Shown here: in pieces, positions 1 through 64,000 of the stretch
Layout of the letters: each line of letters opens with the position of its first letter
Numbering within the stretch: position 1 is the first letter of the stretch
Assembly: GCA_963663495.1 (NCBI GenBank)
Contig: OY760427.1
Coordinates: 62,080-126,079, forward strand
DNA length: 64,000 nucleotides
Direction of reading: 5' to 3'
Source: Rhodothermales bacterium
GTDB lineage: Bacteria > Bacteroidota > Rhodothermia > Rhodothermales > Bin80
Translations under genes and position numbers: made by a program
The notes under the pieces: model-generated
What the model saw: only the letters and a program-made list of their open reading frames with translations
Databases searched by the model: none
Told to the model about the DNA's origin: nothing

Positions 1-1402
1 CAACGGTGCCGTCCAGAATATTGTCCAGGACGGCATAATTGGCCGGAAACTTCTGGCGGATGTCGCGCTGTCCTTGGTGCAGCACTTCCACACGCGGTGC
101 AATCCGTAAGCCCCGAGCGAAGGAATCAAAATAAAATTCTGCACTGATAGCGGCCACCATATAGTCGCTGAACTGCGTAGCGAGGCCGCGGCGCAAATAG
201 ATATACTTGCCCTCAGGCTGGGGTGCATTGTAGGCGCGCGCCGTTACAGCGGTGAAAGATGTCTGGATGTCAACCATAGCTGCCGCGTACGTTAGCGAGG
301 CGTGCGCGGCGAGCGTGACCGTCTCGTTTCCTGTGCCGCGCTGAAGCCGAATATCGTCCACCATAAGCTGCCCGTGCGCTGTAACCTTCCCTGCCTGCGC
401 CCAAAGGAGTCCCGCCAGGAAACCATTGTTTTCCGAGTTCTTGGGTGTATTGTCTACCACAAATACAAACGGATGCACGGGGTTCATATACTTGAGCGAA
501 AGGCCCGCGTTGGTACCAGAGTAAAGTACAGATTCCATAAAGCTGATCAGCAACCGTGGTGACGGACGGTAGTCCCAGCGATGGGCTGCGAGGAATCTCC
601 GACGGTTGCCGGTACGGACTGAGTCGTCCCCCACGCGTCCTGTAAATGCTCCTGCGTCCGTACTGCCGTCCAGCTCCGACAAGAGGGCCCGCACCGTAAA
701 TCGGCGCCCGCCCAAGCGTACTGCGATCTGATCCTGGCTGCGTGCATTGTCGCTGAGCAAGGTAGCGGCTTCGCCCGGCGTGCCCCAATGGTTGCTCCAC
801 CTGCCCGCATAGATATCAAACAGTTCGCTATGATAACCGCCGTAGGTATGATCACTGCGCGCCATAAGCCGCAGTGCTGTATCAAGGCCATCCGGGTCAT
901 CGTTATAGTAGCGGTCATGCCGGACCGTCAAATCCAATACCCAGCGGGGCATGTTCAGATACGCCGACAGCGGCGTAGCGTGCCAATAGAAGCGTAGCGT
1001 GTCCCCGAGCGGTCGTAGTGTATCAAGCCGGTCGCTATTGGTGATACGTGTCCCGGCATCGGCGGCATATCCCGCAGCGCGCCTGTACCCCGGGCCGAGA
1101 GCATGCTCCAACAATTCCATCCAGTGGCTCTCGGATGCCGTGAGAACATCTCTGTTGACACGCGCCAAGGATTCTCTGATATCACCTACCCGATAAGGGA
1201 TGGCCGTGGGATTCAGGTCCAAGAGGTGGCCCCGGCGCTGCAGGCGCACGATATAGTCGTAGGACCAGTCCTGTGCCGGGAGTAGCCGATTGTCCTGGGC
1301 GTGCGTGCCAAGGCACGCCAGGATGGAACAAGCAGCCAGACAAACATGCCGCCATTGGAAAGCAGTTGTCAGCCTGGGAAATTCAAACACCTGAGCAGCC
1401 AT
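1..1402 (-). CDS. Wzi-like capsule-assembly outer-membrane protein, C-terminal (3') end cut by the window edge; absent from the supplied ORF track
   Basis: Hand translation gives one uninterrupted minus-strand frame from the ATG at 1400-1402 to base 1 (MAAQVFEFPRLTTAFQWRHVCLAACSILACLGTHAQDNRLLPAQDWSYDYIVRLQRRGHLLDL...LSLKYMNPVHPFVFVVDN...QLMVDDIRLQ...). The N-terminus looks like a signal peptide. The motifs recall the Caps_assemb_Wzi family. The gene lies next to an EPS priming transferase. Confidence 0.6.
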   Translation of the reverse strand, partial: MAAQVFEFPRLTTAFQWRHVCLAACSILACLGTHAQDNRLLPAQDWSYDYIVRLQRRGHLLDLNPTAIPYRVGDIRESLARVNRDVLTASESHWMELLEHALGPGYRRAAGYAADAGTRITNSDRLDTLRPLGDTLRFYWHATPLSAYLNMPRWVLDLTVRHDRYYNDDPDGLDTALRLMARSDHTYGGYHSELFDIYAGRWSNHWGTPGEAATLLSDNARSQDQIAVRLGGRRFTVRALLSELDGSTDAGAFTGRVGDDSVRTGNRRRFLAAHRWDYRPSPRLLISFMESVLYSGTNAGLSLKYMNPVHPFVFVVDNTPKNSENNGFLAGLLWAQAGKVTAHGQLMVDDIRLQRGTGNETVTLAAHASLTYAAAMVDIQTSFTAVTARAYNAPQPEGKYIYLRRGLATQFSDYMVAAISAEFYFDSFARGLRIAPRVEVLHQGQRDIRQKFPANYAVLDNILDGTV

Positions 1403-1937
1403 TGAAACTTGATTCTGCATCGCAACCATCCTTGGCACCGAAACTGCGTTCCGATGCGAGCGGCACGGTGTGACGCTGCAGAGCAGCGTCTGCCCGATGC
1501 ATGAGGTCTCCCGCCCTGCTGAAAAGATCAAGCCCCTTCAGATGGATAAGCCTGGCCGCATTCACATCCCTGTCTAGAACAGGTCCACACCGCTGGCTAC
1601 GATACGAACGAACACTAGGCGTAATCTTGCGAGCGGGCATACCGCCGCAGCTACTATACCGTTGCGCCGTGTACTGCGGACTCATTTTCTTGCCTCCGGC
1701 GCTCTCAGGCTTGTAGGAAAGTTGTTGCATGACCGTAGCCGGAGACTGTTCGAGCATCGTACGGTTCAACCCACGCTTACGGGAACCGCACCGGGCAGTC
1801 ATGCCATTAAGATTCAAAGTGTATAGTGATCGCGCGTTCATTTCTGCTATCAAGGGCGTATATCCAGATGAATACTCAGGTATGTAGTGCCCCCGCATAG
1901 CCACAATATACGGTGGTTCAGGGGCTGCACGGATCAT
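1383..1937 (-). pseudogene. degenerate TnpB (IS605 OrfB-like) C-terminal remnant
   Basis: RGLNRTMLEQSPATVMQQLSYKPESAGGKKM...YTAQRYSSCGG...CGPVLDRDVNAARLI parallels the GLNRGILRTGWGQLEQMLGYK...YTSQRCSVCGH...DHADLNAAANI block of the intact TnpB at 16043. The N-terminal half is absent and the zinc-finger Cys residues are partly lost. Confidence 0.55.
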
Positions 1938-2027
1938 TTACTTATTCCTTCCATTACTGCCCGGTGCATGGACAGGCTGCCACGCATTTTTGAACTTTCC
2001 CGGTAAGCAGATCCTTCCAATCCGGCC

Positions 2028-3434
2028 GTGTCAAGAAAGGTTGAGTTCACTGCCCTCCTAGTAGCTGATATGGCGGCCATAGCGGCGTCCGCATTAGTCT
2101 TTATGCGGATCCAGTTTGCGGATCGTTTCGGTCTGCAAGGATTTCAGACTCCCAACACCGAGGTGGTTTATCCCGTGTATGCGGCGGTAGGCTTGGCCGT
2201 GTTCTGGGTTGTTATTTTCCTGTTTTTCGGGATGTATCGGGAGCGGTACGCTTCGAGCCGGTTTGATGAGCTGGTGTCGCTTGCCAAAGTGGTCACGTTC
2301 GGAGTGTTGATTCTCGTCTTCATCATCTTTATTGATACGCTGCGTGCAGGGGGTAGTGCATCGTTCATCTTCCTGTACTGGGGACTTGTCCTGGGCTTGA
2401 CATCTGTGGGGCGTATTGCTGTGCGCTCTATACAAAAGGCTCTCATACTTCGGGGCCGCGGCACGCACAAGGCATTGGTGGTAGGTTGGAGTGACAAGGT
2501 AGAGCGTATTCACGAGGATCTGGCTCGTTATCCGGCTGCTGGGCTGCAAATCGTAGGGGCGATACGCCTGGGCAATAAGTCTGGTACCCCGCAGGAAGGC
2601 TCCCCCAATGGGGAACACCAGGTGGAGGCGCTGCCTGCGATGATTGACGAGCTGGATGTGCAAGATGTGCTGATAGCCCTCGGATCGGATGATCATGCCG
2701 AGCTGAACGAGGTGCTTCACCTTTGCGACGGAAAAGCTGTATCTCTGAAGATCGTGCCGGACTTTTATTCGGTAATTGGCGGCATGTCGCGAACTGAACA
2801 TATTTATGGCCTTCCGCTCATTGAGGTCCTTCCGGTCCCGATGCCCGCTTGGGAGCAGAGCACAAAGCGGCTCCTGGACATTGGTGTTGCGCTTGCCGTT
2901 CTCGTGGTTCTACTCCCCGCATGGATCCTCATAGCGTTAAGTATTCGCTTGTCGTCGTCGGGGGGGGCCATCTACCGGCAGCGGCGGGTAGGTCGTCTGG
3001 GACGCAGTTTTACGATTTACAAGTTTCGCACCATGCACCACAACGCAGAGGAGCATACCGGCCCCGTCTGGGCGGCCGAGGATGATCCACGCTACACTTC
3101 CGTCGGTCGCTTGCTTCGAAAGACGCGGCTGGACGAGATCCCTCAACTGTTCAACGTTCTGAAAGGCGATATGAGTCTGGTAGGGCCGCGTCCGGAGCGT
3201 CCCTATTTTGTGCAAAAGCTGATGGATAAGATACCGCTGTATAACCGTCGCCACCGCATTAAGCCCGGCATCACCGGCTGGGCGCAGGTCATGTGGAGGT
3301 ACGACAGTACGCTGGAAGATGTGCGGCAGAAGGTGAAGTTTGATCTGTTCTACATTGAGAACATGGGATTGCGCATGGATTTCAAGATTCTGTTGCGCAC
3401 CATAACCGCGGTCCTTACGGGAGGAGGGCGATGA
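2028..3434 (+). CDS. exopolysaccharide-biosynthesis polyprenyl glycosylphosphotransferase (WbaP/EpsB-type sugar transferase)
   Basis: N-terminal TM helices are followed by the C-terminal motif FRTM...GPVWAAEDDPRYTSVGRLLRKTRLDEIPQLFNVLKGDMSLVGPRPERP, typical of the bacterial sugar transferase family. Confidence 0.9.
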   Translation: MSRKVEFTALLVADMAAIAASALVFMRIQFADRFGLQGFQTPNTEVVYPVYAAVGLAVFWVVIFLFFGMYRERYASSRFDELVSLAKVVTFGVLILVFIIFIDTLRAGGSASFIFLYWGLVLGLTSVGRIAVRSIQKALILRGRGTHKALVVGWSDKVERIHEDLARYPAAGLQIVGAIRLGNKSGTPQEGSPNGEHQVEALPAMIDELDVQDVLIALGSDDHAELNEVLHLCDGKAVSLKIVPDFYSVIGGMSRTEHIYGLPLIEVLPVPMPAWEQSTKRLLDIGVALAVLVVLLPAWILIALSIRLSSSGGAIYRQRRVGRLGRSFTIYKFRTMHHNAEEHTGPVWAAEDDPRYTSVGRLLRKTRLDEIPQLFNVLKGDMSLVGPRPERPYFVQKLMDKIPLYNRRHRIKPGITGWAQVMWRYDSTLEDVRQKVKFDLFYIENMGLRMDFKILLRTITAVLTGGGR

Positions 3435-5407
3435 TTGATGCTTCCGCAGAGGAGCTTCGATCGCTGCACAAGGCCTTGGAGCTACCTCGCGCGATTGAAG
3501 AGCGGATGCTGCGTCTGATCCGGCAGAACCGCATCAGCAAGTGGTTCAGTGGTTACGGGCAGGAAGCCATCAGCGTAGGATGTACATGGGCGCTGCACCC
3601 CGACGACACCATTCTGCCGCTGCATCGCAACGTAGGTGTCTGGACTACGCGGGGGGTGCCGCTGGAGCCGCTTTTTCGGCAACTGATGGGCAAGGTCGGG
3701 GGCTTTACCAGGGGCAGGGATCGCACCTTCCATTTTGGCATCCCGGACAAGCACATCGTTGGCATGATATCGCATTTGGGCGCCATGCTACCTGTGGCGT
3801 GCGGCATTGCGTTGGCCGCCCTTTTGCAGGGCAAGGACGCCGTCACGCTGGTTTTCTGCGGTGACGGGGCGACGCGGGAAGGAGACTTTCATGAGGCCCT
3901 CAGCCTTGCCGCGTTGTGGAGGCTGCCGGTGATATTCGTAGTAGAAAACAATGGCTACGGGCTGTCTACACCTGCAGATGCTGCGGTGCCTGTCAAGGAT
4001 ATCGCAGATGCTTCGACCGGTTACGGGATGCCCGGTGCGGTAGTGGATGGCAACGACCTAGGGCAGGTAATCAGCGCCGTCACGCGCGCGGCGCGCCGCG
4101 CGCGTGACGGGAAGGGCCCGTCGCTCCTGGAAATGAAGACTTTCCGCATGCGCGGCCACGAAGAGGCTTCAGGCACATGGTATGTACCTGAGGAGTTGAT
4201 GGCAGCATGGGCGCGGAAGGATCCGCTTGACCGATTCGTCAAGACTGCGGTAGAGTTCGGCGCGATTACGGAGGATGAGGTGCGACAGGTGCGGAAAGAG
4301 CTTGCTGCAGCCGTAGAGTCGACGTCAGAAGCTGCGCTTCGGGCCCCGGTGCCCGAGAGCACTGCCAGTCAAGAGCGTGAAGCAGTGTATGCGCCGGCGC
4401 GCGTCAATCACATGCAGCCCGTGGGTAAGCTTGAATCCAAGCGCTATGTGGATGCTATCAGCGATGCACTCCGCCAAGCGATGGAGGCTAACGAAAAAGT
4501 GCTCATCATGGGGCAGGACATCGCAAAGTATGGTGGGGTTTTCAAGGTTACGGAAGGCTTTTTGGACATGTTCGGGCCTGACCGAGTACGAGACACGCCT
4601 ATCGTCGAAAGTGCGGCCGTGGGCGCTGCAGTGGGGTTGGCGCTGGACGGAATGTGCCCGATAGTTGAGATGCAGTACGCGGACTTTATTGCCTGCGGAT
4701 TCAACCAGATCGTCAACAACCTGGCAACAACGCACTACCGCTGGGGGGCCTCGCTGGCAGTCACCATCCGTGCACCCTACGGGGGATACATCGCGGCTGG
4801 GCCGTTTCATTCGCAGTGCAAGGAAGCATGGTTTTGCCATGTGCCAGGGCTCAAGGTGATAGCCCCTGCCACGCCGCGTGATGCCAAAGGATTGCTGCTG
4901 TCGGCGATTGCAGATCCCAATCCGGTTCTGTTTTTCGAGCATAAGCACCTGTACAGGTCCGTGCGTGCAGACATCCCCGCGGCCCCCTACCACATCCCCT
5001 TGGGCAAGGCGCGGGTGGCACGAAAAGGGGTTGATGCATCCATAATCACGTACGGTCTGGGTGTCCATTGGGCGATGGAGGAAGCGGAGTGGCAGGAGTC
5101 ACATAACGGCATTAGGCTTGAGGTGGTAGACCTGCGGTCGCTGGTGCCGTGGGACCGGGAAACGGTGCGGGCCTCTGTGGCGCGGACCAGCCGCATGCTG
5201 GTGTTGCACGAAGCCACGCTGACGTGCGGTTTCGGGGCGGAAGTGGTGGCCTGGATGTCAGCGGAGGCATTCCATTTGCTGGATGCACCGCCGATGCGTG
5301 TGGCGGCAGAAGACCTGCCTGTGCCGGCATGCAAAACGCTGGAGCGCGATGTGTTTGCCGCTAAGGGGCGGTTACGGGCAGCCGTTGATACCATGATATC
5401 CTATTGA
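3431..5407 (+). CDS. 2-oxoacid dehydrogenase E1 component, fused alpha/beta subunits
   Basis: 658 aa. The N-terminal half is E1-alpha-like (GDGATREGDFHEALSLAALWRLPVIFVVENNGYG). The C-terminal half is transketolase-like E1-beta (DTPIVESAAVGAAVGLALDG). Its ATG overlaps the upstream stop (ATGA at 3431-3434). Confidence 0.9.
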   Translation: MIDASAEELRSLHKALELPRAIEERMLRLIRQNRISKWFSGYGQEAISVGCTWALHPDDTILPLHRNVGVWTTRGVPLEPLFRQLMGKVGGFTRGRDRTFHFGIPDKHIVGMISHLGAMLPVACGIALAALLQGKDAVTLVFCGDGATREGDFHEALSLAALWRLPVIFVVENNGYGLSTPADAAVPVKDIADASTGYGMPGAVVDGNDLGQVISAVTRAARRARDGKGPSLLEMKTFRMRGHEEASGTWYVPEELMAAWARKDPLDRFVKTAVEFGAITEDEVRQVRKELAAAVESTSEAALRAPVPESTASQEREAVYAPARVNHMQPVGKLESKRYVDAISDALRQAMEANEKVLIMGQDIAKYGGVFKVTEGFLDMFGPDRVRDTPIVESAAVGAAVGLALDGMCPIVEMQYADFIACGFNQIVNNLATTHYRWGASLAVTIRAPYGGYIAAGPFHSQCKEAWFCHVPGLKVIAPATPRDAKGLLLSAIADPNPVLFFEHKHLYRSVRADIPAAPYHIPLGKARVARKGVDASIITYGLGVHWAMEEAEWQESHNGIRLEVVDLRSLVPWDRETVRASVARTSRMLVLHEATLTCGFGAEVVAWMSAEAFHLLDAPPMRVAAEDLPVPACKTLERDVFAAKGRLRAAVDTMISY

Positions 5408-5476
5408 TTATCGCGCTGCATCATTGGTGTCGGTGGGGGGTACAATTCGGCAAACGCAATTGAGTACGTCTTAGCG

Positions 5477-5947
5477 ATGGAAATGCCTGCCGTGGGCCAA
5501 GCCGCCCCGCCTTTTGAGGCGCCTACCCAAGGGCGCGCCACCGTAGATCTGTCCCAGTATCGTGGACAAAAGGTGGCGTTATACTTTTATCCGCGAGACA
5601 ACACGCCCGGCTGCACCAGGCAGGCGGGCAACCTGCGGGACAATTGTGCGGAGCTTGCGGCCCATGATATCGCGGTCGTCGGTGTCTCTACAGACTGCGT
5701 AGTATCGCACGAAAAGTTCGCCGCGCGGCACGCATTGCCGTTCCCGTTGGTCGCCGATCCCGAGAAGGTAATCGTTCAGGCTTACGGGGTGATAGGCGAG
5801 AAGAAGATGTTCGGACGCACGTTCCTGGGCGTTACGCGGACGACATTTCTCATTGATGAGGACGGGATAATTGTACGTATCATTCGGCGACCGAAGACTG
5901 GAGATCATGCCGCGGAGATCCTCCGCGGTTTTGGTATCACCGGGTAG
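5477..5947 (+). CDS. bcp: thiol peroxidase / peroxiredoxin Bcp
   Basis: YFYPRDNTPGCTRQA peroxidatic-Cys motif; about 156 aa, the AhpC/TSA size. Confidence 0.9.
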   Translation: MEMPAVGQAAPPFEAPTQGRATVDLSQYRGQKVALYFYPRDNTPGCTRQAGNLRDNCAELAAHDIAVVGVSTDCVVSHEKFAARHALPFPLVADPEKVIVQAYGVIGEKKMFGRTFLGVTRTTFLIDEDGIIVRIIRRPKTGDHAAEILRGFGITG

Positions 5948-5960
5948 GCTTGAGTGCTGT

Positions 5961-7445
5961 ATGCCGGCTGCCAAGTACGAACCTGTTATCGGACTTGAGG
6001 TCCACTGCCAACTGCGAACGGCATCCAAGGCATTCAGTCCGGACTCTGCCTCATTTGGAGCACGTCCCAACAGCAACGTGGATGTAATCAGCCTCGGATA
6101 CCCGGGCACGCTGCCGATTCCGAACATCCGTGTTGTGGAGTATGCGGTGCGAATGGGGTTTGCAACCCATTGCACCGTGGCGGATCGCAGCATCCTGGCG
6201 CGGAAGCATTACTTTTATCCTGATTTGCCGAAGGGCTATCAGATTTCGCAGTTCGAGCATCCCCTGTGTGCCAACGGGTATGTAGATATTGAGGCGGACG
6301 GCGCGCGTAGGATCGGTGTGACGCGGATTCATATTGAGGAAGATGCGGGCAAGAGCCTGCACGACCAGGATCCTGAATGCACCCTGTTGGACTTCAATCG
6401 CTGCGGAGTGCCGTTGATTGAGATAGTGTCGGAGCCGGACCTCCGCTCGGGCCGTGAAGCATATCTGTACATGCAGAAGATCCGCCAACTGGTGCGATAC
6501 CTTGAGATATGCGATGGCAATATGGAGGAGGGGTCCTTGCGGTGCGACGCCAATGTCTCTATCCGGCCTGTAGGATGTGCACAGCTTGGTGTTAAGACAG
6601 AGATCAAGAACATGAACTCGTTCCGGTATGTAGAGCGTGCCATTGATCACGAAATTGCGCGCCAGCAGGCGCTCGTAAGCCGTGGAGAGGCGGTGGTCCA
6701 CCAGACTCTGCTGTGGGATGCGGGCAGCGGCACGACTCGTCCGATGCGCTCCAAGGAGGATGCGCACGATTATCGGTATTTCCCTGACCCTGATTTACCG
6801 CCCGTTGTGGTAACCGCATCGCTCCGCTCGTCGGTTCTCGCATCGCAGCCGGAGCTGCCGGATGCGCGCTGCAACAGGTTTGAGGAGCAGTTGGGCTTGC
6901 CTCCCTATGACGCAGCCGTGCTGACAGAAGAGCGTTCTGTAGCAGATTATTTTGAAGCTGCCTTGGAAGTGCTGCGAGACGGGAGTCCCGGGGGCAACCT
7001 GCATAGCCAGGCGAAGGCTGTTTCCAACGTGGTGATGACGGATGTCCTGCGGGCAGCAAAGGAATATGCAGGATCGTTGGACGAGTTTCCGGTTCCTCCG
7101 GCCCGTCTCGGAGCTTTGGTTGCTCTGCGCCTGAGTGGTGCAATCAGCTCGACAGGTATGCGGGAGGTGTTCGGTTGCCTGCAGGAAGAAGATGGTGAAC
7201 CCGAGGAGATAGCTCGCGCACAAAAGCTGCTGCAGGTGTCTGACGATAGTCTGCTTCTCCCCGTGGTTGAGGAAGTGCTTGTATCTTTTCCTGCGCAGGT
7301 TGCTACCTTTCGGGAGGGGAAGACAAGTGTGCTCGGTTTCTTTATCGGACAGGTCATGCGGAGGTTTGGGGGCTCGGCTGATCCGGTTCGTGTCCGCAGG
7401 CTGCTTTTAGAACAAATCGGTGGCGAAAATGACACGTTACGGTAG
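5961..7445 (+). CDS. gatB: Asp-tRNA(Asn)/Glu-tRNA(Gln) amidotransferase subunit B
   Basis: MPAAKYEPVIGLEVHCQL... is the canonical GatB N-terminus. The start is placed at the ATG at 5961, because the longer ORF from 5871 overlaps bcp. Confidence 0.93.
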   Translation: MPAAKYEPVIGLEVHCQLRTASKAFSPDSASFGARPNSNVDVISLGYPGTLPIPNIRVVEYAVRMGFATHCTVADRSILARKHYFYPDLPKGYQISQFEHPLCANGYVDIEADGARRIGVTRIHIEEDAGKSLHDQDPECTLLDFNRCGVPLIEIVSEPDLRSGREAYLYMQKIRQLVRYLEICDGNMEEGSLRCDANVSIRPVGCAQLGVKTEIKNMNSFRYVERAIDHEIARQQALVSRGEAVVHQTLLWDAGSGTTRPMRSKEDAHDYRYFPDPDLPPVVVTASLRSSVLASQPELPDARCNRFEEQLGLPPYDAAVLTEERSVADYFEAALEVLRDGSPGGNLHSQAKAVSNVVMTDVLRAAKEYAGSLDEFPVPPARLGALVALRLSGAISSTGMREVFGCLQEEDGEPEEIARAQKLLQVSDDSLLLPVVEEVLVSFPAQVATFREGKTSVLGFFIGQVMRRFGGSADPVRVRRLLLEQIGGENDTLR

Positions 7446-7473
7446 CACGTTGCCTTGTTGGCTCTACCGCAAA

Positions 7474-8817
7474 ATGCCGGGGCTATGGGTGTTGGCTTTC
7501 CTTCCAGGTCTCGCCTGTGCGCAGGAGGAGGAGACTTCCGCGGACCCGACCGTTAAGGCGCTCTTCTCCGGCATGTTGACGGTGAACCCGGAGGTGGATC
7601 CTACTCCGGACTACCGCGGGTTCGAGGTTCTAGTTGCCGTTGACCGGGGCGGCGAGCCCGATACGCTTGGATTCGCGGTGACGGACAGCGCGGGGGCATT
7701 CTCCATGGACATTGTCGCACCGCAGCGGGGTATATATGCGTTGATTATCAGCCGCCGCGGGCAAATCCTGAAGGTGGACGAGATGGCGATTGCGGAGGCG
7801 GATACGGCTTCTCTTCGTGCGCAGTTTCCTGTGGGCCAACGCCGCTTGCGCGTCCGGTCACAGGAAAACGCGGCGTGGATGGCGTACCAGAATGCGCGGG
7901 CTCAGCATAGCCAGAGCATCCTGGATCTTGTCAGATCAGGGGAATACACCAACGAAGGCGCCGGCAGGCATGTGGAACTGAGCAGCAGCCTGCTTTGGAA
8001 CATGCAGGGAACCTTTCCCGGAACGATGGGCGCTGAGATGTCCGCAGCCGAGTCAGTGCTCATGATCGCAGGGTGGAGTGATTCTCTTGTCGTTGCACGA
8101 GCGGAGGATATCCCTTCGGACAATGTGCGGTACGCCGAAATTGTGCGTGCGGTGCGTCAGTCGACCGCCCGCCTGGAAGGCCAGGAAGAGGCTATTGCGT
8201 ATCTTGAAGAAACTGTGGGAAGCTTGGAGCAAGAGGAGCTACGTGCGGAGGTGCATGCAGAATTCGTTGCTGCGCACATGGACAGTCTGAACTTTGATGA
8301 AGCCCGCAACGTGGCGCAGCTGATGCAGACAACCTACTCCGGCACCTTATGGGCGACATGGGCAGCAAATGCGCTGTACGAGCTGGAATACTTGATGCCC
8401 GGTATGCCAGCTCCGTCCTTCGCTGTCCGTACGACGACTGGAGATTCCGTACGACTGGCAGATTTGCGAGGGAAGCCGGTTGTGCTTGAGTTCTATCAAC
8501 CCAGGGATGCTGTATATCAGCGGGAGTTCGGAGGCCGGAATAGCCTGCTGACCGAAACGGATGGCATCCATGTGGTTTCGGTGTCGCTTGAGCCGGACTC
8601 ATTGCTCAACGATGCTTTGTTTGACGAGCGTGAACCACGCGGCATCTTTGTTTATGCCGCGAGCGGGTACCAAGCGGAGATTGCGCGCAGTTACAATGTG
8701 AATTACCTTCCCGTACGTTTCTTGATTGGCAGCGATGGTAAGCTCGTGGCCAAGTACGAGGGGGGAGCGATGGCAGTACTGCGAGAGCGGGCACTCTCGC
8801 TCGCTAGCGACCTATAA
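7474..8817 (+). CDS. secreted TlpA/thioredoxin-fold domain protein lacking the CXXC motif
   Basis: Signal peptide MPGLWVLAFLPGLACAQ. The C-terminal block APSFAVRTTTGDSVRLADLRGKPVVLEFYQPRDAVYQ...NYLPVRFLIGSDGKLV has a TlpA-like fold. No Cys occupies the WCxxC position. Confidence 0.65.
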   Translation: MPGLWVLAFLPGLACAQEEETSADPTVKALFSGMLTVNPEVDPTPDYRGFEVLVAVDRGGEPDTLGFAVTDSAGAFSMDIVAPQRGIYALIISRRGQILKVDEMAIAEADTASLRAQFPVGQRRLRVRSQENAAWMAYQNARAQHSQSILDLVRSGEYTNEGAGRHVELSSSLLWNMQGTFPGTMGAEMSAAESVLMIAGWSDSLVVARAEDIPSDNVRYAEIVRAVRQSTARLEGQEEAIAYLEETVGSLEQEELRAEVHAEFVAAHMDSLNFDEARNVAQLMQTTYSGTLWATWAANALYELEYLMPGMPAPSFAVRTTTGDSVRLADLRGKPVVLEFYQPRDAVYQREFGGRNSLLTETDGIHVVSVSLEPDSLLNDALFDEREPRGIFVYAASGYQAEIARSYNVNYLPVRFLIGSDGKLVAKYEGGAMAVLRERALSLASDL

Positions 8818-8840
8818 TTCAATCTATAACGCAGGATCTG

Positions 8841-9587
8841 ATGCTTATTGCAGGCAACTGGAAAATGAATACTGCAGCGGGAGAGGCCCGGGACCTGGCC
8901 CGGGCTGTAGCCTCATCCGTAAGGGATATGGAGACGGTAGATGTGGCGGTATGCCCTCCATTCGTACACCTTGTTGAGGTCAGCGCCGAGCTACGTGGTT
9001 CTCATGTGCGGCTAGGTGCGCAGAATATGCACAGCGCCAACGCTGGAGCCTTTACCGGAGAGGTGTCTGCCCGAATGCTGAAGAGTGTTGGTTGTCATTA
9101 TGTAATTATTGGGCACAGCGAGCGCCGCCAATATTTTGGCGAGACGGACATTGGCGTAAATGTGAAGGTGCGGCAGGCGTTGGACCACGGTCTGTTGCCG
9201 ATTGTGTGCGTTGGAGAGCTATTGGAGGAGCGGCAGGCCGGGCGGGAGAAAGAGGTCGTGTCGGAGCAGGTTCGGGGTGCACTCGCAGGGATGGATGCCA
9301 TTCAGCCCGGTAGCCTCGTGGTTGCCTACGAACCCGTCTGGGCTATCGGGACGGGAGAGACGGCTACCCCTGCCACTGCCCAGGATATGCACAGGTTTGT
9401 AAGATCCCTTCTTCGCGAGGTACAGGGAGCGGACTCTGCACTTATCCTTTACGGCGGTAGCATGAAGCCGGGCAATGCCAGGGCGCTGCTGCAGCAGCCG
9501 GACATTGATGGCGGATTGATAGGCGGTGCTAGTTTGCGGGCGGACACGTTCGCTGCCATCGTGGCTGCAGCGGCAGAAGAGGCTTAA
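8841..9587 (+). CDS. tpiA: triosephosphate isomerase
   Basis: IAGNWKMN...IIGHSERR...AYEPVWAIGTG...YGGS motifs. Confidence 0.95.
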   Translation: MLIAGNWKMNTAAGEARDLARAVASSVRDMETVDVAVCPPFVHLVEVSAELRGSHVRLGAQNMHSANAGAFTGEVSARMLKSVGCHYVIIGHSERRQYFGETDIGVNVKVRQALDHGLLPIVCVGELLEERQAGREKEVVSEQVRGALAGMDAIQPGSLVVAYEPVWAIGTGETATPATAQDMHRFVRSLLREVQGADSALILYGGSMKPGNARALLQQPDIDGGLIGGASLRADTFAAIVAAAAEEA

Positions 9588-9853
9588 TCTGCGTCGGCGC
9601 TGGCAGACTCCGTTTTTTCTGCCTTTTCTTTGGCTTCCGGCTTCTTGGGTTCCTTGGCTTTCTCCGGATCGGGTTTTGATACGTAGTCAGTCTGGTAGAA
9701 CCCGGTGCCCTTGAATATCAGCCCTGTGCCGCCGGTGATTACGCGATGTACGTCTTGGCCTGTTGTTGGGCATTGATCCAAGGGGGCGGATGTAATGCGC
9801 TGCCGGATTTCGAAGGTCGAACCGTCAGCGCGTCGATAAACGTAGGTGGGCAT
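9584..9853 (-). CDS. FmdB-family zinc-ribbon-like small protein (Cys-depleted variant) with a K/E-rich tail
   Basis: MPTYVYRRADGSTFEI...QCPTTGQDVHRVI...FKGTGFYQTDY follows the FmdB/CxxC_CxxC_SSSS pattern, but only 1 of the 4 Cys residues is present. Confidence 0.55.
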   Translation of the reverse strand: MPTYVYRRADGSTFEIRQRITSAPLDQCPTTGQDVHRVITGGTGLIFKGTGFYQTDYVSKPDPEKAKEPKKPEAKEKAEKTESASADAD

Positions 9854-9895
9854 GGTGTGCAGTTGGGGAGACGGCGCTATAAGGCTGTAGTCCGC

Positions 9896-11125
9896 CTAGT
9901 GTTCCTTTGCGAAATCCACCGGATCCCAATCGTGTTGGACACCGACGAGCGAGGCGTACACCACTTCGGCAATCGCGGGGCGAATGATGGTATACGCATA
10001 ATTCCGCCGTGTGGGGTAGACTCGGTTGGTGAGGATGACAACCCAAGTGTCGGAATCGGGATCAATCCAAATGGATGTGCCTGTAAATCCTGTGTGGCCG
10101 TAGCTATGGGGGCCGAACAGCTGCCCGGCGCTTGAAGGCTTGTCGAGTGACTTGGTATCCCAGCCCAGCGCACGGGTAGATAGGGATTTGTCCTGCACAG
10201 CTGTAAATGTCTGAATAGTGGCGGCGTCAAGGAATCGCTCGCCTTCAAGGATGCCTTCCTGCGACATCATCCGGGCGAATCTGGACAGGTCATATGCGGT
10301 GGAAAAAAGGCCCGCGTGCCCTGATACGCCACCTAGGATCCACGCGTTCTCATCGTGCACTTCACCTTGGACGAGTCTGTTCCGGAAGGACATATCCCAT
10401 TCAGTAGGCACAACATCAGGGTCTCGTTTACCGGTGCCGCGAAAACCCGTGGCGTACATGCCCAGCGGTTCGAAGATGTGCTCCCTGGTAAAATCGTCAA
10501 AGGCCATCCCTGCGATTTTCTCAATCACCAATGCGAGCGTAATCATGCCAAAATCGCTGTAGGTATACTTATCACCGGGTAGTGAGCGCAAGGGGCCCGT
10601 AAAGATAGAGTCCAGTATCGCCGCCCTAGTTCGTTTGCCTTCCCGATAGAACGTGATATAGGCTTCCAGTCCACTGGTATGGGTCAGGAGGTGACGGATG
10701 GTGATATCCCTTTTGTCCGGTACATCAAACGCATCCAAGTAAGTACTGACAGAAGCGTTGAGATCCAGCTTGTCGTTTTCATACAACAGCATCGCGGCGG
10801 CGGTCGTGGCAATAACTTTGGTTAGAGAGGCCAGCCCGAACGGTGTATCTTCAGTCACCGGGCGCGGGGAGTCGTAGGTAAAGGTACCGTATCCATCCAG
10901 TACCTCCACTGTCCCTCTACGTCCGGCGGCGACGGCCGCTGCCGGGAACCAGCGCGCGTCTACGGCCATGTTTATGAGGTCGTCAACGGTTTCAAGGCTT
11001 GCGCCCGCGAAACGTGATGATAAGAATTCGTCTCGCACGCTCTCTACGGACCGTATTTGGCAGACGCTGCTTTCGGCAGCGGCGCAGGCGAGTACGATCA
11101 ATGTGAAGCGATAGCATGTCATCAT
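9896..11125 (-). CDS. serine hydrolase, class C beta-lactamase/PBP-like family
   Basis: 409 aa with a signal peptide. ASLTKV (SxxK), YSDFG and HTGFTGT motifs. Confidence 0.85.
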   Translation of the reverse strand: MMTCYRFTLIVLACAAAESSVCQIRSVESVRDEFLSSRFAGASLETVDDLINMAVDARWFPAAAVAAGRRGTVEVLDGYGTFTYDSPRPVTEDTPFGLASLTKVIATTAAAMLLYENDKLDLNASVSTYLDAFDVPDKRDITIRHLLTHTSGLEAYITFYREGKRTRAAILDSIFTGPLRSLPGDKYTYSDFGMITLALVIEKIAGMAFDDFTREHIFEPLGMYATGFRGTGKRDPDVVPTEWDMSFRNRLVQGEVHDENAWILGGVSGHAGLFSTAYDLSRFARMMSQEGILEGERFLDAATIQTFTAVQDKSLSTRALGWDTKSLDKPSSAGQLFGPHSYGHTGFTGTSIWIDPDSDTWVVILTNRVYPTRRNYAYTIIRPAIAEVVYASLVGVQHDWDPVDFAKEH

Positions 11126-11185
11126 ATGGCACCGTTGATACGATTATGCGTAACAGCAGCAAAGTTAATGGAAACCGAACTAGGG

Positions 11186-11551
11186 ATGCCTAAAATTACA
11201 GTAGAGGGATTCGATTCAATTGATGTTGCCGAGGGGAAGCGATTAGTGGTTGGGTTGGCAGAGGCGGGGGTTGATATCGGGCACCGCTGCGGTGGGTATG
11301 CGCGGTGTACTACATGCCGCGTGCGTGTGTACGAGGGAGAGCCTGATGTAATGACGATGGCTGAGCTTGAAAAGCTTCGTGGCGCCGGCCACCTGGGCAA
11401 GATTCGCCTCGCGTGCCAGATAATTGTTGAGGGGGATATGACGGTGGAGCCGCTTATGCGTGTATCCTCAATGGGTTGGTCGGATCCCGGCCCTCTTCCA
11501 GAGGAGACGGTTACTCCAGAACCGGAATGGACCCCGGTACCGGAGGTTTAG
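11186..11551 (+). CDS. 2Fe-2S ferredoxin-like protein
   Basis: MPKITVEG...HRCGGYARCTTCRV...LACQ Cys pattern. The start is moved to 11186 to avoid overlap with the divergent hydrolase gene. Confidence 0.7.
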   Translation: MPKITVEGFDSIDVAEGKRLVVGLAEAGVDIGHRCGGYARCTTCRVRVYEGEPDVMTMAELEKLRGAGHLGKIRLACQIIVEGDMTVEPLMRVSSMGWSDPGPLPEETVTPEPEWTPVPEV

Positions 11552-11564
11552 GGGTACCGGAAGT

Positions 11565-12671
11565 TCAGGTGGAGCGCACTGCCAGCTGCCCGCACGCGGC
11601 GTCAATGTCCGTGCCGCGGCTTTGCCTTACGGTGACGGTAACTCTCTGGCGTACCAATTCGCGGATGAAAGCATTGAGCTTATCGTCTGGCGTGCGCGTA
11701 TAAGGGAGTCCCTTGACGGGGTTGTACTGAATCAGGTTGACTTTGCTATGGATACGATGGCAGAGTGCTGCAAGGGCTTTGGCATCGTCCAAGGTATCGT
11801 TGAAGTCCCGAAACAGGCAATACTCAAAGGTGACAGGATTCCGGGTTATGGCGGTGTAGTGGACGAGGGCATCCCGCAGAGCGGTCAGGCTTGTGGCCCG
11901 GGACCGTACAGCGGGCATGATGGCATCCCGCTTATCCTGGAACGGGGCATGAAGTGAGACCGCGAGGTTTACGCGCGGACTGTCGTCTGCCAACTCCCGA
12001 ATTCTGCGAGCAAGTCCCACGGTGGAAACTGTGATGCGTCTCAAGGCTAACCCGAACGAATCGGGCCGGTTCAGCAGGTCCAAGCTCAGGACCACGTTTC
12101 GGTAGTTGAGCAGGGGTTCGCCCATGCCCATATACACGACGTTGGTTACCCGTTGTTTGTAGCGCTTAAGGGCAAGGTCGTTCAGGATACGTACCTGGTC
12201 GACTATGGCGCCGGCAGTCAGGTTTTCGCTGAAGCCCATGAGGCCCGTTGCACAGAAGGAGCATGCCATGGCGCACCCCACCTGGCTGGATACGCAGATC
12301 GTCACACGCCGGACATTGCCCGCGTCGTCAAAATCAGGGATTAGCACCGACTCCACCGTGCGGCCGGAGGGCAGCGTGAGTAGCATCTTCACCGTACCGT
12401 CGGTGGAGGTTCGGGTGACAGAGCAGGTCAGTATTCCGATACATGCGGCGCGGCGCAACCGATGGCGAAAGCGCAGTGGGAGGTTGTTCATTTCCTCAAA
12501 GGACGAGGCGCCTCGTCCGTGGACCCACTGAAGCAACTGCCTTCCACGATACCTTTCCTCGCCGAGTGAAATGGCCAGCGCTTCCAAATCTGACTGGCCA
12601 AGCCCCTTCAAGTCCACGAGGTTTCGGTGCTGCGCTGCAGTAATCTCTTTCGTTTCGTTGCTTCGCTTCAT
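11565..12671 (-). CDS. rlmN: 23S rRNA/tRNA (adenine-C2)-methyltransferase, radical SAM
   Basis: CVSSQVGCAMACSFCATG radical-SAM cluster motif and the C-terminal DIDAACGQL motif. Confidence 0.9.
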   Translation of the reverse strand: MKRSNETKEITAAQHRNLVDLKGLGQSDLEALAISLGEERYRGRQLLQWVHGRGASSFEEMNNLPLRFRHRLRRAACIGILTCSVTRTSTDGTVKMLLTLPSGRTVESVLIPDFDDAGNVRRVTICVSSQVGCAMACSFCATGLMGFSENLTAGAIVDQVRILNDLALKRYKQRVTNVVYMGMGEPLLNYRNVVLSLDLLNRPDSFGLALRRITVSTVGLARRIRELADDSPRVNLAVSLHAPFQDKRDAIMPAVRSRATSLTALRDALVHYTAITRNPVTFEYCLFRDFNDTLDDAKALAALCHRIHSKVNLIQYNPVKGLPYTRTPDDKLNAFIRELVRQRVTVTVRQSRGTDIDAACGQLAVRST

Positions 12672-12685
12672 ACATTGCTCTTATA

Positions 12686-13135
12686 ATGAGGTCATCGCTC
12701 CTTTCAAACCGCTCTGTTATGCATAAATCGTTATTCCTTTCCGTGTGTCTTTCTCTTCCCATGGCAGTGCCCACTTTGGCACAAAAGCCGGCAAACATTC
12801 TGGAAGGCAGTTGGAGGATGGTGTCTCAGCGGGAGGTGTACCCTGACACCGTCAATGTTACTGTCAACCCTCCGCCGTCTATCAAGATTCTAAACTCCAC
12901 TCACTTTTCCTGGGGGTATCAGTCGGATGATGGTGAAGAGGTGATAGCTGGTGGGGGGCGCTATACATTTGAGGGGGATAGCCTCTATACGGAGTTTCTG
13001 GAATACCATGTTTCTCCGGTTTATGTAGGACTTGCGCTGGAGTTTTCCGCCAGCATAGTAGGCGATTTGTGGTATCACGTCGGCGAGTTTCCGAGTGGTT
13101 TTCGCTTGGAAGAAGTGTGGAGGCGCATTGAGTAG
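12686..13135 (+). CDS. small secreted lipocalin-like protein
   Basis: Signal peptide followed by GSWRMVSQ...STHFSWGY...GGGRYTFEGDSLYTE, a beta-rich pattern. The function is not recognised. Confidence 0.5.
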   Translation: MRSSLLSNRSVMHKSLFLSVCLSLPMAVPTLAQKPANILEGSWRMVSQREVYPDTVNVTVNPPPSIKILNSTHFSWGYQSDDGEEVIAGGGRYTFEGDSLYTEFLEYHVSPVYVGLALEFSASIVGDLWYHVGEFPSGFRLEEVWRRIE

Positions 13136-13236
13136 TACAATCGGTTTTGTATTCCACGATAGGGTGCTTATACCTTGCGGGTGAATAGCCCGCTCGTTTC
13201 TCCAGTTGGTAGCGGTCATGGGTATGCATGGAGACA

Positions 13237-13503
13237 ACAGCACACGCTTCAGCAAAGATCAGAAGCTCTCTGCGCCATTGGTGTGGACCTGCTCACGAAC
13301 GTATTCGCCAACAGAGTGACGTACGTAGGCGTGGTTGTTGCGGCCCCGGTATGCTGGCGAGCCATCCGTATAGACCTCGGTGTCTTCCGAGACATGGGTA
13401 TCCACAAACGCATTGAGCGTTTGCCCGTCTGTATTTTCTACTACCTGGGCAGAAATGCTATCGGTGACACGATCACGGACTCCTACAACGGCTTTCTTAC
13501 CGT
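13237..13503 (-). pseudogene. internal fragment of an IS1595-family transposase gene
   Basis: A near-identical reverse-complement copy of 14230-14500. The antisense ORFs 13175..13516 and 14146..14352 share ...GIHKRIERL..YYLGRNAIGDTITDSYNGFLT. Confidence 0.8.
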
Positions 13504-13587
13504 ATCCGTCCGGTGAAGTACATTATAAACGAGGGCATTTACTCTCTCAATTAGAGTAAGTTAGACCGCGATCCGAAGGTTAAATAG

Positions 13588-14659
13588 GGGAGTTATATAG
13601 CTGACTTCCCACGCGTTAAATTGTTGAAATAATTGCAGTTTGGTCGCGATTAGCGGGAACCGACTATACCGAAAATGGGCACCATCCCGTGATAGATTGA
13701 TGACCTAACTAAATGCCTTCAAAGAACAGAAACAACAGAAACACCAATGGCCCTGGACGGGCTGATCGTGAAGGAGTGTCCTTGATCAAGCTAACCAAAA
13801 TGTTTCCAGACGACCCATCAGCCGAAGCATGGTTCGCAATGAAGCGTTGGGGGCGACACTCCTGTTTGCCCGCACTGTGCGTCTAAGAACGTACAGTCTG
13901 GCGCCAAACATCCTAGCATGCCTTATCGTTGCCGTAGTTGCCGTAAACGATTCAGTGTCCGCATAGGGACTGTAATGCAGGACTCCAAACTGGGATACCA
14001 GGTATGGGCATTAGCCATTTACATCATGACTACCAGTATCAAGGGCGTATCCAGCATGAAGCTGCATCGTGACCTTGGCATAACCCAGACGACAGCGTGG
14101 CATCTGGCCCACCGTATTCGACAATCATGGAATGGAGAGCATGCACTATTTGCCGGTCCGGTAGAGGTTGACGAAGCCTACTTCGGTGGCAAGGAAAAGA
14201 ACAAGCACGCCAGCAAGAAGCTGAAAGCAGGCCGTGGGCCAGTAGGTAAGAAAGCCGTTGTAGGAGTCCGTGATCGTGTCACCAATAGCATTTCTGCCCA
14301 GGTAGTAGAAAACATAGACGGACAGACGCTCAATGCGTTTGTGGATACCCATGTCTCGGAAGACACCGAGGTCTATACGGATGGCACGTCAGCATACCGG
14401 GGCCGCAACAACCACGCCTACGTACGTCACTCTGTTGGCGAATACGTTCGTGAGCAGGTCCATACCAATGGCGTAGAGAGCTTCTGGTCTTTGCTGAAGC
14501 GTGGGTACTACGGAACGTACCACCACATGAGCAAGAAACACCTACAGCGGTACGTGAACGAATTTGCAGGGCGACACAATGCACGCGACTACGACACAGC
14601 GGAGCAAATGACAATAATTGCTCAAGGACTGGTCGGTAAACGGCTCATGTACAAATCCC
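13588..14659 (+). mobile_element. IS1595-family insertion sequence (about 1.07 kb)
   Basis: IRL is GGGAGTTATATAG. The candidate degenerate IRR is ...CATGTACAAATCCC, ending at 14659. It encodes an ISXO2-like DDE transposase. Confidence 0.6.
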
Positions 14660-14670
14660 TCATTTCATAG
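13918..14670 (+). CDS. IS1595-family (ISXO2-like DDE) transposase; the N-terminal zinc-ribbon exon is separated by an apparent 1-nt frameshift
   Basis: VEVDEAYFGGKEKNK...VYTDGTSAYRG...HTNGVESFWSLLKRGYYGTYHHMSKKHLQRYVNEFAGRHN. Upstream, MFPDDPSAEAWFAMKRWG (ATG at 13800) runs into the out-of-frame GDTPVCPHCASKNVQSGAKHPS at a G-run near 13850. Confidence 0.8.
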   Translation: MPYRCRSCRKRFSVRIGTVMQDSKLGYQVWALAIYIMTTSIKGVSSMKLHRDLGITQTTAWHLAHRIRQSWNGEHALFAGPVEVDEAYFGGKEKNKHASKKLKAGRGPVGKKAVVGVRDRVTNSISAQVVENIDGQTLNAFVDTHVSEDTEVYTDGTSAYRGRNNHAYVRHSVGEYVREQVHTNGVESFWSLLKRGYYGTYHHMSKKHLQRYVNEFAGRHNARDYDTAEQMTIIAQGLVGKRLMYKSLIS

Positions 14671-14742
14671 CCAAACGTAAGCGGTAACGTATCAAGCCAT
14701 CCGTACTCATGCGCATTCCGGGCATCGGTCAGCTACAATTGC

Positions 14743-14919
14743 TTGCTCGTGGACGGAGAACGGAGACGAACGGGCCGCGCAATACTGCGCCTGCAAGGCT
14801 TCCCCGACAGCTACGAGATTGACAGTCCGATAACGACCGTCAGACGGCTTACTGGCAACGCCGTACCCATTCCGGTGGTCAGGGCCGTTATGCGCCAGCT
14901 TTTCCATGTCTGTGCTTGA
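14743..14919 (+). pseudogene. C-terminal fragment of a DNA (cytosine-5) methyltransferase
   Basis: Hand translation gives ...GERRRTGRAILRLQGFPDSYEIDSPITTVRRLTGNAVPIPVVRAVMRQLF*. The RLQGFPD.Y and GNAVP motifs correspond to Dcm motifs IX-X. No N-terminal catalytic part is present. Confidence 0.55.
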
Positions 14920-15277
14920 TGGCCCGCGTCTCATGGGTTCGTCCGGTGCGCTTCGTGGCCCGTACCGGGGTCCGCCCAGTACTTCCGCATTGTCAAGAGC
15001 GTCCCGATATAAGCCAAGGAATCGGTCCTGAAGTTGATCGACTGTCGTGAAAACTGGATCGCAATGTATGCAGCCTCCTACTCTAAGCAGATATCCGCCA
15101 TGAAATCATTTCGGTATTCTGCCCCAATGGATTAGTGCTACTCTATAGCCTATGACACCATGAGCATAGATAAATCCCCGAAGCCCGGTAACAAGATTCA
15201 GGAAACGAAACGCCCCGGCCGCCCCGTAACAAACGACATTCTCAATATCCAACAATCCATCCCTACCATACCGGAAG

Positions 15278-15363
15278 AACTGGCGAAAGCCATCCTGTCC
15301 GCACCACCAAAGCACAAAAAGTAACGCCCGCGAAAACGCGTGGCACTCAGCCATATAACTCCC
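15278..15363 (-). repeat. solo outer left-end fragment of the tnpB unit
   Basis: ...AACTGGCGAAAGCCATCCTGTC.GCACCACCAAAGCACAA..GTAAC.CC.GCGAAAACGCGTGGCACTCAGCCATATAACTCCC matches 57100-57186 and the reverse complement of 15833-15925. Confidence 0.7.
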
Positions 15364-15832
15364 AAATGCATGCAGAGGAGCAGTCATTTCCGATACTTCG
15401 GAGAAAATATCAGAAGACCGGTGCGCCTCGGCGATCTCGGCGTCCGTCAATCCCTCAATGATCTGCATCGGTGCGGCAGCACGCATCGCCCGGTCAAGCG
15501 GGTCCCTTAGGAAAAGGCTACTATGTTCGTTTGTCCTCTGCACAGCGCGAGCCACCCACTCGCCGAACAGGCTGTCGCCGCATCGGAGATGATGATCAAG
15601 AAAGCTTAGCGGAGCGCCGACGGTGAAGGTGTGGAGCCAAAGCGACACCTTGGCCAGCTCTACCGCCATTGGGATCTTATCAACACCGTAGACGCACCGC
15701 TTGAGCACCATGCGACGGATAATGTGCTGATCGTCAAGCTGATCCGTATTGTATGCCCGGCCCTTGTCCTCCGCGTTACCAATGATCTTATTGCGGATAG
15801 CGTCAATCCTCTCTGCAAGCGGAGAAATATAT
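15364..15832 (-). pseudogene. internal fragment of a type IIG / PglX-like N6-adenine DNA methyltransferase
   Basis: YISPLAERIDAIRNKI...RRMVLKRCVYGVDKIPMAVELAKVSLWLHTFTVGAPLSFLDHHLRCGDSLFGEW. It is bounded on both sides by outward-facing tnpB-unit left ends. Confidence 0.6.
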
Positions 15833-17298
15833 GGGAGTTATATGGCTGAATGCCACGCGTTTTCGCAGGAGTTACTTATTGTGTTATTGTGCTTTGGTGG
15901 TGCAGACAGGATGGCTTTCGCCAGTTGTTCATAATCGGTTCCCGCTTTTCACGAAGAAACTGCAATTATTTCAAATAACCCAACACGTGGGTACGCATGG
16001 AATATAATTATCATATATTAGGGAGTTGTATATCACAGTGCCATGCCCGAAACGGTTAGTGCATACCGCAATATCACATACAGGCTGTTGCCCGGAAGTC
16101 GAAGTAACGCCAAGCAACTTGCTGGATTAGCGGGTGCGTGTAGGTTTGTGTGGAATGCCATCCTCGCAGAGCAGAGCGAGGCCTACAAGAAAGCGAAAGA
16201 GGCTGGAGAGAAGCCGCCCTCGGTAAGCTTCTACTCGCTGGGGAAGCGGTTCACGGCACTGCGCCGTACGGTCGAGTGGCTACCTGAATACTCCTTTGGT
16301 GTCGTTAGATACACATTGAAATATCAGGCGGACGCATGGAAGGCATTCTTCAAGGAAGGTAAGAGAAGACCGAGATTCCATTCCAGACGTGGTAGTACGC
16401 CTTCGTTCACGATCCCGGATAACGTAAGGGTTCGGGATGGCAAGCTGTATATCCCGAAAGTGGGATATATGGCGCTCCGCAGGCGGGGAGGCAACCCGTA
16501 CCCTGATGGTATACCCATCAAAGCCACTGTAAAGAAGAACGCCGGCAAATGGTATGCTGTCATCTGCTACAAGATTGAGGCACCTGTAATAGAGGATACC
16601 GGCAGTGCTGTAGGCATTGACCGTAATTGCGGGCAGATCGCTATGGTCTCCACAGAGGGCGATACAAGCATTATCAGACAACCGGATACCAAGCGTCTTG
16701 ATGCCAAGTTGAAGCGGCATCAGCGAAGACTGGCGAGACAGAAGAAAGGCTCCAACCGTCGTAACAGGCGGAAGCATAGAATCGCCCGCATACAGCGCAA
16801 GCGTGCTAACGTCCTCAAGAATGCGAACCACCAGGTAAGTCGCAGTATTGCCAATTGCTCCTCAACGGTGATACTGGAGGACCTAAAGATCAAAGCGATG
16901 ACACATTCAGCTAAGGGGACGATGGAGAGCTTTGGCACAAACGTCAGACAGAAGTCTGGCCTCAACCGTGGAATACTGCGAACAGGTTGGGGCCAGCTGG
17001 AACAGATGCTGGGCTATAAGTGCCGCAAGGTGATAAAGGTTACCGCTGCCTATACCAGTCAGCGGTGTTCTGTGTGTGGACACACAGAAGCGAGTAACCG
17101 TAAGACGCGGAGCAAATTCACGTGTATGTCCTGTGGACATGCGGATCATGCAGACCTGAATGCGGCTGCAAACATACTGGCCTCCGGGATTGGGGCTTCT
17201 GCACGGCGAGGGGCGTTCGGGTTACCGACCCCTATGACCCGTGAAATTGATACTAGTGCCTCACTGTGTACAGTTGGTCACTCACGTATATAATTCCC
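15833..17298 (+). mobile_element. tnpB unit copy 1 (intact): TIR-bounded 1.47-kb element carrying only tnpB
   Basis: Ends GGGAGTTATATGGCTGA... and ...TCACGTATATAATTCCC. The boundaries were defined by alignment with copy 2 (44700-57186). Confidence 0.8.
16043..17293 (+). CDS. tnpB: TnpB (IS605 OrfB-type RNA-guided nuclease), catalytic residues present
   Basis: 416 aa. RuvC-I is AVGIDRNCG, RuvC-II is VILEDLK and RuvC-III is HADHADLNAAANI. The zinc finger is CSVCGH...CMSCGH. Confidence 0.9.
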   Translation: MPETVSAYRNITYRLLPGSRSNAKQLAGLAGACRFVWNAILAEQSEAYKKAKEAGEKPPSVSFYSLGKRFTALRRTVEWLPEYSFGVVRYTLKYQADAWKAFFKEGKRRPRFHSRRGSTPSFTIPDNVRVRDGKLYIPKVGYMALRRRGGNPYPDGIPIKATVKKNAGKWYAVICYKIEAPVIEDTGSAVGIDRNCGQIAMVSTEGDTSIIRQPDTKRLDAKLKRHQRRLARQKKGSNRRNRRKHRIARIQRKRANVLKNANHQVSRSIANCSSTVILEDLKIKAMTHSAKGTMESFGTNVRQKSGLNRGILRTGWGQLEQMLGYKCRKVIKVTAAYTSQRCSVCGHTEASNRKTRSKFTCMSCGHADHADLNAAANILASGIGASARRGAFGLPTPMTREIDTSASLCTVGHSRI

Positions 17299-17314
17299 TT
17301 AAATAGGCTGGCGG
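17130..17314 (+). ncRNA. predicted omega (right-end) guide RNA of TnpB, scaffold plus flank-derived guide
   Basis: The call rests only on analogy with characterised TnpB elements, where the RNA overlaps the 3' end of tnpB and reads into the flank. The flank here is TTAAATAGGCTGGCGG. No conserved structure was verified. Confidence 0.3.
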
Positions 17315-18032
17315 TTGGGCGTGCAGGAGTCAAGTACCTGGCAGCGTGTTCGCAGACTAGTACACGGATCTATCTGATAGCCCGGGCTACCCGATAGGCC
17401 TCGAAACGGGTAATGCGAGTGTCGACCTTCCGGTGATATGAGGAAGACCGATGCGGTTTCGGCAAGAGTGCGATACAAGCACAGAGATCGACTCGCCGGG
17501 GTATTGGCGCTGGCACGCATGGAAGATCAGGGAAGCAGCAACACGGGAAGCCCTGTTGATGGTGGGCTCACCAACCGGAAGCTTGTAAGAGCCAGGCCGG
17601 GTCATCAGGGTGGCGGAGTGGTCCGTAGTACCGTTGATGCGGGGTAATGCCCGCGGAGGGAAGGGGCCGCAGGTGCGGAGCGGTGTGCAAAGAGGGAAGG
17701 GCTACGGTAAATGGTAACGTCTTCCAAACCGGTTAATGGTCAGGGACCTCAGCGACATCACATGCGAAAGTGAAGGAAGCCTACCCCGGGAAGCCGGGGT
17801 AGGTGTTAGTTGAGGCGTAAACAGGCTTAGCTGCGAGTTGTAGGGAATGTCGGGCAGGCGTTGGAGGGTGCTCACCTTCATTAGGCATTGCCTCTCATTT
17901 CAGATGGCTTTTCCGAGTGCGAGTTGCATGATCCGCCTGGAGAGCCCGGTGCGGGAAAACCGCACGCCGCCCGGAAACGTGCTCTACGGAGTAACGCGCC
18001 GCTCGCCGACTCTACGGACGGATACCTTTTAG

Positions 18033-19885
18033 CCTGCAATATTCATGTCGTACCCTGTTCGGGTCTAAAAGTGCTGTTTCGGTACCTGCACGACCGACTG
18101 TGCGTTGTTCATCGTAGGGGCGACCATGAGAGGGGCTGAAAACACCAGTTTAGGCCCTTTTCCCGACACGATAGCGGTCACACCGAGATTTTGGGAATGC
18201 GTCTGTCGGGTAGACACACCTCTGCCTACCTTCTCTTTCCGCATTTCCGCGTTGGGCGCCTGCGGTGTCGGAGCGCAGGCGCAAAGATGACTTAGCTAGC
18301 TCTTCAAGGGAAGCGTGATCCATGTGAGTTGACAATAACGTCGCCAAAATTGCTCCCATGCAGCATCTGCGCTGGCGGCAATGTGCATAACGATGTTGCG
18401 CGCGTGTTGTACGAAGCGGGCCCCACCTTGAGTACACGCTTGCGATAGGTGCTCAGACTCATCTGGGATTCGTCAGGCTCCCGCATGAGGCAGCGCCCCA
18501 CATGCATGAGCTGATACACCAGAAGGTATACCTACTAGCAGGACCTCGTTCTCGGCTCGGATCTCGGCATCCTGCTCCGACTCGTCAGGCTCCCGCACTA
18601 CAGGCCGGCCCTTATAGTGTGTCTTCGGACGGGGAACCGAAGACAGCGCCATGGAGCAGGCCGCATTCAGCTCCCCGAAGTGCTTTTCCGCCTTTCCTCT
18701 CTTCCGGTACAGATTCACAAGCTGCTCTGCCGGATAGGCTTCTGCATCCAGATCGGTGATCAGATAGAAATGCCGCGGGAAAAGCTCTCCCGGCACCGGA
18801 TCAACCACGAGCACCACACGACGCTCTACGGACCAGCACTTTGCACGGTGGCGCAGTTCGTGGTAGCATTCGTCCGACGGCTGATCACCCTCCAAATGAG
18901 GCGCCGCAAGCCCGTCAATCACATCGTTTCCTTTCAGACGCATCACATAGCCGGTACGGTCGTTCTCCAGCTTATCACATAACTCTCCACTGTTGAAGCC
19001 TGCGTCCAATCGGACAATGACCTTGTCGGCCACATGTTCACGCAATGCCAGCCCAATGCGTCGAATGAAACCGTAGCAGTCCTTCACCACATTCTGCGTG
19101 CCCCCTCGCAATTCCGCCCCCAACATATCACCCGACTCTCCGCATATGGCGATAAGGGGCAGAAAGATGGTGCGCTTGTAATACCCGTTCCATTTGCTAC
19201 CCTGCTGCTTGCCATGCGTATCTACCGGTACACCGTCCACATCAAAGACCACCTCGGGGCGGCGCTTTCCGCCACCACGCTGCAGCAGGTGCTCCATGGC
19301 GAATGTCTCTGCAAAAAGGCGCAACTTCTTGAAATTCTTTTTCCCGGCCAACATGCGCACGAAGCGAGACATGGTTGGCTGGGATGCCAGGGACCTATCG
19401 TCCTGTAAAGCCTCCATACCCCTTTTTGGAAGAAGTAGCCACGCGCATGGCGGGGTCCCTTTGAAGCTTGTCCGCATCTGACTGACGTCCCCACCCCTGC
19501 ACATGTTGCAGCAGGTACTGTCGCACTAACTCCTCAAGGCTACGCGTAATCCGAGCTTGGGACCGATTGTCCTTAAGCACGGAAGCGAGTCGGCATGCCA
19601 AGGTGCTGATCACCATGAGCAGGCGCATAGGAATGACGCCGGCATCCGATGTTAGATTATCGGTCTTGGAGCGTACAACTTTAGCGGATTTATTGAACTG
19701 GCAAGCGAACAGAAGGTTGGATTTGGGATCTTGCATCGGGTGTGTTACAGGGTGAACGGGTATTGGGGTCTCTAAACGTTTGAGTATCGCGCAAGAGTCC
19801 ATTCAACCCGTGTATAGTCAACATATTACGCCATAATATTAAACGACGATTCTCCACCACTTAACTCCCTTATGAATAAGGGAGG
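18033..19885 (-). mobile_element. IS1380-family element, copy A (1853 bp, decayed), TSD TTTAG
   Basis: Ends CCTGCAATATTCATG... and ...TCATGAATAAGGGAGG. TTTAG is present at both 18028-18032 and 19886-19890. Confidence 0.85.
18304..19802 (-). pseudogene. IS1380-family transposase, multiple frameshifts
   Basis: Three ORF pieces (19395..19802, 18473..19504, 18304..18519) are collinear with the intact 501-aa copy at 45394. Confidence 0.85.
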
Positions 19886-19975
19886 TTTAGACTCACATGG
19901 TCGACTACATGAATATTTAAGGAATATTGCAGGTTAGCCCTTTGAATCGTACCTTGGGCTACACGGAGGCAGGAT

Positions 19976-22900
19976 ATGAAGTTGATAGTTCTGGCATCCG
20001 TCGGAGTGATATCCAAAGGCGGGTTTGATTGTCGGACCGTGCATGTCGTCTTGAGATGTGTGGTGATGCAATTGGGTCTGCTGAGTGCTCTCGGAATAAT
20101 TCAGTCCGTGCAGGGCCAGGATGCGGCGGAATCGCGATTTGCTGCTCCGGCTAATGAGATTGAGATAAGCACCGGATCTGGACCAGAAGAAGTAGCGCCG
20201 CGGATCCTATCGTCCCAAATGGTGAGCATTGAAGCTTCACCACAGGTCCGTGAATGCCCATCGGTGCCCGGTCCAATTTGGAGAGAAGTAAGAGAGGGGA
20301 CCACTTGCTCAATCCACTACTCTTGCGGAGGTAGTAGGTATGGGCCATACGTGTATATGCATCATGTTGACGGTACGGCTGAGCGAGGGAAAGATGTGTT
20401 GGTGACTGGGCCAGATAGTCTCCTTCTTAGGGTGGTGAATGGATTTAGGAGAGCTTTTATTGATGATACATACGAAGCCCTCTCGGATGGTATACCTGAA
20501 GGAGATGAGGAATTAAGGTGCTACTGCGGCAAAGACCGAGACGGACCGGTAGAGGGTGAAAGGGGCTCCCCAGTTCGTATACTGGATGTTGACGGGTGGA
20601 CTGTGAGGGATACGATGGCCATGGAAGCGGATGGCTTTATGCCATTCTTATTGGAGTTCCAGCAACCGGTCGCTCGAGACCTTACTATCAAATTCTATAC
20701 GGAGGATGGTACGGCAATAAAGGGGACTGACTATACCAAATGGCAGGGACTCGTTACAGTTAAGCAGGGCGATATGAGCGCTGATATCCGGGTACCAATT
20801 CTCGGTGATCAAATTCCCGAAGACACAGAGACATTTAACCTGATTACACATTCAGGCCAGTTTGCAGGCATTCCGAAGCAAAAGGCCATTGGCACTATTG
20901 TTGAGCCTCATCTTGTACTGGATCCATCTCCACTGACTGTGAAAGAAGGGGGCCAAGCAACGTACACCGTAGCCTTGGGAACGCAGCCCATCGGTGATGT
21001 AACAGTGGTGATAACGGGGTACGCAGGGACGGACCTGATACTCGGCAAGACGAGTCTAACATTTACGGCTGTGGATTGGAACAACCCGCAAACCGTGGAT
21101 ATGACGGCCCTTCAGGATGCCGACGCGGTCAATGACACAGAGACGCTCATCCACACCGCTTCGGGCGCAGCGGACTATGCCGGTGTGAAGCGAGACCTAA
21201 GGGTGACGGTAACGGACTTTCAAGTAAGGCTGCAAGTTGCACCCCTCCTGCTGGATTTGGAGGAAGGGGGGTCCGGCAAGGACTTTACAGTTAAGCTTGG
21301 ATCGGCTCCTGTGGGGGAAGATGTGACGGTTGCGGTAAGTATTCCACCATGGCTGGCCGGAAAGGTGTCGTTGTCTGACGATAACTTGACCTTCACATCT
21401 ACCGACTGGGACGAAACCCAGTCGGTAAACGTGACGGCGGAGGAGGATGCGGATGGAATAGACGAAGTAGGGACATTAGGTCTGCTGGCAAGCGGAGGCG
21501 GGTATGATGGCCGGACGGGTAATGTGGATGTTATCGTAGCTGACGATGAGATAGTGCAATTGGTAATAGTTCCGACGAGGTTAAGCTTGGAGGAAGGGGG
21601 GTCCGGCAAGGTCTTTACAGTTAAGCTGGGCTCGCCCGCTGTGGGGGAAGATGTGATGGTTGCAGTAAGTATTCCACCAGGGCTGGCCGGAAAGGTGTCG
21701 TTATCTGACGACAACTTGACCTTTACATCTACCGACTGGGACGAAACTCAGTCGGTAACCGTGACGGGGGAGGACGATGGGGATGCAGACGACGAAGTAG
21801 GGATATTAGGTTTGCTGGCAAGCGGAGGCGGGTATGATGGTCAGACGGGTAATGTGGTTGTTACCGTGGATGACGATGAGATAGTGCAATTGGTAGTAGT
21901 TCCGACGAGGTTAAGCTTGGAGGAAGGGGGGTCCGGCAAGGAGTTTAGAGTAAAGCTGGTCTCATATCCTCCTGCGGGGGAAGATGTGACGGTGGCGGTG
22001 AGTATTCCACCAGGGCTGGCCGGAAAGGTGTCGTTATCTGATGACAACTTGACCTTCACATTTGCCGACTGGTACAAAAACCAGTCGGTAACCGTGACGG
22101 GGGAGGACGATGGGGATGCAGACGACGAAGCAGGGACATTAGGTCTGTTGGCAAGTGGAGGCGGGTATAATAGCCCGAAGTATCGCGTAGCTGTTACTGT
22201 TGACGACGACGAGACTGTGCAATTGGTTGTAGCTCCGTTGACGGTGAGCTTGGTGGAAGGGGGTTCCGGAAAGGAGTTTAAAGTAAAGCTGGGATCATCT
22301 CCTCCTGTGGGGGAAGATGTGATGGTTACTGTGAGCATTCCACCAGAACTGGCCGGAAAGGTGTCGTTATCCGTGCCACACTTGAACTTCACATCTTCCA
22401 ATTGGAGCACCGATCAATTAGTAAGCGTGACGGTGGAGGACGATGCGGATGCCGGCCACGAAACAGGGACTTTAGGACTTGCGGCAAGTGGAGGCGGGTA
22501 TGATGGTATCAATGGGAGAGTGTCAGTGGATGTAACAGACGACGACACGCCGGGGTTACGTATTGAGCCGATAGCTTTAACCGTGGTTGAAGGGGCGTCG
22601 CGCGTGTACCGCGTAGCACTGGAGACAGAACCGACCGGTACAGTGACGGTGACTATTGTAAGCGACAACAGTGACGTAACGATGGTCGCTACTCCGCTGA
22701 CATTCACTTCTGGTGATTGGGATACGGAACAGACGGTAATGGTGCGTGCGGCGGAAGACGCAGACACGGATGACGACAGTGCCACGCTTATGCACACTGC
22801 ATCGGGAGGAGATTATGATTCACTGACAGGGGCTGTAACGGTGGAGGTGGAGGACAATGGTTCGTCTGTAGGGTTGGTGGTATCGCCCACCAACCTGTCA

Positions 22901-25900
22901 GTAACAGAGGGGACGGAAGAGCATTTTACGGTACAGTTACCCGCGGAGCCCACGCAGACAGTGGATGTGCGGATCACGGGAGATACTGGAACGGATGTAA
23001 TGGTGAACCCGAGGACGCTCCGGTACACGCCAGAGGACTGGAGCACGCCTGTTACGGTGAGAGTCCGTGCGGAAGAGGACGACGATGTCATGGACGCAAG
23101 TGTACAGCTCATCCTTACAGCATCTGGGGGTGAGTATGGCGGTGAGACAGAGGAAGTGGTGGTAGACGTACGAGACAATGACATACCAGGGATTGTGCTA
23201 TCCGATACAGAGCTCGAGATTGTTGAAGGGGACGCAGAGTCTTATACAGTGCGGCTAATGGCGGAGCCATCGGGCACGGTAATCGTGACAATCGCGAGTG
23301 ATAATCCCGAGGTTACGGTTAGTGATGCGTCGCTGACGTTCACGGCCGATGATTGGTATACCCCGCAGGCGGTAACGGTGCTGGCGCATGAGGACGACGA
23401 TCAGGACAATGACGATGCTACGCTTGTGCACCGGGCGTCGGGCTCAGATTACGATGGTGTGGAGGAGGAATTAACGGTGATGGTGCTGGACGACGACGAG
23501 GCGGGGCTGGTAGTAAGGCCGCAGGCATTGTCGCTGGACGAGGGAGCAGCAGGCAAAACCTTTACGGTATCGCTTGCGACTCCACCTTCGGGCCAGGTCA
23601 CCGTAACCCTCAGTCAAGAGTTCGCCCTGGATGGCAAGGTATCGGTCAGTTCTCTTGGCTTGACTTTCACGCCTGCGGACTGGGATACGGACCAGACGGT
23701 CATGGTGACAGCACTGGACGATGCGGATGGTAGTGACGAAGCTGGATTGGTACAGTTGTCGGCGAGCGGTGGTGGCTACGGAGGAAAATCAGGAGCTGTA
23801 AAGGTGAAGGTTACAGATGCTGATGCACCACACAGCATTGATATAGAACCTTCGTCGGTCCAGGTGTCTGAAGGTGCAGGGCCGGCGCGATTCAAGGTGA
23901 GGCTTAACAGGCAGAGTGAGACGGCTGTCACGGTGCGTTACACAACGCACGATGAGTCGGCCCATGCCGGGCTTGACTATCTGGTGCCGGTAACAAACAT
24001 GCTCGCCTTTGAGACAGGCGGCAACTTGGATAAGTGGATAGATGTACCGATTCTTGACGACGCGTTGCACGAGGGAGAGGAGACTTTTACGCTGGTACTG
24101 ACGGACGCACAGGGAGCGGAGCTGGGTAACGCGACGGGCCGTGCCACGATCACGGACAACGATGCTGCGCCCACTGTCAGCATGGTGCCTGCGGCGTATG
24201 TGCGGGAAGGGGGTATAGCAAATGTCTACGTCAGTCTAAGTAACGCCAGCGCGACTCCTACCGGGGTCTTGTACAGCACAAGTGATGTGACGGCGACAGC
24301 GGGAGATGACTACGAGGCGGTGAGCGCCGGGTCGGTAACGATTGAGCATGGTGAGATGGGAGCGGTAATACAAGTTCCAACCGAAGACGACGCACTGCAC
24401 GAGGGCAGGGAGGCGTTCCTAGTGCAACTTGATGGTGGCGGCCAGACCACGGTGACGATACTGGATAATGATCGTTTGCCACAGCTCTCCATAGGCGATA
24501 TGACGGTATCAGAGGATGGAGGGCACGCGCAGCTTGCAGTGTCGCTAAGTGATACGAGCCCGGTACGTGTAGGGGTGGCATTTGCCACCCAGGACGGTAC
24601 GGCAAAAGCGGGGGCAGATTACACGCGCACGATGGGCACGCTGGTCTTTGCACCGGGCGAGATGGTGAGGCATATATGGGTACCGGTAGCGCGTGATGAT
24701 GTGGTGGAGGATGAAGAGGAATTGGTAGTAAAGCTGAGCGCTCCGGAGCATGCCATGCTGTTGGATGCGGAGGGGGATGTGACGATTAAGGATGATCCGA
24801 TAGAGGTCAGTATCTATGACGGTACAGAGACAGAGAATTCGGATGAGCTGGTGATGGCCGTGCGGCTGAATTATGGTAGTACCAAGGTGGTATCGGTGCA
24901 GTTTGCGGTGACAGGAGGCACGGCAACATCGGATGTGGACTACGAGGCGACGCAAGGGCTGGTGGTATTCGAGACGGGCAGTACGGAGGCGCAAGTAAGG
25001 ATACCGCTGATAGACGACGACGTGCAGGAAGGAGACGAGACGATAGAGGTGACGCTGTCGAATCCGACGAATGCGCAAATCGGGCAGGCGATGGCCACGG
25101 GCACGATCGTGGATGATGAGACTGCGCCGGGAGTGCAGGTGCGAGCCATTGCGGTGTCGCAGACCGAGGCGCTGTTTGTGGTGAGACTACTGGCACCCGT
25201 GGCAGATCGGCTGACGGGCCGTTACCGTACGGTAGACGGCACGGCATGGGCGGGAGAGGACTACGAGCGCATGGAGGGGGTACTGGAGTTTGGGCCTGGG
25301 GAGACAAGAAAAGAGGTACGCGTGCCCTTACTGCGCGCGCAAGGTACCGGGGAGGCGTTTGCGCTGATGGTGGAGTTAGGGGATGAGACAGTCCGAGAGG
25401 ATGTGGTGTTGGGATCGAAGGATACGGGAAACCGTGCGCGATTAGGCAGGAGTGTGGCGGTGCATATAGTGGAGGCGGTATCGGAGCGTATGGAGGGATC
25501 ATTGGTGGGTTGTATGCCGAGGCCGTTTCCCGGTCAGCGGGTACGGGTGTCGCATCTTTTGTCGGGCTGTGGTATGCAGGCAGGCGGAGAGCGGCTGAGT
25601 GTATGGGGTCGTGGTGCGTACAGCAGGTTGCAGAGCGGCGGGGTATCGGGAGCGGATGTGGTGACGGCGTCATTGGGGGCGGACTACCGCACGGGAGGTC
25701 GCTGGCTGATGGGGATGGTGATATCACGCAGCGAGGCATTGGAGCAGGAAGGGACGCTACTACAGATGACGGGCTGGTATCCGTATGTGCGCTACGGGGG
25801 GATGCGGCACAGTGTGTGGGGGTTGGCAGGAGCAGGACAGGGAGTAGTAGCGGAAGCAGAGGATACGGGAATGCGCATGATGGCAGCAGGCGTGGGCGGC

Positions 25901-26554
25901 ACGCTGGTACGCCGGGCGGGCGCGCGGCTGGGGTACGAGGCGGACGGATTCTGGCTGGGGATGAATGGCGGAATAGGGGTGAGCCGAGTTCGCGCGGGTC
26001 TGGAGGGATCGGTGACGTTGCAGGACATCTTGGAGCCGTATGTGGAGGCGGCGGTTTTGCACAGCGGCGGGGATGCGGAGAGAGGAATGGGAATGGAGGC
26101 AGGCGGAGGGGTACGGGTGCGGATGGGGATGTTGCATGCGGAGGTGATGTCAAGACGTTTGGTGTTGCATCAGGAGGATGGCTACGGGGAGTGGGGATAT
26201 TCGGGCATGGTCCGCTATGGCGGAATGGAGGGATTGGGAGCGCAGGTGCGACCGACCTGGGGTCGAACGCACGTGGGGACGCTGTGGCAGGCGGAGCGTC
26301 CGTGGGAGGTGTATCCGTCGGATCGTCGGATGGAGTTGGAGGTGGGGTACGGTTCGCGTGTTCACAGGCGCAGTGTGCTGCGGCCGCATGTGGGTATGGG
26401 GCTGCGTGACAGAGGCAGGGACTACCGCATAGGAGCGGGCGTGCAGGGGCGCACGGGGTTAGGATTTAGCGTGAGCGGATTGGCGATGGAGCACATGGCA
26501 CCATACCGACCGGTGAGCTACGGCGTGACTGTGAGTGGTTACGCGCGCTGGTGA
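19976..26554 (+). CDS. giant surface protein: Calx-beta and Calx-beta-like repeats with a C-terminal autotransporter-like beta-barrel
   Basis: 2192 aa. Repeated DY..V.G.L.F.PGE....I.VPI.DD...E..E.F Calx-beta signatures. About 12 repeats of about 108 aa. The C-terminal 330 aa (GERLSVWGRGAYSRL...GADYRTGGRWLMGMVISRSEA...VTVSGYARW) is barrel-like and ends in an aromatic residue. Confidence 0.88.
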   Translation: MKLIVLASVGVISKGGFDCRTVHVVLRCVVMQLGLLSALGIIQSVQGQDAAESRFAAPANEIEISTGSGPEEVAPRILSSQMVSIEASPQVRECPSVPGPIWREVREGTTCSIHYSCGGSRYGPYVYMHHVDGTAERGKDVLVTGPDSLLLRVVNGFRRAFIDDTYEALSDGIPEGDEELRCYCGKDRDGPVEGERGSPVRILDVDGWTVRDTMAMEADGFMPFLLEFQQPVARDLTIKFYTEDGTAIKGTDYTKWQGLVTVKQGDMSADIRVPILGDQIPEDTETFNLITHSGQFAGIPKQKAIGTIVEPHLVLDPSPLTVKEGGQATYTVALGTQPIGDVTVVITGYAGTDLILGKTSLTFTAVDWNNPQTVDMTALQDADAVNDTETLIHTASGAADYAGVKRDLRVTVTDFQVRLQVAPLLLDLEEGGSGKDFTVKLGSAPVGEDVTVAVSIPPWLAGKVSLSDDNLTFTSTDWDETQSVNVTAEEDADGIDEVGTLGLLASGGGYDGRTGNVDVIVADDEIVQLVIVPTRLSLEEGGSGKVFTVKLGSPAVGEDVMVAVSIPPGLAGKVSLSDDNLTFTSTDWDETQSVTVTGEDDGDADDEVGILGLLASGGGYDGQTGNVVVTVDDDEIVQLVVVPTRLSLEEGGSGKEFRVKLVSYPPAGEDVTVAVSIPPGLAGKVSLSDDNLTFTFADWYKNQSVTVTGEDDGDADDEAGTLGLLASGGGYNSPKYRVAVTVDDDETVQLVVAPLTVSLVEGGSGKEFKVKLGSSPPVGEDVMVTVSIPPELAGKVSLSVPHLNFTSSNWSTDQLVSVTVEDDADAGHETGTLGLAASGGGYDGINGRVSVDVTDDDTPGLRIEPIALTVVEGASRVYRVALETEPTGTVTVTIVSDNSDVTMVATPLTFTSGDWDTEQTVMVRAAEDADTDDDSATLMHTASGGDYDSLTGAVTVEVEDNGSSVGLVVSPTNLSVTEGTEEHFTVQLPAEPTQTVDVRITGDTGTDVMVNPRTLRYTPEDWSTPVTVRVRAEEDDDVMDASVQLILTASGGEYGGETEEVVVDVRDNDIPGIVLSDTELEIVEGDAESYTVRLMAEPSGTVIVTIASDNPEVTVSDASLTFTADDWYTPQAVTVLAHEDDDQDNDDATLVHRASGSDYDGVEEELTVMVLDDDEAGLVVRPQALSLDEGAAGKTFTVSLATPPSGQVTVTLSQEFALDGKVSVSSLGLTFTPADWDTDQTVMVTALDDADGSDEAGLVQLSASGGGYGGKSGAVKVKVTDADAPHSIDIEPSSVQVSEGAGPARFKVRLNRQSETAVTVRYTTHDESAHAGLDYLVPVTNMLAFETGGNLDKWIDVPILDDALHEGEETFTLVLTDAQGAELGNATGRATITDNDAAPTVSMVPAAYVREGGIANVYVSLSNASATPTGVLYSTSDVTATAGDDYEAVSAGSVTIEHGEMGAVIQVPTEDDALHEGREAFLVQLDGGGQTTVTILDNDRLPQLSIGDMTVSEDGGHAQLAVSLSDTSPVRVGVAFATQDGTAKAGADYTRTMGTLVFAPGEMVRHIWVPVARDDVVEDEEELVVKLSAPEHAMLLDAEGDVTIKDDPIEVSIYDGTETENSDELVMAVRLNYGSTKVVSVQFAVTGGTATSDVDYEATQGLVVFETGSTEAQVRIPLIDDDVQEGDETIEVTLSNPTNAQIGQAMATGTIVDDETAPGVQVRAIAVSQTEALFVVRLLAPVADRLTGRYRTVDGTAWAGEDYERMEGVLEFGPGETRKEVRVPLLRAQGTGEAFALMVELGDETVREDVVLGSKDTGNRARLGRSVAVHIVEAVSERMEGSLVGCMPRPFPGQRVRVSHLLSGCGMQAGGERLSVWGRGAYSRLQSGGVSGADVVTASLGADYRTGGRWLMGMVISRSEALEQEGTLLQMTGWYPYVRYGGMRHSVWGLAGAGQGVVAEAEDTGMRMMAAGVGGTLVRRAGARLGYEADGFWLGMNGGIGVSRVRAGLEGSVTLQDILEPYVEAAVLHSGGDAERGMGMEAGGGVRVRMGMLHAEVMSRRLVLHQEDGYGEWGYSGMVRYGGMEGLGAQVRPTWGRTHVGTLWQAERPWEVYPSDRRMELEVGYGSRVHRRSVLRPHVGMGLRDRGRDYRIGAGVQGRTGLGFSVSGLAMEHMAPYRPVSYGVTVSGYARW
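21220..22540 (+). repeat. four near-identical 324-nt (108-aa) in-frame tandem repeats inside the giant gene
   Basis: GATGAGATAGTGCAATTGGTA.TAGTTCCGACGAGGTTAAGCTTGGAGGAAGGGGGGTCCGGCAAGG recurs at about 21547 and 21871. Related units start at about 21220 and 22200. Confidence 0.85.
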
Positions 26555-26598
26555 GTGCTGGGCGATATGCCACACTAAAGGGGATGATGTCCGGGTAA

Positions 26599-27178
26599 CC
26601 TGCAATATTCATGTCGTCGCTTGTTTGGATCCAAAAGCGCTGTTTCGATACCTGCACGACCGATCGTGTGTTGTTCATGCGTAGGGACAGCCAGGAGAGG
26701 GGCTGGAGACGCCAGTTTAGGCCCTTTTCCCGACACGAGAGCGGTCATACTCGAGAGTTTGGTAAAACTTCTGTCGAGCAGACAAACCTCTGCCTACCTT
26801 CTTTTTCCGCGTTGGGCGCCTGCGGTGTCTGAGCGCAGGCACAAAGATGAATTGGTTAGCTCTTCAAGGGGAAGCGTGATCCATGTGAGTTGGCAATAAT
26901 GTCGCCAAAATCGCTTCCATGCAGCATATGATCACCCTCCAAATCAGGCCCCGCAAGCCCGTCAATCACATCGTTTCCTTTCGGACGCATCACATAACTC
27001 TCCACTGTTGAAGCCGGCGTCCATTTGGATAATGATCTTGTCAGCCAAATGTTCACGCGATGCCAGCACAATGCGTCGAATGAAACCATAGTGTTGTTCA
27101 CCAGGCACGGAGTGCCCCTCCCAATTCCGCCCCCAACATGTTGACCGTATCACCGCATATGGCGATAAGGGGCAGGAA
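26599..27178 (-). mobile_element. IS1380-family remnant D (3' tail kept, coding region mostly deleted)
   Basis: It starts with CCTGCAATATTCATG and is collinear with copy A, with large internal deletions. Homology ends near GGCGATAAGGGGCAG. Confidence 0.75.
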
Positions 27179-27296
27179 GGAGGTCGGAGCTTTGATGCGG
27201 AGCAGCGAAGCTCCGACCCCTTTCTGAACACAATTGTAACTGTCGTTCAGAGAAACAGTAGTTAACGTTGTTCAGCTTCCCTAGGCGCTGCACTGC

Positions 27297-27515
27297 CTAT
27301 CTCCACGAAGCCTCGGCTGTCCTCGGCTGCAGCCTCTGGCGATACTTCCGCCTCCAGTAATTCAACTGTCTGTACGAGATGCCGTGCTCTGTACAAAACG
27401 CTGCTGCGGACTGTGTCCTTTCGTTGTACTGCTCTACCAGCGGAAACATCTCTACCGCCGTACGTTTGGGCTGTACTATGCGATCTGGGGTTTGGACTCT
27501 CATGTCTACGGGCAA
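27297..27515 (-). CDS. IS-associated helix-turn-helix protein (IS66/IS3 orfA-like), orphan
   Basis: MFPLVEQYNERTQSAAAFCTEHGISYRQLNYWRRKYRQ resembles the small HTH accessory ORFs of IS66-type elements. No cognate transposase follows it. Confidence 0.45.
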   Translation of the reverse strand: MPVDMRVQTPDRIVQPKRTAVEMFPLVEQYNERTQSAAAFCTEHGISYRQLNYWRRKYRQRLQPRTAEASWR

Positions 27516-27544
27516 GCTCCCCAGAACCCATCACCTAATCAAGA

Positions 27545-29334
27545 GAGCCTTTTGCAAAACCCCGGTGTATTCGGCGGTGGTGGCGACCAAAATGCCCAAA
27601 TTTTCGGGTTTTTCGACATTACGCCGGGAGCATTGGCATGTGTTGCCTCTGGATCCAGATGTTTAGGCGGTCCATAGGCGATGAAGGCTTCCCGGGGGGT
27701 GAATTCGAGGCAGAATCCGTGCTTTGTGGGCACACCTATGCCTGGCTCCTGCTTCGCACAAAACCCGATTAGCGCAATTTACGTCTGGATTCCTGTCTCT
27801 ATTGCACCATACGCAACAGCTGATCTACCGTCAGTACCAGCACCCCAAACATCAAGTGGCATGTCACCTTCTTGTGCCCACGCACGCGGACATTACGACC
27901 ACCAAACTCATCCTTGAGCCGCCCGAAGGCTCGCTCAACCGTTGAGCGCTCCCTGTAACGAACATCCTCAGGCAGTACCAATCCGGCTGCTCGCTGGGCC
28001 GTTTTCTCGAGGATAAGCGCCGCCTTACCTTTGCGTCGCGGATTATGGTCGATAATCGGCACGTGCCCCAAGCCTTTACTGTGCTCGTGAATCTGCTTCG
28101 CGTCGTATGCACTGTCCATCAGATCATACAAATTGCGTACCCGCAGTTGAGATATCGTAGCCAACGGAATCGCCGCCTGGCTATCATGCAAAGATGCAGA
28201 GGAAACAAAACCGCTGATTGGTACGCCTCCGTCGGCCACATCCATGTGCAACTTGTACCCCGTCCATTTCTGCGTATGTCCCTTCGCATTGCGCTTAACG
28301 CCTACCGTACATCGCTTCGGTAACTCCTCCAACATCCTCCTCTATCCCCATGGTACGCTGGCGCACCAGCCGCGGCAACTCCTTCGGAGGCTTTTCATCC
28401 TTGGTAGGATGCGATGATTTGCACTCTTCTGGACGCTCTAACTCCTTTTTCTGGGGTACCGGGTCCTCTTGCGCCACTATCGCGGTCGAATCCTGCGATG
28501 GATGGCCCACCTCCGGTAATTCCTCCTCCATCTCTATTGCCAGCTGGCCCACGAGCCGCTTCGGCTTCTTTGAACGCTCTTCATCCTTGGAAGGACTCGC
28601 TGGTTTGCACTCTGGACGCTCCGACTCCTTTTTCAGTACCGGCTTCTCTCGCGCTGCTATTGCGGTCGAATCACGCGATAGGTGCCCCACCAACTGCTCC
28701 GAATACCCCTCCTTTATCAGAGCCTCATGTACACGCGTCGGCAATTCCGCCTCTGAAAATTCCCTGAACGCACGTGAAAAGGTCGCCTCACTCGGCACAT
28801 CCTCCAACCGATGCCAACCACACAAACGCCGCAGCGTCAGATCCGAACGCAACCGCTCCACCAACGCTCTGGTCGTATCCATATTGAACACCATCTTCGC
28901 CAGGAACGCCCGCGCAAGGGCAGCACGGCTCTTCAACGGACGCCCGGGTATACCGTCCTGAGCACTGGGCAGAAAGCGCTCAACTCGCACCATCTCCAGT
29001 ACCGAGAGCAGCTTCTTATGGCGCCCCTCCAAGGGGCCAATCGTTTCCTCCACCTAGGGAAAAAGCTCCCGTTGGCAGTTGATCCAGAATCCGCTTAACT
29101 TAGAATTGAGGGAGATGAGAACCTTCGTTTTTTGCGAGTTTGGTTTCTCCTCCAAAGACACCTGACACGGAGGTTCCAGTCCTTCAAGTGTGCTCGCTAG
29201 CACACATTTTCATGGCCTGCAGAATCCTCCATCTGCACCCGCAGAGCAGTCAAATCTACCTGACCAGCCCCCTGTCTTAGGAAATCGCATCTTCAGACAA
29301 AAACACCCCGATTCAAGGGTTTTGCAAAAGGCTC
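27545..29334 (-). mobile_element. IS5/IS1182-like element (1790 bp), 18-bp perfect TIR, TSD AAGA
   Basis: GAGCCTTTTGCAAAACCC at 27545-27562 and its exact reverse complement at 29317-29334. AAGA at 27541-27544 and 29335-29338. Confidence 0.88.
27799..29053 (-). pseudogene. IS5/IS1182-like DDE transposase with an internal tandem duplication and a frameshift
   Basis: N-terminal DUF772-like part (GRPLKSRAALARAFLAKMVFN). The block around DSTAI occurs twice (HLSRDSTAIAAREKP / HPSQDSTAIVAQEDP). A second ORF (DSAYD...YRERSTVERAFGRLKDEFG) lies in another frame. Confidence 0.8.
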
Positions 29335-29412
29335 AAGATGCAGTTCACCGCACGCTGACAGGAAAGGTAGCTATCGGTTACCGCCCTCTGAAAATCGTTC
29401 AATCTTGCTCCA

Positions 29413-30369
29413 TTAGGCTGCCGATGTGAAGCGATCCACAATAATGAGTGCCACAAGAAGCGGGATGTACAGGATTGAGCGGCTTAAAATGCGCCGGGCA
29501 TTCCGTGTATTGCGGGCCCGGTAGAAGGTAAGGGTGGGCAGTAGGAACCAAATACCGAGTACGGTGGCACCTGCCAAGTATATCCAGCCCGCCAGCCCGA
29601 ATAAGGTCGGCACCAGCGAAGAGACGAGCAGGCCCGCACTGTACACCAGCACTTGACGGGCCGTAGCTTTACCATCTGGATCTTCCACAGTGGTCATCAG
29701 GTAGCGCGCACGCGCGTAGTCCTTCCGGTACATCCATGCTAAGGAAAGAAAGTGCGGCATCTGCCAGAACGCGAGGATCACAAACAGAATCCACCCGCCT
29801 GCTCCAAGTGCACCCGTTGCCGCCGTAAACCCACCGAGACCGGGCAAGGCCCCCGGTAGCAGTCCGACAAGTGTGTTGTAGGTGGTCTTGCGCTTTAGTG
29901 GAGTGTACACCAGAACGTACAGCGCTATAGTTAGTGCTGCAAGGAAAGCAGTAAGCACGTTTACAAAAACTAGCAAGGTTAATCCGAATGCTGTCGTAAG
30001 GAGACCGTACCCAAGCGCCAGGCCCGGAGCAATGCGGCCGGACGGCAGGGGACGACTGGCTGTACGCCGCATCAGCGCATCGTAGGAACGCTCCGCAAAA
30101 TGGTTCAGAGCGCCACCGCCCGCAGCGCTAAGGCCTGTCCCGAGTAGCGTTAGGCTCAGAAGCCAGGCATCCACACTATCTGGAGACCCGAGAAGAAATC
30201 CTGCAAGCGCAGAGATAACAACCACGAGCGCAATTTCCGGCTTAGCAAGCTCCCACAGGTCTAGGATTATGGGCCAACGGCCCGGTGCCCGCGGTGGATG
30301 TCGCCCCCTCGTCCCGGTATGAGATTGTTCTGGCACGACGGATGCGGACACGGCCTCCAGCGTACTCAT
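29413..30369 (-). CDS. ctaB: protoheme IX farnesyltransferase (heme O synthase)
   Basis: UbiA-family polytopic protein with the NHFAERSYDALMRRTASRPLPSG motif. It overlaps ctaA by 4 nt. Confidence 0.88.
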   Translation of the reverse strand: MSTLEAVSASVVPEQSHTGTRGRHPPRAPGRWPIILDLWELAKPEIALVVVISALAGFLLGSPDSVDAWLLSLTLLGTGLSAAGGGALNHFAERSYDALMRRTASRPLPSGRIAPGLALGYGLLTTAFGLTLLVFVNVLTAFLAALTIALYVLVYTPLKRKTTYNTLVGLLPGALPGLGGFTAATGALGAGGWILFVILAFWQMPHFLSLAWMYRKDYARARYLMTTVEDPDGKATARQVLVYSAGLLVSSLVPTLFGLAGWIYLAGATVLGIWFLLPTLTFYRARNTRNARRILSRSILYIPLLVALIIVDRFTSAA

Positions 30370-31379
30370 GATGGAATCGGAGCAGGGAGCACCCGGAAGG
30401 CCAGCAGGGTCATGGCGACAGTGGTGCCTATGAGTAAGGTGCCAGTTAAAAGATGTGCAGAGTTTAAGAACACCTGCGCTGCACTACGCTGGAGCATCTG
30501 AGCTTCAACCAACAACACCGCAAAGGCAATGAAGCCGAGCACCAGTTGCACTCCTACAACTCCAAGCATACCCCAAGCCACACGTTGCAGGGGCTTGGAT
30601 ACGGCAAAGTGCCTGCGCACAAAGGCCGCCGTAACGAGCATCAGGACCAGACAGAGTGCTGCACCCATGATATGCAGGACGGCAAGAATCGCATCGGTGC
30701 CTCCACCCTCATGCCGTAGTAGCGCCCCGAGAAAAACCTGGAGGTATAACACCATCAGGGTAGCAGCGGATAAGATCCTAAACCGATAACGACGAGGAGA
30801 TGAGATCAACGCCGTGGCTTCCCACGCGGGAAAGAAGGCTAGTGCTACCGCGACGATACACGAAAAAAAGAGTTGGGCCACCAACGCATGTACAACGGCC
30901 AAGTCCACCGACACCCAGATTACCCGTAGGCCGCCAAGCAGGCCTTGGAAGACCACGAGTAGGAGAACTCCGCCAACGAGGCGGCGCAGCCACCGCCGTG
31001 ACTCCGTACGCCAAGTCCATGCCACTAGGAAGACTGCCCACAGCCCTACGAGGGTACCCATAAGACGATGCCCATGTTCTGCGAGAATCGGAGCGTGCTG
31101 CCACCATCGCGATGTTGGGTTTGATGGATCATTAAAGCCGGTGGCGATGGGGTCCAGTGAACCGAAGGATGTGGGCCAATCCGGCACCGCAAGCCCCGCA
31201 TCAATGCTCGTAACCACACCGCCCCATCCTATCAGGACGAGCGTAAGCAGTAAACCAAGCACAGCATACCAGCGGCGCCCACGGAGGTCAGCCGGGGTCC
31301 GAGGATCAGAATTGTCGGGCCGCATGTTCAACCGGTGGCGATGCGTCGGGGCAACAGTACGCCGCAGATACGGTTCCAT
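30366..31379 (-). CDS. ctaA: heme A synthase (COX15/CtaA family)
   Basis: Eight-TM protein with conserved His residues (EHGHRLMG, VHALVAQ, LLRHEGG, VLHIMGA). It lies in an operon with ctaB. Confidence 0.82.
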   Translation of the reverse strand: MEPYLRRTVAPTHRHRLNMRPDNSDPRTPADLRGRRWYAVLGLLLTLVLIGWGGVVTSIDAGLAVPDWPTSFGSLDPIATGFNDPSNPTSRWWQHAPILAEHGHRLMGTLVGLWAVFLVAWTWRTESRRWLRRLVGGVLLLVVFQGLLGGLRVIWVSVDLAVVHALVAQLFFSCIVAVALAFFPAWEATALISSPRRYRFRILSAATLMVLYLQVFLGALLRHEGGGTDAILAVLHIMGAALCLVLMLVTAAFVRRHFAVSKPLQRVAWGMLGVVGVQLVLGFIAFAVLLVEAQMLQRSAAQVFLNSAHLLTGTLLIGTTVAMTLLAFRVLPAPIPS

Positions 31380-31417
31380 TAGAGACGCAAATATCCACGC
31401 TATCCTTCTGTTCGACT

Positions 31418-32770
31418 ATGCCGCTAATAGCTTCCATCTCCGGTATTCGCGGTGTGTTTGGGGACGGCTTGGATGCCGGAGTACTGGTGCGGTATTCAGG
31501 GGCTTTCGGGGCGTGGTGCAGGGAAAAGACGACCAAGCCTCGCGTTGTGGTTGGCCGCGATGGACGGGTTACCGGCCCGGTCTGCACGCAGCTGGTGGTG
31601 GGGACGCTCCGTAGTGTCGGTTGTGATGTGATTGACGCAGGGATGGCATCAACGCCGACTGTTGCAATGGCCGTAATGGCAGCAGGGGCAGACGGAGGGA
31701 TAGTGTTGTCGGCCTCCCATAATCCCGCGGAGTGGAACGCGTTAAAGCTCTTGGACTCAACAGGAGAGTATGTGTCACCGGAGGATGGTGCGAGGATAAT
31801 GGCCTTAGCCGACGCGGGTCACCTGCCGGGCGTCACCTACACCGAATTGGGCCGGCTGCATTGTGCGGATTACCTGGAGCACCATGTGGCGTCTATCCAG
31901 GGGCTTGATTTTTGCAGGCAACAGGCCATTGCCAAGCGTGGATTCAAGGTTGTAATTGATGGCATTAATTCAGTCGGAGCTATCGCAATGCCGCGGCTGT
32001 TGAACGCGTTGGGTGTGCGCGAGGTGAAGGTGGTAAATGGAGACCCTTCCGGGCTGTTTGCGCATCCGGCGGAGCCGCTACCCGGCCACCTTCACGAGAC
32101 CATGGAAGTGGTGCGATCCTCTGGAGCGGACTTGGGATTGGTAGTGGACCCTGACGCCGATAGGCTGGCGTTGATTGAAGGTTCAGGCAGGTATGTGAGT
32201 GAGGAGCTAACGCAGGTGCTGGCAGCCGATTTTCTGTGGCGCCATAAACGCGGGCCGTTCGTTACCAACCTGTCTTCATCTCGGGCCATTGATGATGTGG
32301 CTGCACGCTACGGTATGCCGGTATTCCGGTCCGCCGTGGGCGAAATCAATGTGGTGAAGAAAATGCAGGAAGTCGGTGCTATTTTGGGCGGTGAAGGAAA
32401 TGGTGGCGTAATCCTGCCCGATCTCCACTACGGAAGGGATGGGCTATTGGGTGCGGCCATGGTGCTGCAGCACCTTGCCGACGAAGGGATATCATTAGCT
32501 GCCTGGTGCGCTACGATGCCACGCTACGTGATCTCAAAGAATAAAATTCCTCTCGGAAGGATGGATGCGAAGGAGGCTATGCAGCGTGTTGCCGACGGCA
32601 TCAGCGACGGGAGCGCCTCCACGGAGGATGGGCTGAAAATCGACTTTGAGGAAGGGTGGGTGGGATTGCGCAAATCAAACACGGAACCTGTGCTGCGTGT
32701 TTACGCGGAGGCGCGAACGGAAGAGGGCGCACGCACCTTGGCAAGGCGTGTGCTAGACGAACTGGCCTGA
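31418..32770 (+). CDS. glmM: phosphoglucosamine mutase (alpha-D-phosphohexomutase family)
   Basis: SGIRG..., the SASHNPAEWNALK active-site Ser loop and the DPDADR metal loop. Confidence 0.78.
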   Translation: MPLIASISGIRGVFGDGLDAGVLVRYSGAFGAWCREKTTKPRVVVGRDGRVTGPVCTQLVVGTLRSVGCDVIDAGMASTPTVAMAVMAAGADGGIVLSASHNPAEWNALKLLDSTGEYVSPEDGARIMALADAGHLPGVTYTELGRLHCADYLEHHVASIQGLDFCRQQAIAKRGFKVVIDGINSVGAIAMPRLLNALGVREVKVVNGDPSGLFAHPAEPLPGHLHETMEVVRSSGADLGLVVDPDADRLALIEGSGRYVSEELTQVLAADFLWRHKRGPFVTNLSSSRAIDDVAARYGMPVFRSAVGEINVVKKMQEVGAILGGEGNGGVILPDLHYGRDGLLGAAMVLQHLADEGISLAAWCATMPRYVISKNKIPLGRMDAKEAMQRVADGISDGSASTEDGLKIDFEEGWVGLRKSNTEPVLRVYAEARTEEGARTLARRVLDELA

Positions 32771-32777
32771 AACAGCT

Positions 32778-32807
32778 GGGGGCGAAGCCTTGGCAGACTC
32801 CGCCCCC
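32778..32807. terminator. hairpin between the convergent glmM and groEL genes (candidate bidirectional terminator)
   Basis: GGGGGCG (32778-32784) pairs with CGCCCCC (32801-32807). There is no clear U-tract. Confidence 0.35.
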
Positions 32808-32828
32808 GGTGGCAAAGCGTAGTGTGGG

Positions 32829-34514
<1,686 letters not shown>

Positions 34515-34528
34515 TTATTGGTGAGGGA

Positions 34529-34819
34529 TTAGTCCTGGACAACGCCAAGGATGTCACTTTCGCGGACGATCAGGTAATCAATCCCGTCAAGCGTGATTTC
34601 GGTGCCTGCATATTTGCCGTACAGGACCGTGTCTCCCTCGTTGACCGTCATGTCAATTTTTGTGCCGTTTTCGACCTTGCCGGGCCCAACGGCTATTACC
34701 GTTCCGCGTTGCGGTTTCTCTTTTGCGGTGTCCGGGATGAACAAACCGCTCGCGGTTTGTTCATCGGCGTCCTGGGCCTTAACGACCACGCGATCGCTGA
34801 GTGGTTGAATCATACTCAT
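34529..34819 (-). CDS. groS: co-chaperonin GroES
   Basis: 96 aa: IQPLSDRVVVKA...GKVENG...GDTVLYGKYAGTE. Confidence 0.95.
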   Translation of the reverse strand: MSMIQPLSDRVVVKAQDADEQTASGLFIPDTAKEKPQRGTVIAVGPGKVENGTKIDMTVNEGDTVLYGKYAGTEITLDGIDYLIVRESDILGVVQD

Positions 34820-34859
34820 GGTGGTACCTCCTATGGGTTATGAATGGGTGATAGACTTG

Positions 34860-34886
34860 TTAGCACTCTAAGGTGGTGAGTGCCAA
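34860..34886. promoter_or_regulatory. CIRCE element (HrcA operator) upstream of groES
   Basis: TTAGCACTC-N9-GAGTGCCAA compared with the consensus TTAGCACTC-N9-GAGTGCTAA. It sits 41 nt upstream of the groES start. Confidence 0.8.
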
Positions 34887-35087
34887 GACCAACCTTGCCT
34901 CAAACGGCGTTGTTCCCGGCATTGCCAGCCGTTCTGGGGACCACGCAAAAAGCGTGCCTAAGAATCGAGGGTAGTCTGGAAAGGACTTCGACTGCCACAA
35001 ATGCAGCCATCCTGCAGTATATTTTGCCAGACTGCCAAAACGTCAGCGTTTCTTCAACTTTTTCCTTGCTCAAGTCGGTACACAGTC

Positions 35088-36845
35088 ATGATGGAATCAC
35101 GCGGACGAGCTGACATTCGGTTTCAGGTGGACGAAAACCCGCCGCGTAACGTTGCTATCGGTCTCGGTGTGCAGCTGGCGATTCTGTGCATCGCGGGCAT
35201 TGTGCTGACGCCGGTGGTGGTGATACGCGCCGCCGGGGGGACAGAGGAGTACATGACGTGGGCGGTTTTTATGGTAGTGCTGGTGTGCGCGATCACGACC
35301 GTTGTCCAAGCGGTGCGCGTGGGACGTATCGGTGCCGGGTATGTGCTTCTGATGGGGACAAGCGGGGCATTTATCGCTGTGAGCATTACTGCGCTGGTTG
35401 AAGGTGGGCCCGCGATGCTGGCAGCCTTGATTATTGTCTCGTCATTCTTTCAGTTCGTGCTTGCCTCGCGCCTTGCGCTGGTCCGGCGGATTCTGACGCA
35501 GACGGTTGCAGGTACGGTAATCATGCTGATTGCAGTTACGGTTATGCCCATAGCGTTTGATATGTACAGCAGTGTGCCGGAGGGGGCCCCTCGTACCGCG
35601 GCGCCGGTATGCGTGCTTATAACCGTTGGCGTGATGGTGATGCTAGCATTAAAGGCAACCCGGGGCCTGCGCCTCTGGGCTCCTGTACTTGGGGTGATAG
35701 CGGGAGCCATCGCAGGGGCATGGTTTGGCATTTACGATTTTGAACGGGTAGCGAACGCCGGTTGGATAGGAATTCCCACGGCAGGCTACCCGGGTGTGGA
35801 TCTGAGCTTCCGCCCCGAATTCTGGGCCTTGCTGCCTGCCTTCATTTTTGTAACGATGGTAGGCGCTATTGAGACGATTGGCGATAGCGTTGCCATCCAG
35901 AGCGTGTCATGGCGTCGAAAGCGGGCGGTCGACTTTAAGGCCGTACAGGGTGCGGTAGCTGCAGACGGTTTGGGAAACCTGCTTTCGGGCCTCGGAGGGA
36001 CACTGCCGAATACCACCTATTCTACGAGCATCTCCGTTACTGAGCTGACTGGGGTGGGATCGCGCGTTGTCGGCGTATGGATTGGTGTTGCGTTTTTGAT
36101 AACGGCATTCGTTCCGAAGCTGCTGGCACTCGTCATGGCTGTGCCCGACCCTGTTGCAGGTGCCTACATCACAGTGCTCATTGCAATGCTTTTTGTAGCG
36201 GGCATGAGGATTGTGGTGCAGGACGGTATAAGTTATCGCCATGGACTGATTGCAGGATTAGCATTCTGGATGGGAGTGGGATGCCAGAACAACCTCATAT
36301 TCCCGGAAATTGTCGGTACGTTTGCTGGAGGCGTACTCCAAAACGGAATGACGAGCGGAGGTTTGGTCGCGGTCGGCCTTACGCTGTTTATGGAATTCAC
36401 GGAGTCCAGGCCGCGGCGCGTGGAAGCGCAATTAGGCGTGCAGGCAATGCCGCAGTTACAGGAATTCGTGCGCGACTTCGCCTTGAAACGAGGTTGGAAT
36501 GCCGCGATGGGAACACGCATGGAGGCGGTGGTAGAGGAAACCATCCTCACGCTGGTAGGCGAGGACGCCGAGGCAGGCCGTCGGTTGTTGCTAGTTGTTC
36601 GTAAGCGTGCGGGCGATGCCGTGCTTGAGTTTATCGCCGGAAACGAAGGCGAGAACCTGCAAGATCAGATTTCACTACTGGGAGACAAAGTTACAAGCTC
36701 TGCCGCTGAAGCAGAGGTATCGCTTCGCCTGCTGCGCCACTTGACATCGTCGGTACGGCACCAGCGCTACTACCAGACAGACATCGTTACATGCACCGTC
36801 AGGCCTCCGACAAAGGAGCGGCAGCGCAGCGGTGCGCGGGGATAA
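35088..36845 (+). CDS. NCS2/xanthine-uracil permease family transporter with a roughly 170-aa C-terminal cytoplasmic extension
   Basis: About 12 TM segments typical of nucleobase:cation symporter-2, followed by a soluble tail. The start is moved to the MMESRG at 35088. Confidence 0.75.
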   Translation: MMESRGRADIRFQVDENPPRNVAIGLGVQLAILCIAGIVLTPVVVIRAAGGTEEYMTWAVFMVVLVCAITTVVQAVRVGRIGAGYVLLMGTSGAFIAVSITALVEGGPAMLAALIIVSSFFQFVLASRLALVRRILTQTVAGTVIMLIAVTVMPIAFDMYSSVPEGAPRTAAPVCVLITVGVMVMLALKATRGLRLWAPVLGVIAGAIAGAWFGIYDFERVANAGWIGIPTAGYPGVDLSFRPEFWALLPAFIFVTMVGAIETIGDSVAIQSVSWRRKRAVDFKAVQGAVAADGLGNLLSGLGGTLPNTTYSTSISVTELTGVGSRVVGVWIGVAFLITAFVPKLLALVMAVPDPVAGAYITVLIAMLFVAGMRIVVQDGISYRHGLIAGLAFWMGVGCQNNLIFPEIVGTFAGGVLQNGMTSGGLVAVGLTLFMEFTESRPRRVEAQLGVQAMPQLQEFVRDFALKRGWNAAMGTRMEAVVEETILTLVGEDAEAGRRLLLVVRKRAGDAVLEFIAGNEGENLQDQISLLGDKVTSSAAEAEVSLRLLRHLTSSVRHQRYYQTDIVTCTVRPPTKERQRSGARG

Positions 36846-36943
36846 GCGGCATTTTACCACCAAGACTCATCGGACGTAGTAGCAAAGGTCGGTGTACTTA
36901 CAGTAGCTCAGCAGATCTCCATCGCAGCAACTGGATCCTGATC

Positions 36944-37414
36944 ATGCTGGCCCTTTCTGTGCTGGCAGGGACAGCGACCGTGTATGTGGGCTTGAGTCCT
37001 GCCCCTCGTGCACTTTTATACCAAGCGTTTGCTGCGGTGTGCCACCAGATTCCGGAACGATCTCCACGCATCACGGGTGTATTGCTTCCAGTCTGCCATC
37101 GGTGCTATGGAGTATATGTGGGCCTGTTCGCTGCTCCGTGGGTGGCGCTGCTGTGGCGTGGCCTCCGTGTCATGATCGGGCGCCATCCTAGGCCTGCGTT
37201 GCTTTTGTCACTGGTTCCGATTGGGCTGGACTGGCTTCTGGGGTTGTTGCAGGTTTGGGAAAACACCGCAGGCACCCGTACGGGTACGGGAGTGTTTTTT
37301 GGACTGATTGCGGGGCACATCGCCGTGGTCATGCTTGCGTGGCCAAATATTGAGCAATTGCCATTGCGGACAACAATGGCGTATCTTAGCGGTTGCTTCC
37401 GGCAATCTGACTAA
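36944..37414 (+). CDS. DUF2085-like membrane protein
   Basis: CHQIPERSPRITGVLLPVCHRCYGVYVG motif plus 4 TM segments. Confidence 0.65.
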   Translation: MLALSVLAGTATVYVGLSPAPRALLYQAFAAVCHQIPERSPRITGVLLPVCHRCYGVYVGLFAAPWVALLWRGLRVMIGRHPRPALLLSLVPIGLDWLLGLLQVWENTAGTRTGTGVFFGLIAGHIAVVMLAWPNIEQLPLRTTMAYLSGCFRQSD

Positions 37415-37423
37415 CGCACGACT

Positions 37424-37921
37424 ATGTCTGACAAATTGACTTCAGCTTCCATCGGTGGACTCGTTGGGGGACTCTTGGGCGCGCTGATGGCCCTACCTCA
37501 GAATCAGTTGCTATCCACCATTTCTTGTTTAGTGTACATGTTGGCTGGAGGAATCGGCGTCTGGCATTATACAAACGAGCACAATGTCACGCTTGAAGGT
37601 AAGCAGGGTGTAGAATTGGGCGCGTTGTCTGGAGTTGTCGGCGCGCTTATAGGTGCGACACTAGGATTCTTTTTTATGGCCATTGACATGTTGCCAACGC
37701 AGGCAGAGGCGATGTCTGAGGCCATGGAGCGTATGGAAGAGGCGGGGGCAGAGTCGGGAATGGGTTTCATGGAGATGATGGCCGGGCCCGCCGGAATGGC
37801 GATAGGACTCGTGATAGCTATTGTCATAGGAGCGGTCATGGGCCTTAGTGGAGGTGCCATAGGTGCAGCAATGTTCAAAAAGGGCAGCGAAGACCAGGAT
37901 TTGGAAGAGGGCTCGGAATAA
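37424..37921 (+). CDS. glycine-rich integral membrane protein, function unknown
   Basis: Four hydrophobic G/A-rich helices and an acidic tail. Confidence 0.6.
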   Translation: MSDKLTSASIGGLVGGLLGALMALPQNQLLSTISCLVYMLAGGIGVWHYTNEHNVTLEGKQGVELGALSGVVGALIGATLGFFFMAIDMLPTQAEAMSEAMERMEEAGAESGMGFMEMMAGPAGMAIGLVIAIVIGAVMGLSGGAIGAAMFKKGSEDQDLEEGSE

Positions 37922-37969
37922 TTCCCCTTCAAGAAGAGGCACCTGACCATGGGTCGGTGGCGGGACCTC

Positions 37970-38410
37970 CTATCTTCTGTCGAGGCCCGTCCTGTACAAC
38001 GGTGGTCGCATGGCCCGAGGTGCACCAAAGACCTCCGAAAGTACAAACGATCGACGAGCAAAACCCGGGTCCCTAAGATTCCTGCCGAGGCCTGCACGCC
38101 TTGCGCGGGGTTTCAGTGGTGGTAAGGCGGTCGAGACAGCGTGTTTGGGTTCAGATGCGACGGAAAGGGGTTGAGGTTCCGCTGTTGCCGGATATTGCGC
38201 CGTGTTGGCATCCTCGGCAGAATCACGTTGAAAGTCCAGTAGCTGCTGTAACGCCTGGTTCACAGGCGAGAGCACCTTGGAATTGGCCGGGCGCTTCTTC
38301 TTGCGGCCAAGAAGGCTGAGGATGATGTACCCCAAGAGCAGAGCAAGAGTCCAGACAAAGTCGTTCATGGCACGCTGAATATTGTTACAAGCCTGCGGTA
38401 TTACTGACAA
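37970..38410 (-). CDS. hypothetical single-pass membrane protein
   Basis: One TM helix (FVWTLALLLGYIILSLL) and a low-complexity tail. It overlaps the 3' end of mutY by 26 nt. Confidence 0.4.
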   Translation of the reverse strand: MSVIPQACNNIQRAMNDFVWTLALLLGYIILSLLGRKKKRPANSKVLSPVNQALQQLLDFQRDSAEDANTAQYPATAEPQPLSVASEPKHAVSTALPPLKPRARRAGLGRNLRDPGFARRSFVLSEVFGAPRAMRPPLYRTGLDRR

Positions 38411-39461
38411 GGTGCGTCAGTATACGCCGGTTGGCCCGAGGAAAAGGATAGTCAGCCAGTTCCGACATCAGGATCCACCGTAGCGGCCTGTCTGAAGTTA
38501 CCACTCCACTCGTAATTGCGCATCGAAAAACGGAAAGAGTTATCCGAAAATGGGAATAGGCATGCTTTACGGACATGACGCATTCTCCCACTGCTACTTC
38601 GACTCCTAGTTCCTCGAACAGTTCGCGTTGGCAGGCCTGTTGAAGCGATTCACCGTCTTTCTTCTTCCCGCCAGGGAGTTCCCACAGGCCCCCAAGCAGC
38701 CCTTCTGGTGCTCGCTGTTGAATGAGCAGGCGGTTCTCCTTGTCGTATAGAAGCCCGGCAGCGACGTCATAGTGCGGTATCATGGAACGCTTCTTTCTGG
38801 CGGGAAATTGGTCCGCACAGTCGTGTGTTTGTGCATAACAGACTCGGCGTAGCGGGCAGGCACGGCAGCTCGGTGTCTTTGGACTGCACAATGTGGCTCC
38901 AAGCTCCATGACAGCCTCATTGAAGGTACCCGCCCGGGCTCCAGGAATCAGCGCCGCCGCAAGTCTGCGTGTGGTGCGCATGGATTGTTCGCCGAAGAGT
39001 CGGGCCAGTACACGGTGCGCATTCGCGTCTATCGCCGGTACCGGCAATCCGAAGGCAATGGAAGCAATGGCACCCGCAGTGTAGGGACCGATGCCTGGAA
39101 GATTCAGCAGGGCATCATACGATGACGGCAGACGCCCCTGGTAGTCTGTAACGATTGTTTTGGCGCACCTGTGCAGGTTTCTCGCCCTCGAATAGTACCC
39201 AAGTCCTTCCCACACCCTCAGCACCTCGTCAATGGGTGCTGCAGCAAGTTCCTCGACAGATGGAAATCGCTTGATGAACCGCCGATAATAGGGCGCCGCC
39301 TGCTGCACACGTGTCTGTTGGAGCATGACTTCCGAGATCCAAATGGCGTAGGGATCTCCAGTCAGTCTCCACGGCATTGGGCGTTTGTTTTGATCGAACC
39401 ACTTAAGAAGTCTATCCACAGCCTCGCGGTGAACTGCGGTGATGGCTGGCAACCGTTGCAT
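38385..39461 (-). CDS. mutY: A/G-specific adenine DNA glycosylase
   Basis: PWRLTGDPYAIWISEVMLQQT, HhH-GPD, a 4Fe-4S Cys cluster (C.P.C..CP....C) and a NUDIX-like C-terminal domain. Confidence 0.9.
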   Translation of the reverse strand: MQRLPAITAVHREAVDRLLKWFDQNKRPMPWRLTGDPYAIWISEVMLQQTRVQQAAPYYRRFIKRFPSVEELAAAPIDEVLRVWEGLGYYSRARNLHRCAKTIVTDYQGRLPSSYDALLNLPGIGPYTAGAIASIAFGLPVPAIDANAHRVLARLFGEQSMRTTRRLAAALIPGARAGTFNEAVMELGATLCSPKTPSCRACPLRRVCYAQTHDCADQFPARKKRSMIPHYDVAAGLLYDKENRLLIQQRAPEGLLGGLWELPGGKKKDGESLQQACQRELFEELGVEVAVGECVMSVKHAYSHFRITLSVFRCAITSGVVTSDRPLRWILMSELADYPFPRANRRILTHLVSNTAGL

Positions 39462-39503
39462 GGTCTCTGGAACGGGAACTGTTTGCGCTCGTTTCGAAAT
39501 GCC

Positions 39504-41207
39504 ATGCGGCCGCTCGCACTCGTTTCCGGAGTCCAGTTATTCCTGATGCTGGCCGGACTCACAGCCCAAATATCTGCCCAAGGTCAACCATGGAAGCTGA
39601 ATGCGGACGGCAGCGATGTGCAGTGGACCGACGCGGGAGCATGGCCACTGGATAGCCTGAAGCATGGCACGCTGGCTGCGATTCGACACCTGCAGCGGGA
39701 TGCGTACTTGTATGCCCGAATTGACTCGCATGCTGTAGATGTTGATGGCACTATTACACTGTTTGCGACGCTTGGCGAGAGAACCGTCGTATCCTGCATC
39801 CGATTGAACGGTCTCTTATTGCTGGATGCAGAATATCTGGAGAGTCTGATGGTTATTCAGCCCGGAACAGCACTGGTAGCATCCCAGCTGGAACTGGATA
39901 TCAAGAGCGTCCTGGATGCCTATATGCGAGCCGGACACCCCCTAGCCGAAGTTATCATTGCAGCGCTGGGTGTCGGAGACGGCCCTTGCCTCACCCTGCA
40001 GATTACCGAAGGGCAGATGCCCCTGCTTTCCGGGCTGGAGCTGTCGGGCGCGACGCGTACACGGAGCAGGTTTGCTGCAAAGATAGCCAGATTGGAGGTG
40101 GGGCGTCCCATAGGGCCATTCCTGCCTGACGAAATTCGGGCACGCATCCAGGAGTCAGGGATTTTTCGACATGTAGGAATGCCATTCTTGACGATAGACG
40201 AACATGGCGCCGTCATGGTACGCATTCCCGTAGTGGAGGGACCTCCCGGGGTTTTTGACTTGGCGCTTGGGTACGAGCCTGCACAGGATGGCGGGCGTGG
40301 GGGGCGCCTTGTCGGTGCAGGACACCTGGCATTGCGCAATGTGTTCGGGGCAGGACGCCAATTCTCGCTTGAGATCCGTCGACCGCCAGGGCGTACCAGT
40401 CGGCTGAATGTGCACGCACGCGATCCGTATTTCCTGGGGATGCCCGTTCATAGCGCAGTGTCGTTTGAAGGCTTGCAACAGGATTCGACCTTTGGAAAGC
40501 GGCGCTACGAGTTTGAGACGGGATTCAGTTTCTGGGACAACCTGACGCTCTACGCGACCATTGCGAGAGAAGTTACCCAGCCAGGGCGCGAGGGGTTGGT
40601 CTTTGAGAATGGGATGCAGCGCATCGCAGAATCACACTCAACATTGTTGGGGGCAGGCGCGCGGTTCTCCAGTCTTGATCGGCAGATTAGTTCTCGCAGC
40701 GGACTGGAGGCGGATTGGACCGTGGAGCGCGGCCGCAAGAACAGCTACCGTCGTCGTGCGTCGGAAGGCGGTGTGGGGTACCGAAATGTTCGATCCCAAG
40801 CCCGCCTGCGGGCACGGGCACGCGTGTATGTGCCCGTTACGCGGAGCCAGGTGGCGGTGGTAGGCGGGGAGGCCAACGTGCTCAAAAGTGATGACGCGGA
40901 TGCCAGCGACTACTTCAGGATGGGCGGTGCAGCAACACTGCGGGGGTACGACGACGAACAATTTGTCGCCCCCTTTGTCACGCGCGGGCTAATGGAGTAC
41001 CGATATCTGGTTGATCAGACGACCTATGGCGCCGTGTTCTTTGACCTGGGATACGTCGGTGGCACCGAGGTGGAAGCATTTTATCCTGGCTACGGATTGG
41101 TTGTACAGGTTGGGATTCCGGTCGGCATTGTGGCCTTAAGCGTTGCCGCTGCTACGCGAGATCCCACCGTATTGCGGGCTCATATCCGATTGGCGCTGGG
41201 ATTATGA
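39504..41207 (+). CDS. Omp85/BamA-family outer-membrane protein (surface antigen D15-like)
   Basis: Signal peptide MRPLALVSGVQLFLMLAGLTAQISAQ, POTRA-like segments and a C-terminal barrel (GGAATLRGYDDEQF...). The start is moved from 39171, because that longer ORF overlaps mutY. Confidence 0.72.
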   Translation: MRPLALVSGVQLFLMLAGLTAQISAQGQPWKLNADGSDVQWTDAGAWPLDSLKHGTLAAIRHLQRDAYLYARIDSHAVDVDGTITLFATLGERTVVSCIRLNGLLLLDAEYLESLMVIQPGTALVASQLELDIKSVLDAYMRAGHPLAEVIIAALGVGDGPCLTLQITEGQMPLLSGLELSGATRTRSRFAAKIARLEVGRPIGPFLPDEIRARIQESGIFRHVGMPFLTIDEHGAVMVRIPVVEGPPGVFDLALGYEPAQDGGRGGRLVGAGHLALRNVFGAGRQFSLEIRRPPGRTSRLNVHARDPYFLGMPVHSAVSFEGLQQDSTFGKRRYEFETGFSFWDNLTLYATIAREVTQPGREGLVFENGMQRIAESHSTLLGAGARFSSLDRQISSRSGLEADWTVERGRKNSYRRRASEGGVGYRNVRSQARLRARARVYVPVTRSQVAVVGGEANVLKSDDADASDYFRMGGAATLRGYDDEQFVAPFVTRGLMEYRYLVDQTTYGAVFFDLGYVGGTEVEAFYPGYGLVVQVGIPVGIVALSVAAATRDPTVLRAHIRLALGL

Positions 41208-41926
41208 GACGTCACAGGACCTACTATGCGCCTCCTGATGCTGTAAATCACGATGGCACATTACTCTTGCCGGACGAGGAATGGCGTCATGCGGTTCGGG
41301 TCATGCGTTGTAGAGCCGGCGATGAGATAGCGGTTGTTAATGGCGTCGGTATGTGGCACCGTGTCCGATTGACGAGCCGTTCCGGGCACGGTGAGATTGT
41401 TGAGTCCCGAGCGGATGCTGGTGAACCGGATCGACGGCTGACCGTGGCATTGGCGCTACTGAAAAACCCGAAGCGATACCAGACTTTTATGGAAAAGGCT
41501 GTAGAGCTGGGCGCCTCAACTGTAATCCCACTCTTGACTGAAAGGACGCAGGCGCAATCGCTGCGCCCGGACAGAGCGCAGCGTATCCTTGTTGCAGCCA
41601 TGAAGCAGTGCGGTCGCAGTCGCATCCCGGAGCTGCTCCATCCGCAGCCGCTGGATGCGGTGCTTCAAGGTGGGAGCGGCCAGCGAATGGTTGTGTGCAT
41701 GCAGCAAGCTCCTGCCCGCATGACCTTCGGCGAAGGAGACATCACCATCCTGGTGGGGCCGGAGGGAGGGTTCACTGATGAGGAGATAACACGATCAATG
41801 GAAGCGGGAGCTATTGCTGCATCGCTCAGTCAACAGCGGCTGCGGGCCGAGACGGCTGCGATTGTCGCCATGGCCATCGCCATGCTATCCCCTATCCAAG
41901 AAACAGGCGACCGGCAGCGGCGTTGA
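41204..41926 (+). CDS. rsmE: 16S rRNA (uracil1498-N3)-methyltransferase
   Basis: RsmE pattern ...HAVRVMRCRAGDEI... and GPEGGFTDEE. Confidence 0.85.
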   Translation: MRRHRTYYAPPDAVNHDGTLLLPDEEWRHAVRVMRCRAGDEIAVVNGVGMWHRVRLTSRSGHGEIVESRADAGEPDRRLTVALALLKNPKRYQTFMEKAVELGASTVIPLLTERTQAQSLRPDRAQRILVAAMKQCGRSRIPELLHPQPLDAVLQGGSGQRMVVCMQQAPARMTFGEGDITILVGPEGGFTDEEITRSMEAGAIAASLSQQRLRAETAAIVAMAIAMLSPIQETGDRQRR

Positions 41927-41946
41927 GGGCCCAAATTGACGGACCT

Positions 41947-42282
41947 ATGTTTGTATTCCTCATTGTAATCATTGCCTTCATCGGCGTATTGATGACGCTG
42001 CTTGTCCTGCTTCAAGCAGGCAAGGGTGGCGGCTTGGCGGGCATCGCTTCAGGTGGTGCAACGACACAAATATTGGGAGCTCGGCAGGCGCCGGATGTGC
42101 TGGAGAAGGGCACATGGGCCTTAGCAACGCTGTTCATCGTGCTGTGTATTATGACCAATTTTGCCATTGACCGCGGTCAGGCGCCGCGCAGCGTGGTGCA
42201 GCAGGGGGAACAGCAGCAGCAGGAGGCGGCGCAGCCACTGGCGCCGCTTCCGGAAGAAGTACCGGCCGAACCTGAGCAGTAG
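41947..42282 (+). CDS. secG: preprotein translocase subunit SecG
   Basis: MFVFLIVIIAFIGVLMTLLVLLQAGKGGGLAG..., a second TM helix and a Q/E-rich tail. Confidence 0.8.
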   Translation: MFVFLIVIIAFIGVLMTLLVLLQAGKGGGLAGIASGGATTQILGARQAPDVLEKGTWALATLFIVLCIMTNFAIDRGQAPRSVVQQGEQQQQEAAQPLAPLPEEVPAEPEQ

Positions 42283-42411
42283 TCTGCCCGCCTAATTGCG
42301 GTCTTTCGGGTCTGCGCGAGATGGTGGTGTGGGATAGCAAGACGCGTAGAGGCACCATTCCCGTGGAGATAAGGTGCCGGCGAATTGTGCAATCCTTAGC
42401 GGGAAATAGGC

Positions 42412-42441
42412 GAGGCAGCCCCCTGAAACGGAGGCTGCCTC
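42412..42441. terminator. 9-bp perfect hairpin between secG and the 3' end of rnpB
   Basis: GAGGCAGCC (42412-42420) pairs with GGCTGCCTC (42433-42441). There is no U-tract. Confidence 0.3.
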
Positions 42442-42449
42442 GGGCGACG

Positions 42450-42833
<384 letters not shown>

Positions 42834-42849
42834 CGTAAGATACGCAGAA

Positions 42850-43608
42850 TCAGAAGCCGAGGTCCTTTGTGGTCTGGTCATACAGATCAGTATCCACAAC
42901 GATGCGTCCGGTGTGCTCACATGCAACAATGCGGTTGCGCTGGCGGATCTCTACCTGACGCTGGGGAGGAACAGCGAAGCCAGAGGCGGCACCGCGTTCC
43001 AGTTTGACCACGGCGCGGCCATCTCTCAGCCTGCCGCGCAGCCTTCCGTATGCTCGGAGATACCGTTTATCTACGGAGTCTTCTGCGTGGGCGCGCAGTC
43101 CTTCAAGCTCGGCTTGCTCCTGTTTCGTTTCCTCTAGGACTTCTTCCAACTGCGCCTTCTTGGTATCCACGACTTCGGTCAGTTCCTGAAGTCGTATCTG
43201 GGCTTCTTCAATGGCCAACGCCTGCTCGTTTACCAGATCATTGGTCTCTTCAATATGATGCGTGGCGTCTTCAATGCGCTGCTTCTGAGCCTCAATCTCC
43301 TTGGTTAAGGCATCGTACTCCCTGTTATTGCGCACCTGGAGTTGCTGCTCGTCGTAGCGCTTTATGAGAGCCTGCGCCTCCTCAATATCGCGGTCGGATT
43401 TCAGGCGCTCCACCGTGGTAGCCTCCTGCTCCTGCCTGAAGTTGGAAATGCGCGTCTCAAGACCAGCCTTTTCGTCTTCCAAGTCCCTGATTTCCTCCGG
43501 GAGATCTCCGCGAAGCTTCTTAACCTGGTCAATTCGGTTATCTATGTGTTGGAGTCGGATCAGCGCGCGCAACTGTTCTCCGATACTCGTTTCCGCGGTG
43601 ATGGGCAT
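42850..43608 (-). CDS. coiled-coil DUF164/COG1579-type protein (zinc-ribbon Cys mostly absent)
   Basis: LIRLQHIDNRIDQVKKLRGDLPEEIRDLEDE... coiled coil. It shows the conserved pairing with nif3 immediately upstream. Confidence 0.75.
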   Translation of the reverse strand: MPITAETSIGEQLRALIRLQHIDNRIDQVKKLRGDLPEEIRDLEDEKAGLETRISNFRQEQEATTVERLKSDRDIEEAQALIKRYDEQQLQVRNNREYDALTKEIEAQKQRIEDATHHIEETNDLVNEQALAIEEAQIRLQELTEVVDTKKAQLEEVLEETKQEQAELEGLRAHAEDSVDKRYLRAYGRLRGRLRDGRAVVKLERGAASGFAVPPQRQVEIRQRNRIVACEHTGRIVVDTDLYDQTTKDLGF

Positions 43609-43656
43609 AGGGTGGTAGCCTTGCTGATGGTATTCCGGTGTAACGCTGCGACAAGT

Positions 43657-44517
43657 CTATCGGTTCAGTAACGATGGATGCGTATAACTGCGAACAGGGC
43701 CGGTGCGAATGGTGGTGCGATACCATGTGACTTGGGGGAATCTGCTGTCAAGCCAGCAGCGGAGCAGATTTTCCGTATGTACCTCGGTTTCGTAATGACC
43801 GGCATTTATGAGGGCCATGCGTGCCTCACCACTCGTGCCCAAGACATCAAAGTACTGGTGATAGCGTATGTCCGCGGTCACGTACCCGTCGGCGCCGCGT
43901 GCCAGCGCTGTCGGGACCAGGTCGACTCCTGCACCGCCGCACACGGCTACAGTGTATACCGGTACCTGCAGGTTACCTGCATAGCGTAGTGAGGGAGATT
44001 CTAAGGCCGTGGCTACACGCTCAAGGAAATCCGCTAGGGGCACAGGTTGCGATAGCTGTCCGATTGCGCCATACCCTCCGTTAAACGCGGCCGACGGATC
44101 AAGGCATTGTACATCGTTCAATCCAAGTCTATGTGCCAGTGCTATGGACACGCCGTCCGGTGCGGCATCCAAGTTCGTGTGTATGCTGTACAACGCTATT
44201 TTCTCTTCCGCAAGCCGTAGCGCCAGACTTGCGGTAAAAGTGTCCGGCGTAAGCTGGCCTACGGGCCGAAACAATAGCGGATGGTGGGTTACAATGAGCG
44301 TGGCCCCTAAACGGATGGCTTCCTCTACGACCTGCGGTACCACATCCAGCGCAATGATACCGATACGAACCCGGCGATTGGGATCACCGACCTGCAGGCC
44401 CGAGTTGTCCCACGACGCAGCCATACCTGGAAGGGCCCAAGATTCCAGAGCTTCCGTTACTTCCCTAATGGTAGGATAGGATTGCCGCGGTATAGCTGTC
44501 AACGCTGGCACCTTCAA
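43657..44517 (-). CDS. Nif3-like dinuclear metal centre protein
   Basis: WDNSGLQVGD...LIVTHHPLLF...YSIHTNLDA...INAGHYETE motifs. Confidence 0.85.
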   Translation of the reverse strand: MKVPALTAIPRQSYPTIREVTEALESWALPGMAASWDNSGLQVGDPNRRVRIGIIALDVVPQVVEEAIRLGATLIVTHHPLLFRPVGQLTPDTFTASLALRLAEEKIALYSIHTNLDAAPDGVSIALAHRLGLNDVQCLDPSAAFNGGYGAIGQLSQPVPLADFLERVATALESPSLRYAGNLQVPVYTVAVCGGAGVDLVPTALARGADGYVTADIRYHQYFDVLGTSGEARMALINAGHYETEVHTENLLRCWLDSRFPQVTWYRTTIRTGPVRSYTHPSLLNR

Positions 44518-44704
44518 GGTTAGATGTGGTTATCCGTTTTTCGTCGTAGGCATGAAAATAGTAGTTCGCGCCAATGGGTTCCGCCGCTTACCGGTATCAA
44601 TTCTTCGGTCGCAGAATGAAGTGCGCGGTCTTCGGCTCAGGTCCATGGCCGGGCTGGTGCGGCGGGGCATCTTCCAGGAATGGCTATGGCTGTTATTTTG
44701 GGAA

Positions 44705-45310
44705 TTATATACGTGAGTGACCAACTGTACACAGTGAGGCACTAGTATCAATTTCACGGGTCATAGGGGTCGGTAACCCGAACGCCCCTCGCCGTGCAGA
44801 AGCCCCAATCCCGGAGGCCAGTATGTTTGCAGCCGCATTCAGGTCTGCATGATCCGTATGTCCACAGGACATACACGTGAATTTGCTCCGTGTCTTACGG
44901 TTACTCGCTTCTGTGTGCCCACACACAGAACACCGCTGACTGGTATAGGCAGCGGTAACCTTTATCACCTTGCGGCACTTATAGCCCAGCATCTGTTCCA
45001 GCTGGCCCCAACCTGTTCGCAGTATTCCACGGTTGAGGCCAGACTTCTGTCTGACGTTTGTGCCAAAGCTCTCCATCGTCCCCTCAGCTGAACGTGTCAT
45101 CGCTTTGATCTTTAGGTCCTCCAGTATCACCGTTGAGGAGCATTTGGCAATACTGCGACTTACCTGGTGGTTCGCATTCTTGAGGATGTTAGCACGCTTG
45201 CGCTGTATGCGGGCGATTCTATGCTTCCGCCTGTTACGACGGTTGGAGCCTTTCTTCTGTCTCGCCAGTCTTCGCTGATGCCGCTTCAACTTGGCATCAA
45301 GACGCTTGGT
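44705..45310 (-). pseudogene. tnpB: tnpB copy 2, C-terminal part
   Basis: ...KRLDAKLKRHQRRLARQKKGS... to the stop. It is almost identical to 16695-17293 and is cut at the left end of IS1380 copy B. Confidence 0.9.
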
Positions 45311-47165
45311 CCTCCCTTATTCATGAGGGAGTTAAGTGGCGGGGAATCGTCGTTTAATATTATGGTGTAATATGTTGACTATACACGGTTTGAATGGGAA
45401 CCTGTGCGACACTCAAACGTTCAGAAACCCCAATACCCATTCACCCTGTAACACACCCGATGCCAGATCCCAAATCCAACCTTCTGTTCGCTTGCCAGTT
45501 CAATAAATCCGTTAAAGTTGTACGCTCCAACACCGATAATCTAACATCGGATGCCGGCGTCATTCCTATGCGCCTGCTCATGGTGATCAGCACCTTGGCA
45601 TGCCGACTCGCTTCCGTGCTTAAGGACAATCGGTCCCAAGCTCGGATTACGCATAGCCTTGAGGAGTTAGTGCGGCAGTACCTGCTGCAACATGTGCAGG
45701 GGTGGGGACGTCAGTCAGATGCGGACAAGCTTCGAAGGGACCCCGCCATGCGCGTGGCCACTTCTTCCAAAAGGGGTATGGAGGCTTTACAGGACGATAG
45801 GTCCCTGGCATCCCAGCCAACCATGTCTCGCTTCGTGCGCATGTTGGCCGGGAAAAAGAATTTCGAGAAGTTGCGCCTTTTTGCAGAGACATTCGCCATG
45901 GAGCACCTGCTGCAGCGTGGTGGCGGGAAGCGCCGCCCCGAGGTGGTCTTTGATGTGGACGGTGTACCGGTAGATACGCATGGCAAGCAGCAGGGCAGCA
46001 AGTGGAACGTGTATTACAAGCGCACCATCTTTCTGCCCCTTATCGCCATATGCGGTGAGTCGGGCGACATGTTGGGGGCGGAGTTGCGAGGGGGCACGCA
46101 GAATGTGGTGAAGGACTGCTACGGTTTCATTCGATGCATTGGGCTGGCATTGCGTGAACATGTGGCCGACAAGGTCATTGTCCGATTGGACGCAGGCTTC
46201 AACAGTGGCGAGTTATGTGATAAGCTGGAGAACGACCGTATCGGCTATGTGATGCGTCTGAAAGGAAACGATGTGATTGACGGGCTTGCGGCGCCTCATT
46301 TGGAGGGTGATCAGCCGTCGGACGAATGCTACCACGAACTGCGCTACCGTGCAAAGTGCTGGTCCGTAGAGCGTCGTGTGGTGCTCGTGGTTGTTCCGGT
46401 GCCGGGAGAGCTTTTTCCGCGGCATTTCTATCTGATCACCGATCTGGATGTAGAAGCCTATCCGGCAGAGCAGCTTGTGAATCTGTACCGGAAGAGAGGA
46501 AAGGCGGAAAAGCACTTCGGGGAGCTGAATGCGGCTTGCTCCATGGCGCTGTCGTCGGTTCTCCGTCCGAAGACACACTATAAGGGCCGGCCTGTAGTGC
46601 GGGAGCCTGATGAGTCGGAGCAGGATGCCGAGATCCGAGCCGAGAACGAGGTTCTGCTACAGGTATACCTTCTAACGTATCAGCTCATGCATGTGGGGCG
46701 CTGCCTTATGCGGGAGCCTGACGAATCCCAGATAAGTCTGAGCACCTATCGCGAGCGTGTACTCAAGGTGGGGGCCCGCTTCGTACAACACGCGCGCAAC
46801 ATCGTTATCCACATTGCCGCCAGCGCAGATGCTGCATGGGAGCAATTTTGGCGACGTTATTGTCAACTCACATGGATCACGCTTCCCTTGAAGAGCTAGC
46901 CAAGTCATATTTGCGCCTGCGCTTCGACACCGCAGGCGCCCAACGCGGAAAGCGGAAAGCGAAGGTAGGCAGAGGTGTGTCTACCCGACAGACGTCTTCC
47001 CAAAATCTCGGTAATGTGACCGCTATCGAGTCGGGAAAAGGGCCTAAACTGGTGTTTTCAGCCCCTCTCATGGTCGTCCCTACGCATGAACAACGCACAA
47101 TCGGTCCTGCAGGTACCGAAACAGCACTTTTAGACCCGAACAGGGTACATCATGAATATTGCAGG
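45311..47165 (+). mobile_element. IS1380-family element, copy B (1855 bp, intact ORF)
   Basis: IRL is CCTCCCTTATTCATGA. IRR is TCATGAATATTGCAGG (reverse complement CCTGCAATATTCATGA). Confidence 0.88.
45394..46899 (+). CDS. IS1380-family DDE transposase (intact, 501 aa)
   Basis: VVFDVDGVPVDTHG..., VIVRLDAGFNSGE..., NLYRKRGKAEKHFGELN (Y-R-E-K region). It is a single uninterrupted frame, unlike copies A and C. Confidence 0.88.
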   Translation: MGTCATLKRSETPIPIHPVTHPMPDPKSNLLFACQFNKSVKVVRSNTDNLTSDAGVIPMRLLMVISTLACRLASVLKDNRSQARITHSLEELVRQYLLQHVQGWGRQSDADKLRRDPAMRVATSSKRGMEALQDDRSLASQPTMSRFVRMLAGKKNFEKLRLFAETFAMEHLLQRGGGKRRPEVVFDVDGVPVDTHGKQQGSKWNVYYKRTIFLPLIAICGESGDMLGAELRGGTQNVVKDCYGFIRCIGLALREHVADKVIVRLDAGFNSGELCDKLENDRIGYVMRLKGNDVIDGLAAPHLEGDQPSDECYHELRYRAKCWSVERRVVLVVVPVPGELFPRHFYLITDLDVEAYPAEQLVNLYRKRGKAEKHFGELNAACSMALSSVLRPKTHYKGRPVVREPDESEQDAEIRAENEVLLQVYLLTYQLMHVGRCLMREPDESQISLSTYRERVLKVGARFVQHARNIVIHIAASADAAWEQFWRRYCQLTWITLPLKS

Positions 47166-47168
47166 ATC

Positions 47169-48059
47169 ATGGACATCGTACGCATGTTCGACACGGAGCA
47201 GAAGGCGTACGATTGGCTGGCTCGCTACGTGTGGCCGAATGGCCCCGTGTGTCCGTTTTGCGGATCGGACAATGTGCAATCTGGAATCAAGCATCCGTAA
47301 ATGACGCATCGTTGCCGTGACTGTGCGAAGAAGAAGATGTTTACGCTCAAGACCGGTACGATAATGGCACGCTCCAAGCTGGACTACCAGACGTGAGCGA
47401 TTGCGGCGTATCTGATCGTAACGAACTTGAAGGGAATATCGAGCATGAAGATTCAGCGCGAGCTGAGTATCACGCAAAAGAGTGCTTGGCACCTGTTGCA
47501 TCGTTTGCGCAAGGCGTACAAAACCGGCAGCTTCAGTTTTCAGGGGCCGGTCGCAGTAGACAAAGCCTATTTCGGAGGCAAGGAAGCCAATAAGCACGCG
47601 AACAAAAAGCTGAACGCTGGACACGGTAGCGTAGGCAAAACCGCTGTTGTAGGCATGAAGGATCGGGGGACCGGCCAGATCAAAACCCAGGTCATTGCCG
47701 ATACGACGGCCAAGACGCTACAGGGCTTCGTACACGAGAATGTAGAGGAAAGACCGACCATCTACACGGACGATCACAAATCCCACACGGGCTTACCGAA
47801 GGACGATACCGTGCAGAATAGCGTTGGCGAGTACGTTAAGGGGCAGGCCCACATTAACGGTGTCGAAAGCTTCTGGGCAACGTTGAAGCGCGGCTATCAT
47901 GGCACGTATCACCAAATGAACAAACAGCACCTACACCGCTACGTATCTGAATTTGCAGGACGCCATAAGGCACGCGAACTCGATACGGAAGATAAAATGG
48001 GCAAGCTGATGGCGAACGGCAAAGGGAAGCAGTTGCGGCACCGAGACTTGGTGGGTTGA
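47169..48059 (+). pseudogene. second, divergent IS1595-family transposase gene with two in-frame stop codons; left end removed by IS1380 copy B
   Basis: MDIVRMFDTEQKAYDWLARYVWPNGPVCPFCGSDNVQSGIKHP-TAA-MTHRCRDCAKKKMFTLKTGTIMARSKLDYQT-TGA-AIAAYLIVTNLKGISSMKIQ... is all in one frame. The TAA is at 47298-47300 and the TGA at 47394-47396. Confidence 0.82.
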
Positions 48060-48085
48060 CTCTTGCAGGGCAGGTTGCACCGCCG

Positions 48086-48763
48086 TCAAGGTGGGTCCAT
48101 CGACACCAACTCTAGCAGCCTGTCTCTTAGTTCAATTCCTAGAACCCGACAAACCTGCTCTTCTTTAACACCATTCTCGTATGCACTTCTGCGAATATCT
48201 CTTTGCTCTTGATCTGAGTAATGTGTTTCATTCTCGGCGTACTTAAAGCTAAAATCCTGTATCTCGTATGCCTCAAGTCCCTGAACTTGCCCTTGAACGG
48301 CACTAGCAACTTTTACCGCCCATTCCAAGGCATTTATTTCTTTCGATATGGAACTGCCCAGATCGGTGAGACGAACAGGGTTTTGTCCTACGGAGACTTT
48401 AGGACAAATGCGTACAAAAATCTTTCCTATGTCATTGCGGATTTCCTTCAAGTCATCACGTACTTCTTCCATGAACTCCTTGAAGGATTTTCGGTCTGCA
48501 TCAACAGCGCCCTTCCACTCTCCAAAGCCTTTCAAGGCATTACGATCAGAATCAACCGCCCCTTTCCATTCTCCGAAACCCTTCAGAGCAGCCCGGTCTG
48601 CATTGACTGCACCTTTCCATTCCCCGAAATCAACATTCTCCTTTCGTATATCCCTTCTAAGGACCCATGCGGCGATAAATACGGCTATGATTGTGGCAAG
48701 GGCTGAGACTATAGCAACAATGATGGTGGGCTCAGTCCACACATTTGTGGTTTCTTGAATCAT
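48086..48763 (-). CDS. membrane-anchored protein with three 17-aa tandem repeats (FGEWKGAV..DR.ALKG) and an uncharacterised C-terminal domain
   Basis: 225 aa. N-terminal TM helix (IIVAIVSALATIIAVFIAAWVL), a 3x repeat, then SPVRLTDLG..ISKEINALEWA...AYEIQDFSFKYAEN...VLGIELRDRLL. The DNA here is visibly more AT-rich than its neighbours. Confidence 0.65.
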   Translation of the reverse strand: MIQETTNVWTEPTIIVAIVSALATIIAVFIAAWVLRRDIRKENVDFGEWKGAVNADRAALKGFGEWKGAVDSDRNALKGFGEWKGAVDADRKSFKEFMEEVRDDLKEIRNDIGKIFVRICPKVSVGQNPVRLTDLGSSISKEINALEWAVKVASAVQGQVQGLEAYEIQDFSFKYAENETHYSDQEQRDIRRSAYENGVKEEQVCRVLGIELRDRLLELVSMDPP

Positions 48764-48981
48764 GGCATCGGGGGGCTGCTGGGGTGGACATGCCGCGCAT
48801 TTTGTGCGGAATATGCACTAAGTAGTTCTTTATTACAAAGCATACTCGCGCGATGCATCACATGCCAAGCCGTATCCAAATACAAAAATAATGCATTTTG
48901 TTTCAAAATCGTACTATATTGAGCCTCGTGCAGAACCTCTGAATTGAAGAAATTGGCTGCATAATTTGACTCCGCTGGCAT
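48760..48981 (-). CDS. possible 73-aa upstream ORF coupled by an ATGA overlap (may instead be 5' UTR/promoter DNA)
   Basis: Its stop overlaps the downstream ATG (ATGA at 48760-48763). There is no recognisable domain, and the region also contains promoter-like motifs. Confidence 0.25.
   Translation of the reverse strand: MPAESNYAANFFNSEVLHEAQYSTILKQNALFLYLDTAWHVMHRASMLCNKELLSAYSAQNARHVHPSSPPMP
48883..48908 (-). promoter_or_regulatory. candidate Bacteroidota-type promoter (TTTG ... TAnnTTTG) for the 48086-48763 gene
   Basis: The minus strand reads GATTTTGAAACAAAATGCATTATTTTTGTATTTGG. TATTTTTG fits the TAnnTTTG -7 motif, and a TTTG lies upstream of it. Confidence 0.3.
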
Positions 48982-49029
48982 AGGATCACTTGTGGTATTT
49001 CTGGAGGGTTGCCGGTGCGGATTACAGCG

Positions 49030-49530
49030 TCTTTTTCGGGGGTTTTTCAGTTTCTACATGCTGCGGCAATATGTGCGCCCACGGCGAACAAGAAAGGGAC
49101 TGGAACCTCCTCATTGGTTATCTTCAAGTCTGATAAAAACGGAGAACAGAGGAGGTATCCATGTCCCTGTTCTCCGAGTTAAGCGGTTATTGGATTAGTT
49201 GCCAGCAGGAGCTTTTCCGTGGATGGAGGAAACGCTTGGTTCATTGGAGGGGCGTCACAAGAAGCTTCTATCGATTCTGGAGATGGTGCCTATTGAGCAA
49301 TTCTTAGTGCGCCAGGCTAACTCTGCCCAGTACTCACAAGAGTGACTTGACAACGGGCGCATTCAGGGCATCCGAAAGGCATGGCAAAGCGTCTTGCTCG
49401 TGGGTTTTGTTGCAAGTGAAGCGAAGTTCCTTGTAGTGGGTGGCCTGTTGTTGCCATTAACACCAAGTCTCGTGGTGTGTAGCAAGTAAGGTACGTCAAG
49501 GAAGGAACCCGCACGTGGCTGGCACGCACC
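49030..49530 (+). pseudogene. remnant (5' UTR and N-terminus) of a second IS5/IS1182-like element
   Basis: GGACTGGAACCTCC..., TTAAGCGG.T..TGGAT.A..TGCCA.C.GGAGCTTTT.CC and MEETLGSLEGRHKKLLSILEMVPIEQFL parallel the 5' end of the element at 27545-29334. It decays after about 30 codons. Confidence 0.6.
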
Positions 49531-49597
49531 GAGGGCGTGCGCCTTGGGCGGTGGAAGGGGAACGAAGCAACCGAGACTGCGGAGCGTACGGGTACCG

Positions 49598-51728
49598 CTA
49601 TGGCGGCGAACGCTCTACCCGGTCATAGAATGTTAATTCTTCATAGGCGATCGCTCGCATCTGCAGCCTTGCGTAGCCGCGCCACAGGATGGTGTGCCCC
49701 GGCGGCGGGTCATGCTTGCGGTTCATGTAGCCGCCCATCATCGCCACCAGCACGATCGCCGAAGCCAGATCTGTGTGTGCGGCAAGACTATAGTTGCGGG
49801 CATAGACCCGCATCATGTGCAGCTCTGCATCGGTGAACATCACCTCCGCTTCCATGTCGGCGGATACACGCCCCAACAAGGTCATCAGCATGATCCGCCA
49901 GGCTGTGACCATGTACAGTGTAATCGCCCGATGCAAGGCGTCCGCCTGCTGCATGCGCAGCTTCTCTATACGGCAGCCGCTCTTGAGAATCCGGAAGATG
50001 TCCTCTACACGCCAGCGCAGCGTGTAGTTTTCCACCATCTGCTTCGCTTCCTCCACGGTCGTCACCTCCACCGTGGTCAAAAGATACCACTCGATGCGAT
50101 CGGCGCCGTCCGGCGGCGCGGTCTCACGCATGTGGATCGCCGATACCGTTACCGGAGCTTCTGTAGAACCCTTCGGCGAAGGCAGCCTCACCCGGCGAAA
50201 ACGCAATTCCATCCGCGCCGTACGCGCTTCGCGGCCTTTGTACGTAACCCGACCCGACTTCGCCCGACGACTCAGACGCGTCACCGACAGCTCCAGCACA
50301 TCCGCTGCCGGCCCCTTACGCATCGCCTTGAATAGCCGATCCTGGTCCTTGCCCAGTCTCCGGTTATGCTTGGCCCGCACCAATACCTGCGTCCGCTTCA
50401 GCGTACGCTGCGCCGCAAAGAGCGCAAATATGTCCGCCTCCCGGTCCATCACGCACAGCACGCGTGTCTTGCGCGGCAGCGTCTCTGCAGCCTTGTCTAT
50501 GTCACGCAGCCCGTGTATCCATTGATGCGTCTTCGTTTCCTTTTCCTTCTTCCTGTACGCACAACACCGTATCCTGCGTACGCATCCGCTCGATCGTACG
50601 CTGACGGTGGGGCGCCAACATCTTCGCCGGCGTGATCCCGAACTGGTCCGCCTTCTCTATAAACCGCCAGTAGCCCCGTACCGCCGCAGGATCTCGCTCT
50701 GGTGTCGCCGTCACAGGCTTTCCCATCGCGTTGGCCACCAATGCGGCGCTCTTGACCAAACGGACGCTACGTCGCACATCTCCCAGCTCCGCAGCACCAA
50801 ACTCCTGCTGTGCCCACGTGGCTCTGCACAGCCCGGCGCCCACCTCCAGCCGGGGCCGCAATTCCACATCCGACACGCCCAGAAGCGTGCGCCACGCAGG
50901 CTCCAACTCATAGACCAATACCTTCTTCCGGGAAACCTGACCAGCACCGTTGGGAGCATGCCGGCCCCGCCCCTGGGTAACACCCAAATATCGGAAACCC
51001 ACCGCCCGAAAACACGTCCCTGTATGGTCCGGCCCCACAAACGTCTCCACGATGTACGGCACATAATCGTAGCGTTCCTCGAAATCGGAAACCAGACGCC
51101 GCAACACGCGACCCAGAGCGTAACTCGCCAGATTCTTGCACTGCACACCCGGACGAATCAGAAAACGGCTCAGGTTTACTATGCGGTGAAGCTGAGCACC
51201 TCGCTGCTCGTGGCTCCAGACCATCCACGCGTCCCGAGGCTTCAGATACAGGGCGGCGGCAGAAAAACCGACCGCACCCAGATAACCGTGTGCGCTCGTG
51301 ATCAGATAGCGCAACTGCGCCCCCGCAAACGTGGTCACCCCCTGCGGATGCTCCCGGTCCATGAGCGTGTTCCAGATGGCACGATCCTGCCTGCTCTCGA
51401 CCAGAACGATCTCCAAGTCCTCAATCTGGCGCACATCTTCGGGCATGTCCACCGCCTCCGATACCGGAGCATCCAACAGCCGGGGGCGGGAAACCGGAAC
51501 AGCACACTGCGGTGGTGGCAATGTAATCCGCCCTTCGGCTTCCAGCACCCGCAACGCCTTCATACACGTTGCCCGCTGCTCGCGGCCACGTGCATCAAAA
51601 AAGCCGAACTGCTCACACACCAAGACCCCGAGAGCCGACCGACTCTTGCCCTGGTGTGCCGCCACTGTTGCCGACAGGGTCGGCAACGCGCTGCGAAGCG
51701 TTGTCAGAATCCCACGCTGTGCCTCCAT
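49598..51728 (-). pseudogene. DUF4338 + Tn5-like (IS4-family) transposase, disrupted between the first and second catalytic Asp
   Basis: The N-terminal ORF has RIVNLSRFLIRPGVQCKNLASYALGRVLRRL...PYIVETFVGPDHTGTCFRAVGFRYLGVTQGRGR (DUF4338-like). The C-terminal ORF has MDREADIF...YTLRWRVEDIFRILKSGCRIEKL (Tn5-type YREK region). Only about 37 codons separate VLCVQ from DREAD, and the frame changes. Confidence 0.72.
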
Positions 51729-52092
51729 ACCGGTAACCTAAGCGGTATGGAGGCATTGTCAAGTCTTATTTGTGGCGATAGGGCAGGCCTAGCTCCAGAA
51801 ACCGACCAGATCATGCACACCAGACCCTCCGACGATATTGATGAGGGGGTTGTCCAATTATGAATTCTATGGCGACTCGTGAGTACAATGCCTAGGCTAC
51901 ACATCTGTTCTCGCCCCAAGTGCTGAATTCAACTGCTGCGACGCAATCTCTTAACATTCTTCTTTATGGGTCGGAGGAGTTGAATCGCGCCATCATATGG
52001 CACTCATGGCTGCCATACTGGCGGTATACGCAAATGGCATGATTATTGTGTAGAAGTGTTCTAGTATCACACAAACAAACAGTGTAGAGCAA

Positions 52093-52302
52093 ATGAAAAA
52101 AGCGATATTCCAGATGTTCCAGTCAAAGAAGGCCATCGCTATGTTGGTCGGATTAGTTGTGGCAGTTGGCGGCCACTTGGGGTTAAACCTTGATCCAGAT
52201 GCCTTGACAACAATTCTTGCACCGGTTCTGGCCTACATCGTGGGCCAAGGCGTAGCGGATCACGGAAAAGAAAAGGCCCGAATGGAAAAAACCGACGCCT
52301 GA
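52093..52302 (+). CDS. 69-aa two-helix membrane protein, function unknown
   Basis: KKAIAMLVGLVVAVGG and ILAPVLAYIVGQGV hydrophobic segments. ATG with an upstream purine-rich stretch. Confidence 0.4.
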   Translation: MKKAIFQMFQSKKAIAMLVGLVVAVGGHLGLNLDPDALTTILAPVLAYIVGQGVADHGKEKARMEKTDA

Positions 52303-52699
52303 CAAGCAAAATCTTCAGAGGCGGCGCTATAGTCAGGCCGGCGCAATTCCGCAACACTCATAGCCAACTGTTGTTAGGAAGGGTATAATCATATTACGTC
52401 CTTAAGCAGTGGCTGTAAATGCGATTTAAGTAGCGCTTGCCAGAAGATGCAATTTTCGACTGAGTTGGACTCAGGGATGAGAATTGTGTGCTCATGTGTC
52501 AGGTCAATGCGGGGTTTGTGCGCATTGACGGGGTCTATTCTGGCGTTGGGAGCCCAAAGTCTTGGTGTCACGGTGCCCATGAGCGACGGGAGGAGATAGG
52601 TTGCCCCCGCCCGCAACAGGTTACTTGAATTTGCAGCTAAGTTCGGTTGAAGGAGCCGCTACGCCGCGCGCTTGCGGGCGGCATGCCATCGTATTTTTC

Positions 52700-53172
52700 G
52701 CCTCTCCTTCGCTCGCAGTATCAGCCCAAGGCGGTGCATGTTGGCCGTTACTATTACCAGGGCGACAGTTCGGACAAATCCTTCCTCGCCATGGGTTCGA
52801 ATCAGAGATAGCCCCCGCTGATTATCCCGGTAGGGACCCGGGTTTCCCCGGGCCCCCGGACAGATCCACGCATGCGCGCTAACGCATGTGGCTCCTCGTT
52901 CGGGTCGCACCGACGTGCGGGACGGAAAATCGCGTAGCGGGCCATGGGTGTCTGATCTGCAGCTTTGGCCAATGTCGTGCAGCGAGCTTGTCCATCGTCT
53001 CCCACGTTGTACGGTCCCGTTGGGATCGTCGTCGAAGAAGGCGCATCCATATCCAATTAAACCGCCTGTAGCCCATGTCCCGCGACAGCAGGTCGTGCAA
53101 GCGTATCAGCGATCCGACCTTCTAAAGCGCCGAGCCGAAGTGCTCCAGGCGTGGAGCAACTACATCACATAG
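52700..53172 (+). pseudogene. decayed C-terminal fragment of a P4-type tyrosine integrase
   Basis: Frame-hopping pieces ...HGCLICSFGQC.. (HG.RS.FR.W-like) and ...AHVPRQQVVQAYQRSDLLKRRAEVLQAWSNYI*, which is a typical integrase C-terminus. Confidence 0.5.
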
Positions 53173-53206
53173 CGAAACGCCGCCTACCGGTGGCGCCCAA
53201 TCCCCT

Positions 53207-54469
53207 TCACTCGGAACCCTCGGTTCCCAATAGCCTCTTGATTCGCTTGACCAAGCGCGTCCTTCTCGCACGGTAAAACTCGCCGAACCCGGTCATTTCT
53301 TCGGGCACGGAGCCCAGCAGGTGATCGCGAACATGCGACCTTCGCCTGCTTTCGTCAGGATACGCCCGAGCCAACCATTCAAGCGGCATGGTTGCACTCT
53401 TCTCAGTGTTCACCGGGCCCGGCAAGAGTTGGAGGTTGCCGAGTCGATCCGCTCGCTCGCGGAATCCTTCGATCTGCTCCTCGGCGATATGCGCATCTCG
53501 CAGCTTGGACGTGCTGAACTTCGCGAACGGGAAGATGTGGTCCACATGAAACAGCTTCCCCGGATCCACGAAGGGGAAGATGAGCGAGAGAAGAGCGAAC
53601 GCTCGTGAACTGAAATAATCCGTGTCCGCCAGTTCTTCGACTTCCTCATCGTTGAACACGAGTTCCCGTCCCCGACGGGCCATCTCCTCGCCAAGCCGGG
53701 CGGCGGGGAACCCCTGGGTCGCGTCTTCGCGGATCACCTTCCTCAGCGCCGTGAGCAAGGTGTCGAGGCCACTCCCCCAGACACCGCCCTTCAGCAGGCT
53801 GCGGATCAGCCACCCTCGAATCCTCTCCCGGTCGTCCTCATGCCTGCTGTGACTGAGGAATGACTCCGCATGCTTGTTCCGGTGCAGATAGTAGGCGATG
53901 GGCAGAATGGCGTTGTGCGCGGTTAGCGTTGCCCGGCTAAGACCGAAGCCCGCGACCAACTGCACTGTCAACGTCAGCGCCGACTTGACGGACGTCCACT
54001 GCTCCTCGAGAACCTCCATGTTCTTGCGATTGAAGTTGTCTACCTTGAATCCCACGCTCCCGATGTCGCTCAACATCAGCCCAGCCTTGAGGACTAGGTC
54101 CTTCGAGAAGGTGAACCCCAATCCGATCCGGTTGAGCGCGTCGACGAGTTTGTGAATCTCCTCACGCGCATCGTGCGTGTTCCATTGCGCCACGGCGATC
54201 GACAGCAGCAGGTCGGAGTGAGAGAGGGGGGTGCCGCCGTCATTCATGCGAATGAAGATCTGGACGACATCGTCCATTATCTGTCTCCGCTCTTCGTAGT
54301 ACGCCACCATGTGCTCCTTGCGAATCACGCTGTGAAGCCGGTCGAGTGTCTGATAGGCATCGTCCACGAACCGCTGGTCGAGGTGCCTGTTCAGCCACCG
54401 CACCATCGGCGGACCACCGTCCATCGACAACACATCCCTCACGGGGAACCAGCATTCGGCACCGTTGCC
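53207..54469 (-). pseudogene. GmrSD-like (DUF262/DUF1524) type IV restriction-type nuclease, 5'-truncated by IS1380 copy C
   Basis: IFIRMNDGGTPLSHSDLLLS (end of DUF262). C-terminal HVDHIFPFAKF...NLQLLPGPVNTEKSA (DUF1524 His-Me finger-like). The reading frame runs open into the IS boundary at 54470. Confidence 0.68.
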
Positions 54470-56334
54470 CCTCCCTTATTCATGAGGGAGTTAAGTGGCG
54501 GGGAATCGTCGTTTAATATTATGGTGTAATATGTTGACTATACACGGTTTGAATGGGATCCTGTGCGACGCTCAAACGTTCAGAAACCCCAATACCCATT
54601 CACCCTGTAAAACACCCGATGCAAGATCCCAAGTCCAACCTTCTGTTCGCTTGCCAGTTCAATAAATCCGTTAAAGTTGTACGCTCCAAGACCGATAATC
54701 TAACATCGGATGCCGGCGTCATTCCTATGCGCCTGCTCATGGTGATCAGCACCTTGGCATGCCGACTCGCTTCCGTGCTTAAGGACAATCGGTCCCAAGC
54801 TCGGATTACGCATAGCCTTGAGGAGTTAGTGCGGCAGTTACTGCTGCAACATGTGCAGGGGTGGGGACGTCAGTCAGATGCGGACAAGCTTCGCAGGGAC
54901 CCCGCCATGCGCGTGGCCACTTCTTCCAAAAGGGGTATGAGGGCATTACAGGACGATAGGTCCCTGGCATCCCAGCCAACCATGTCTCGCTTCGTGCACA
55001 TGTTGGCCGGGAAAAAGAATTTCAAGAAGTTGCGCCTTTTTGCAGAGACATTCGCCATGGAGCACCTGCTGCAGCGTGGTGGCGGGAAGCGCCGCCCCGA
55101 GGTGGTCTTTGATGTGGACGGTGTACCGGTAGATACGCATGGCAAGCAGCAGGGCAGCAAGTGGAACGGATATTACAAGCGCACCATCTTTCTGCCCCTT
55201 ATCGCCATATGCGGTGAGTCGGGCGACATGTTGGGGGCGGAATTGCGAGGGGGCACGCAGAATGTGGTGAAGGACTGCTACGGTTTCATTCGACGCATTG
55301 GGCTGGCATTGCGTGAACATGTGGCCGACAAGGTCATTGTCCGATTGGACGCAGGCTTCAACAGTGGCGAGTTATGTGATAAGCTGGAGAACGACCGTAT
55401 CGGCTATGCGTCTGAAAGGGAACGATGTGATTGACGGGCTTGCGGCGCCTCATTTGGAGGGTGATCAGCCGTCGGACGAATGCTACCACGAACTGCGCTA
55501 CCGTGCAAAGTGCTGGTCCGTAGAGCGTCGTGTGGTGCTCGTGGTTGTTCCGGTGCCGGGAGAGCTTTTTCCGCGGCATTTCTATCTGATCACCGATCTG
55601 GATGTAGAAGCCTATCCGGCAGAGCAGCTTGTGAATCTGTACCGGAAGAGAGGAAAGGCGGAAAAGCACTTCGGGGAGCTGAATGCGGCTTGCTCCATGG
55701 CGCTGTCGTCGGTTCTCCGTCCGAAGACACACTATAAGGGCCGGCCTGTAGTGCGGGTGCCTGATGAGTCGGAACAGGATGGGTCGGAACAGGATGCCGA
55801 GATCCGAGCCGAGAACGAGGTCCTGCTACAGGTATACCTTCTAACTTATCAGCTCATGCATGTGGGGCGCTGCCTTATGCGGGAGCCTGACGAATCCCAG
55901 ATAAGTCTGAGCACCTATCGCGAGCGTGTACTCAAGGTGGGGGCCCGCTTCGTACAACACGCGCGCAACATCGTTATCCACATTGCCGCCAGCGCAGATG
56001 CTGCATTGGAGCAATTTTGGCTACGTTATTGTCAACTCACATGGATCACGCTTCCCATGAAGAGCTAGCTAAGTCAAATTTGTGCCTGCGCTCCAACACC
56101 GCAGGCGCCCAACGCGGAAAGCGGAAAGAGAAGGTAGGCAGAGGTGTGTCTACCCGACAGACGTCTTCCCAAAATCTCGGTAATGTGACCGCTATCGAGT
56201 CGGGAAAAGGGCCTAAACTGGTGTTTTCAGCCCCTCTCATGGTCGTCCCTACGCATGAACAACGCACAATCGGTCCTGCAGGTACCGAAACAGCACTTTT
56301 AGACCCGAACAGGGTACATCATGAATATTGCAGG
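54470..56334 (+). mobile_element. IS1380-family element, copy C (1865 bp, frameshifted)
   Basis: Same ends as copy B. Relative to copy B it has a 4-nt deletion near 55405 and a 15-nt tandem duplication (GGTCGGAACAGGATG) near 55775. Confidence 0.88.
54553..56068 (+). pseudogene. IS1380-family transposase, frameshifted
   Basis: ORFs 54553..55434 and 55298..56068 together cover the 501-aa protein of copy B. Confidence 0.88.
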
Positions 56335-56984
56335 TTGGTATCCGGTTGTCTGATAATGCTTGTATCGCCCTCTGTGGAGACCATAGCGATCTGCCCGCAA
56401 TTACGGTCAATGCCTACAGCACTGCCGGTATCCTCTATTACAGGTGCCTCAATCTTGTAGCAGATGACAGCATACCCTCTGCCGGCGTTCTTCTTTACAG
56501 TGGCTTTGATGGGTATACCATCAGGGTACGGGTTGCCTCCCCGCCTGCGGAGCGCCATATATCCCACTTTCGGGATATACAGCTTGCCATCCCGAACCCT
56601 TACGTTATCCGGGATCGTGAACGAAGGCGTACTACCACGTCTGGAATGGAATCTCGGTCTTCTCTTACCTTCCTTGAAGAATGCCTTCCATGCATCCGCC
56701 TGATATTTCAATGTGTATCTAACGACACCAAAGGAGTATTCAGGTAGCCACTCGACCGTACGGCGCAGTGCCGTGAACCGCTTCCCCAGCGAGAAGAAGC
56801 TTACCGAGGGCGGCTTCTCTCCAGCCTCTTTCGCTTTCTTGTAGGCCTCGCTCTGCTCTGCGAGGATGGCATTCCACACAAACCTACACGCACCCGCTAA
56901 TCCAGCAAGTTGCTTGGCGTTACTTCGACTTCCGGGCAACAGCCTGTATGTAATATTGCGGTATGCACTAACCGTTTCGGGCAT
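56335..56984 (-). pseudogene. tnpB: tnpB copy 2, N-terminal part
   Basis: MPETVSAYRNITYRLLPGSRSN...IIRQPDT, near-identical to 16043-16692. It is cut at the right end of IS1380 copy C. Confidence 0.9.
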
Positions 56985-57219
56985 GGCACTGTGATATATA
57001 ACTCCCTAATATATGAAAATTATATTCCACGCGTACCCACGTGTTGAGTTATTTGAAATAATTGCATTGTTTTCGTGAAAAGCGGGAACCGATTATGAAC
57101 AACTGGCGAAAGCCATCCTGTCTGCACCACCAAAGCACAATAAGTAACTCCTGCGAAAACGCGTGGCACTCAGCCATATAACTCCCGTTATTTTCTATTG
57201 ATTAGCCTTGGGTGGCAAC

Positions 57220-57678
57220 ATGAAAATAGTCGTGAGCGCTGATGAGCATCTTCCGCTGGTAGATATGATCCTTGGTGAGTTGCACAGGAGGGGCCATGAA
57301 ATACGGTACTTCGGACCAAAATGCGGCGAGCCAGCGCAGGACTGGCCGGTGGTGACCAGAGAGGCAGTGCAGTGCGTGGGCTCCGGCTCCGCAAGTCAGG
57401 CCATTGTTCTCTGCTGGACAGGTACCGGTTGTTCCATTGTTGCCAACAAGATTCCCGGGATCCGGGCTGCGCTCTGCTCTGATGCCGAGACGGCACGCGG
57501 TGCGCGGCGCTGGAACGACGCTAACGTGTTGGCGCTGAGCCTGCGGGCTACTTCTGAGGCAGTCTTGAAGGAGATCCTAGATCAGTGGTTCTCAACGGAA
57601 CCGGATGCCGATGACTGGAACAGGGTGCAGCTTCAGCGCCTGGCGGTCATGGATACCAACGTGCCTCCACAGCCGTAA
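57220..57678 (+). CDS. rpiB: ribose-5-phosphate isomerase B
   Basis: MKIVVSADEH...CWTGTGCSIVANK...ARRWNDANVLAL, the LacAB/RpiB pattern. Confidence 0.85.
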   Translation: MKIVVSADEHLPLVDMILGELHRRGHEIRYFGPKCGEPAQDWPVVTREAVQCVGSGSASQAIVLCWTGTGCSIVANKIPGIRAALCSDAETARGARRWNDANVLALSLRATSEAVLKEILDQWFSTEPDADDWNRVQLQRLAVMDTNVPPQP

Positions 57679-58959
57679 TCAGCCACTGTCCCGGGCGGCG
57701 GCTGTCCCCTCCAGTTCGTTTACCCGCTGCAGCAGAAAGAATCCAGTAACCAGAAAGAGCAGGATCGTAGCCATCCCGGCCCGCTGGCTGGCAAACAATA
57801 ATGTGGTCTGGCCAAGAAGGAGTGGTCCGAGGAAGGATGTGGCCTTGCCGGAAAAGGCAAAGAAACCGTAGAATTCGTTTTGACGGGAAGGAGGTGTAAA
57901 GCGCCCGAGAAGCGATCGGCTGGCGGCCTGGTTTGGTCCAGCCAGGATACCTGCTCCCATTCCGGCTACCCAGAAGAGTGCTACGCTGGTTGCGGTCACG
58001 GCCAACACCGCACACAATGTAAGGCCGACCAGGGATACCCCGATCGTCCATTTTCCGCCCATCCGATCGTCAAGATATCCAAAGGCGAGGGCGCCAATAC
58101 CTGCCGCTACGTTGATGCCGATACCAAAGATGATAACCTCCTCGGTAGTGAAGCCGAATGTGCCTTGAGCGTAGATGCCTCCGAAGGCGAAGACAGTTAT
58201 CAGTCCGTCGTTGTAGATGAGGCGCGCCACCAAAAGCCGCAGCACTTGACGGTACCGCGTGCGGATTTCAGTGAAGGTCTCGCGAAGCTGCCGGTTGGCC
58301 ATTTTCAGCACGGACCTGTCGCCTGGGGAAGGCGCGCGGGAAGCCCGTACCCAGAGAAACATGGGCACGGAAAACAGACCGAACCACGCGGCCACCAATA
58401 GATTGGTGGCACGGATATTGGAGCCATCGGCCGTGCTAAAACCCAAAATCGGTGTCTCGGTCTGAACAAAGCACACCAATGCAATGGCCAGGCACAATAG
58501 ACCACCCACATAGCCCAATCCCCACCCGAATCCGGAAACACGTCCAATGCTTTCGCTCGTTGACAAGTCCGGCAGGTAAGAATTGTAGAACACCAAGCCT
58601 ATCTCAAAGGCGATATTGGTGATGGTAAAGACAATGAGGGCAAACAGCACTTGGCCCGGTCCAGGGAAGTAGAGCACTGTACTGCCTAAGACGGCTACGA
58701 CCGTAGCGGCAAGCAAGAACCGCTTCCGCAGACCGGTGCGGTCTGCAATGGCTCCCATATATGGGGAAAGGAAAGCCACCACGAGCGCTGTCACCGTCAC
58801 AGCCCACGACCACTGTGTCGTCCCCAGTGTTTCGTTCTGTGCGATGGCACGGGTGAAGTACGTTGCGTAGATAAAAGTGACTACCAGCGTCGTGAAGGAC
58901 GAGTTGGCAAAATCGTACAGGGCCCACGAGTGGATAGCCCTTCGTTGTTGTGTCGTCAT
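57679..58959 (-). CDS. MFS transporter (UMF1/Atg22-like family)
   Basis: 426 aa with 12 TM segments. N-terminal WALYDFANSSF motif. Confidence 0.82.
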   Translation of the reverse strand: MTTQQRRAIHSWALYDFANSSFTTLVVTFIYATYFTRAIAQNETLGTTQWSWAVTVTALVVAFLSPYMGAIADRTGLRKRFLLAATVVAVLGSTVLYFPGPGQVLFALIVFTITNIAFEIGLVFYNSYLPDLSTSESIGRVSGFGWGLGYVGGLLCLAIALVCFVQTETPILGFSTADGSNIRATNLLVAAWFGLFSVPMFLWVRASRAPSPGDRSVLKMANRQLRETFTEIRTRYRQVLRLLVARLIYNDGLITVFAFGGIYAQGTFGFTTEEVIIFGIGINVAAGIGALAFGYLDDRMGGKWTIGVSLVGLTLCAVLAVTATSVALFWVAGMGAGILAGPNQAASRSLLGRFTPPSRQNEFYGFFAFSGKATSFLGPLLLGQTTLLFASQRAGMATILLFLVTGFFLLQRVNELEGTAAARDSG

Positions 58960-59100
58960 GTGCGCACGGAATAACCGCGTTGGTAAGGTACGCCCATCCA
59001 GATGACTGTGGGCCGTAGTTGGTCGGGTTTCTGTCTTATCTTCATTCCTTTGTTGCAGGTTGTTCGCTACTTTGGGGAGCCTTCCATCAAGTCTGCACCA

Positions 59101-60276
59101 ATGAAGTACCGTGTACAGATACTCAACTCAATTTCTCGCAAGGGACTGGATACCTTTCCTTCGGATCAGTACATGCTTACGCAAGACGGGGAGCAGGCTG
59201 ATGGTGTTGTGCTTAGGAGTCACAATCTTCACGGGGCGGAGCTTCCCGAAAAACTAAAGGTGATCTCGCGCGCAGGTGCAGGCGTCAATAACATACCGAT
59301 TGCGTTGTGCACGGAGCGTGGAATCGCGGTTTTCAACACGCCCGGCGCGAACGCTAACAGCGTAAAGGAGCTAGTCTTATGCGGTCTTTTCCTCGCGTCG
59401 CGTCGAGTTATTGAGGGGATCAACTGGGTACGGGAGCTCGCTACGGATGATGGCGATGTCGGGCGCCTTGTGGAGGGCGGCAAGAACCGGTTCAAGGGTC
59501 CGGAAATATTGGGCAAGACTTTGGGTGTCATCGGGCTGGGCGCAATTGGCGTGTCCGTAGCCAATGCCGCGAGTGCGCTGGGTATGGACACGATTGGGCA
59601 TGATCCGTTTATTTCTGTTGATGCAGCGTGGGGCGTGTCCCGCGAGGTCCGGCGGGCGCACTCACTGGAGGAACTGTTGCGCGCTTCCGACTACGTCACC
59701 TTGCATGCTCCGCTCAATGATCATACCAGAGACCTCATTGGGGCCCGGGAGCTTGCATTGATGCGGCCCGGTGCACGCCTGCTTAATTTTGCCCGGGGGG
59801 GATTGGTAGACGACGAAGCGGTGCTGGCGGCATTGGGGAGCGGAGCTCTTGGACGGTATGTGACGGATTTTGTTGATATGAGGCTGGCGCGCCATCCCGG
59901 CGTTGTACCCGTGCCGCACCTGGGAGCTTCTACGCCGGAGGCCGAAGACAATTGTGCGGTCATGGCGGTGCAGCAGTTGCGCAATTACCTGGAATTGGGC
60001 ACGGTGCGTAATTCGGTGAACTTCCCTCGGGTCGAGCTGCCGTACCGGCCAGGCACCTGTCGGATTCAGATTGTCAACAGGAATGAGCCCAACATGATCA
60101 GACAGCTGACTGGCGTCGTTGCTGATGCGGGCATCAACATAGCGAATCTGGTCAACAAAGGTCGGGGAGTGTTGGCCTATACGTTGATTGATTTGGCGGC
60201 CCGCCTTAATAATCCGATGTTGGCCCGCCTAGCGGCGATTGATGGTGTGGTGCGCGTCCGCAGGCTTGGTGGGTGA
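59101..60276 (+). CDS. serA: D-3-phosphoglycerate dehydrogenase with a C-terminal ACT domain
   Basis: GLGAIG NAD-binding fold, PHLGAST and an ACT-like tail. The start is set at the MKYRVQIL at 59101. Confidence 0.82.
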   Translation: MKYRVQILNSISRKGLDTFPSDQYMLTQDGEQADGVVLRSHNLHGAELPEKLKVISRAGAGVNNIPIALCTERGIAVFNTPGANANSVKELVLCGLFLASRRVIEGINWVRELATDDGDVGRLVEGGKNRFKGPEILGKTLGVIGLGAIGVSVANAASALGMDTIGHDPFISVDAAWGVSREVRRAHSLEELLRASDYVTLHAPLNDHTRDLIGARELALMRPGARLLNFARGGLVDDEAVLAALGSGALGRYVTDFVDMRLARHPGVVPVPHLGASTPEAEDNCAVMAVQQLRNYLELGTVRNSVNFPRVELPYRPGTCRIQIVNRNEPNMIRQLTGVVADAGINIANLVNKGRGVLAYTLIDLAARLNNPMLARLAAIDGVVRVRRLGG

Positions 60277-60396
60277 CCACCTTCGGGTTCGCACGCTGCC
60301 AGGCAACCATGAACGCAGGTTCGGGTTATCTATAGTCGGACCTGCCATGCAGGCATGAGGTATGTTCCACGTTCTATGTAGACGAGCTCTCCGGGC

Positions 60397-60990
60397 ATGC
60401 AGCGTAGTTTTATAGGCCCATCGGTACCTCGTTGTGGTAGACCGTGGTCTCGGCGCCTCTGGTCAGCTGTGTTCCGTGCATTCCGGTGGGAAATTGTAGG
60501 CAAGGAGCGCGTGGATCTTGCCCGCTTCGTTCTCATCGCTGCCCCGCACACGAGCAACTGGGATTTTGTGCTCGCCATGATGATTCGATGGGCCGTAGGC
60601 ATGGATTTTCGGTGGATTGGGAAGCATACGCTCTTCCGGTGGCCGTTTGGAATCCTTTTTCGTGCTATTGGCGGTATTCCGGTTGATCGGGATCATCATC
60701 AGGGGATGGTAGCTTCAGCTATCTCCATTTTTGACAGCCAGCCGCAGTTGATGCTTGCCATAACGCCGGAAGGGACACGCAGCCGCGTCAGCAGATGGAG
60801 GACAGGTTTCTATCACATAGCGATGGGAGCGGATGTACCTATTGTGTGTGCCTACCTTGACTACACGCGCCGCGTGGTGCTCTTTGATGCCCCGTTTTAT
60901 CCCACGGGAGACTTGGAGGGGGACATTGACCTGCTGCGACGGTCCTACGAGCCGTATTCCAAGAAGGGGCGGCGCCCGAATTATGGCTAG
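60397..60990 (+). CDS. 1-acyl-sn-glycerol-3-phosphate acyltransferase-family protein
   Basis: APHTSNWDF (HX4D) and ITPEGTRS motifs. Confidence 0.78.
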   Translation: MQRSFIGPSVPRCGRPWSRRLWSAVFRAFRWEIVGKERVDLARFVLIAAPHTSNWDFVLAMMIRWAVGMDFRWIGKHTLFRWPFGILFRAIGGIPVDRDHHQGMVASAISIFDSQPQLMLAITPEGTRSRVSRWRTGFYHIAMGADVPIVCAYLDYTRRVVLFDAPFYPTGDLEGDIDLLRRSYEPYSKKGRRPNYG

Positions 60991-60996
60991 AGGGGG

Positions 60997-62424
60997 TCAT
61001 GGGAAAATCCCCATTGACTCGTAGCCTTGGCCAATCTTGGCTATCGCGCTCAAGAATGCGCCGGTTCTCAGATCGATTCCATGCGTCCTGGAATGCGCGC
61101 GGACCTCATGAAAAGCTCCTACCATGGTGTCCTCCAAGCCCGAGTTTACCAGATCGGCCTCGCTTGCACCGAAAGCCACGCCGTGCACGGCGCCATCCAT
61201 CTTGTCCTGCGAATACTTTTGGCCAGTCAGCGTCTCCACTGCTCGCAGGATACGAGCAGCAGAGTGCTGTTCAAATCGTCGGCTCATGCGCCCATGGCGC
61301 ACATGCGACAGGTTCCGTAGCCATTCAAAATAGGACACGGTCACCCCTCCGGCATTGAGAAACACATCCGGAAGGATTATCACGCCGCGATCATTCAGCG
61401 CATGGTCTGCTTCAACGGTTGTAGGGCCATTGGCTGCTTCGGCGACAATTTTGGCCCGGATCTGATCCACGTTCCTTCTATGAATCTGATGTTCCAGGGC
61501 TGCCGGAACCAGGATATCACACGCAAGCTCCAAGGCTCGGTTTGATGGCTCCAGGTTAGTAGCGCCCGGAAAGCCCAAAATGGAGCCTGTCTCTCTGCGG
61601 TGGGTGAGGACGGCCTCAAGATTAAGACCTTTCGGGTTAGCAATGGCTCCTTCGTACTCGGCGAGCCCGACCAGAAGGGTTCCGGCTTGTTGCAGGAAGC
61701 GTGCTACATGGTAGCCCACGTTGCCAAGCCCCTGGATGACAGCGGTTTTCCCTTCCAGTCCGCGTGTCAGTCCGAGGCGGGCCATGTCGCTGGCCACGTC
61801 ACACGCCTCGCGAATGCCATAGAAAACACCGCGTCCTGTCGCTTCTTCGCGCCCACGGACACCACCTTGGCCTACGGGCTTGCCCGTGACACAGGCCAAT
61901 GCGTCAAGAGGGCTATCTGTCATGGTCATGTATGTGTCCAAAATCCATGCCATTTCCCGCGCTCCCGTACCGTAGTCGGGTGCAGGCACATCAAAGCCGG
62001 GTCCGATAAAATTCTTTTGGGATAGCTCGTAGGTATATCTGCGCGTTATACGTTCAAGCTCTCGTACGGAATAATCGCGTGAATTAATGGCAATGCCGCC
62101 CTTAGCACCACCAAATGGGACATCAACGATGGCGCATTTGTAGGTCATCAGGGCTGCCAGGGCCGTGATCTCGTCGGCCGTTACGTTTGCGGCGTAGCGG
62201 ATTCCCCCCTTTGTCGGCAACTTGTGGTGGCTGTGCTCCGCACGGTATGCCTGCAGGACCTCAATCTTGCCGTTATCGCGAATGACGGGAAAGCTGACGT
62301 GGTAGATGCTGTTGCAGTTTCTTATTTGCGCCAGCAGACCGGGATCAAGACTCGCATATGCGGCGGCTTGATCAAACATGCGGTTTACCTGTTCGGAGAA
62401 GGATAGCTTCGCAGTTGGATTCAT
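60997..62424 (-). CDS. gdh: Glu/Leu/Phe/Val dehydrogenase (glutamate dehydrogenase-like)
   Basis: KGGIRY...PFGGAKGG...GLGNVG motifs. The start is set at the MNPTAKLSF; the ORF is open up to 62487. Confidence 0.85.
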   Translation of the reverse strand: MNPTAKLSFSEQVNRMFDQAAAYASLDPGLLAQIRNCNSIYHVSFPVIRDNGKIEVLQAYRAEHSHHKLPTKGGIRYAANVTADEITALAALMTYKCAIVDVPFGGAKGGIAINSRDYSVRELERITRRYTYELSQKNFIGPGFDVPAPDYGTGAREMAWILDTYMTMTDSPLDALACVTGKPVGQGGVRGREEATGRGVFYGIREACDVASDMARLGLTRGLEGKTAVIQGLGNVGYHVARFLQQAGTLLVGLAEYEGAIANPKGLNLEAVLTHRRETGSILGFPGATNLEPSNRALELACDILVPAALEHQIHRRNVDQIRAKIVAEAANGPTTVEADHALNDRGVIILPDVFLNAGGVTVSYFEWLRNLSHVRHGRMSRRFEQHSAARILRAVETLTGQKYSQDKMDGAVHGVAFGASEADLVNSGLEDTMVGAFHEVRAHSRTHGIDLRTGAFLSAIAKIGQGYESMGIFP

Positions 62425-62502
62425 TGCGTCAGAATGATGAACTTGATGGTTCCGGTTGTACGTTAGTCCGTAACTTATCTGTTGCACCCCTCATTAGAAA
62501 CC

Positions 62503-64000
62503 GTGGCAGAGCATATTCTCGCTTCCATCGTACTTGTCATTGCCTTGGGCATTGGTGCCCAGTGGTTTGCATGGCGGATTCGGGTCCCCTCTATTCTGCT
62601 GCTTCTGGTATTCGGTTTCCTTGCTGGTCCGGTAACCGGGATGCTCTCACCGGTTACGCTCCAAGGCGACTGGGTGCTGGCATTTGTCTCCCTCTCTATC
62701 GGGATAATCCTGTTTGAGGGTGGGCTGAGTCTGCGTTTGTCAGAGTTGGCAGAGGGTGGTAAAGCAGTGGTAAGCCTCATTACTGTGGGAGTACTGGTGA
62801 CATGGGTTTTGGCTGGCGCTGCAGCCTACTATGTGTTGGGGATGAATATTGCCATGGCAGTGCTTCTCGGCGCAATTCTGACCGTTACCGGGCCGACTGT
62901 GGTAATCCCGCTTCTGCGGCAGGTGCGACCCAGGGGACGGGTAGGCGTAATTGCAAAATGGGAAGGTATCACCATTGATCCTGTCGGTGCCATCCTTGCA
63001 GTGCTGGTGCTGGAAACAATTATAGAGGTGCACTCCCTTGAGCTGGCGCAATTCGCAAGCGTCGGGGCGGCTGTGGTACATGCGTTAAAGGCACTTCTAA
63101 TGACCATCTGTGTAGGCGTGGGCGTAGGCACCTTGGCTGCTGTTATTATTGTAGTGGTGCTTAGGCGCAGGCTTGTACCCGACTACCTCCAGAATCCGGT
63201 GGTTCTGATGATAGTGGTGGCGACGTACGGGCTGGCCAATTCGCTTCAAGGGGAGTCCGGACTATTGCAGGCTACGCTTTTGGGGATTCTTCTCGCGAAT
63301 CAAAAATACGTTACAATTCGGCACATTACGAAGTTCAAGGAGGATCTTCAGGTATTGCTTTTGGCGTGCCTGTTCATTCTGCTGAGTGCTCGGCTTGATT
63401 TGGAGGTAGTGCGGTACTTTGATGGTCGTGCTTTCCTGTTCCTGGGGATACTGATCCTTCTCGTGCGACCGGTGTCAGTCTTTCTTTCCACCCTGACAAC
63501 AACACTGCACTTGAAGGAAAAGACACTGCTTGCCTGGCTCGCTCCGCGTGGTATTGTTGCTGCCGCAGTAGCATCGCTGTTTGCATTCCGTCTGGACTCC
63601 ATATACCCTGCTGAGGCAGAGCGCCTGGTGCCGATTGTCTTTTTTGTCATTGTCGGTACCGTCGCTGCTTATGGTCTGACGCTATCGCCGGTTGCCAGGC
63701 GGCTTGGACTGGCGGATCCTTACCCGCAGGGGCTGCTCTTTCTGGGTGCATACCCGTGGGTTCAACGCATGGCCAAAGCGGTACAGAATCTTGATTTCAA
63801 AGTGCTACTGATTGACGCCAATGCCAAGAACATCGCAGATGCTAAGGCCTTGGATCTGCAAGCGGTCACAGCTGACGCACTGTCAGAGTCAGTCTTTGAC
63901 GAGCTGGACTTTAGTGGGCTCGGACGGTTTCTGGCGCTGACGCCCAATGACAACACGAATTCCCTTGCGGCATTGCACTTTGCCGAGGTGTTTGAGGAGA
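62503..64000 (+). CDS. cation:proton antiporter (CPA1/NhaP-like) with the beginning of a TrkA-N-like domain, 3'-truncated by the window edge; absent from the ORF track
   Basis: Hand translation from the GTG at 62503 stays open to base 64000 (VAEHILASIVLVIALGIGAQWFAWRIRVPSILLLLVFGFLAGP...LFEGGLSL...TGPTVVIPLLRQV...). Confidence 0.8.
   Translation, partial: MAEHILASIVLVIALGIGAQWFAWRIRVPSILLLLVFGFLAGPVTGMLSPVTLQGDWVLAFVSLSIGIILFEGGLSLRLSELAEGGKAVVSLITVGVLVTWVLAGAAAYYVLGMNIAMAVLLGAILTVTGPTVVIPLLRQVRPRGRVGVIAKWEGITIDPVGAILAVLVLETIIEVHSLELAQFASVGAAVVHALKALLMTICVGVGVGTLAAVIIVVVLRRRLVPDYLQNPVVLMIVVATYGLANSLQGESGLLQATLLGILLANQKYVTIRHITKFKEDLQVLLLACLFILLSARLDLEVVRYFDGRAFLFLGILILLVRPVSVFLSTLTTTLHLKEKTLLAWLAPRGIVAAAVASLFAFRLDSIYPAEAERLVPIVFFVIVGTVAAYGLTLSPVARRLGLADPYPQGLLFLGAYPWVQRMAKAVQNLDFKVLLIDANAKNIADAKALDLQAVTADALSESVFDELDFSGLGRFLALTPNDNTNSLAALHFAEVFEE

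What the first reader, a model, noticed from the sequence alone, without database searches (positions are those of the whole stretch)
13580..17306. 3.7-kb compound unit: IS1595 element + captured restriction-modification debris + tnpB unit, moved as one piece (TSD TTAAATAG)
TTAAATAG lies immediately outside the IS1595 left tip (13580-13587). The same 8-mer lies immediately outside the tnpB-unit right tip (17299-17306). The two tips are inverted repeats of each other.

The interval therefore behaves as one transposition unit that used the outer ends of two elements sharing TIRs. Neither the IS1595 element alone nor tnpB copy 1 alone has matching flanks.

The captured interior (14660-15832) holds only fragments: the C-terminus of a Dcm-type methyltransferase, a solo left-end repeat, and an internal piece of a PglX/type IIG-like methyltransferase. 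This independently supports the idea that the DDE machinery recognises the tnpB-unit ends.
Basis: seen in the sequence. Interest (0 to 1): 0.65.

Follow-up and report, generated by a model that had tools for sequence, protein, structure and literature searches.

The report
Composite transposon joining IS1595 and TnpB
Two related jumping genes, an IS1595-type insertion sequence and a small TnpB-carrying element with the same kind of ends, trapped 469 bp of a methylase gene between them and now move together as one 3.7-kb composite transposon; this is a well-known kind of event, here linking a cut-and-paste transposase to an RNA-guided nuclease gene.

Summary
TTAAATAG occurs only twice in the 64-kb window. 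Each copy abuts one outer tip of the interval 13588-17298, and the tips are imperfect inverted repeats (13 of 16).

The interpretation that the interval moved as one piece is supported by three lines:
- Short-read contigs from four public runs contain the uninterrupted site with a single TTAAATAG.
- The same IS1595-spacer-tnpB unit (98.4-98.7% identical, with an identical 469-bp spacer length and inner junctions) lies at another locus in an independent metagenome assembly, bounded at the same tips by a different octamer, ATATCATA.
- A chimeric ORF that crosses the spacer/IS1595 junction exists in at least six sequence variants on the window's own 5.9-Mb chromosome.

The IS1595 element is complete (13588-15363). 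The Dcm fragment is its own cargo remnant, and the "solo left-end repeat" is its own right terminal repeat. Only the 469-bp type IIG methylase fragment (15364-15832) was captured.

The window copy's transposase has a +1 frameshift, whereas two related IS1595 copies, one inside the other compound copy, have intact 286-aa genes.

This is a classical composite transposon with an unusual pair of arms: a new member of a known kind, of moderate interest.

The parts
13580..13587 (.). Left copy of the 8-bp target-site duplication, TTAAATAG
   Evidence: It is one of only two occurrences in the window.
13588..15363 (+). Complete IS1595-family element (1776 bp), the left arm of the composite. Left TIR 13588-13609, right TIR 15342-15363.
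   Evidence: The TIR pair is I6. A solo copy in L073 (reverse complement, 2437-4187) aligns continuously with window 13616-15365 at 96.6%.
13800..14670 (+). IS1595 transposase gene, broken in this copy by one extra G in the G-run 13845-13849. Two related copies encode an intact 286-aa protein.
   Evidence: Pfam DDE_Tnp_IS1595, E 5e-38. The intact L073 version also has Zn_ribbon_IS1595. All Logan contigs lack the extra base (table 4).
14683..14919 (+). C-terminal remnant of a C5-cytosine DNA methylase. It lies inside the IS1595 element as a passenger remnant and is not captured spacer.
   Evidence: Pfam DNA_methylase, E 2e-10, model positions 273-323 of 324. It is also present in the solo IS1595 copy of L073.
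15364..15832 (-). Captured spacer: a 469-bp internal fragment of a type IIG / Eco57I-MmeI-type N6-adenine methylase gene.
   Evidence: Homologues at 82-83% identity carry PF20473 or PF07669. There is a weak Eco57I Pfam hit. It forms a 469-bp unitig at 6-17 times unique depth. All three compound copies have a 469-bp spacer, 99.6% identical.
15833..17298 (+). Complete TIR-bounded tnpB unit (1466 bp), the right arm of the composite. Outer left tip 15833-15854, right tip 17277-17298.
   Evidence: tips. It is colinear with tnpB copy 2 (left tip 57186, right tip 44700), which has its own 8-bp duplication GTTATTTT.
16043..17293 (+). tnpB, an intact 416-aa ORF
   Evidence: Pfam HTH_OrfB_IS605, OrfB_IS605 and Cas12f1-like_TNB.
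17299..17306 (.). Right copy of the 8-bp target-site duplication, TTAAATAG
   Evidence: A 69-bp contig covers 17273-17341 with 0 differences at single-copy depth in runs X1 and X4.
13502..13579 (.). Left part of the repeated host DNA into which the composite inserted
   Evidence: Depth is about 1000-4000 against 27 for unique DNA in X1. Many different sequences lie before 13502.
17307..18032 (.). Right part of the host DNA. It is contiguous with 13502-13587 in uninterrupted copies.
   Evidence: Empty-site contigs. A weak group II intron D1-D4 match covers 17326-17511 (24.3 bits, below the gathering score).

Best explanation
The interval 13588-17298 is a composite (compound) transposon.

Origin (inferred): an autonomous IS1595-family element and a non-autonomous tnpB-only element with the same type of terminal inverted repeats inserted, in the same orientation, 469 bp apart in a type IIG methylase gene.

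Movement (shown): the IS1595 DDE transposase then paired the left tip of the IS1595 element with the right tip of the tnpB unit instead of each element's own partner tip. It moved the whole 3.7 kb and made an 8-bp staggered cut at TTAAATAG in a repeated, possibly group II intron-related, sequence. What is shown is the exact boundaries, the duplication, the single-copy octamer in uninterrupted copies, a second insertion of the same unit with another octamer, and multi-copy status in this genome.

Also inferred:
- The transposase that did it was supplied in cis by a then-intact copy, or in trans. The window copy now carries a +1 frameshift.
- The chemistry is cut-and-paste. The inside-out rearrangement seen in L072 fits that.
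For: **Duplication and tips.**

**Empty site.** Contigs in X1-X4 match the left flank up to 13588 and continue CTGGCGTCGGTTGGGCGTGCAGGAGTCAAG. This is the right flank with a 3-nt difference, so the octamer is present once.

**Second insertion.**
- L073 (reverse complement) 4493-8140 equals window 13588-17253 at 98.4%, with left flank ATATCATA.
- L072 (reverse complement) 4968-8184 equals window 14073-17298 at 98.6%, with right flank ATATCATA.
- The two contigs share their left neighbourhood at 99.75% and the compound body at 99.2%, so they are two arrangements of one locus.

**Unit ancestry.**
- The spacer is exactly 469 bp in all three copies and 99.6% identical.
- The IS1595 bodies of compound copies are 98.7% alike, against 96.9-97.2% to a solo copy.

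**Copy number.**
- There are six 201-aa variants and one 170-aa frameshift variant of the ORF that crosses the spacer/IS1595-tip junction. Six of these seven lie on the 5,919,514-bp chromosome.
- Spacer unitig depth is 6-17 times that of the unique flank, and 0.8-1.1 times that of the 5' part of the IS1595 body (13758-14076).

**Ends from different elements can be paired.**
- tnpB copy 2 alone has an 8-bp duplication, GTTATTTT.
- In L072 a MITE-like right tip and the IS1595 left tip jointly attacked TTAGCATA inside the transposase gene. This inverted 485 bp and left an inverted 8-bp duplication.

**Transposase.** The Zn-ribbon plus DDE_Tnp_IS1595 protein is intact in the L073 compound copy.
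Against: - No short-read contig spanning the window's left junction was found at 97% likeness. Logan contigs drop low-depth paths between high-copy repeats, so this is absence of confirmation rather than contradiction.
- The two ATATCATA copies of the second insertion lie on two contigs, each rearranged on the other side. They do not lie on one intact molecule.
Their flanks are therefore untested here.
- The empty-site contigs differ from the window's right flank by 3 nt. Their depth relative to unique DNA varies between runs, so they are paralogous or other-strain copies and not necessarily the ancestral allele.
Confidence: 0.85

Rival explanations
1. A single long IS1595-type 'transporter' element carrying tnpB as passenger inserted once at TTAAATAG. 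The inner ends and the methylase fragment arrived later by nested insertions or rearrangement, so no pairing of ends from two elements was needed.
For: IS1595-family elements with passenger genes are common (earlier notes of this scan; ISNwi1+ group from memory). The inner ends are inverted repeats of each other (I2 and I3).
Against: - The inner ends face outward around the 469-bp fragment, so they are not a nested element.
- They coincide exactly with the boundaries of free-standing elements: the solo IS1595 in L073 ends at the same tip, and solo tnpB copy 2 starts at the same tip with its own duplication.
Confidence: 0.07
2. The two octamers are not a duplication made by one event. The host DNA is a multi-copy repeat that contains TTAAATAG. 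Separate insertions of IS1595 and of a tnpB unit at that hot spot in two repeat copies were then joined by recombination.
For: The host sequence is multi-copy, and each uninterrupted copy has the octamer.
Against: - Such a recombinant would carry host-repeat sequence between the two elements. Instead the interior is the same 469-bp methylase fragment, with the same junctions, found at an unrelated locus.
- The inner flanks are AAATGCAT and AAATATAT, not TTAAATAG.
Confidence: 0.03
3. Assembly artefact: the 3.7-kb arrangement was produced by mis-joining reads across high-copy repeats.
For: Every segment boundary is a high-copy repeat. The left junction was not seen in short-read contigs.
Against: - The right junction contig is present with 0 differences at single-copy depth in two runs.
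- A 516-bp contig spans both inner junctions.
- The same interior order is found in two contigs of an independent assembly.
- A mis-join would not produce a matching 8-mer exactly at both tips.
Confidence: 0.03

Closest known systems
Classical composite (compound) transposons such as Tn5, Tn9 and Tn10 (textbook knowledge)
   Same: - Two IS-type arms bracket captured DNA.
- The transposase uses the two outer ends.
- The family-typical target duplication lies at the outer ends only.
- Inner ends are competent for inside-out events, as seen in L072.
   Different: - The arms are not two copies of one IS. One is an autonomous IS1595-family element; the other is a non-autonomous tnpB-only element that shares only about 22-nt tips (13 of 16 between the outer tips).
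- The captured DNA is a non-functional 469-bp gene fragment, not a selectable gene.
IS1595 family, ISNwi1 / ISNwi1+ group with passenger genes (Siguier et al. 2009; ISfinder; recalled from memory and cited in earlier notes)
   Same: - The transposase has an N-terminal zinc ribbon and a DDE_Tnp_IS1595 domain.
- The target duplication is 8 bp.
- The ends begin GGGAnTTAT.
- The element exceeds 1.7 kb because non-transposase DNA follows the transposase gene.
   Different: The passenger here is only a methylase C-terminal remnant. In addition, the element is acting as one arm of a larger unit.
DDE-transposase-associated TnpB branches (DDE-1 to DDE-6) and solo TnpB flanked by matching ends (Altae-Tran et al. 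2023, PNAS, PMC10691335)
   Same: tnpB lies between inverted terminal repeats with its 3' end close to the transposon end. Solo tnpB units have ends like those of a transposase-encoding partner.
   Different: - That paper names IS630 for DDE-6, and IS1595 does not occur in its main text.
- Here transposase and tnpB are linked secondarily, by composite formation with inner ends still present, not inside one pair of ends.
- Placement of this TnpB in those branches was not tested.

Membership tests
Composite (compound) transposon | Two IS-type arms, each with its own recognisable ends, bracket a central segment. | tested here: met
   IS1595 13588-15363 has its own TIR pair. The tnpB unit 15833-17298 has its tips. 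The spacer is 15364-15832.
Composite (compound) transposon | A target duplication of the family's length lies at the outer ends and not at the inner ends. | tested here: met
   TTAAATAG lies at both outer tips. The inner flanks are AAATGCAT and AAATATAT.
Composite (compound) transposon | The uninterrupted target carries one copy of the duplicated sequence. | tested here: met
   Contigs in four runs read GGTTAAATAGG followed by CTGGCGTCGGTTGGGCGTGCAGG. These are paralogous or other-strain copies of the host repeat.
Composite (compound) transposon | The same unit is found at other sites, ending at the same tips, with a different duplication. | tested here: met
   ATATCATA lies at the left tip in L073 and at the right tip in L072, which are two arrangements of one locus. 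It was not seen on one unrearranged molecule. At least six junction copies are on the window's own chromosome, but their flanks could not be read.
IS1595 family | Transposase with an N-terminal zinc ribbon and a DDE_Tnp_IS1595 (ISXO2-like) catalytic domain. | tested here: met
   PF12762, E 5e-38. PF12760 plus PF12762 in the intact 286-aa version.
IS1595 family | 8-bp target-site duplication. | tested here: met
   TTAAATAG, GTTATTTT and ATATCATA; CCTGCTAT for a 170-bp MITE; and dozens of relatives.
IS1595 family | Terminal inverted repeats of the ISNwi1-group type (ggnnatTAT, recalled from ISfinder). | tested here: inconclusive
   The tips GGGAGTTAT and GGGAATTAT fit the recalled consensus.
IS200/IS605-type TnpB element | No TIRs, no target duplication, subterminal hairpins, and a Y1 TnpA partner. 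| tested here: not met
   The tnpB unit has TIRs and 8-bp duplications. The linked transposase is a DDE enzyme.
DDE-associated TnpB branches (Altae-Tran 2023) | Phylogenetic placement of the TnpB within one of the branches DDE-1 to DDE-6. | not tested
   No tree was built against that paper's data set. Only the architecture (inverted ends, tnpB 3' end close to the end) agrees.

The most novel reading that the evidence does not exclude
The composite is a nascent autonomous DDE-plus-TnpB transposon. By fusing an IS1595 element to a tnpB-only hitch-hiker it puts transposase and RNA-guided nuclease on one mobile unit.

The version with an intact transposase (as in L073) would be proliferating as such, with at least six copies in this genome. 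Loss of the inner ends would then yield the single-TIR-pair DDE-TnpB architecture described in 2023. On this reading these copies are a caught-in-the-act intermediate for how TnpB changes transposase partners, with the guide RNA reading the duplicated octamer plus flank.
Probability: 0.2. Interest if true: 0.6.

Novelty: new member of a known kind. Interest (0 to 1): 0.38.

Why it matters
- It gives direct sequence-level evidence that an IS1595-family DDE transposase accepts the ends of the tnpB-only elements as substrates, because one such end served as the right end of a unit that made a canonical 8-bp duplication.
- It shows a simple route, composite formation, by which TnpB can become physically linked to a new class of transposase.
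- It explains why fragments of restriction-modification genes are multi-copy in this sponge-symbiont genome.
- For annotation, it warns that the 'methylase fragments' here are transposon cargo and not remains of a local defence locus.

Tried and rejected
- **Exact-protein look-ups.** Look-ups of window ORFs (TnpB, the 250-aa transposase ORF, the 368-aa ORF at 11565-12671, the 201-aa chimeric ORF) returned nothing. Own-genome places are withheld.
- **Genome-contig scan with TnpB.** The window's genome is not in that collection; the best relative is 77% identical. The 71 loci gave many solo tnpB units with 8-bp duplications but no second clean composite.
- **Metagenome-contig scan** for the IS1595-tip/spacer junction gave 0 hits.
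- **Look-up of the neighbouring BNR/sortilin-domain gene** returned only the same contig.
- **Joining the two ATATCATA flanks** gave no informative ORF across the junction.
- **Rejected: the Dcm fragment and the 'solo left-end repeat' as captured DNA.** They are part of the IS1595 element.
- **Rejected: recombination between hot-spot insertions, and misassembly.** See the rival explanations.
Full report
**Observation**

The octamer TTAAATAG is at 13580-13587 and 17299-17306 and nowhere else on either strand of the 64-kb window (0.6 expected by chance). The left copy abuts GGGAGTTATATAGCTGA. The right copy abuts the reverse complement of GGGAATTATATACGTGA. The tip motif has 7 matches in the window against 0.1 expected.

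A blind scan for 8-bp direct repeats that flank inverted repeats recovered 13588-17298, with 13 of 16 tip matches. The other two pairs it returned in the window were by-products of an inverted and a tandem repeat.

- **IS1595 element, 13588-15363 (1776 bp).** It is complete. Its left repeat (13588-13609) pairs with a right repeat at 15342-15363 (86% complementary). A solo copy in a related contig (L073 reverse complement, 2437-4187) aligns continuously with window 13616-15365, up to the same tip.
  - The Dcm-type C-terminal fragment (14683-14919; PF00145, E 2e-10) is therefore a passenger remnant inside the IS.
- **Transposase.** It matches DDE_Tnp_IS1595 (E 5e-38). In the window copy one extra G in the run 13845-13849 breaks the frame after 18 codons. 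Two related copies encode an intact 286-aa protein with Zn_ribbon_IS1595 plus the DDE domain. All short-read contigs lack the extra base (table 4).
- **Captured DNA, 15364-15832 (469 bp, minus strand).** This is the only captured segment. It is an internal piece of a type IIG / Eco57I-MmeI-type methylase. Homologues at 82-83% identity carry PF20473 or PF07669, and there are weak Eco57I hits.
- **tnpB unit, 15833-17298.** It is complete, with an intact 416-aa TnpB. It is colinear with tnpB copy 2 of the window, whose tips at 57186 and 44700 are flanked by their own 8-bp duplication, GTTATTTT.
- **Flanks of each arm.** IS1595 has TTAAATAG on the left and AAATGCAT on the right. The tnpB unit has AAATATAT on the left and TTAAATAG on the right. 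Neither arm has matching flanks by itself.

**Empty site**

Five public runs hold the unique left flank (12700-13587) laid for the search. Logan contigs of four of them were laid on the region.

- In all four runs a contig matches the left flank up to 13588 and then continues CTGGCGTCGGTTGGGCGTGCAGGAGTCAAG. This is the window's right flank from 17309 with a 3-nt difference. The uninterrupted sequence thus reads ...GGTTAAATAGGCTGGCGTCGGTTGGG..., with one copy of the octamer.
- Near-variants of the site were also seen, for example TTAATAGGCTGGCGT and TTATATAGGCTAGCGT.
- The host DNA is itself repeated. Depth is about 1000-4000 over 13504-13580 and 90-230 over 17309-17935, against 27 for unique DNA in X1. 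The empty-site contigs are therefore paralogous or other-strain copies.
- The right junction of the window (17273-17341) is present as a 69-bp contig with no differences at single-copy depth in X1 and X4.
- A contig across the left junction was not found. Contigs drop low-depth paths between high-copy repeats, so this is an unconfirmed point rather than a contradiction.

**The unit elsewhere**

An ORF on the minus strand (15106-15711, 201 aa) runs from the spacer through the IS1595 right tip. It can therefore exist only where the two are joined.

- Its 90% cluster has 32 members.
- Among the 15 listed members are six different 201-aa variants. A separate 170-aa frameshifted variant also crosses the same junction.
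- Six of these seven lie on a 5,919,514-bp contig, which is the window's chromosome. Those places are withheld, so their flanks could not be read.

Two variants lie on contigs of an independent ENA metagenome assembly, L072 and L073. Coordinates below are for their reverse complements.

- **L073.** Positions 4493-8140 equal window 13588-17253 at 98.4%. The left flank is ATATCATA|GGGAG. An IS256-type insert breaks the tnpB right end, and the sequence beyond it ends CCC|TTTCCAAA. Nine bases of tnpB are missing at the insert, so that side is probably recombinant.
- **L072.** Positions 4968-8184 equal window 14073-17298 at 98.6%. The right flank is CCC|ATATCATA.
- **Same locus.** The two contigs share their left neighbourhood at 99.75% and the compound body at 99.2%. 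They are two arrangements of one locus, and ATATCATA is the duplication of a second, independent insertion of the same unit. The chance of an identical octamer is about 1 in 65,000.

**Shared ancestry of the compound copies**

- The spacer is exactly 469 bp in all three copies and 99.6% identical.
- The compound IS1595 bodies are 98.7% alike, against 96.9-97.2% to the solo copy.
- The 5' halves of the compound tnpB units are 99.0% alike, against 95.6-98.3% to other tnpB units.
- Depth agrees. The spacer unitig is at 6-17 times the unique depth and 0.8-1.1 times the depth of the 5' part of the IS1595 body (13758-14076). One 516-bp contig spans both inner junctions.

**Mechanism**

These features are those of a classical composite transposon.

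1. Two elements with the same kind of ends inserted in direct orientation 469 bp apart in a methylase gene (inferred).
2. The IS1595 transposase then synapsed the IS1595 left tip with the tnpB unit's right tip and moved the whole unit, making the family's 8-bp duplication (shown by boundaries, duplication, empty site and recurrence).

L072 shows independently that this enzyme pairs tips of different elements. The first 485 bp of the compound are inverted between a MITE-like right tip and the IS1595 left tip. An inverted 8-bp duplication of an internal target (TATGCTAA ... TTAGCATA) lies at the two new joints, and the DNA formerly between the two tips is lost. This is the expected product of inside-out intramolecular cut-and-paste transposition.

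The L073 compound copy carries an intact transposase, so the unit can be autonomous. The window copy is now defective and would depend on transposase supplied in trans.

**Rivals**

- A single cargo-carrying IS with later nested insertions is disfavoured. The inner ends face outward and coincide with the boundaries of free-standing IS1595 and tnpB elements.
- Recombination between separate insertions at an octamer hot spot is excluded by the interior, which is identical to that of the copy at an unrelated locus.
- Misassembly is unlikely, given the right-junction and inner-junction contigs and the independent assembly.

**Comparison with what is known**

Composite transposons are textbook. IS1595-family elements with passenger DNA are established (ISNwi1+ group; from memory and earlier notes). 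TnpB between inverted repeats associated with DDE transposases, and solo TnpB units with matching ends, were described by Altae-Tran et al. 2023 (PMC10691335). That paper names IS630 for DDE-6, and IS1595 does not occur in its main text. Nine papers hold both 'TnpB' and 'IS1595', and none has both terms in its title or abstract; I did not open them.

The finding is thus a new member of a known kind. Its particular value is that one arm's TnpB-type end demonstrably served an IS1595-type event. It also suggests a route by which TnpB could acquire a DDE partner.

**Limits**

- The flanks of the copies on the window's own chromosome were not read.
- Earlier notes of this scan report further copies (one with TTTCCATA). 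I did not verify them.

Noticed in passing
window 45306-56339: tnpB copy 2 is split by an 11,024-bp segment (45311-56334). Two directly oriented IS1380-like (DDE_Tnp_1_4) copies bound the segment, and a 5-bp duplication TTGGT flanks it (45306-45310 and 56335-56339). This is a second composite transposon, of another IS family, in the same window.
   Followed up: partly
window 13243-13501: An inverted internal fragment of an IS1595 transposase gene (96% to 14245-14503) lies 86 bp upstream of the composite. It is cut off at 13501/13502 by the terminus of a very high-copy repeat.
   Followed up: partly
window 13502-13587 and 17307-18032: The host DNA of the insertion is itself a repeat family. The left 80 bp are at roughly 40-150 times unique depth in short-read contigs. 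Positions 17326-17511 give a sub-threshold Rfam match to group II intron D1-D4 (RF02005, 24.3 bits, E 1e-4). A 74%-identical stretch exists in a Paracoccaceae MAG (L012).
   Followed up: partly
L072 (reverse complement) 4303-4977: This is the product of an inside-out intramolecular transposition. A MITE-like right tip and the IS1595 left tip are joined to the two sides of an internal target, with an inverted 8-bp duplication (TATGCTAA / TTAGCATA). 485 bp are inverted and the intervening DNA is lost.
   Followed up: yes
L073 (reverse complement) 8141-12100: A 3.9-kb IS256-type (Transposase_mut) insert with two transposase ORFs lies in the tnpB right end. It has no duplication, and 9 bp of tnpB are missing. 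The flank beyond the tip (TTTCCAAA) does not match the left flank, suggesting recombination between IS256 copies in two different tnpB units.
   Followed up: partly
L072 (reverse complement) 2452-2621; L073 (reverse complement) 404-573: A 170-bp MITE with the same tip type (GGGAATTATATTGCTGAG ... CATATAACTCCC) and a clean 8-bp duplication, CCTGCTAT.
   Followed up: no
window 13579; L073 (reverse complement) 4484; window 57195: In element orientation, the base immediately 5' of the left duplication is G in all three insertions read here (GAAGG|TTAAATAG, CTGG|ATATCATA, CAATAG|AAAATAAC).
   Followed up: no
window 42449-42830: Bacterial RNase P RNA class A on the minus strand (260.6 bits).
   Followed up: no

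Follow-up and report, generated by a model that had tools for sequence, protein, structure and literature searches.

A tnpB gene as the apparent only gene of a probably non-autonomous IS1595-type element in a Rhodothermales bacterium

The window, a 64,000-nucleotide stretch of DNA from a Rhodothermales bacterium, contains two copies of a 1.47-kb unit whose only gene is tnpB. Copy 1, delimited by repeat analysis and sequence reading, is intact and occupies 1466 bp of the plus strand (15833–17298), with the tips GGGAGTTATATGGCTGA... at one end and ...TCACGTATATAATTCCC at the other. The inverted repeats of both copies begin GGGA(G/A)TTATAT. The tnpB ORF of copy 1 (16043–17293, plus strand) encodes 416 amino acids, and its stop codon (TAA, 17291–17293) lies 5 nt from the right tip at 17298, as had been noticed from the sequence alone; the right terminal inverted repeat (17275–17298, minus strand; GGGAATTATATACGTGAGTGACCA when read inward) includes the last codons of tnpB and the stop codon. 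Comparison of repeat families and alignment identified the 5′ module of copy 1 (15833–16012, plus strand) as a miniature element derived from a neighbouring IS1595-family element, A. In this 180-nt module the left ~80 nt of A, reverse-complemented, are joined to the right 90 nt of A, which are 94% identical to the 5′ 90 nt of the tnpB unit; the inner end of the module is degenerate (...ATAATTATC). An inner left inverted repeat, GGGAGTTGTATATCACAGTGCC, is located directly before the tnpB ATG (16021–16042, plus strand). Together with the tip at 17298 it delimits a minimal tnpB element of 1278 bp that abuts the miniature element.

Element A (13588–15363, plus strand) was recognized by Pfam (DDE_Tnp_IS1595, E 5e-38), by NCBIfam (IS1595 transposase, 191.6 bits with a cut-off of 75) and by its end sequences. 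It starts GGGAGTTATATAGCTGACTTCCCACGCGTT and carries the end type of the tnpB unit, as the sequence-only reading had stated; the tnpB-proximal repeat matches the ends of A at only ~16 of 20 positions. The transposase ORF of A spans 13918–14670; a +1 frameshift at a G run near 13856–13860 puts the N-terminal zinc-ribbon part, upstream of this ORF, in another frame. The frameshift may be a genuine mutation or an artefact of homopolymer sequencing. The only IS1595 copy in the window with matching ends has, in other words, a frameshifted transposase gene, and A is a candidate for the transposase source or for a relic of one. A second IS1595-type gene (47301–48053) is only 52% identical and has a stop codon in its reading frame; a scan of the window for terminal motifs of the tnpB-unit type revealed none near it. 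By eye, a fragment of a C5-methyltransferase gene can be recognized in A at ~14700–14900.

A 469-bp spacer (15364–15832, minus strand), delimited by sequence reading, separates A from the tnpB unit. It keeps the earlier left flank of the unit, cggaG followed by AAATATAT; by eye, the spacer reads as a fragment of a DNA methyltransferase gene. No duplication belongs to copy 1 alone: the 8-bp duplication TTAAATAG (13580–13587, preceded by G at 13579, and 17299–17306) brackets the entire segment 13588–17298, i.e., A, the spacer and the tnpB unit.

Copy 2 is located between a NIF3-family gene (43657–44517, minus strand) and rpiB (57208–57678, plus strand). It had been described as one minus-strand unit running from 44700 to 57186. 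The outer ends are correct, but the length of 12.5 kb is not: a 1.46-kb unit is broken at 45310/45311 and 56334/56335 by a composite transposon that does not belong to the tnpB unit proper. Reconstruction yielded a 5′ part (56335–57186, minus strand; 99% complementary to 15884–16692) and a 3′ part (44700–45310, minus strand; 99% complementary to 16688–17298), and with the interruption removed copy 2 is 98% identical to copy 1. The 11-kb composite (45311–56334, plus strand) consists of direct IS1380-family copies (45311–47165 and 54470–56334) around 7.3 kb and is flanked by the 5-bp duplication ACCAA.

On the plus strand, copy 2 reads GGGAATTATATACGTGA from 44700 and ...TCAGCCATATAACTCCC up to 57186, the latter being GGGAGTTATATGGCTGA when reverse-complemented. 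The ends agree at 13 of 17 positions, and also at 16 of 20, so that the imperfect terminal inverted repeats proposed earlier are indeed present. The perfect 8-bp direct repeat GTTATTTT was likewise found on both sides; in the tnpB orientation (the minus strand here), in which the sequence-only reading likewise named left and right, it forms the right flank at 44692–44699 (where it reads AAAATAAC) and the left flank at 57187–57194, next to a C at 57195 on the plus strand. An empty-site allele for this insertion was searched for, and none was found. Could the terminal similarity and the 8-bp repeat be due to chance? Beyond the shortness of the motifs nothing favours such an explanation, and we consider it already refuted. 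At fixed positions, an end match of at least 13 of 17 has a chance of 1.2e-5 and the identity of one 8-mer pair a chance of 1.5e-5. The terminal-motif scan of the window gave 12 matches against 4.3 expected, a number reached in none of 100 shuffles, with seven exact matches and one single-mismatch match all located at element ends. The same pattern was, moreover, seen again in 41 other insertions.

These insertions come from a survey of public genomes, which retrieved 52 related tnpB-only units of 1.27–1.56 kb from Rhodothermales, Paracoccaceae, Arenicellales and other Gammaproteobacteria MAGs, many of them from a few Paracoccaceae MAGs. Their TnpBs are 45–77% identical to that of the window. 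All 52 units have terminal inverted repeats of ~22–26 nt of the same type, and 8-bp duplications are perfect in 34 of them (34 different 8-mers) and match at 7 of 8 positions in 7 more. Other copies thus carry the duplications that the sequence-only reading had asked about; no fixed 4–5-nt motif of the kind expected for IS605 behaviour abuts the element, and there is no space for a Y1 or serine-recombinase partner inside the duplicated boundaries.

The protein encoded by copy 1 contains the RuvC residues D193, E279 and D371 and a CxxC...CxxC zinc finger. Pfam detected the domains HTH_OrfB_IS605, OrfB_IS605 and Cas12f1-like_TNB, the NCBIfam model guided_TnpB gave 246 bits (cut-off 100), and the protein aligns to ISDra2 TnpB (8H1J/8EXA) with an E-value of 1e-23. 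The scores for IS200_TnpB (189, cut-off 425) and IS607_TnpB (97, cut-off 350) stayed below the NCBIfam thresholds. One can imagine that an ordinary IS200/IS605-type (IS1341-group) tnpB had inserted by chance into an IS1595-derived miniature element, which would be the sole owner of repeats and duplication alike. In the window the first 180 nt of the unit are truly such a miniature element, and ISDra2 TnpB is among the nearest solved structures. We nevertheless regard this scenario as very improbable, since, in the window as in 16 of 18 relatives, the right repeat holds the tnpB stop or last codons; in these relatives the stop lies 13–29 nt from the tip. In addition, the closest relative, L001, is a 1273-bp unit with a perfect duplication, comparable in size to the minimal element in copy 1, and its left repeat is found 31 nt before the tnpB match begins. 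The same architecture persists down to 45% protein identity over 41 insertions, separate IS605-type ends do not fit inside the unit, and the two NCBIfam cut-offs named above are missed.

Fifteen distinct transposase-bearing IS1595 relatives have ends of the same type, with 21–22 of 22 positions matching between the arms, and perfect 8-bp duplications. Their cargo is varied and includes DNA methyltransferases and nuclease fusions, and none of 80 IS1595 transposase loci contained a TnpB homologue. Conversely, an IS1595 transposase was found within 3 kb of tnpB in only 2 of 71 tnpB loci; at one of these tnpB loci, L063, the boundary is visible and the nearby transposase belongs to a separate element. 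No element with both a transposase and tnpB within one simple end pair was found among these loci. Given the shared end type, the 8-bp duplications and the 0 of 80 transposase loci with tnpB, we therefore conclude that a non-autonomous IS1595-type element is the form in which this TnpB clade exists; the clade appears to be wholly non-autonomous, and we infer that the unit is moved in trans by an IS1595 transposase. The earlier proposal of a non-autonomous element with tnpB as its only gene is thus supported by independent insertions in other genomes.

The region 17180–17298 (plus strand) was analyzed by alignment, RNAalifold, pair counting and single-sequence folds. A predicted ωRNA-like scaffold was obtained, composed of covarying helices (~17180–17243), a terminal hairpin whose 3′ arm is within the inverted repeat, and an invariant tip; it wholly overlaps the tnpB 3′ end and extends into the right repeat. 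RNAalifold gave 28 pairs, with compensatory changes in 15. Pair counting found both sides altered in 13 of 18 pairs and a paired fraction of 94.3% of cells, a level of pairing reached by none of 500 shuffles (slid controls were 34–49% paired), and the single-sequence folds concur with the predicted structure. An Rfam search with the proposed RNA gave no family match.

The RuvC triad and the four zinc-finger cysteines show no variation across 20 full-length relatives, and from its sequence the nuclease looks active. A different possibility is that TnpB is inert cargo or a TldR-like domesticated regulator, carried passively and without a role in the spread of the unit. Related IS1595 elements do bear assorted cargo, including methyltransferases, and of 28 units checked 8 have a truncated tnpB ORF, the other 20 being full-length. 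However, the invariance of the catalytic residues and the zinc finger is unlike nuclease-dead TldR, a covarying RNA structure is present where an ωRNA is expected, and a conserved flanking base, described below, is specific to tnpB units. We consider passive carriage improbable.

This base is the one just 5′ of the left duplication (position −9). It is G in all 41 tnpB units whose duplication matches at 7 or more of 8 positions and in 10 of 11 units without a duplication. Among the 15 transposase-bearing relatives, which come from other metagenomes and whose transposases may differ in target preference, it is G in only 4 (41/41 versus 4/15, Fisher exact p = 9e-9). The base at +9 of tnpB units is not conserved. 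G at −9 is also present in all three events recorded in the window, at 13579, at 15824 and, as the complement, at 57195, where the C on the plus strand is the invariant G in tnpB orientation. As can be seen from these events, the G tracks the orientation of tnpB, whichever IS1595 end type makes the far end.

We hypothesize that G at −9 occupies a TAM-like position, which suggests that nuclease targeting is coupled to the borrowed IS1595-type transposon. Alternatively, the G may reflect what the transposase in question, or the transpososome half-site holding the tnpB-proximal end, prefers as target, unrelated to TnpB targeting; in the geometry of an 8-bp staggered cut, the 3′-OH of the right end attacks the bond that joins the G to the duplication's first base. 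The duplicated 8-mers are equally A/T-rich whether the element bears tnpB or a transposase, which assigns most of the target choice to the transposase, and the transposases compared are not partners from the tnpB units' own genomes. For a TnpB, a TAM of a single base would be unusually short, which counts against the TAM reading, and it is not obvious that a benefit in retention or homing would by itself lead to G in 41 of 41. On the other hand, the 15 elements of the same end type are at background (G at −9 in 4, C at +9 in 3), target preferences of DDE transposases are normally symmetric, and the G remains one-sided in units L032, L040 and L068 despite identical left and right repeats. We therefore view transposase preference as a serious but rather unlikely explanation.

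Taken together, the 1.3–1.5-kb unit is probably a non-autonomous IS1595-family member in which tnpB, as the only gene, has replaced the transposase, and which would function in three steps. In the first, well supported by the anatomy of the elements, an IS1595-type DDE transposase from elsewhere in the genome would bind the ~24-nt terminal inverted repeats and insert the unit into A/T-rich 8-mers by an 8-bp staggered cut, using any end pair in a suitable orientation. Such use of ends would give rise to the miniature-element–tnpB fusion, to the TTAAATAG-flanked composite of A, spacer and tnpB, and to the GTTATTTT-flanked copy 2. In the second step, which is supported by the covariation of the predicted RNA and by the conserved catalytic residues, TnpB would be an active RuvC nuclease whose guide-RNA scaffold is encoded by the last ~120–150 nt of its ORF and ends in the right repeat; one stretch would therefore encode protein, bind the transposase and supply the RNA scaffold, and read-through would provide a guide made of the 8-bp duplication and the downstream flank. 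The third step is hypothetical. In an unoccupied site the base at −9 precedes the sequence matching the guide, and G at −9, being invariant in tnpB units and variable in transposase-bearing relatives, is therefore proposed as the 3′ base of a minimal TAM. The TnpB complex would cut empty alleles (G followed by the target) and spare the occupied site, where ...TCCC precedes the target, and such cutting would help to retain the unit or let it home.

Among known systems, the ends GGnnnTTATAT and the 8-bp duplication of the unit would fit the ISNwi1-like subgroup of ISfinder. We take GGnnnTTAT ends, inverted repeats of ~20–25 nt and 8-bp duplications to be common to the unit and to the ISNwi1 and ISNwi1+ subgroups, which were reportedly set out for the IS1595 family by Siguier, Gagnevin and Chandler in 2009. 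ISNwi1-type transposases are ~300 aa long and combine a zinc ribbon at the N-terminus with an ISXO2-like DDE domain, and “+” members of IS1595 subgroups carry passenger genes. The tnpB unit differs in lacking a transposase altogether and in carrying an RNA-guided nuclease as its passenger.

With the TnpBs of IS1341-type, IS605 and IS607 elements (e.g., ISDra2) the window protein shares its family, domain order and intact RuvC. A structured RNA over the gene's 3′ end, predicted in the window, and a guide that should come from the right flank are further common features. However, IS200/IS605-type elements have hairpin ends without inverted repeats or duplications, whereas the window unit has repeats and an 8-bp duplication. 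They also insert directly 3′ of a 4–5-nt motif that doubles as the TAM (PMC13565253, PMC3627910), while tnpB units have a single conserved G, set off from the element by the duplication. Cas12n (RdCas12n, PDB 9J09) ranks second among solved-structure matches and first among the natural ones (E 1e-25, over the RuvC half); in that half it has an insertion in common with the window TnpB. Cas12n is CRISPR-associated and the window TnpB transposon-borne. Cas12n PAMs are short and purine-rich, 5′-AAN (AAG for AcCas12n) (PMC12216341), a possible parallel to G at −9 that we treat as a lead only.

Fanzor1 and some Fanzor2 proteins are likewise TnpB homologues in inverted-repeat elements that make duplications, their carriers being cut-and-paste transposons of eukaryotes and viruses (Bao and Jurka 2013, PMC3627910; Yoon et al. 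2023, PMC10711439). Repeat bases within the guide-RNA scaffold and a duplication that is next to or part of the guide, both predicted for the window unit, and an intact nuclease gene in non-autonomous copies are common to both (PMC3627910, PMC10711439). The window elements differ in being bacterial, in the compact TnpB size of the protein, and in belonging to the IS1595 superfamily, whose eukaryotic counterpart, Merlin, is absent from the Fanzor carriers in PMC3627910.

A further close parallel is provided by DDE-associated TnpBs, which make the view of IS200/IS605 and IS607 as the only prokaryotic homes of TnpB outdated (PMC10691335). The main text of that paper (Altae-Tran et al. 2023, PNAS) describes six branches, DDE-1 to DDE-6, in which, as in the window, TnpB lies within a transposon with symmetric inverted terminal repeats; solo TnpBs bounded by ends identical to those of transposase-bearing elements imply mobilisation in trans there too. 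The claim that the association was undescribed accordingly fails for TnpB in DDE transposons with inverted repeats, reported in 2023, and may stand for IS1595 as a named carrier. IS1595 is unnamed in the main text of PMC10691335 and in the text of a 2026 review, which names the DDE carriers ISL2, IS630 and IS1031 (PMC13565253); our literature search for a link between TnpB and IS1595 found no paper. It is possible that the carrier overlaps with one of the six branches. In most cases examined in the main text of PMC10691335, the tnpB 3′ end lies within 250 bp of one element end, compared with 5–29 nt in the window clade. The window clade further differs from DDE-1 to DDE-6 in its IS1595 carrier, in an ORF that enters the repeat, in the invariant G 5′ of the duplication, and in that no element with both transposase and tnpB was found; the window clade appears to be wholly non-autonomous.

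The region covered by the window is IS-dense, and the tnpB unit, an element of about 1.47 kb that holds tnpB as its only gene, is found there in two copies. Copy 1 (15833-17298, plus strand) contains a single ORF (16043-17293, plus strand) that codes for a 416-aa protein with the Pfam domains HTH_OrfB_IS605, OrfB_IS605 and Cas12f1-like_TNB. Copy 2, on the minus strand, is split into a 5′ part (56335-57186) and a 3′ part (44700-45310); when these are rejoined, the reading frame is open and the sequence is 98% identical to that of copy 1, the two copies differing at 20 positions apart from an 8-nt tandem duplication (TTATTGTG, 15876-15883) in the miniature-element module of copy 1, which is absent from copy 2. 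What the sequence-only reading had said of the ends of the unit was borne out by our analysis. The termini of copy 2, GGGAATTATATACGTGA at 44700 and GGGAGTTATATGGCTGA (reverse complement from 57186), are imperfect inverted repeats that match at 13 of 17 and 16 of 20 positions; the copy lies between a NIF3-family gene and rpiB and is flanked by GTTATTTT at 44692-44699 and 57187-57194; the tnpB stop codon of copy 1 ends 5 nt from the tip; and the neighbouring element at 13588-15363 (A element), which starts with GGGAGTTATATAGCTGACTTCCCACGCGTT, carries an IS1595-family transposase gene according to both Pfam and NCBIfam. Exact-protein look-ups with RpiB (using two start codons) and TnpB returned no record of an empty copy 2 site, and no metagenome contig matched a 28-mer that bridges the empty junction as reconstructed.

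The sequence that splits copy 2 is a composite transposon of ca. 11 kb (45311-56334) consisting of two direct IS1380-family copies, one intact with a 501-aa ORF (45311-47165) and one frameshifted (54470-56334), around 7.3 kb of cargo; its insertion generated a 5-bp duplication, ACCAA, of tnpB sequence. The cargo includes a second IS1595-type transposase gene (47301-48053, 52% identical, with a stop codon in frame), pieces of a Tn5-like transposase, a DruA-like domain (50502-51728) and a weak GmrSD-like ORF (53207-54442) whose Pfam scores are below the gathering cut-offs. A third IS1380-family copy, inverted and with the duplication TTTAG, is located at 18033-19885, and a fourth, degenerate and partial (83-96% identical in pieces), at 26597-27184. 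Between them, a 2192-aa ORF (19976-26554) contains four tandem repeats of ca. 330 nt (21257-22552), with 64-90% identity to the first.

Over its last 90 nt, the A element is 94% identical to the 90 nt with which the tnpB unit begins, and the ends of the unit can be aligned to both ends of the A element. A scan of the window with the pattern GGGRNTTATAT retrieved 12 matches against 4.3 expected; seven exact matches and one with a single mismatch (the inner repeat at 16021, see below) are all located at element ends. The transposase gene of the A element contains a +1 frameshift in a G run (13856-13860), which separates the zinc-ribbon N-terminus from the DDE domain and may be either a real mutation or a homopolymer sequencing error. 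Judged by eye only, the region 14700-14900 of the same element contains the apparent C-terminal end of a C5 cytosine methyltransferase (...GNAVPIPV...). Just upstream of this copy, whose ends are intact, an inverted 259-nt piece of its transposase gene (13243-13501) is 96% complementary to 14245-14503.

No duplication flanks copy 1 alone: TTAAATAG is present to the left of the A element (13580-13587) and to the right of the tnpB unit (17299-17306). We rejected separate insertions of the A element and the tnpB unit as its source, since neither has a matching flank of its own. Most simply, TTAAATAG records a joint move of the A element and the tnpB unit with 469 bp of spacer between them, in which the two ends used were the outer left one of the A element and the tnpB-proximal one; this composite (13588-17298), with its shared duplication, provides indirect evidence that a single transposase would recognise both end types, and it is the one indirect indication that an IS1595 transposase would move the unit. 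The spacer (15364-15832), read on the minus strand and by eye, resembles a fragment of a large N6-adenine DNA methyltransferase/type IIG restriction gene, cut on either side by the two elements.

The 5′ module of the unit (15833-16012, 180 nt) is itself an internally deleted, inverted IS1595 element, with its left ca. 80 nt fused to 90 nt from the right. Eight nucleotides past this module, at 16021, there is an inner left repeat (GGGAGTTGTATATCACAGTGCC in copy 1; a sequence beginning with GGGAGTTATAT in copy 2) that abuts the tnpB start codon. The ancestral tnpB element was therefore ca. 1278 bp long, comparable to its closest relative among the public tnpB loci, L001, at 1273 bp, and the present-day unit is a fusion that is now mobile on its outer ends.

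A TnpB protein search with one genome per species yielded 71 loci, all in MAGs, from Rhodothermales (77% identity), Paracoccaceae (ca. 60%, with dozens of copies per genome), Arenicellales (ca. 53%) and other Gammaproteobacteria (44-48%). At 52 of the 71 loci, both ends were recognisable, many of the public copies coming from few MAGs; complete MAG chromosomes such as OY759767.1 and OZ219799.1 hold many copies each. The 52 units are 1.27-1.56 kb long if uninterrupted and have inverted repeats of ca. 22-26 nt that start with GGG(G/A)NTTATA. The 8-bp duplications that the sequence-only reading expected of other copies are perfect in 34 of the 52, all of them different and A/T-rich, and match at 7 of 8 positions in 7 more. 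In 16 out of 18 representatives, the tnpB stop codon lies within the right repeat, 13-29 nt from the tip. Since ends, duplications and stop position recur in relatives, the architecture is a stable trait of the entire TnpB clade and not a quirk of the window. One public locus also carries a 593-bp miniature element (L065:2943-3535), a derivative that descended from the tnpB unit itself by internal deletion and has perfect inverted repeats (22/22), the duplication AAACAAAT and a G immediately 5′ of the left duplication in the tnpB orientation (position -9).

Loci L008-L011, L016 and L023 seemingly lacked duplications; this was due to a group II intron inserted in the repeat tip. At L009 the intron occupies 778-2803 (2026 bp) and is matched by the Rfam model group-II-D1D4-6 at 130.9 bits; the same intron is present at L008, L010, L011, L016 and L023 and, inverted, at L053:4250-6278 and L064:4113-6143. 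Its ORF of 446 aa is, by eye, reverse-transcriptase/maturase-like. Insertion took place between nucleotides 1 and 2 of the left repeat, or at the right-repeat tip for the inverted copies. In the intron's orientation, an outward-facing repeat invariably forms the 5′ exon. The intron therefore appears to target the tips of such IS1595-type ends for homing, and an end invaded in this way should be disabled for transposition.

A metagenome scan with an IS1595 transposase alignment retrieved 80 loci. Fifteen distinct transposase-bearing elements, 1.7-4.2 kb in length, share the end type of the unit: they start with GGG(A/G)ATTA(T/C)A, as tnpB units do, their arms match at 21-22 of 22 positions, and all have perfect 8-bp duplications. 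Their cargo comprises N6/N4 DNA methyltransferases, methyltransferase-Mrr and methyltransferase-HNH fusions, an HsdM-like protein and a staphylococcal-nuclease homologue. When the 80 loci were searched by tblastn, no TnpB homologue was found; conversely, an IS1595 transposase was detected by tblastn within 3 kb of tnpB at only 2 of the 71 tnpB loci (L063 and L069), and the transposase at L063 is part of a separate element. It follows that the tnpB units are non-autonomous and that tnpB belongs to a wide range of cargo on such ends. Restriction-modification or nuclease-type genes that share the end type with tnpB can be seen, for example, at the IS1595-transposase loci L088, L092, L108, L116 and L132 (of L072-L151) and at L063:959-2380.

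The duplicated boundaries leave no space for a second gene such as a Y1 HUH tnpA (an ORF of ca. 1.25 kb in units of 1.27-1.56 kb). The end type and the 8-bp duplication are those of IS1595 elements and a DDE transposase (zinc ribbon and ISXO2-like domain) of the unit's own is absent; since the unit holds tnpB only, it can belong to IS1595 solely as a non-autonomous derivative. The unit would fit the ISNwi1 subgroup of ISfinder in its ends (subgroup consensus ggnnatTAT, with which GGGAGTTATAT agrees) and in its 8-bp duplication. The '+' members of this subgroup carry passenger genes. Elements of the IS200/IS605 family, the IS1341 group among them, have hairpin ends and insert immediately 3′ of a fixed 4-5-nt motif, with neither repeats nor duplication. 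As the sequence-only reading had anticipated, the tnpB units do not behave in this way: repeats and 8-bp duplications are present, and the sole fixed flank base is one G, 9 nt from the element end. Nor do they have the features of IS607, i.e., a serine recombinase TnpA with no repeats and no duplication.

The window TnpB scores 246 bits with the general NCBIfam model of RNA-guided TnpB (NF040570, cut-off 100) and falls below the cut-offs of both the IS200/IS605-specific model (189 vs. 425) and IS607_TnpB (96.6 vs. 350). It aligns with ISDra2 TnpB (8H1J/8EXA, E of ca. 1e-23), and its RuvC half aligns with Cas12n (9J09, E of 1e-25). Residues D193, E279 and D371 and the four cysteines of the zinc finger occur in every one of 20 full-length relatives with 45-77% identity, so that the TnpB/OMEGA domain architecture, a RuvC D-E-D triad with a zinc finger, is complete.

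Alignment of 18 diverse units revealed striking nucleotide conservation of the last ca. 220 nt, for which RNAalifold predicted 28 pairs, 15 of them with compensatory changes. Pairing involves 94.3% of cells in the 3′ domain, where 13 out of 18 pairs have changed on both sides; none of 500 shuffles scored as high, and sliding the partners reduced pairing to 34-49%. Single-sequence folds contain an additional terminal hairpin, whose 3′ arm lies within the inverted repeat and is followed by the invariant tip ...TATAA(G/T)(T/C)CCC. The unit has no non-coding room for a scaffold elsewhere. We predict that this conserved structure is the scaffold of the TnpB guide RNA (omega RNA), reaching the transposon end at the expected place. 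An Rfam search over the unit returned chance-level matches only and no known RNA family.

Position -9 is occupied by G in all 41 units with a duplication and in 10 of the 11 without one. All three events in the window conform to this: ataG precedes AAAATAAC at copy 2, aagG precedes TTAAATAG at the composite, and ggaG precedes AAATATAT at the earlier left flank of copy 1, which is retained inside the composite. In these events the G tracks the orientation of tnpB with either IS1595 end type, left or right, at the far end. The mirror base after the right duplication, +9, is unconserved in tnpB units (G14, C12, T9, A6). The transposase-bearing relatives have G at -9 in only 4 of 15 cases and C at +9 in only 3 of 15 (Fisher exact p = 9e-9 for G at -9 in tnpB units versus these relatives). 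Since the right end terminates in C and each site has a different 8-mer, we rejected both a 9-bp duplication and a G that is part of the element.

In the geometry of an 8-bp stagger, the G adjoins the bond attacked by the tnpB-proximal end, and a live rival explanation is that the transposase or the right end itself prefers a G there. In an unoccupied site, the same G stands directly 5′ of the 8-mer and right flank, the sequence that a right-flank guide would match, and thus at the position of a TAM, the short motif 5′ of a TnpB target. We hypothesise that the minimal TAM ends in G; in an occupied site, the same target would be preceded by ...TCCC and would thus be spared. A longer TAM was considered and rejected, as positions -10 to -13 have only a weak G/C excess, at -10. 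It is conceivable, if somewhat short of probable, that a one-base TAM couples the function of TnpB and its guide RNA to the IS1595 transposon: the guide would start with the 8-bp duplication, the G at -9 would be the TAM in the unoccupied site, and only G-adjacent insertions would be kept or driven. In a stronger form of this coupling, the TnpB complex at the right end would help to choose the integration site and orientation. One base would be short for a TAM, and the benefit of retention alone would not explain a rule followed in 41 of 41 units.

Cas12 descends from TnpB, which is also a compact nuclease for genome editing; to our knowledge, IS200/IS605 and IS607 are the only carriers in which the biology of TnpB is understood. 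There, scarless excision and a transposase-defined TAM account for its existence. A cut-and-paste element leaves a double-strand break and makes duplications, which raises the question of what use a guide-RNA nuclease is to such an element. A TnpB clade that is stable on IS1595-type ends in three bacterial classes widens the range of carriers, and the "IS200/IS605 family" label that annotation pipelines attach to every TnpB is a mislabel for these elements. The right end combines a protein tail, a putative transposase site and a predicted RNA scaffold in compact overlapping codes, while the one-sided invariant G makes a simple prediction on the TAM and on de novo insertion sites. A one-base TAM, if true, would give an unusually relaxed targeting range with possible use in editing. 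If TnpB and the IS1595 transposon are indeed coupled, an RNA-guided homing nuclease would have adapted to a transposase nearly without target specificity, and the units would be a bacterial counterpart of Fanzor-bearing cut-and-paste elements.

In the classical view, tnpB-only elements have neither inverted repeats nor duplications (PMC3627910; PMC13565253). The main text of Altae-Tran et al. 2023 (PMC10691335) describes six TnpB branches with DDE transposases (DDE-1 to DDE-6), all with inverted terminal repeats, as well as solo TnpBs bounded by ends that belong to elements with a transposase. According to a 2026 review (PMC13565253), the DDE-associated families are ISL2, IS630 and IS1031. These branches contradict the sequence-only reading where it limited the homes of TnpB to IS200/IS605 and IS607. 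That reading knew of no description of the association; TnpB in DDE elements with inverted repeats is known, and a link to IS1595 was not found in the literature covered. IS1595 is unmentioned in that main text and in the review, and a literature search for TnpB together with IS1595, ISXO2, IS1016, ISPna2 or ISNwi1 returned no linking paper. Within the same scope, we found no description of a wholly non-autonomous clade, of an ORF running into the repeat or of a one-sided G. In their layout, the tnpB units agree with the DDE-associated TnpBs as defined in the main text of Altae-Tran et al. 2023: repeats surround tnpB, and its 3′ end lies no more than ca. 250 bp from the end of the element.

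Follow-up and report, generated by a model that had tools for sequence, protein, structure and literature searches.

The window, that is, the whole 64,000-nt stretch of DNA that was analyzed, contains an 11,024-bp block (45311-56334) made of two IS1380-family copies, B and C, with cargo between them, and this block splits the second copy of a tnpB element. Moving as one unit, B–cargo–C together, is probably how the block arrived there, and it is the best reading that we infer from a single insertion. The 3' part of tnpB element copy 2 (44700-45310, minus strand) holds a terminal inverted repeat (TIR; 44700-44710) and the C-terminal half of the gene (ORF 44705-45289), while its 5' part (56335-57186, minus strand) holds the N-terminal half with the start codon at 56984 and the other TIR (57176-57186); both match copy 1 at 99%. 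Copy 1 (15833-17298, plus strand), found by repeat search and profiles, is uninterrupted and serves as the reference, with a tnpB ORF of 416 aa (16043-17293) and an empty target at 16688-16692. In the repeat search, 15884-16692 pairs with 56335-57143 (809 nt, 99%) and 16688-17298 pairs with 44700-45310 (611 nt, 99%), and the two arms share exactly 5 nt in copy 1 (16688-16692), which are the duplicated TTGGT. By repeat pairing and three-way alignment, TTGGT lies at 45306-45310 and again at 56335-56339. When the insert and one TTGGT are removed, copy 2 can be aligned with copy 1 along 1,481 nt (97.8% identity, 3 gap openings), a 40-mer spanning the healed junction is present exactly in copy 1, and the healed frame is open over 423 codons and agrees with copy 1 at 408 of its 416 residues. 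The outer flanks are TTGGT and TTGGT, whereas the inner ones are ATCAT at B and TTGCC at C, neither of which matches anything. A 5-mer match by itself occurs about once in 1,000; since here it coincides with the base-exact reconstitution of a known sequence, the duplication and the reconstitution of tnpB are not due to chance. The first-pass annotation had placed an 11-kb IS1380 composite precisely inside tnpB copy 2 and had proposed a dot-plot of this copy against copy 1, and both the placement and the comparison are borne out. The nested insertion, which knocked out tnpB copy 2, is a clean yet ordinary case in a genome full of mobile elements.

Members of the IS1380 family have a single ORF, a length of ~1.7–2 kb, short imperfect terminal inverted repeats and a target duplication of 4–5 bp. 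Copy B (45311-47165, plus strand) fits this layout, with 1,855 bp, one intact 501-aa transposase ORF (45394-46899) and imperfect ends (13/16 matching over the 16-nt ends). The predicted transposase of copy B matches Pfam PF13701 (3.3e-72) and NCBIfam NF033539 (256.9 bits, cut-off 180), spanning positions 4-418 of the 419 in the latter model, and it differs from plasmid-borne IS1380 transposases, to which it is at most ~41% identical. Judged by its sequence, the flanking IS is a distant member of the family. Copy C (54470-56334, plus strand, 1,865 bp), as seen from the ORF list and the alignment, is frameshifted by a 5-bp deletion that leaves ORF pieces at 54553-55434 and 55298-56068, and it also has one additional 15-bp repeat unit. 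The third copy, A (18033-19885, minus strand), is decayed, with several indels. The IS ends were set by three-way alignment of A, B and C. Copies B and C are in direct orientation and 2.7% diverged (34 substitutions and two indels), and their outer ends are intact: IS positions 1701-1855 are identical in both, as are the left ends across the terminal repeat. The duplication of 5 bp that had been noted around copy A, TTTAG on the plus strand, is found at 18028-18032 and 19886-19890, and genome-wide counts uphold 5 bp as the signature of this IS. There are ~80 near-identical copies in the chromosome (2.5% of the genome), and among the 61 complete ones 39 have a perfect 5-bp duplication, four have one of 4 bp and 18 have none, the last figure including B and C, which were scored singly. 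The genome-wide flank comparison also shows that the flanks of some distant IS copies cross-match each other. These flanks and the 18 copies without a duplication suggest that IS copies in this chromosome often decay or undergo homologous recombination.

The host of the block, based on its TIRs (GGGARTTATAT) and an 8-bp target duplication, both of which are present, can be classed as an IS1595-type TIR element that carries tnpB and no transposase. The duplication, GTTATTTT, was read directly on the left (44692-44699) and on the right (57187-57194) of copy 2. Other copies of the tnpB element in the genome also show 8-bp duplications, and IS1595-like elements with the same TIR are present. The protein encoded by copy 1 matches NF040570 (246 bits against a cut-off of 100) as well as Pfam OrfB_IS605 and a Cas12f1-like TNB domain, and by these profiles the interrupted gene is a predicted TnpB, of the RNA-guided nuclease family. 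The genome holds 172 full-length copies of this ~1.47-kb unit, and tnpB units make up 6.3% of it. A literature search on TnpB in IS1595/DDE elements returned nothing relevant.

Between B and C lie ~7 kb of cargo with remnants of mobile elements and of a defence gene, and no whole gene. Next to B is the remnant of an IS1595-like element (47166-49304, plus strand), identified by Pfam and NCBIfam IS1595 matches and by its genome copies, from which B removed the first 94 bp including the TIR; two other genome copies extend leftward beyond this edge. Its transposase frame is broken (46836-47300 and 47427-48059), and an ORF of unknown function lies within it on the minus strand (48086-48763). It is followed by an IS4/Tn5-like element (49305-51793, minus strand) with profile matches and three to four other genome copies, whose transposase is in two ORFs (50502-51728 and 49598-50461). 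A genome search divides the spacer that comes next (51794-53206) into single-copy DNA (51794-52480), a dispersed repeat fragment (52481-53012) and intergenic DNA; within the repeat, 52492-52823 has five other copies at ~90% and 52824-53012 has one. Against C lies a 5'-truncated HEC-05/GmrSD-like defence gene (53207-54469, minus strand) with a frame that is open to the C junction. Its protein matches PADLOC PDLC04151 (3e-132), with residues 3-406 on profile positions 195-594 of 600, and a 594-aa homologue in genome G009 aligns to it only from homologue residue 191. Compared with the profile the gene is not full-length, and ~190 codons, the N-terminal third, were removed by C. The genome contains neither this N-terminal part (best tblastn E-value 0.087) nor an orphan left part of the IS1595-like element, nor an IS end that has ATCAT on its left or TTGCC on its right. 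As these cargo-edge pieces are missing from the 5.9-Mb chromosome, the block is an import whose donor has since gone, and it was not assembled on the spot from local DNA.

How, then, did the block enter tnpB? Movement as one unit, which we consider the more probable course, is favored by the 5-bp duplication, the exact reconstitution of tnpB, the 5-bp habit of the IS, the fit to its target consensus, the intact outer ends, the truncated cargo edges and precedent in the family. The traits of a compound transposon are present: copies of the same IS bracket the cargo, the outer ends are intact, B has an apparently intact transposase ORF, and there is one outer duplication with unduplicated inner flanks. 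On its 3' side the intact copy B is followed by the cargo, and the block ends on the right at the genuine right inverted repeat (IRR) of copy C. The compound transposon would have been excised or copied out of a donor site absent from the chromosome and then inserted whole at codon 216 of tnpB in the IS1595-type TIR element. The transposase, of which copy B encodes an intact version, would have brought together B's left end and C's right end, skipping both inner ends; cuts staggered by 5 nt at TTGGT would then have allowed the 11,024-bp segment to be joined, and gap repair would have produced the duplication.

Some results speak against this picture. Neither a second copy of the block nor a donor site nor an empty-site variant was found, the unique cargo being single-copy in the genome and the relatives searched being 40 further genomes from the family and the order, all of other genera. 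The search for the same composite elsewhere, as the first-pass annotation had proposed, gave nothing either: a 36-nt word across the B/cargo junction and a 30-nt word at the cargo edge beside C each had 0 matches in metagenome_contigs and genome_contigs, collections from which records of this genome and its near relatives were possibly left out. Transposition of ISPme1 is reported as replicative (PMC9330008), and a replicative mode should leave a persisting donor, yet no donor is in the chromosome, which would count against unit movement. The first-pass annotation had concluded that the whole block transposed as a unit. The structure and the TTGGT duplication hold, and unit movement is the likeliest course, although the duplication alone does not entail it. 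It had been argued that homologous recombination would destroy the outer duplication, and this is untrue for one route, in which an IS inserts first and recombination with an IS-plus-cargo segment follows, keeping TTGGT.

This two-step route is a real possibility, if one to which we give clearly less credence. A single IS would have inserted in tnpB at TTGGT, and an IS-plus-cargo segment would then have entered by homologous recombination, either as a circle from recombination between direct donor IS copies or as a linear IS–cargo–IS piece from a related strain; uptake from another cell fits the missing donor. The target consensus, built from the 39 perfect 5-bp duplications, has T at position 2 in 31/39 and A (24/39) or G (10/39) at position 4, preceded by C or T in 31 and followed by A or G in 34 of the 39. 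The block site, C-TTGGT-A, fits it, and the inner site of B, which reads C-ATCAT-G in intact IS1595-like copies, matches it perfectly. A tnpB copy at 5.77 Mb (G000 5767239-5770690) carries a single IS (5767850-5769839) at the identical pentanucleotide, duplicated there as ACCAA, which is TTGGT in reverse complement. Within tnpB this IS faces the other way, which makes it an independent insertion; the idea that it is a deletion descendant of the composite was rejected on the same ground. The pentanucleotide is therefore a recurrent target and a single-IS first step is plausible. Other tnpB positions were struck repeatedly as well (721-725 twice and 762-766 three times), so that three pentanucleotides of the 1.47-kb unit have been struck two or three times independently, two of the three in both orientations. 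The ~80 near-identical copies offer ample homology, and the 18/61 without a duplication are what inter-copy recombination would yield. On the other hand, two rare events are needed and not one, and none of the copies was recognized as having the expected parental haplotype. Nor did a tnpB::single-IS form of this locus turn up, although the contigs at hand would not have revealed one. In the chimera comparison of B and C (34 diagnostic columns, 51 aligned copies, windowed nearest-neighbour distances) B follows a B-like and C a C-like subgroup, a weak argument since mosaic copies exist: the family is heavily mosaic, the nearest relatives differ at 7–17 positions in 1,290 nt, and which copy is closest shifts from one window of the alignment to another.

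Another question regards the order of the events. The nested layering from which a relative order had been drawn holds, but the intact 8-bp duplication of the tnpB element allows a later move of the 12.5-kb element. In such an order, which is compatible with either mechanism and which we regard as improbable, the composite would have entered the tnpB element elsewhere, and the 12.5-kb tnpB::composite would then have been moved here by an IS1595-type transposase acting in trans. Both TIRs and the perfect duplication around copy 2 agree with this, as do the 8-bp duplications of other copies and the IS1595-like elements with the same TIR. However, the genome holds the 12.5-kb form only once, the 172 full-length units are ~1.47 kb long, and there is no sign that a version ~8.5 times longer can be mobilized.

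An assembly error is unlikely, and the form it would have to take, two mis-joins within IS copies that put foreign cargo between the halves of a tnpB::single-IS locus, is hardly credible: ~80 copies of a 1.86-kb repeat invite such joins and, among the contigs listed, none bridges the outer junctions such as 56334/56335, contigs breaking at repeats, yet the assembly, a single contig, lacks the reciprocal product, which would be an IS flanked by ATCAT on its left or by TTGCC on its right, the B/C differences are easily resolved by long reads, and a contig of the independent run X9 is identical over 54066-54498, crossing 54469/54470, though it gives weak support, as it reaches only 29 nt into C where the rule asks for 31 nt.

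The block is a well-documented instance of how a compound transposon forms, here through a distant member of the IS1380 family in a chromosome saturated with ISs. It also shows that a duplication at the flanks does not alone prove unit movement where single ISs hit the same target recurrently. No open question hinges on the block, and its cargo is without a working gene. As a tentative thought, one we hold with some doubt, the IS may have true sequence hot spots in the TnpB-carrying element, such that one expanding transposon family repeatedly inactivates another family's gene for an RNA-guided nuclease, and the 11-kb block may be a still-mobile compound element that shuffles defence-gene fragments in a sponge-associated bacterium.

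Compound (composite) transposons are known from Tn5, Tn9 and Tn10. As in these, the segment lies between two copies of one IS whose outer ends are intact, one of the copies has an intact transposase ORF, and a single IS-typical duplication surrounds the whole. Unlike them, the IS of our block belongs to the IS1380 family, its copies are direct, 2.7% diverged and one of them dead, the cargo is made up of IS debris and a truncated defence gene and includes no passenger gene that is complete, and unit mobility is drawn from a single insertion. Closer in family are ISEcp1 and ISPme1, which reportedly mobilize DNA on their 3' side through a right end further downstream (PMC9330008), and an ISEcp1 unit described inside a Tn3 tnpA has 5-bp duplicated flanks (PMC2887853). 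The block resembles the ISEcp1-blaCTX-M units and the ISPme1 TMos in that the DNA mobilized lies 3' of an intact IS of the same family (PMC9330008, PMC2887853), and it resembles the unit in Tn3 in its 5-bp duplication and its place inside a gene of another transposon (PMC2887853). It differs from those units in that it is bounded on the right by the true end of a second IS copy and not by a surrogate IRR-like sequence. The two-step route has its model in the pseudo-compound transposons and translocatable units of IS26, where, reportedly, an IS-plus-cargo circle joins a resident IS to give IS–cargo–IS with the old duplication retained (PMC5024762). Yet IS26 is of the IS6 family and its own transposase, as described there, does the joining, whereas for IS1380 only host homologous recombination can be invoked.

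The genome holding the window is a single contig of 5.92 Mb with 55% G+C. In the window, one copy of tnpB (copy 1) is uninterrupted and another (copy 2) is split by an 11-kb block (45311-56334), which consists of two IS1380-family insertion sequences, B and C, with cargo between them. By repeat search it was found that copy 1 matches the two arms of copy 2 on the opposite strand, 15884-16692 being 99% complementary to 56335-57143 and 16688-17298 being 99% complementary to 44700-45310. These two copy-1 arms share 5 nt (16688-16692), which correspond to the TTGGT found at both 45306-45310 and 56335-56339. The empty site was rebuilt by a script in which the insert and one TTGGT were taken out of copy 2. 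The healed copy could be aligned with copy 1 across 1,481 nt (97.8% identity); its frame, which the block breaks at codon 216, is open through 423 codons, and 408 of 416 residues are those of copy 1. A 40-mer over the healed junction matches exactly within copy 1. This exact match, the reopened frame and the arm overlap show that the first-pass annotation, which had described a block splitting tnpB copy 2 between duplicated TTGGT, is accurate at base level.

The ends of the flanking IS were set by a three-way alignment of its copies in the window: B (45311-47165, 1,855 bp), C (54470-56334, 1,865 bp) and A (18033-19885, minus strand). In the terminal repeats, 13 of 16 positions agree. Copy B encodes an intact 501-aa protein that matches Pfam PF13701 and scores 256.9 bits against the NCBIfam IS1380 equivalog (cut-off 180). 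Copy C differs from B by 34 substitutions, is frameshifted by a 5-bp deletion and carries one extra 15-bp repeat unit; copy A has several indels. Judged by sequence, the IS is a new, distant member of the IS1380 family, because none of the 655 plasmid records matched by the B protein in tblastn reaches 60% identity, and the best matches lie at 33-41%. Within its transposase gene a 15-bp unit is repeated in tandem and in frame (about 46610 in B and about 55770-55800 in C), encoding pentapeptides such as SEPDE, SEQDE and SEQDG. The copy number of this repeat ranges from 1 (B) to about 20 among the IS copies; 33 of 51 aligned copies are longer or shorter than 1,855 bp by a multiple of 15 bp, and intact transposase ORFs span 501 to 596 aa. 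The window also holds a 2,192-aa ORF (19976-26554, plus strand) with four tandem units of ~330 bp (64-100% identity; repeats at 21257-22552), and remnants of a more distantly related IS (26597-27091), with 83-90% identity to parts of copies A, B and C.

A BLAST search of the whole genome with copy B gave 158 pieces; these include 84 left and 77 right ends, and pairing the ends yields 61 complete copies. A perfect 5-bp duplication flanks 39 of these, including copy A (TTTAG), so that the earlier reading of 5 bp as the signature of this IS held up; four have a 4-bp duplication and 18 have none, with B and C, when taken singly, among the latter. The 39 perfect duplications show a weakly palindromic target preference: position 2 is T in 31, position 4 is A in 24 and G in 10, the preceding base is C or T in 31 and the following base is A or G in 34. 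The block site, C-TTGGT-A, agrees with this preference. Some 5-nt flanks are shared between distant copies without a duplication, such as TCTAT (left flank at 820873, right flank at 2426830) and GCAAA (right flank at 1387350, left flank at 2067100). Missing duplications and recurring flanks are the pattern expected of IS-mediated rearrangements.

IS ends adjoin tnpB-unit sequence in 28 of 161 cases (17%) vs 6.3% expected. This excess need not mean targeting, because the ends are paired and insertions in dead repeats are tolerated. In tnpB-unit coordinates (position 1 is window 15825) some sites were hit repeatedly: 721-725 by two insertions in both orientations, 762-766 by three, and 864-868, the TTGGT site of the block, by two in both orientations, which suggests sequence-level hot spots. 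The second insertion at 864-868 is a single IS in another tnpB copy (genome position 5767850-5769839), with the duplication ACCAA, the reverse complement of TTGGT. Relative to tnpB it is oriented opposite to B and C, and it therefore inserted independently rather than arising from the composite. The pentanucleotide has thus been targeted recurrently, which confirms transposase chemistry as the origin of the TTGGT duplication in the window.

The simplest account of the block is compound transposition, in which the left end of B and the right end of C would be used as one pair and the 11,024-bp segment would be joined to 5-nt staggered cuts. The first-pass annotation had stated that the block moved as a unit; the structure and the duplication that it described hold, and the unit movement itself is likely but unproven, since the duplication is also compatible with a two-step route. 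By that route, a possible but clearly less probable one, a single IS landed at TTGGT and a circle or fragment carrying IS plus cargo entered later by homologous recombination. The original duplication would be kept, so the TTGGT pair does not discriminate, and the IS at 5767850-5769839 shows that single-IS insertion at this pentanucleotide does occur. When B and C were compared as possible reciprocal chimeras of two parental types, the IS family proved strongly mosaic. A second copy, donor or polymorphic form of the block was not found in the genome, in two public collections or in 40 relatives at family and order level.

The host of the block is a tnpB-carrying element with terminal inverted repeats (TIRs), located between a NIF3-like gene and rpiB. 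In copy 2 the TIR motif GGGARTTATAT lies at 44700-44710 (plus strand) and 57176-57186 (minus strand), and outside both TIRs is an 8-bp duplication, GTTATTTT (44692-44699 and 57187-57194); 8-bp duplications are present at further copies of the unit. The TIRs and this duplication therefore give a nested order, as had been proposed: chromosome, TIR element with tnpB, IS1380 block, and older IS insertions in the cargo. It is improbable that the whole 12.5-kb tnpB::composite came to this site as one piece, by whichever mechanism. The TIR element is massively expanded across the chromosome. By BLAST, the tnpB unit is found as 172 full-length and 220 partial pieces (371,911 bp, 6.3% of the genome). 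IS1595-like elements bear the same TIR and may supply transposase to the tnpB units. Copy 1 lacks a matching 8-bp duplication, and an identical 15-nt stretch lies upstream of the left flank in 14 of the 25 full-length copies listed (compare 15810-15832), reflecting either a longer element variant or an element repeatedly inside another repeat.

The cargo (47166-54469, 7,304 bp) contains no complete gene and is junk; the IS debris reported in it is indeed present, as IS1595-like and IS4/Tn5-like elements. At the left edge, an IS1595-like element is interrupted where B begins, and its two other genome copies run 94 bp further left, past the B start, to the TIR. In the intact copies the interruption point reads C-ATCAT-G, a perfect fit to the IS target preference, and therefore B was once a simple insertion in this element. 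The IS1595-like copy at 4174134 contains a short insertion (4175700-4175900) that carries the same TIR motif at each end and is apparently a miniature IS1595-type derivative. The IS4/Tn5-like element (49305-51793) has three to four other genome copies; its transposase (49598-51728, minus strand), split over two ORFs, has an N-terminal DruA domain (PF14236) preceding the DNA-binding and DDE domains. Beyond it are 687 bp of single-copy DNA and a dispersed repeat fragment. At the right edge, the product of a HEC-05/GmrSD-like minus-strand gene covers only profile positions 195-594 of 600, and the frame stays open to the first base of C. For a 594-aa homologue in G009, a relative at family level, alignment to this genome begins only at residue 191, and its first 200 residues gave a best E of 0.087. 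IS ends with left flank ATCAT or right flank TTGCC were not found genome-wide. From the truncated edges and the lack of such ends, B and C therefore cut both cargo edges at the donor locus, the outer parts of which are absent from this chromosome.

Nine public runs, of which four are sponge metagenomes and five come from one coded organism, contain part of 52900-57400, all as contigs broken at repeats. A contig of one run (X9) is identical across 54066-54498 and reaches 29 nt into C, below the bridging rule. None of the contigs listed bridges the right outer junction (56334/56335); loose ends at this point match, as expected, other copies of the IS and tnpB copies without an interruption. That the arrangement is an assembly artefact is very improbable. 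A 1,869-nt contig of another run (X5), aligned over 52900-54470, shows 34 differences and 2 gaps. It is near-identical over 52900-54276; the 32 substitutions and 2 indels listed all fall in 54277-54439 (~18% different), and its last 221 nt do not align to copy C. The HEC-05-like gene may be uninterrupted in that sample, as an allele with a recombination breakpoint.

The phenomenon is an ordinary one: a compound IS1380-family block lies within a TIR element that carries TnpB, and the chromosome is crowded with both kinds of element. Compound transposition would fit the known behaviour of the IS1380 family. In passages of the literature on ISEcp1 and ISPme1, DNA 3' of the element is described as moved via a downstream right end (PMC9330008), and an ISEcp1 unit within Tn3 tnpA is reported with a 5-bp duplication (PMC2887853). 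Here too, the cargo lies 3' of an intact IS, copy B.
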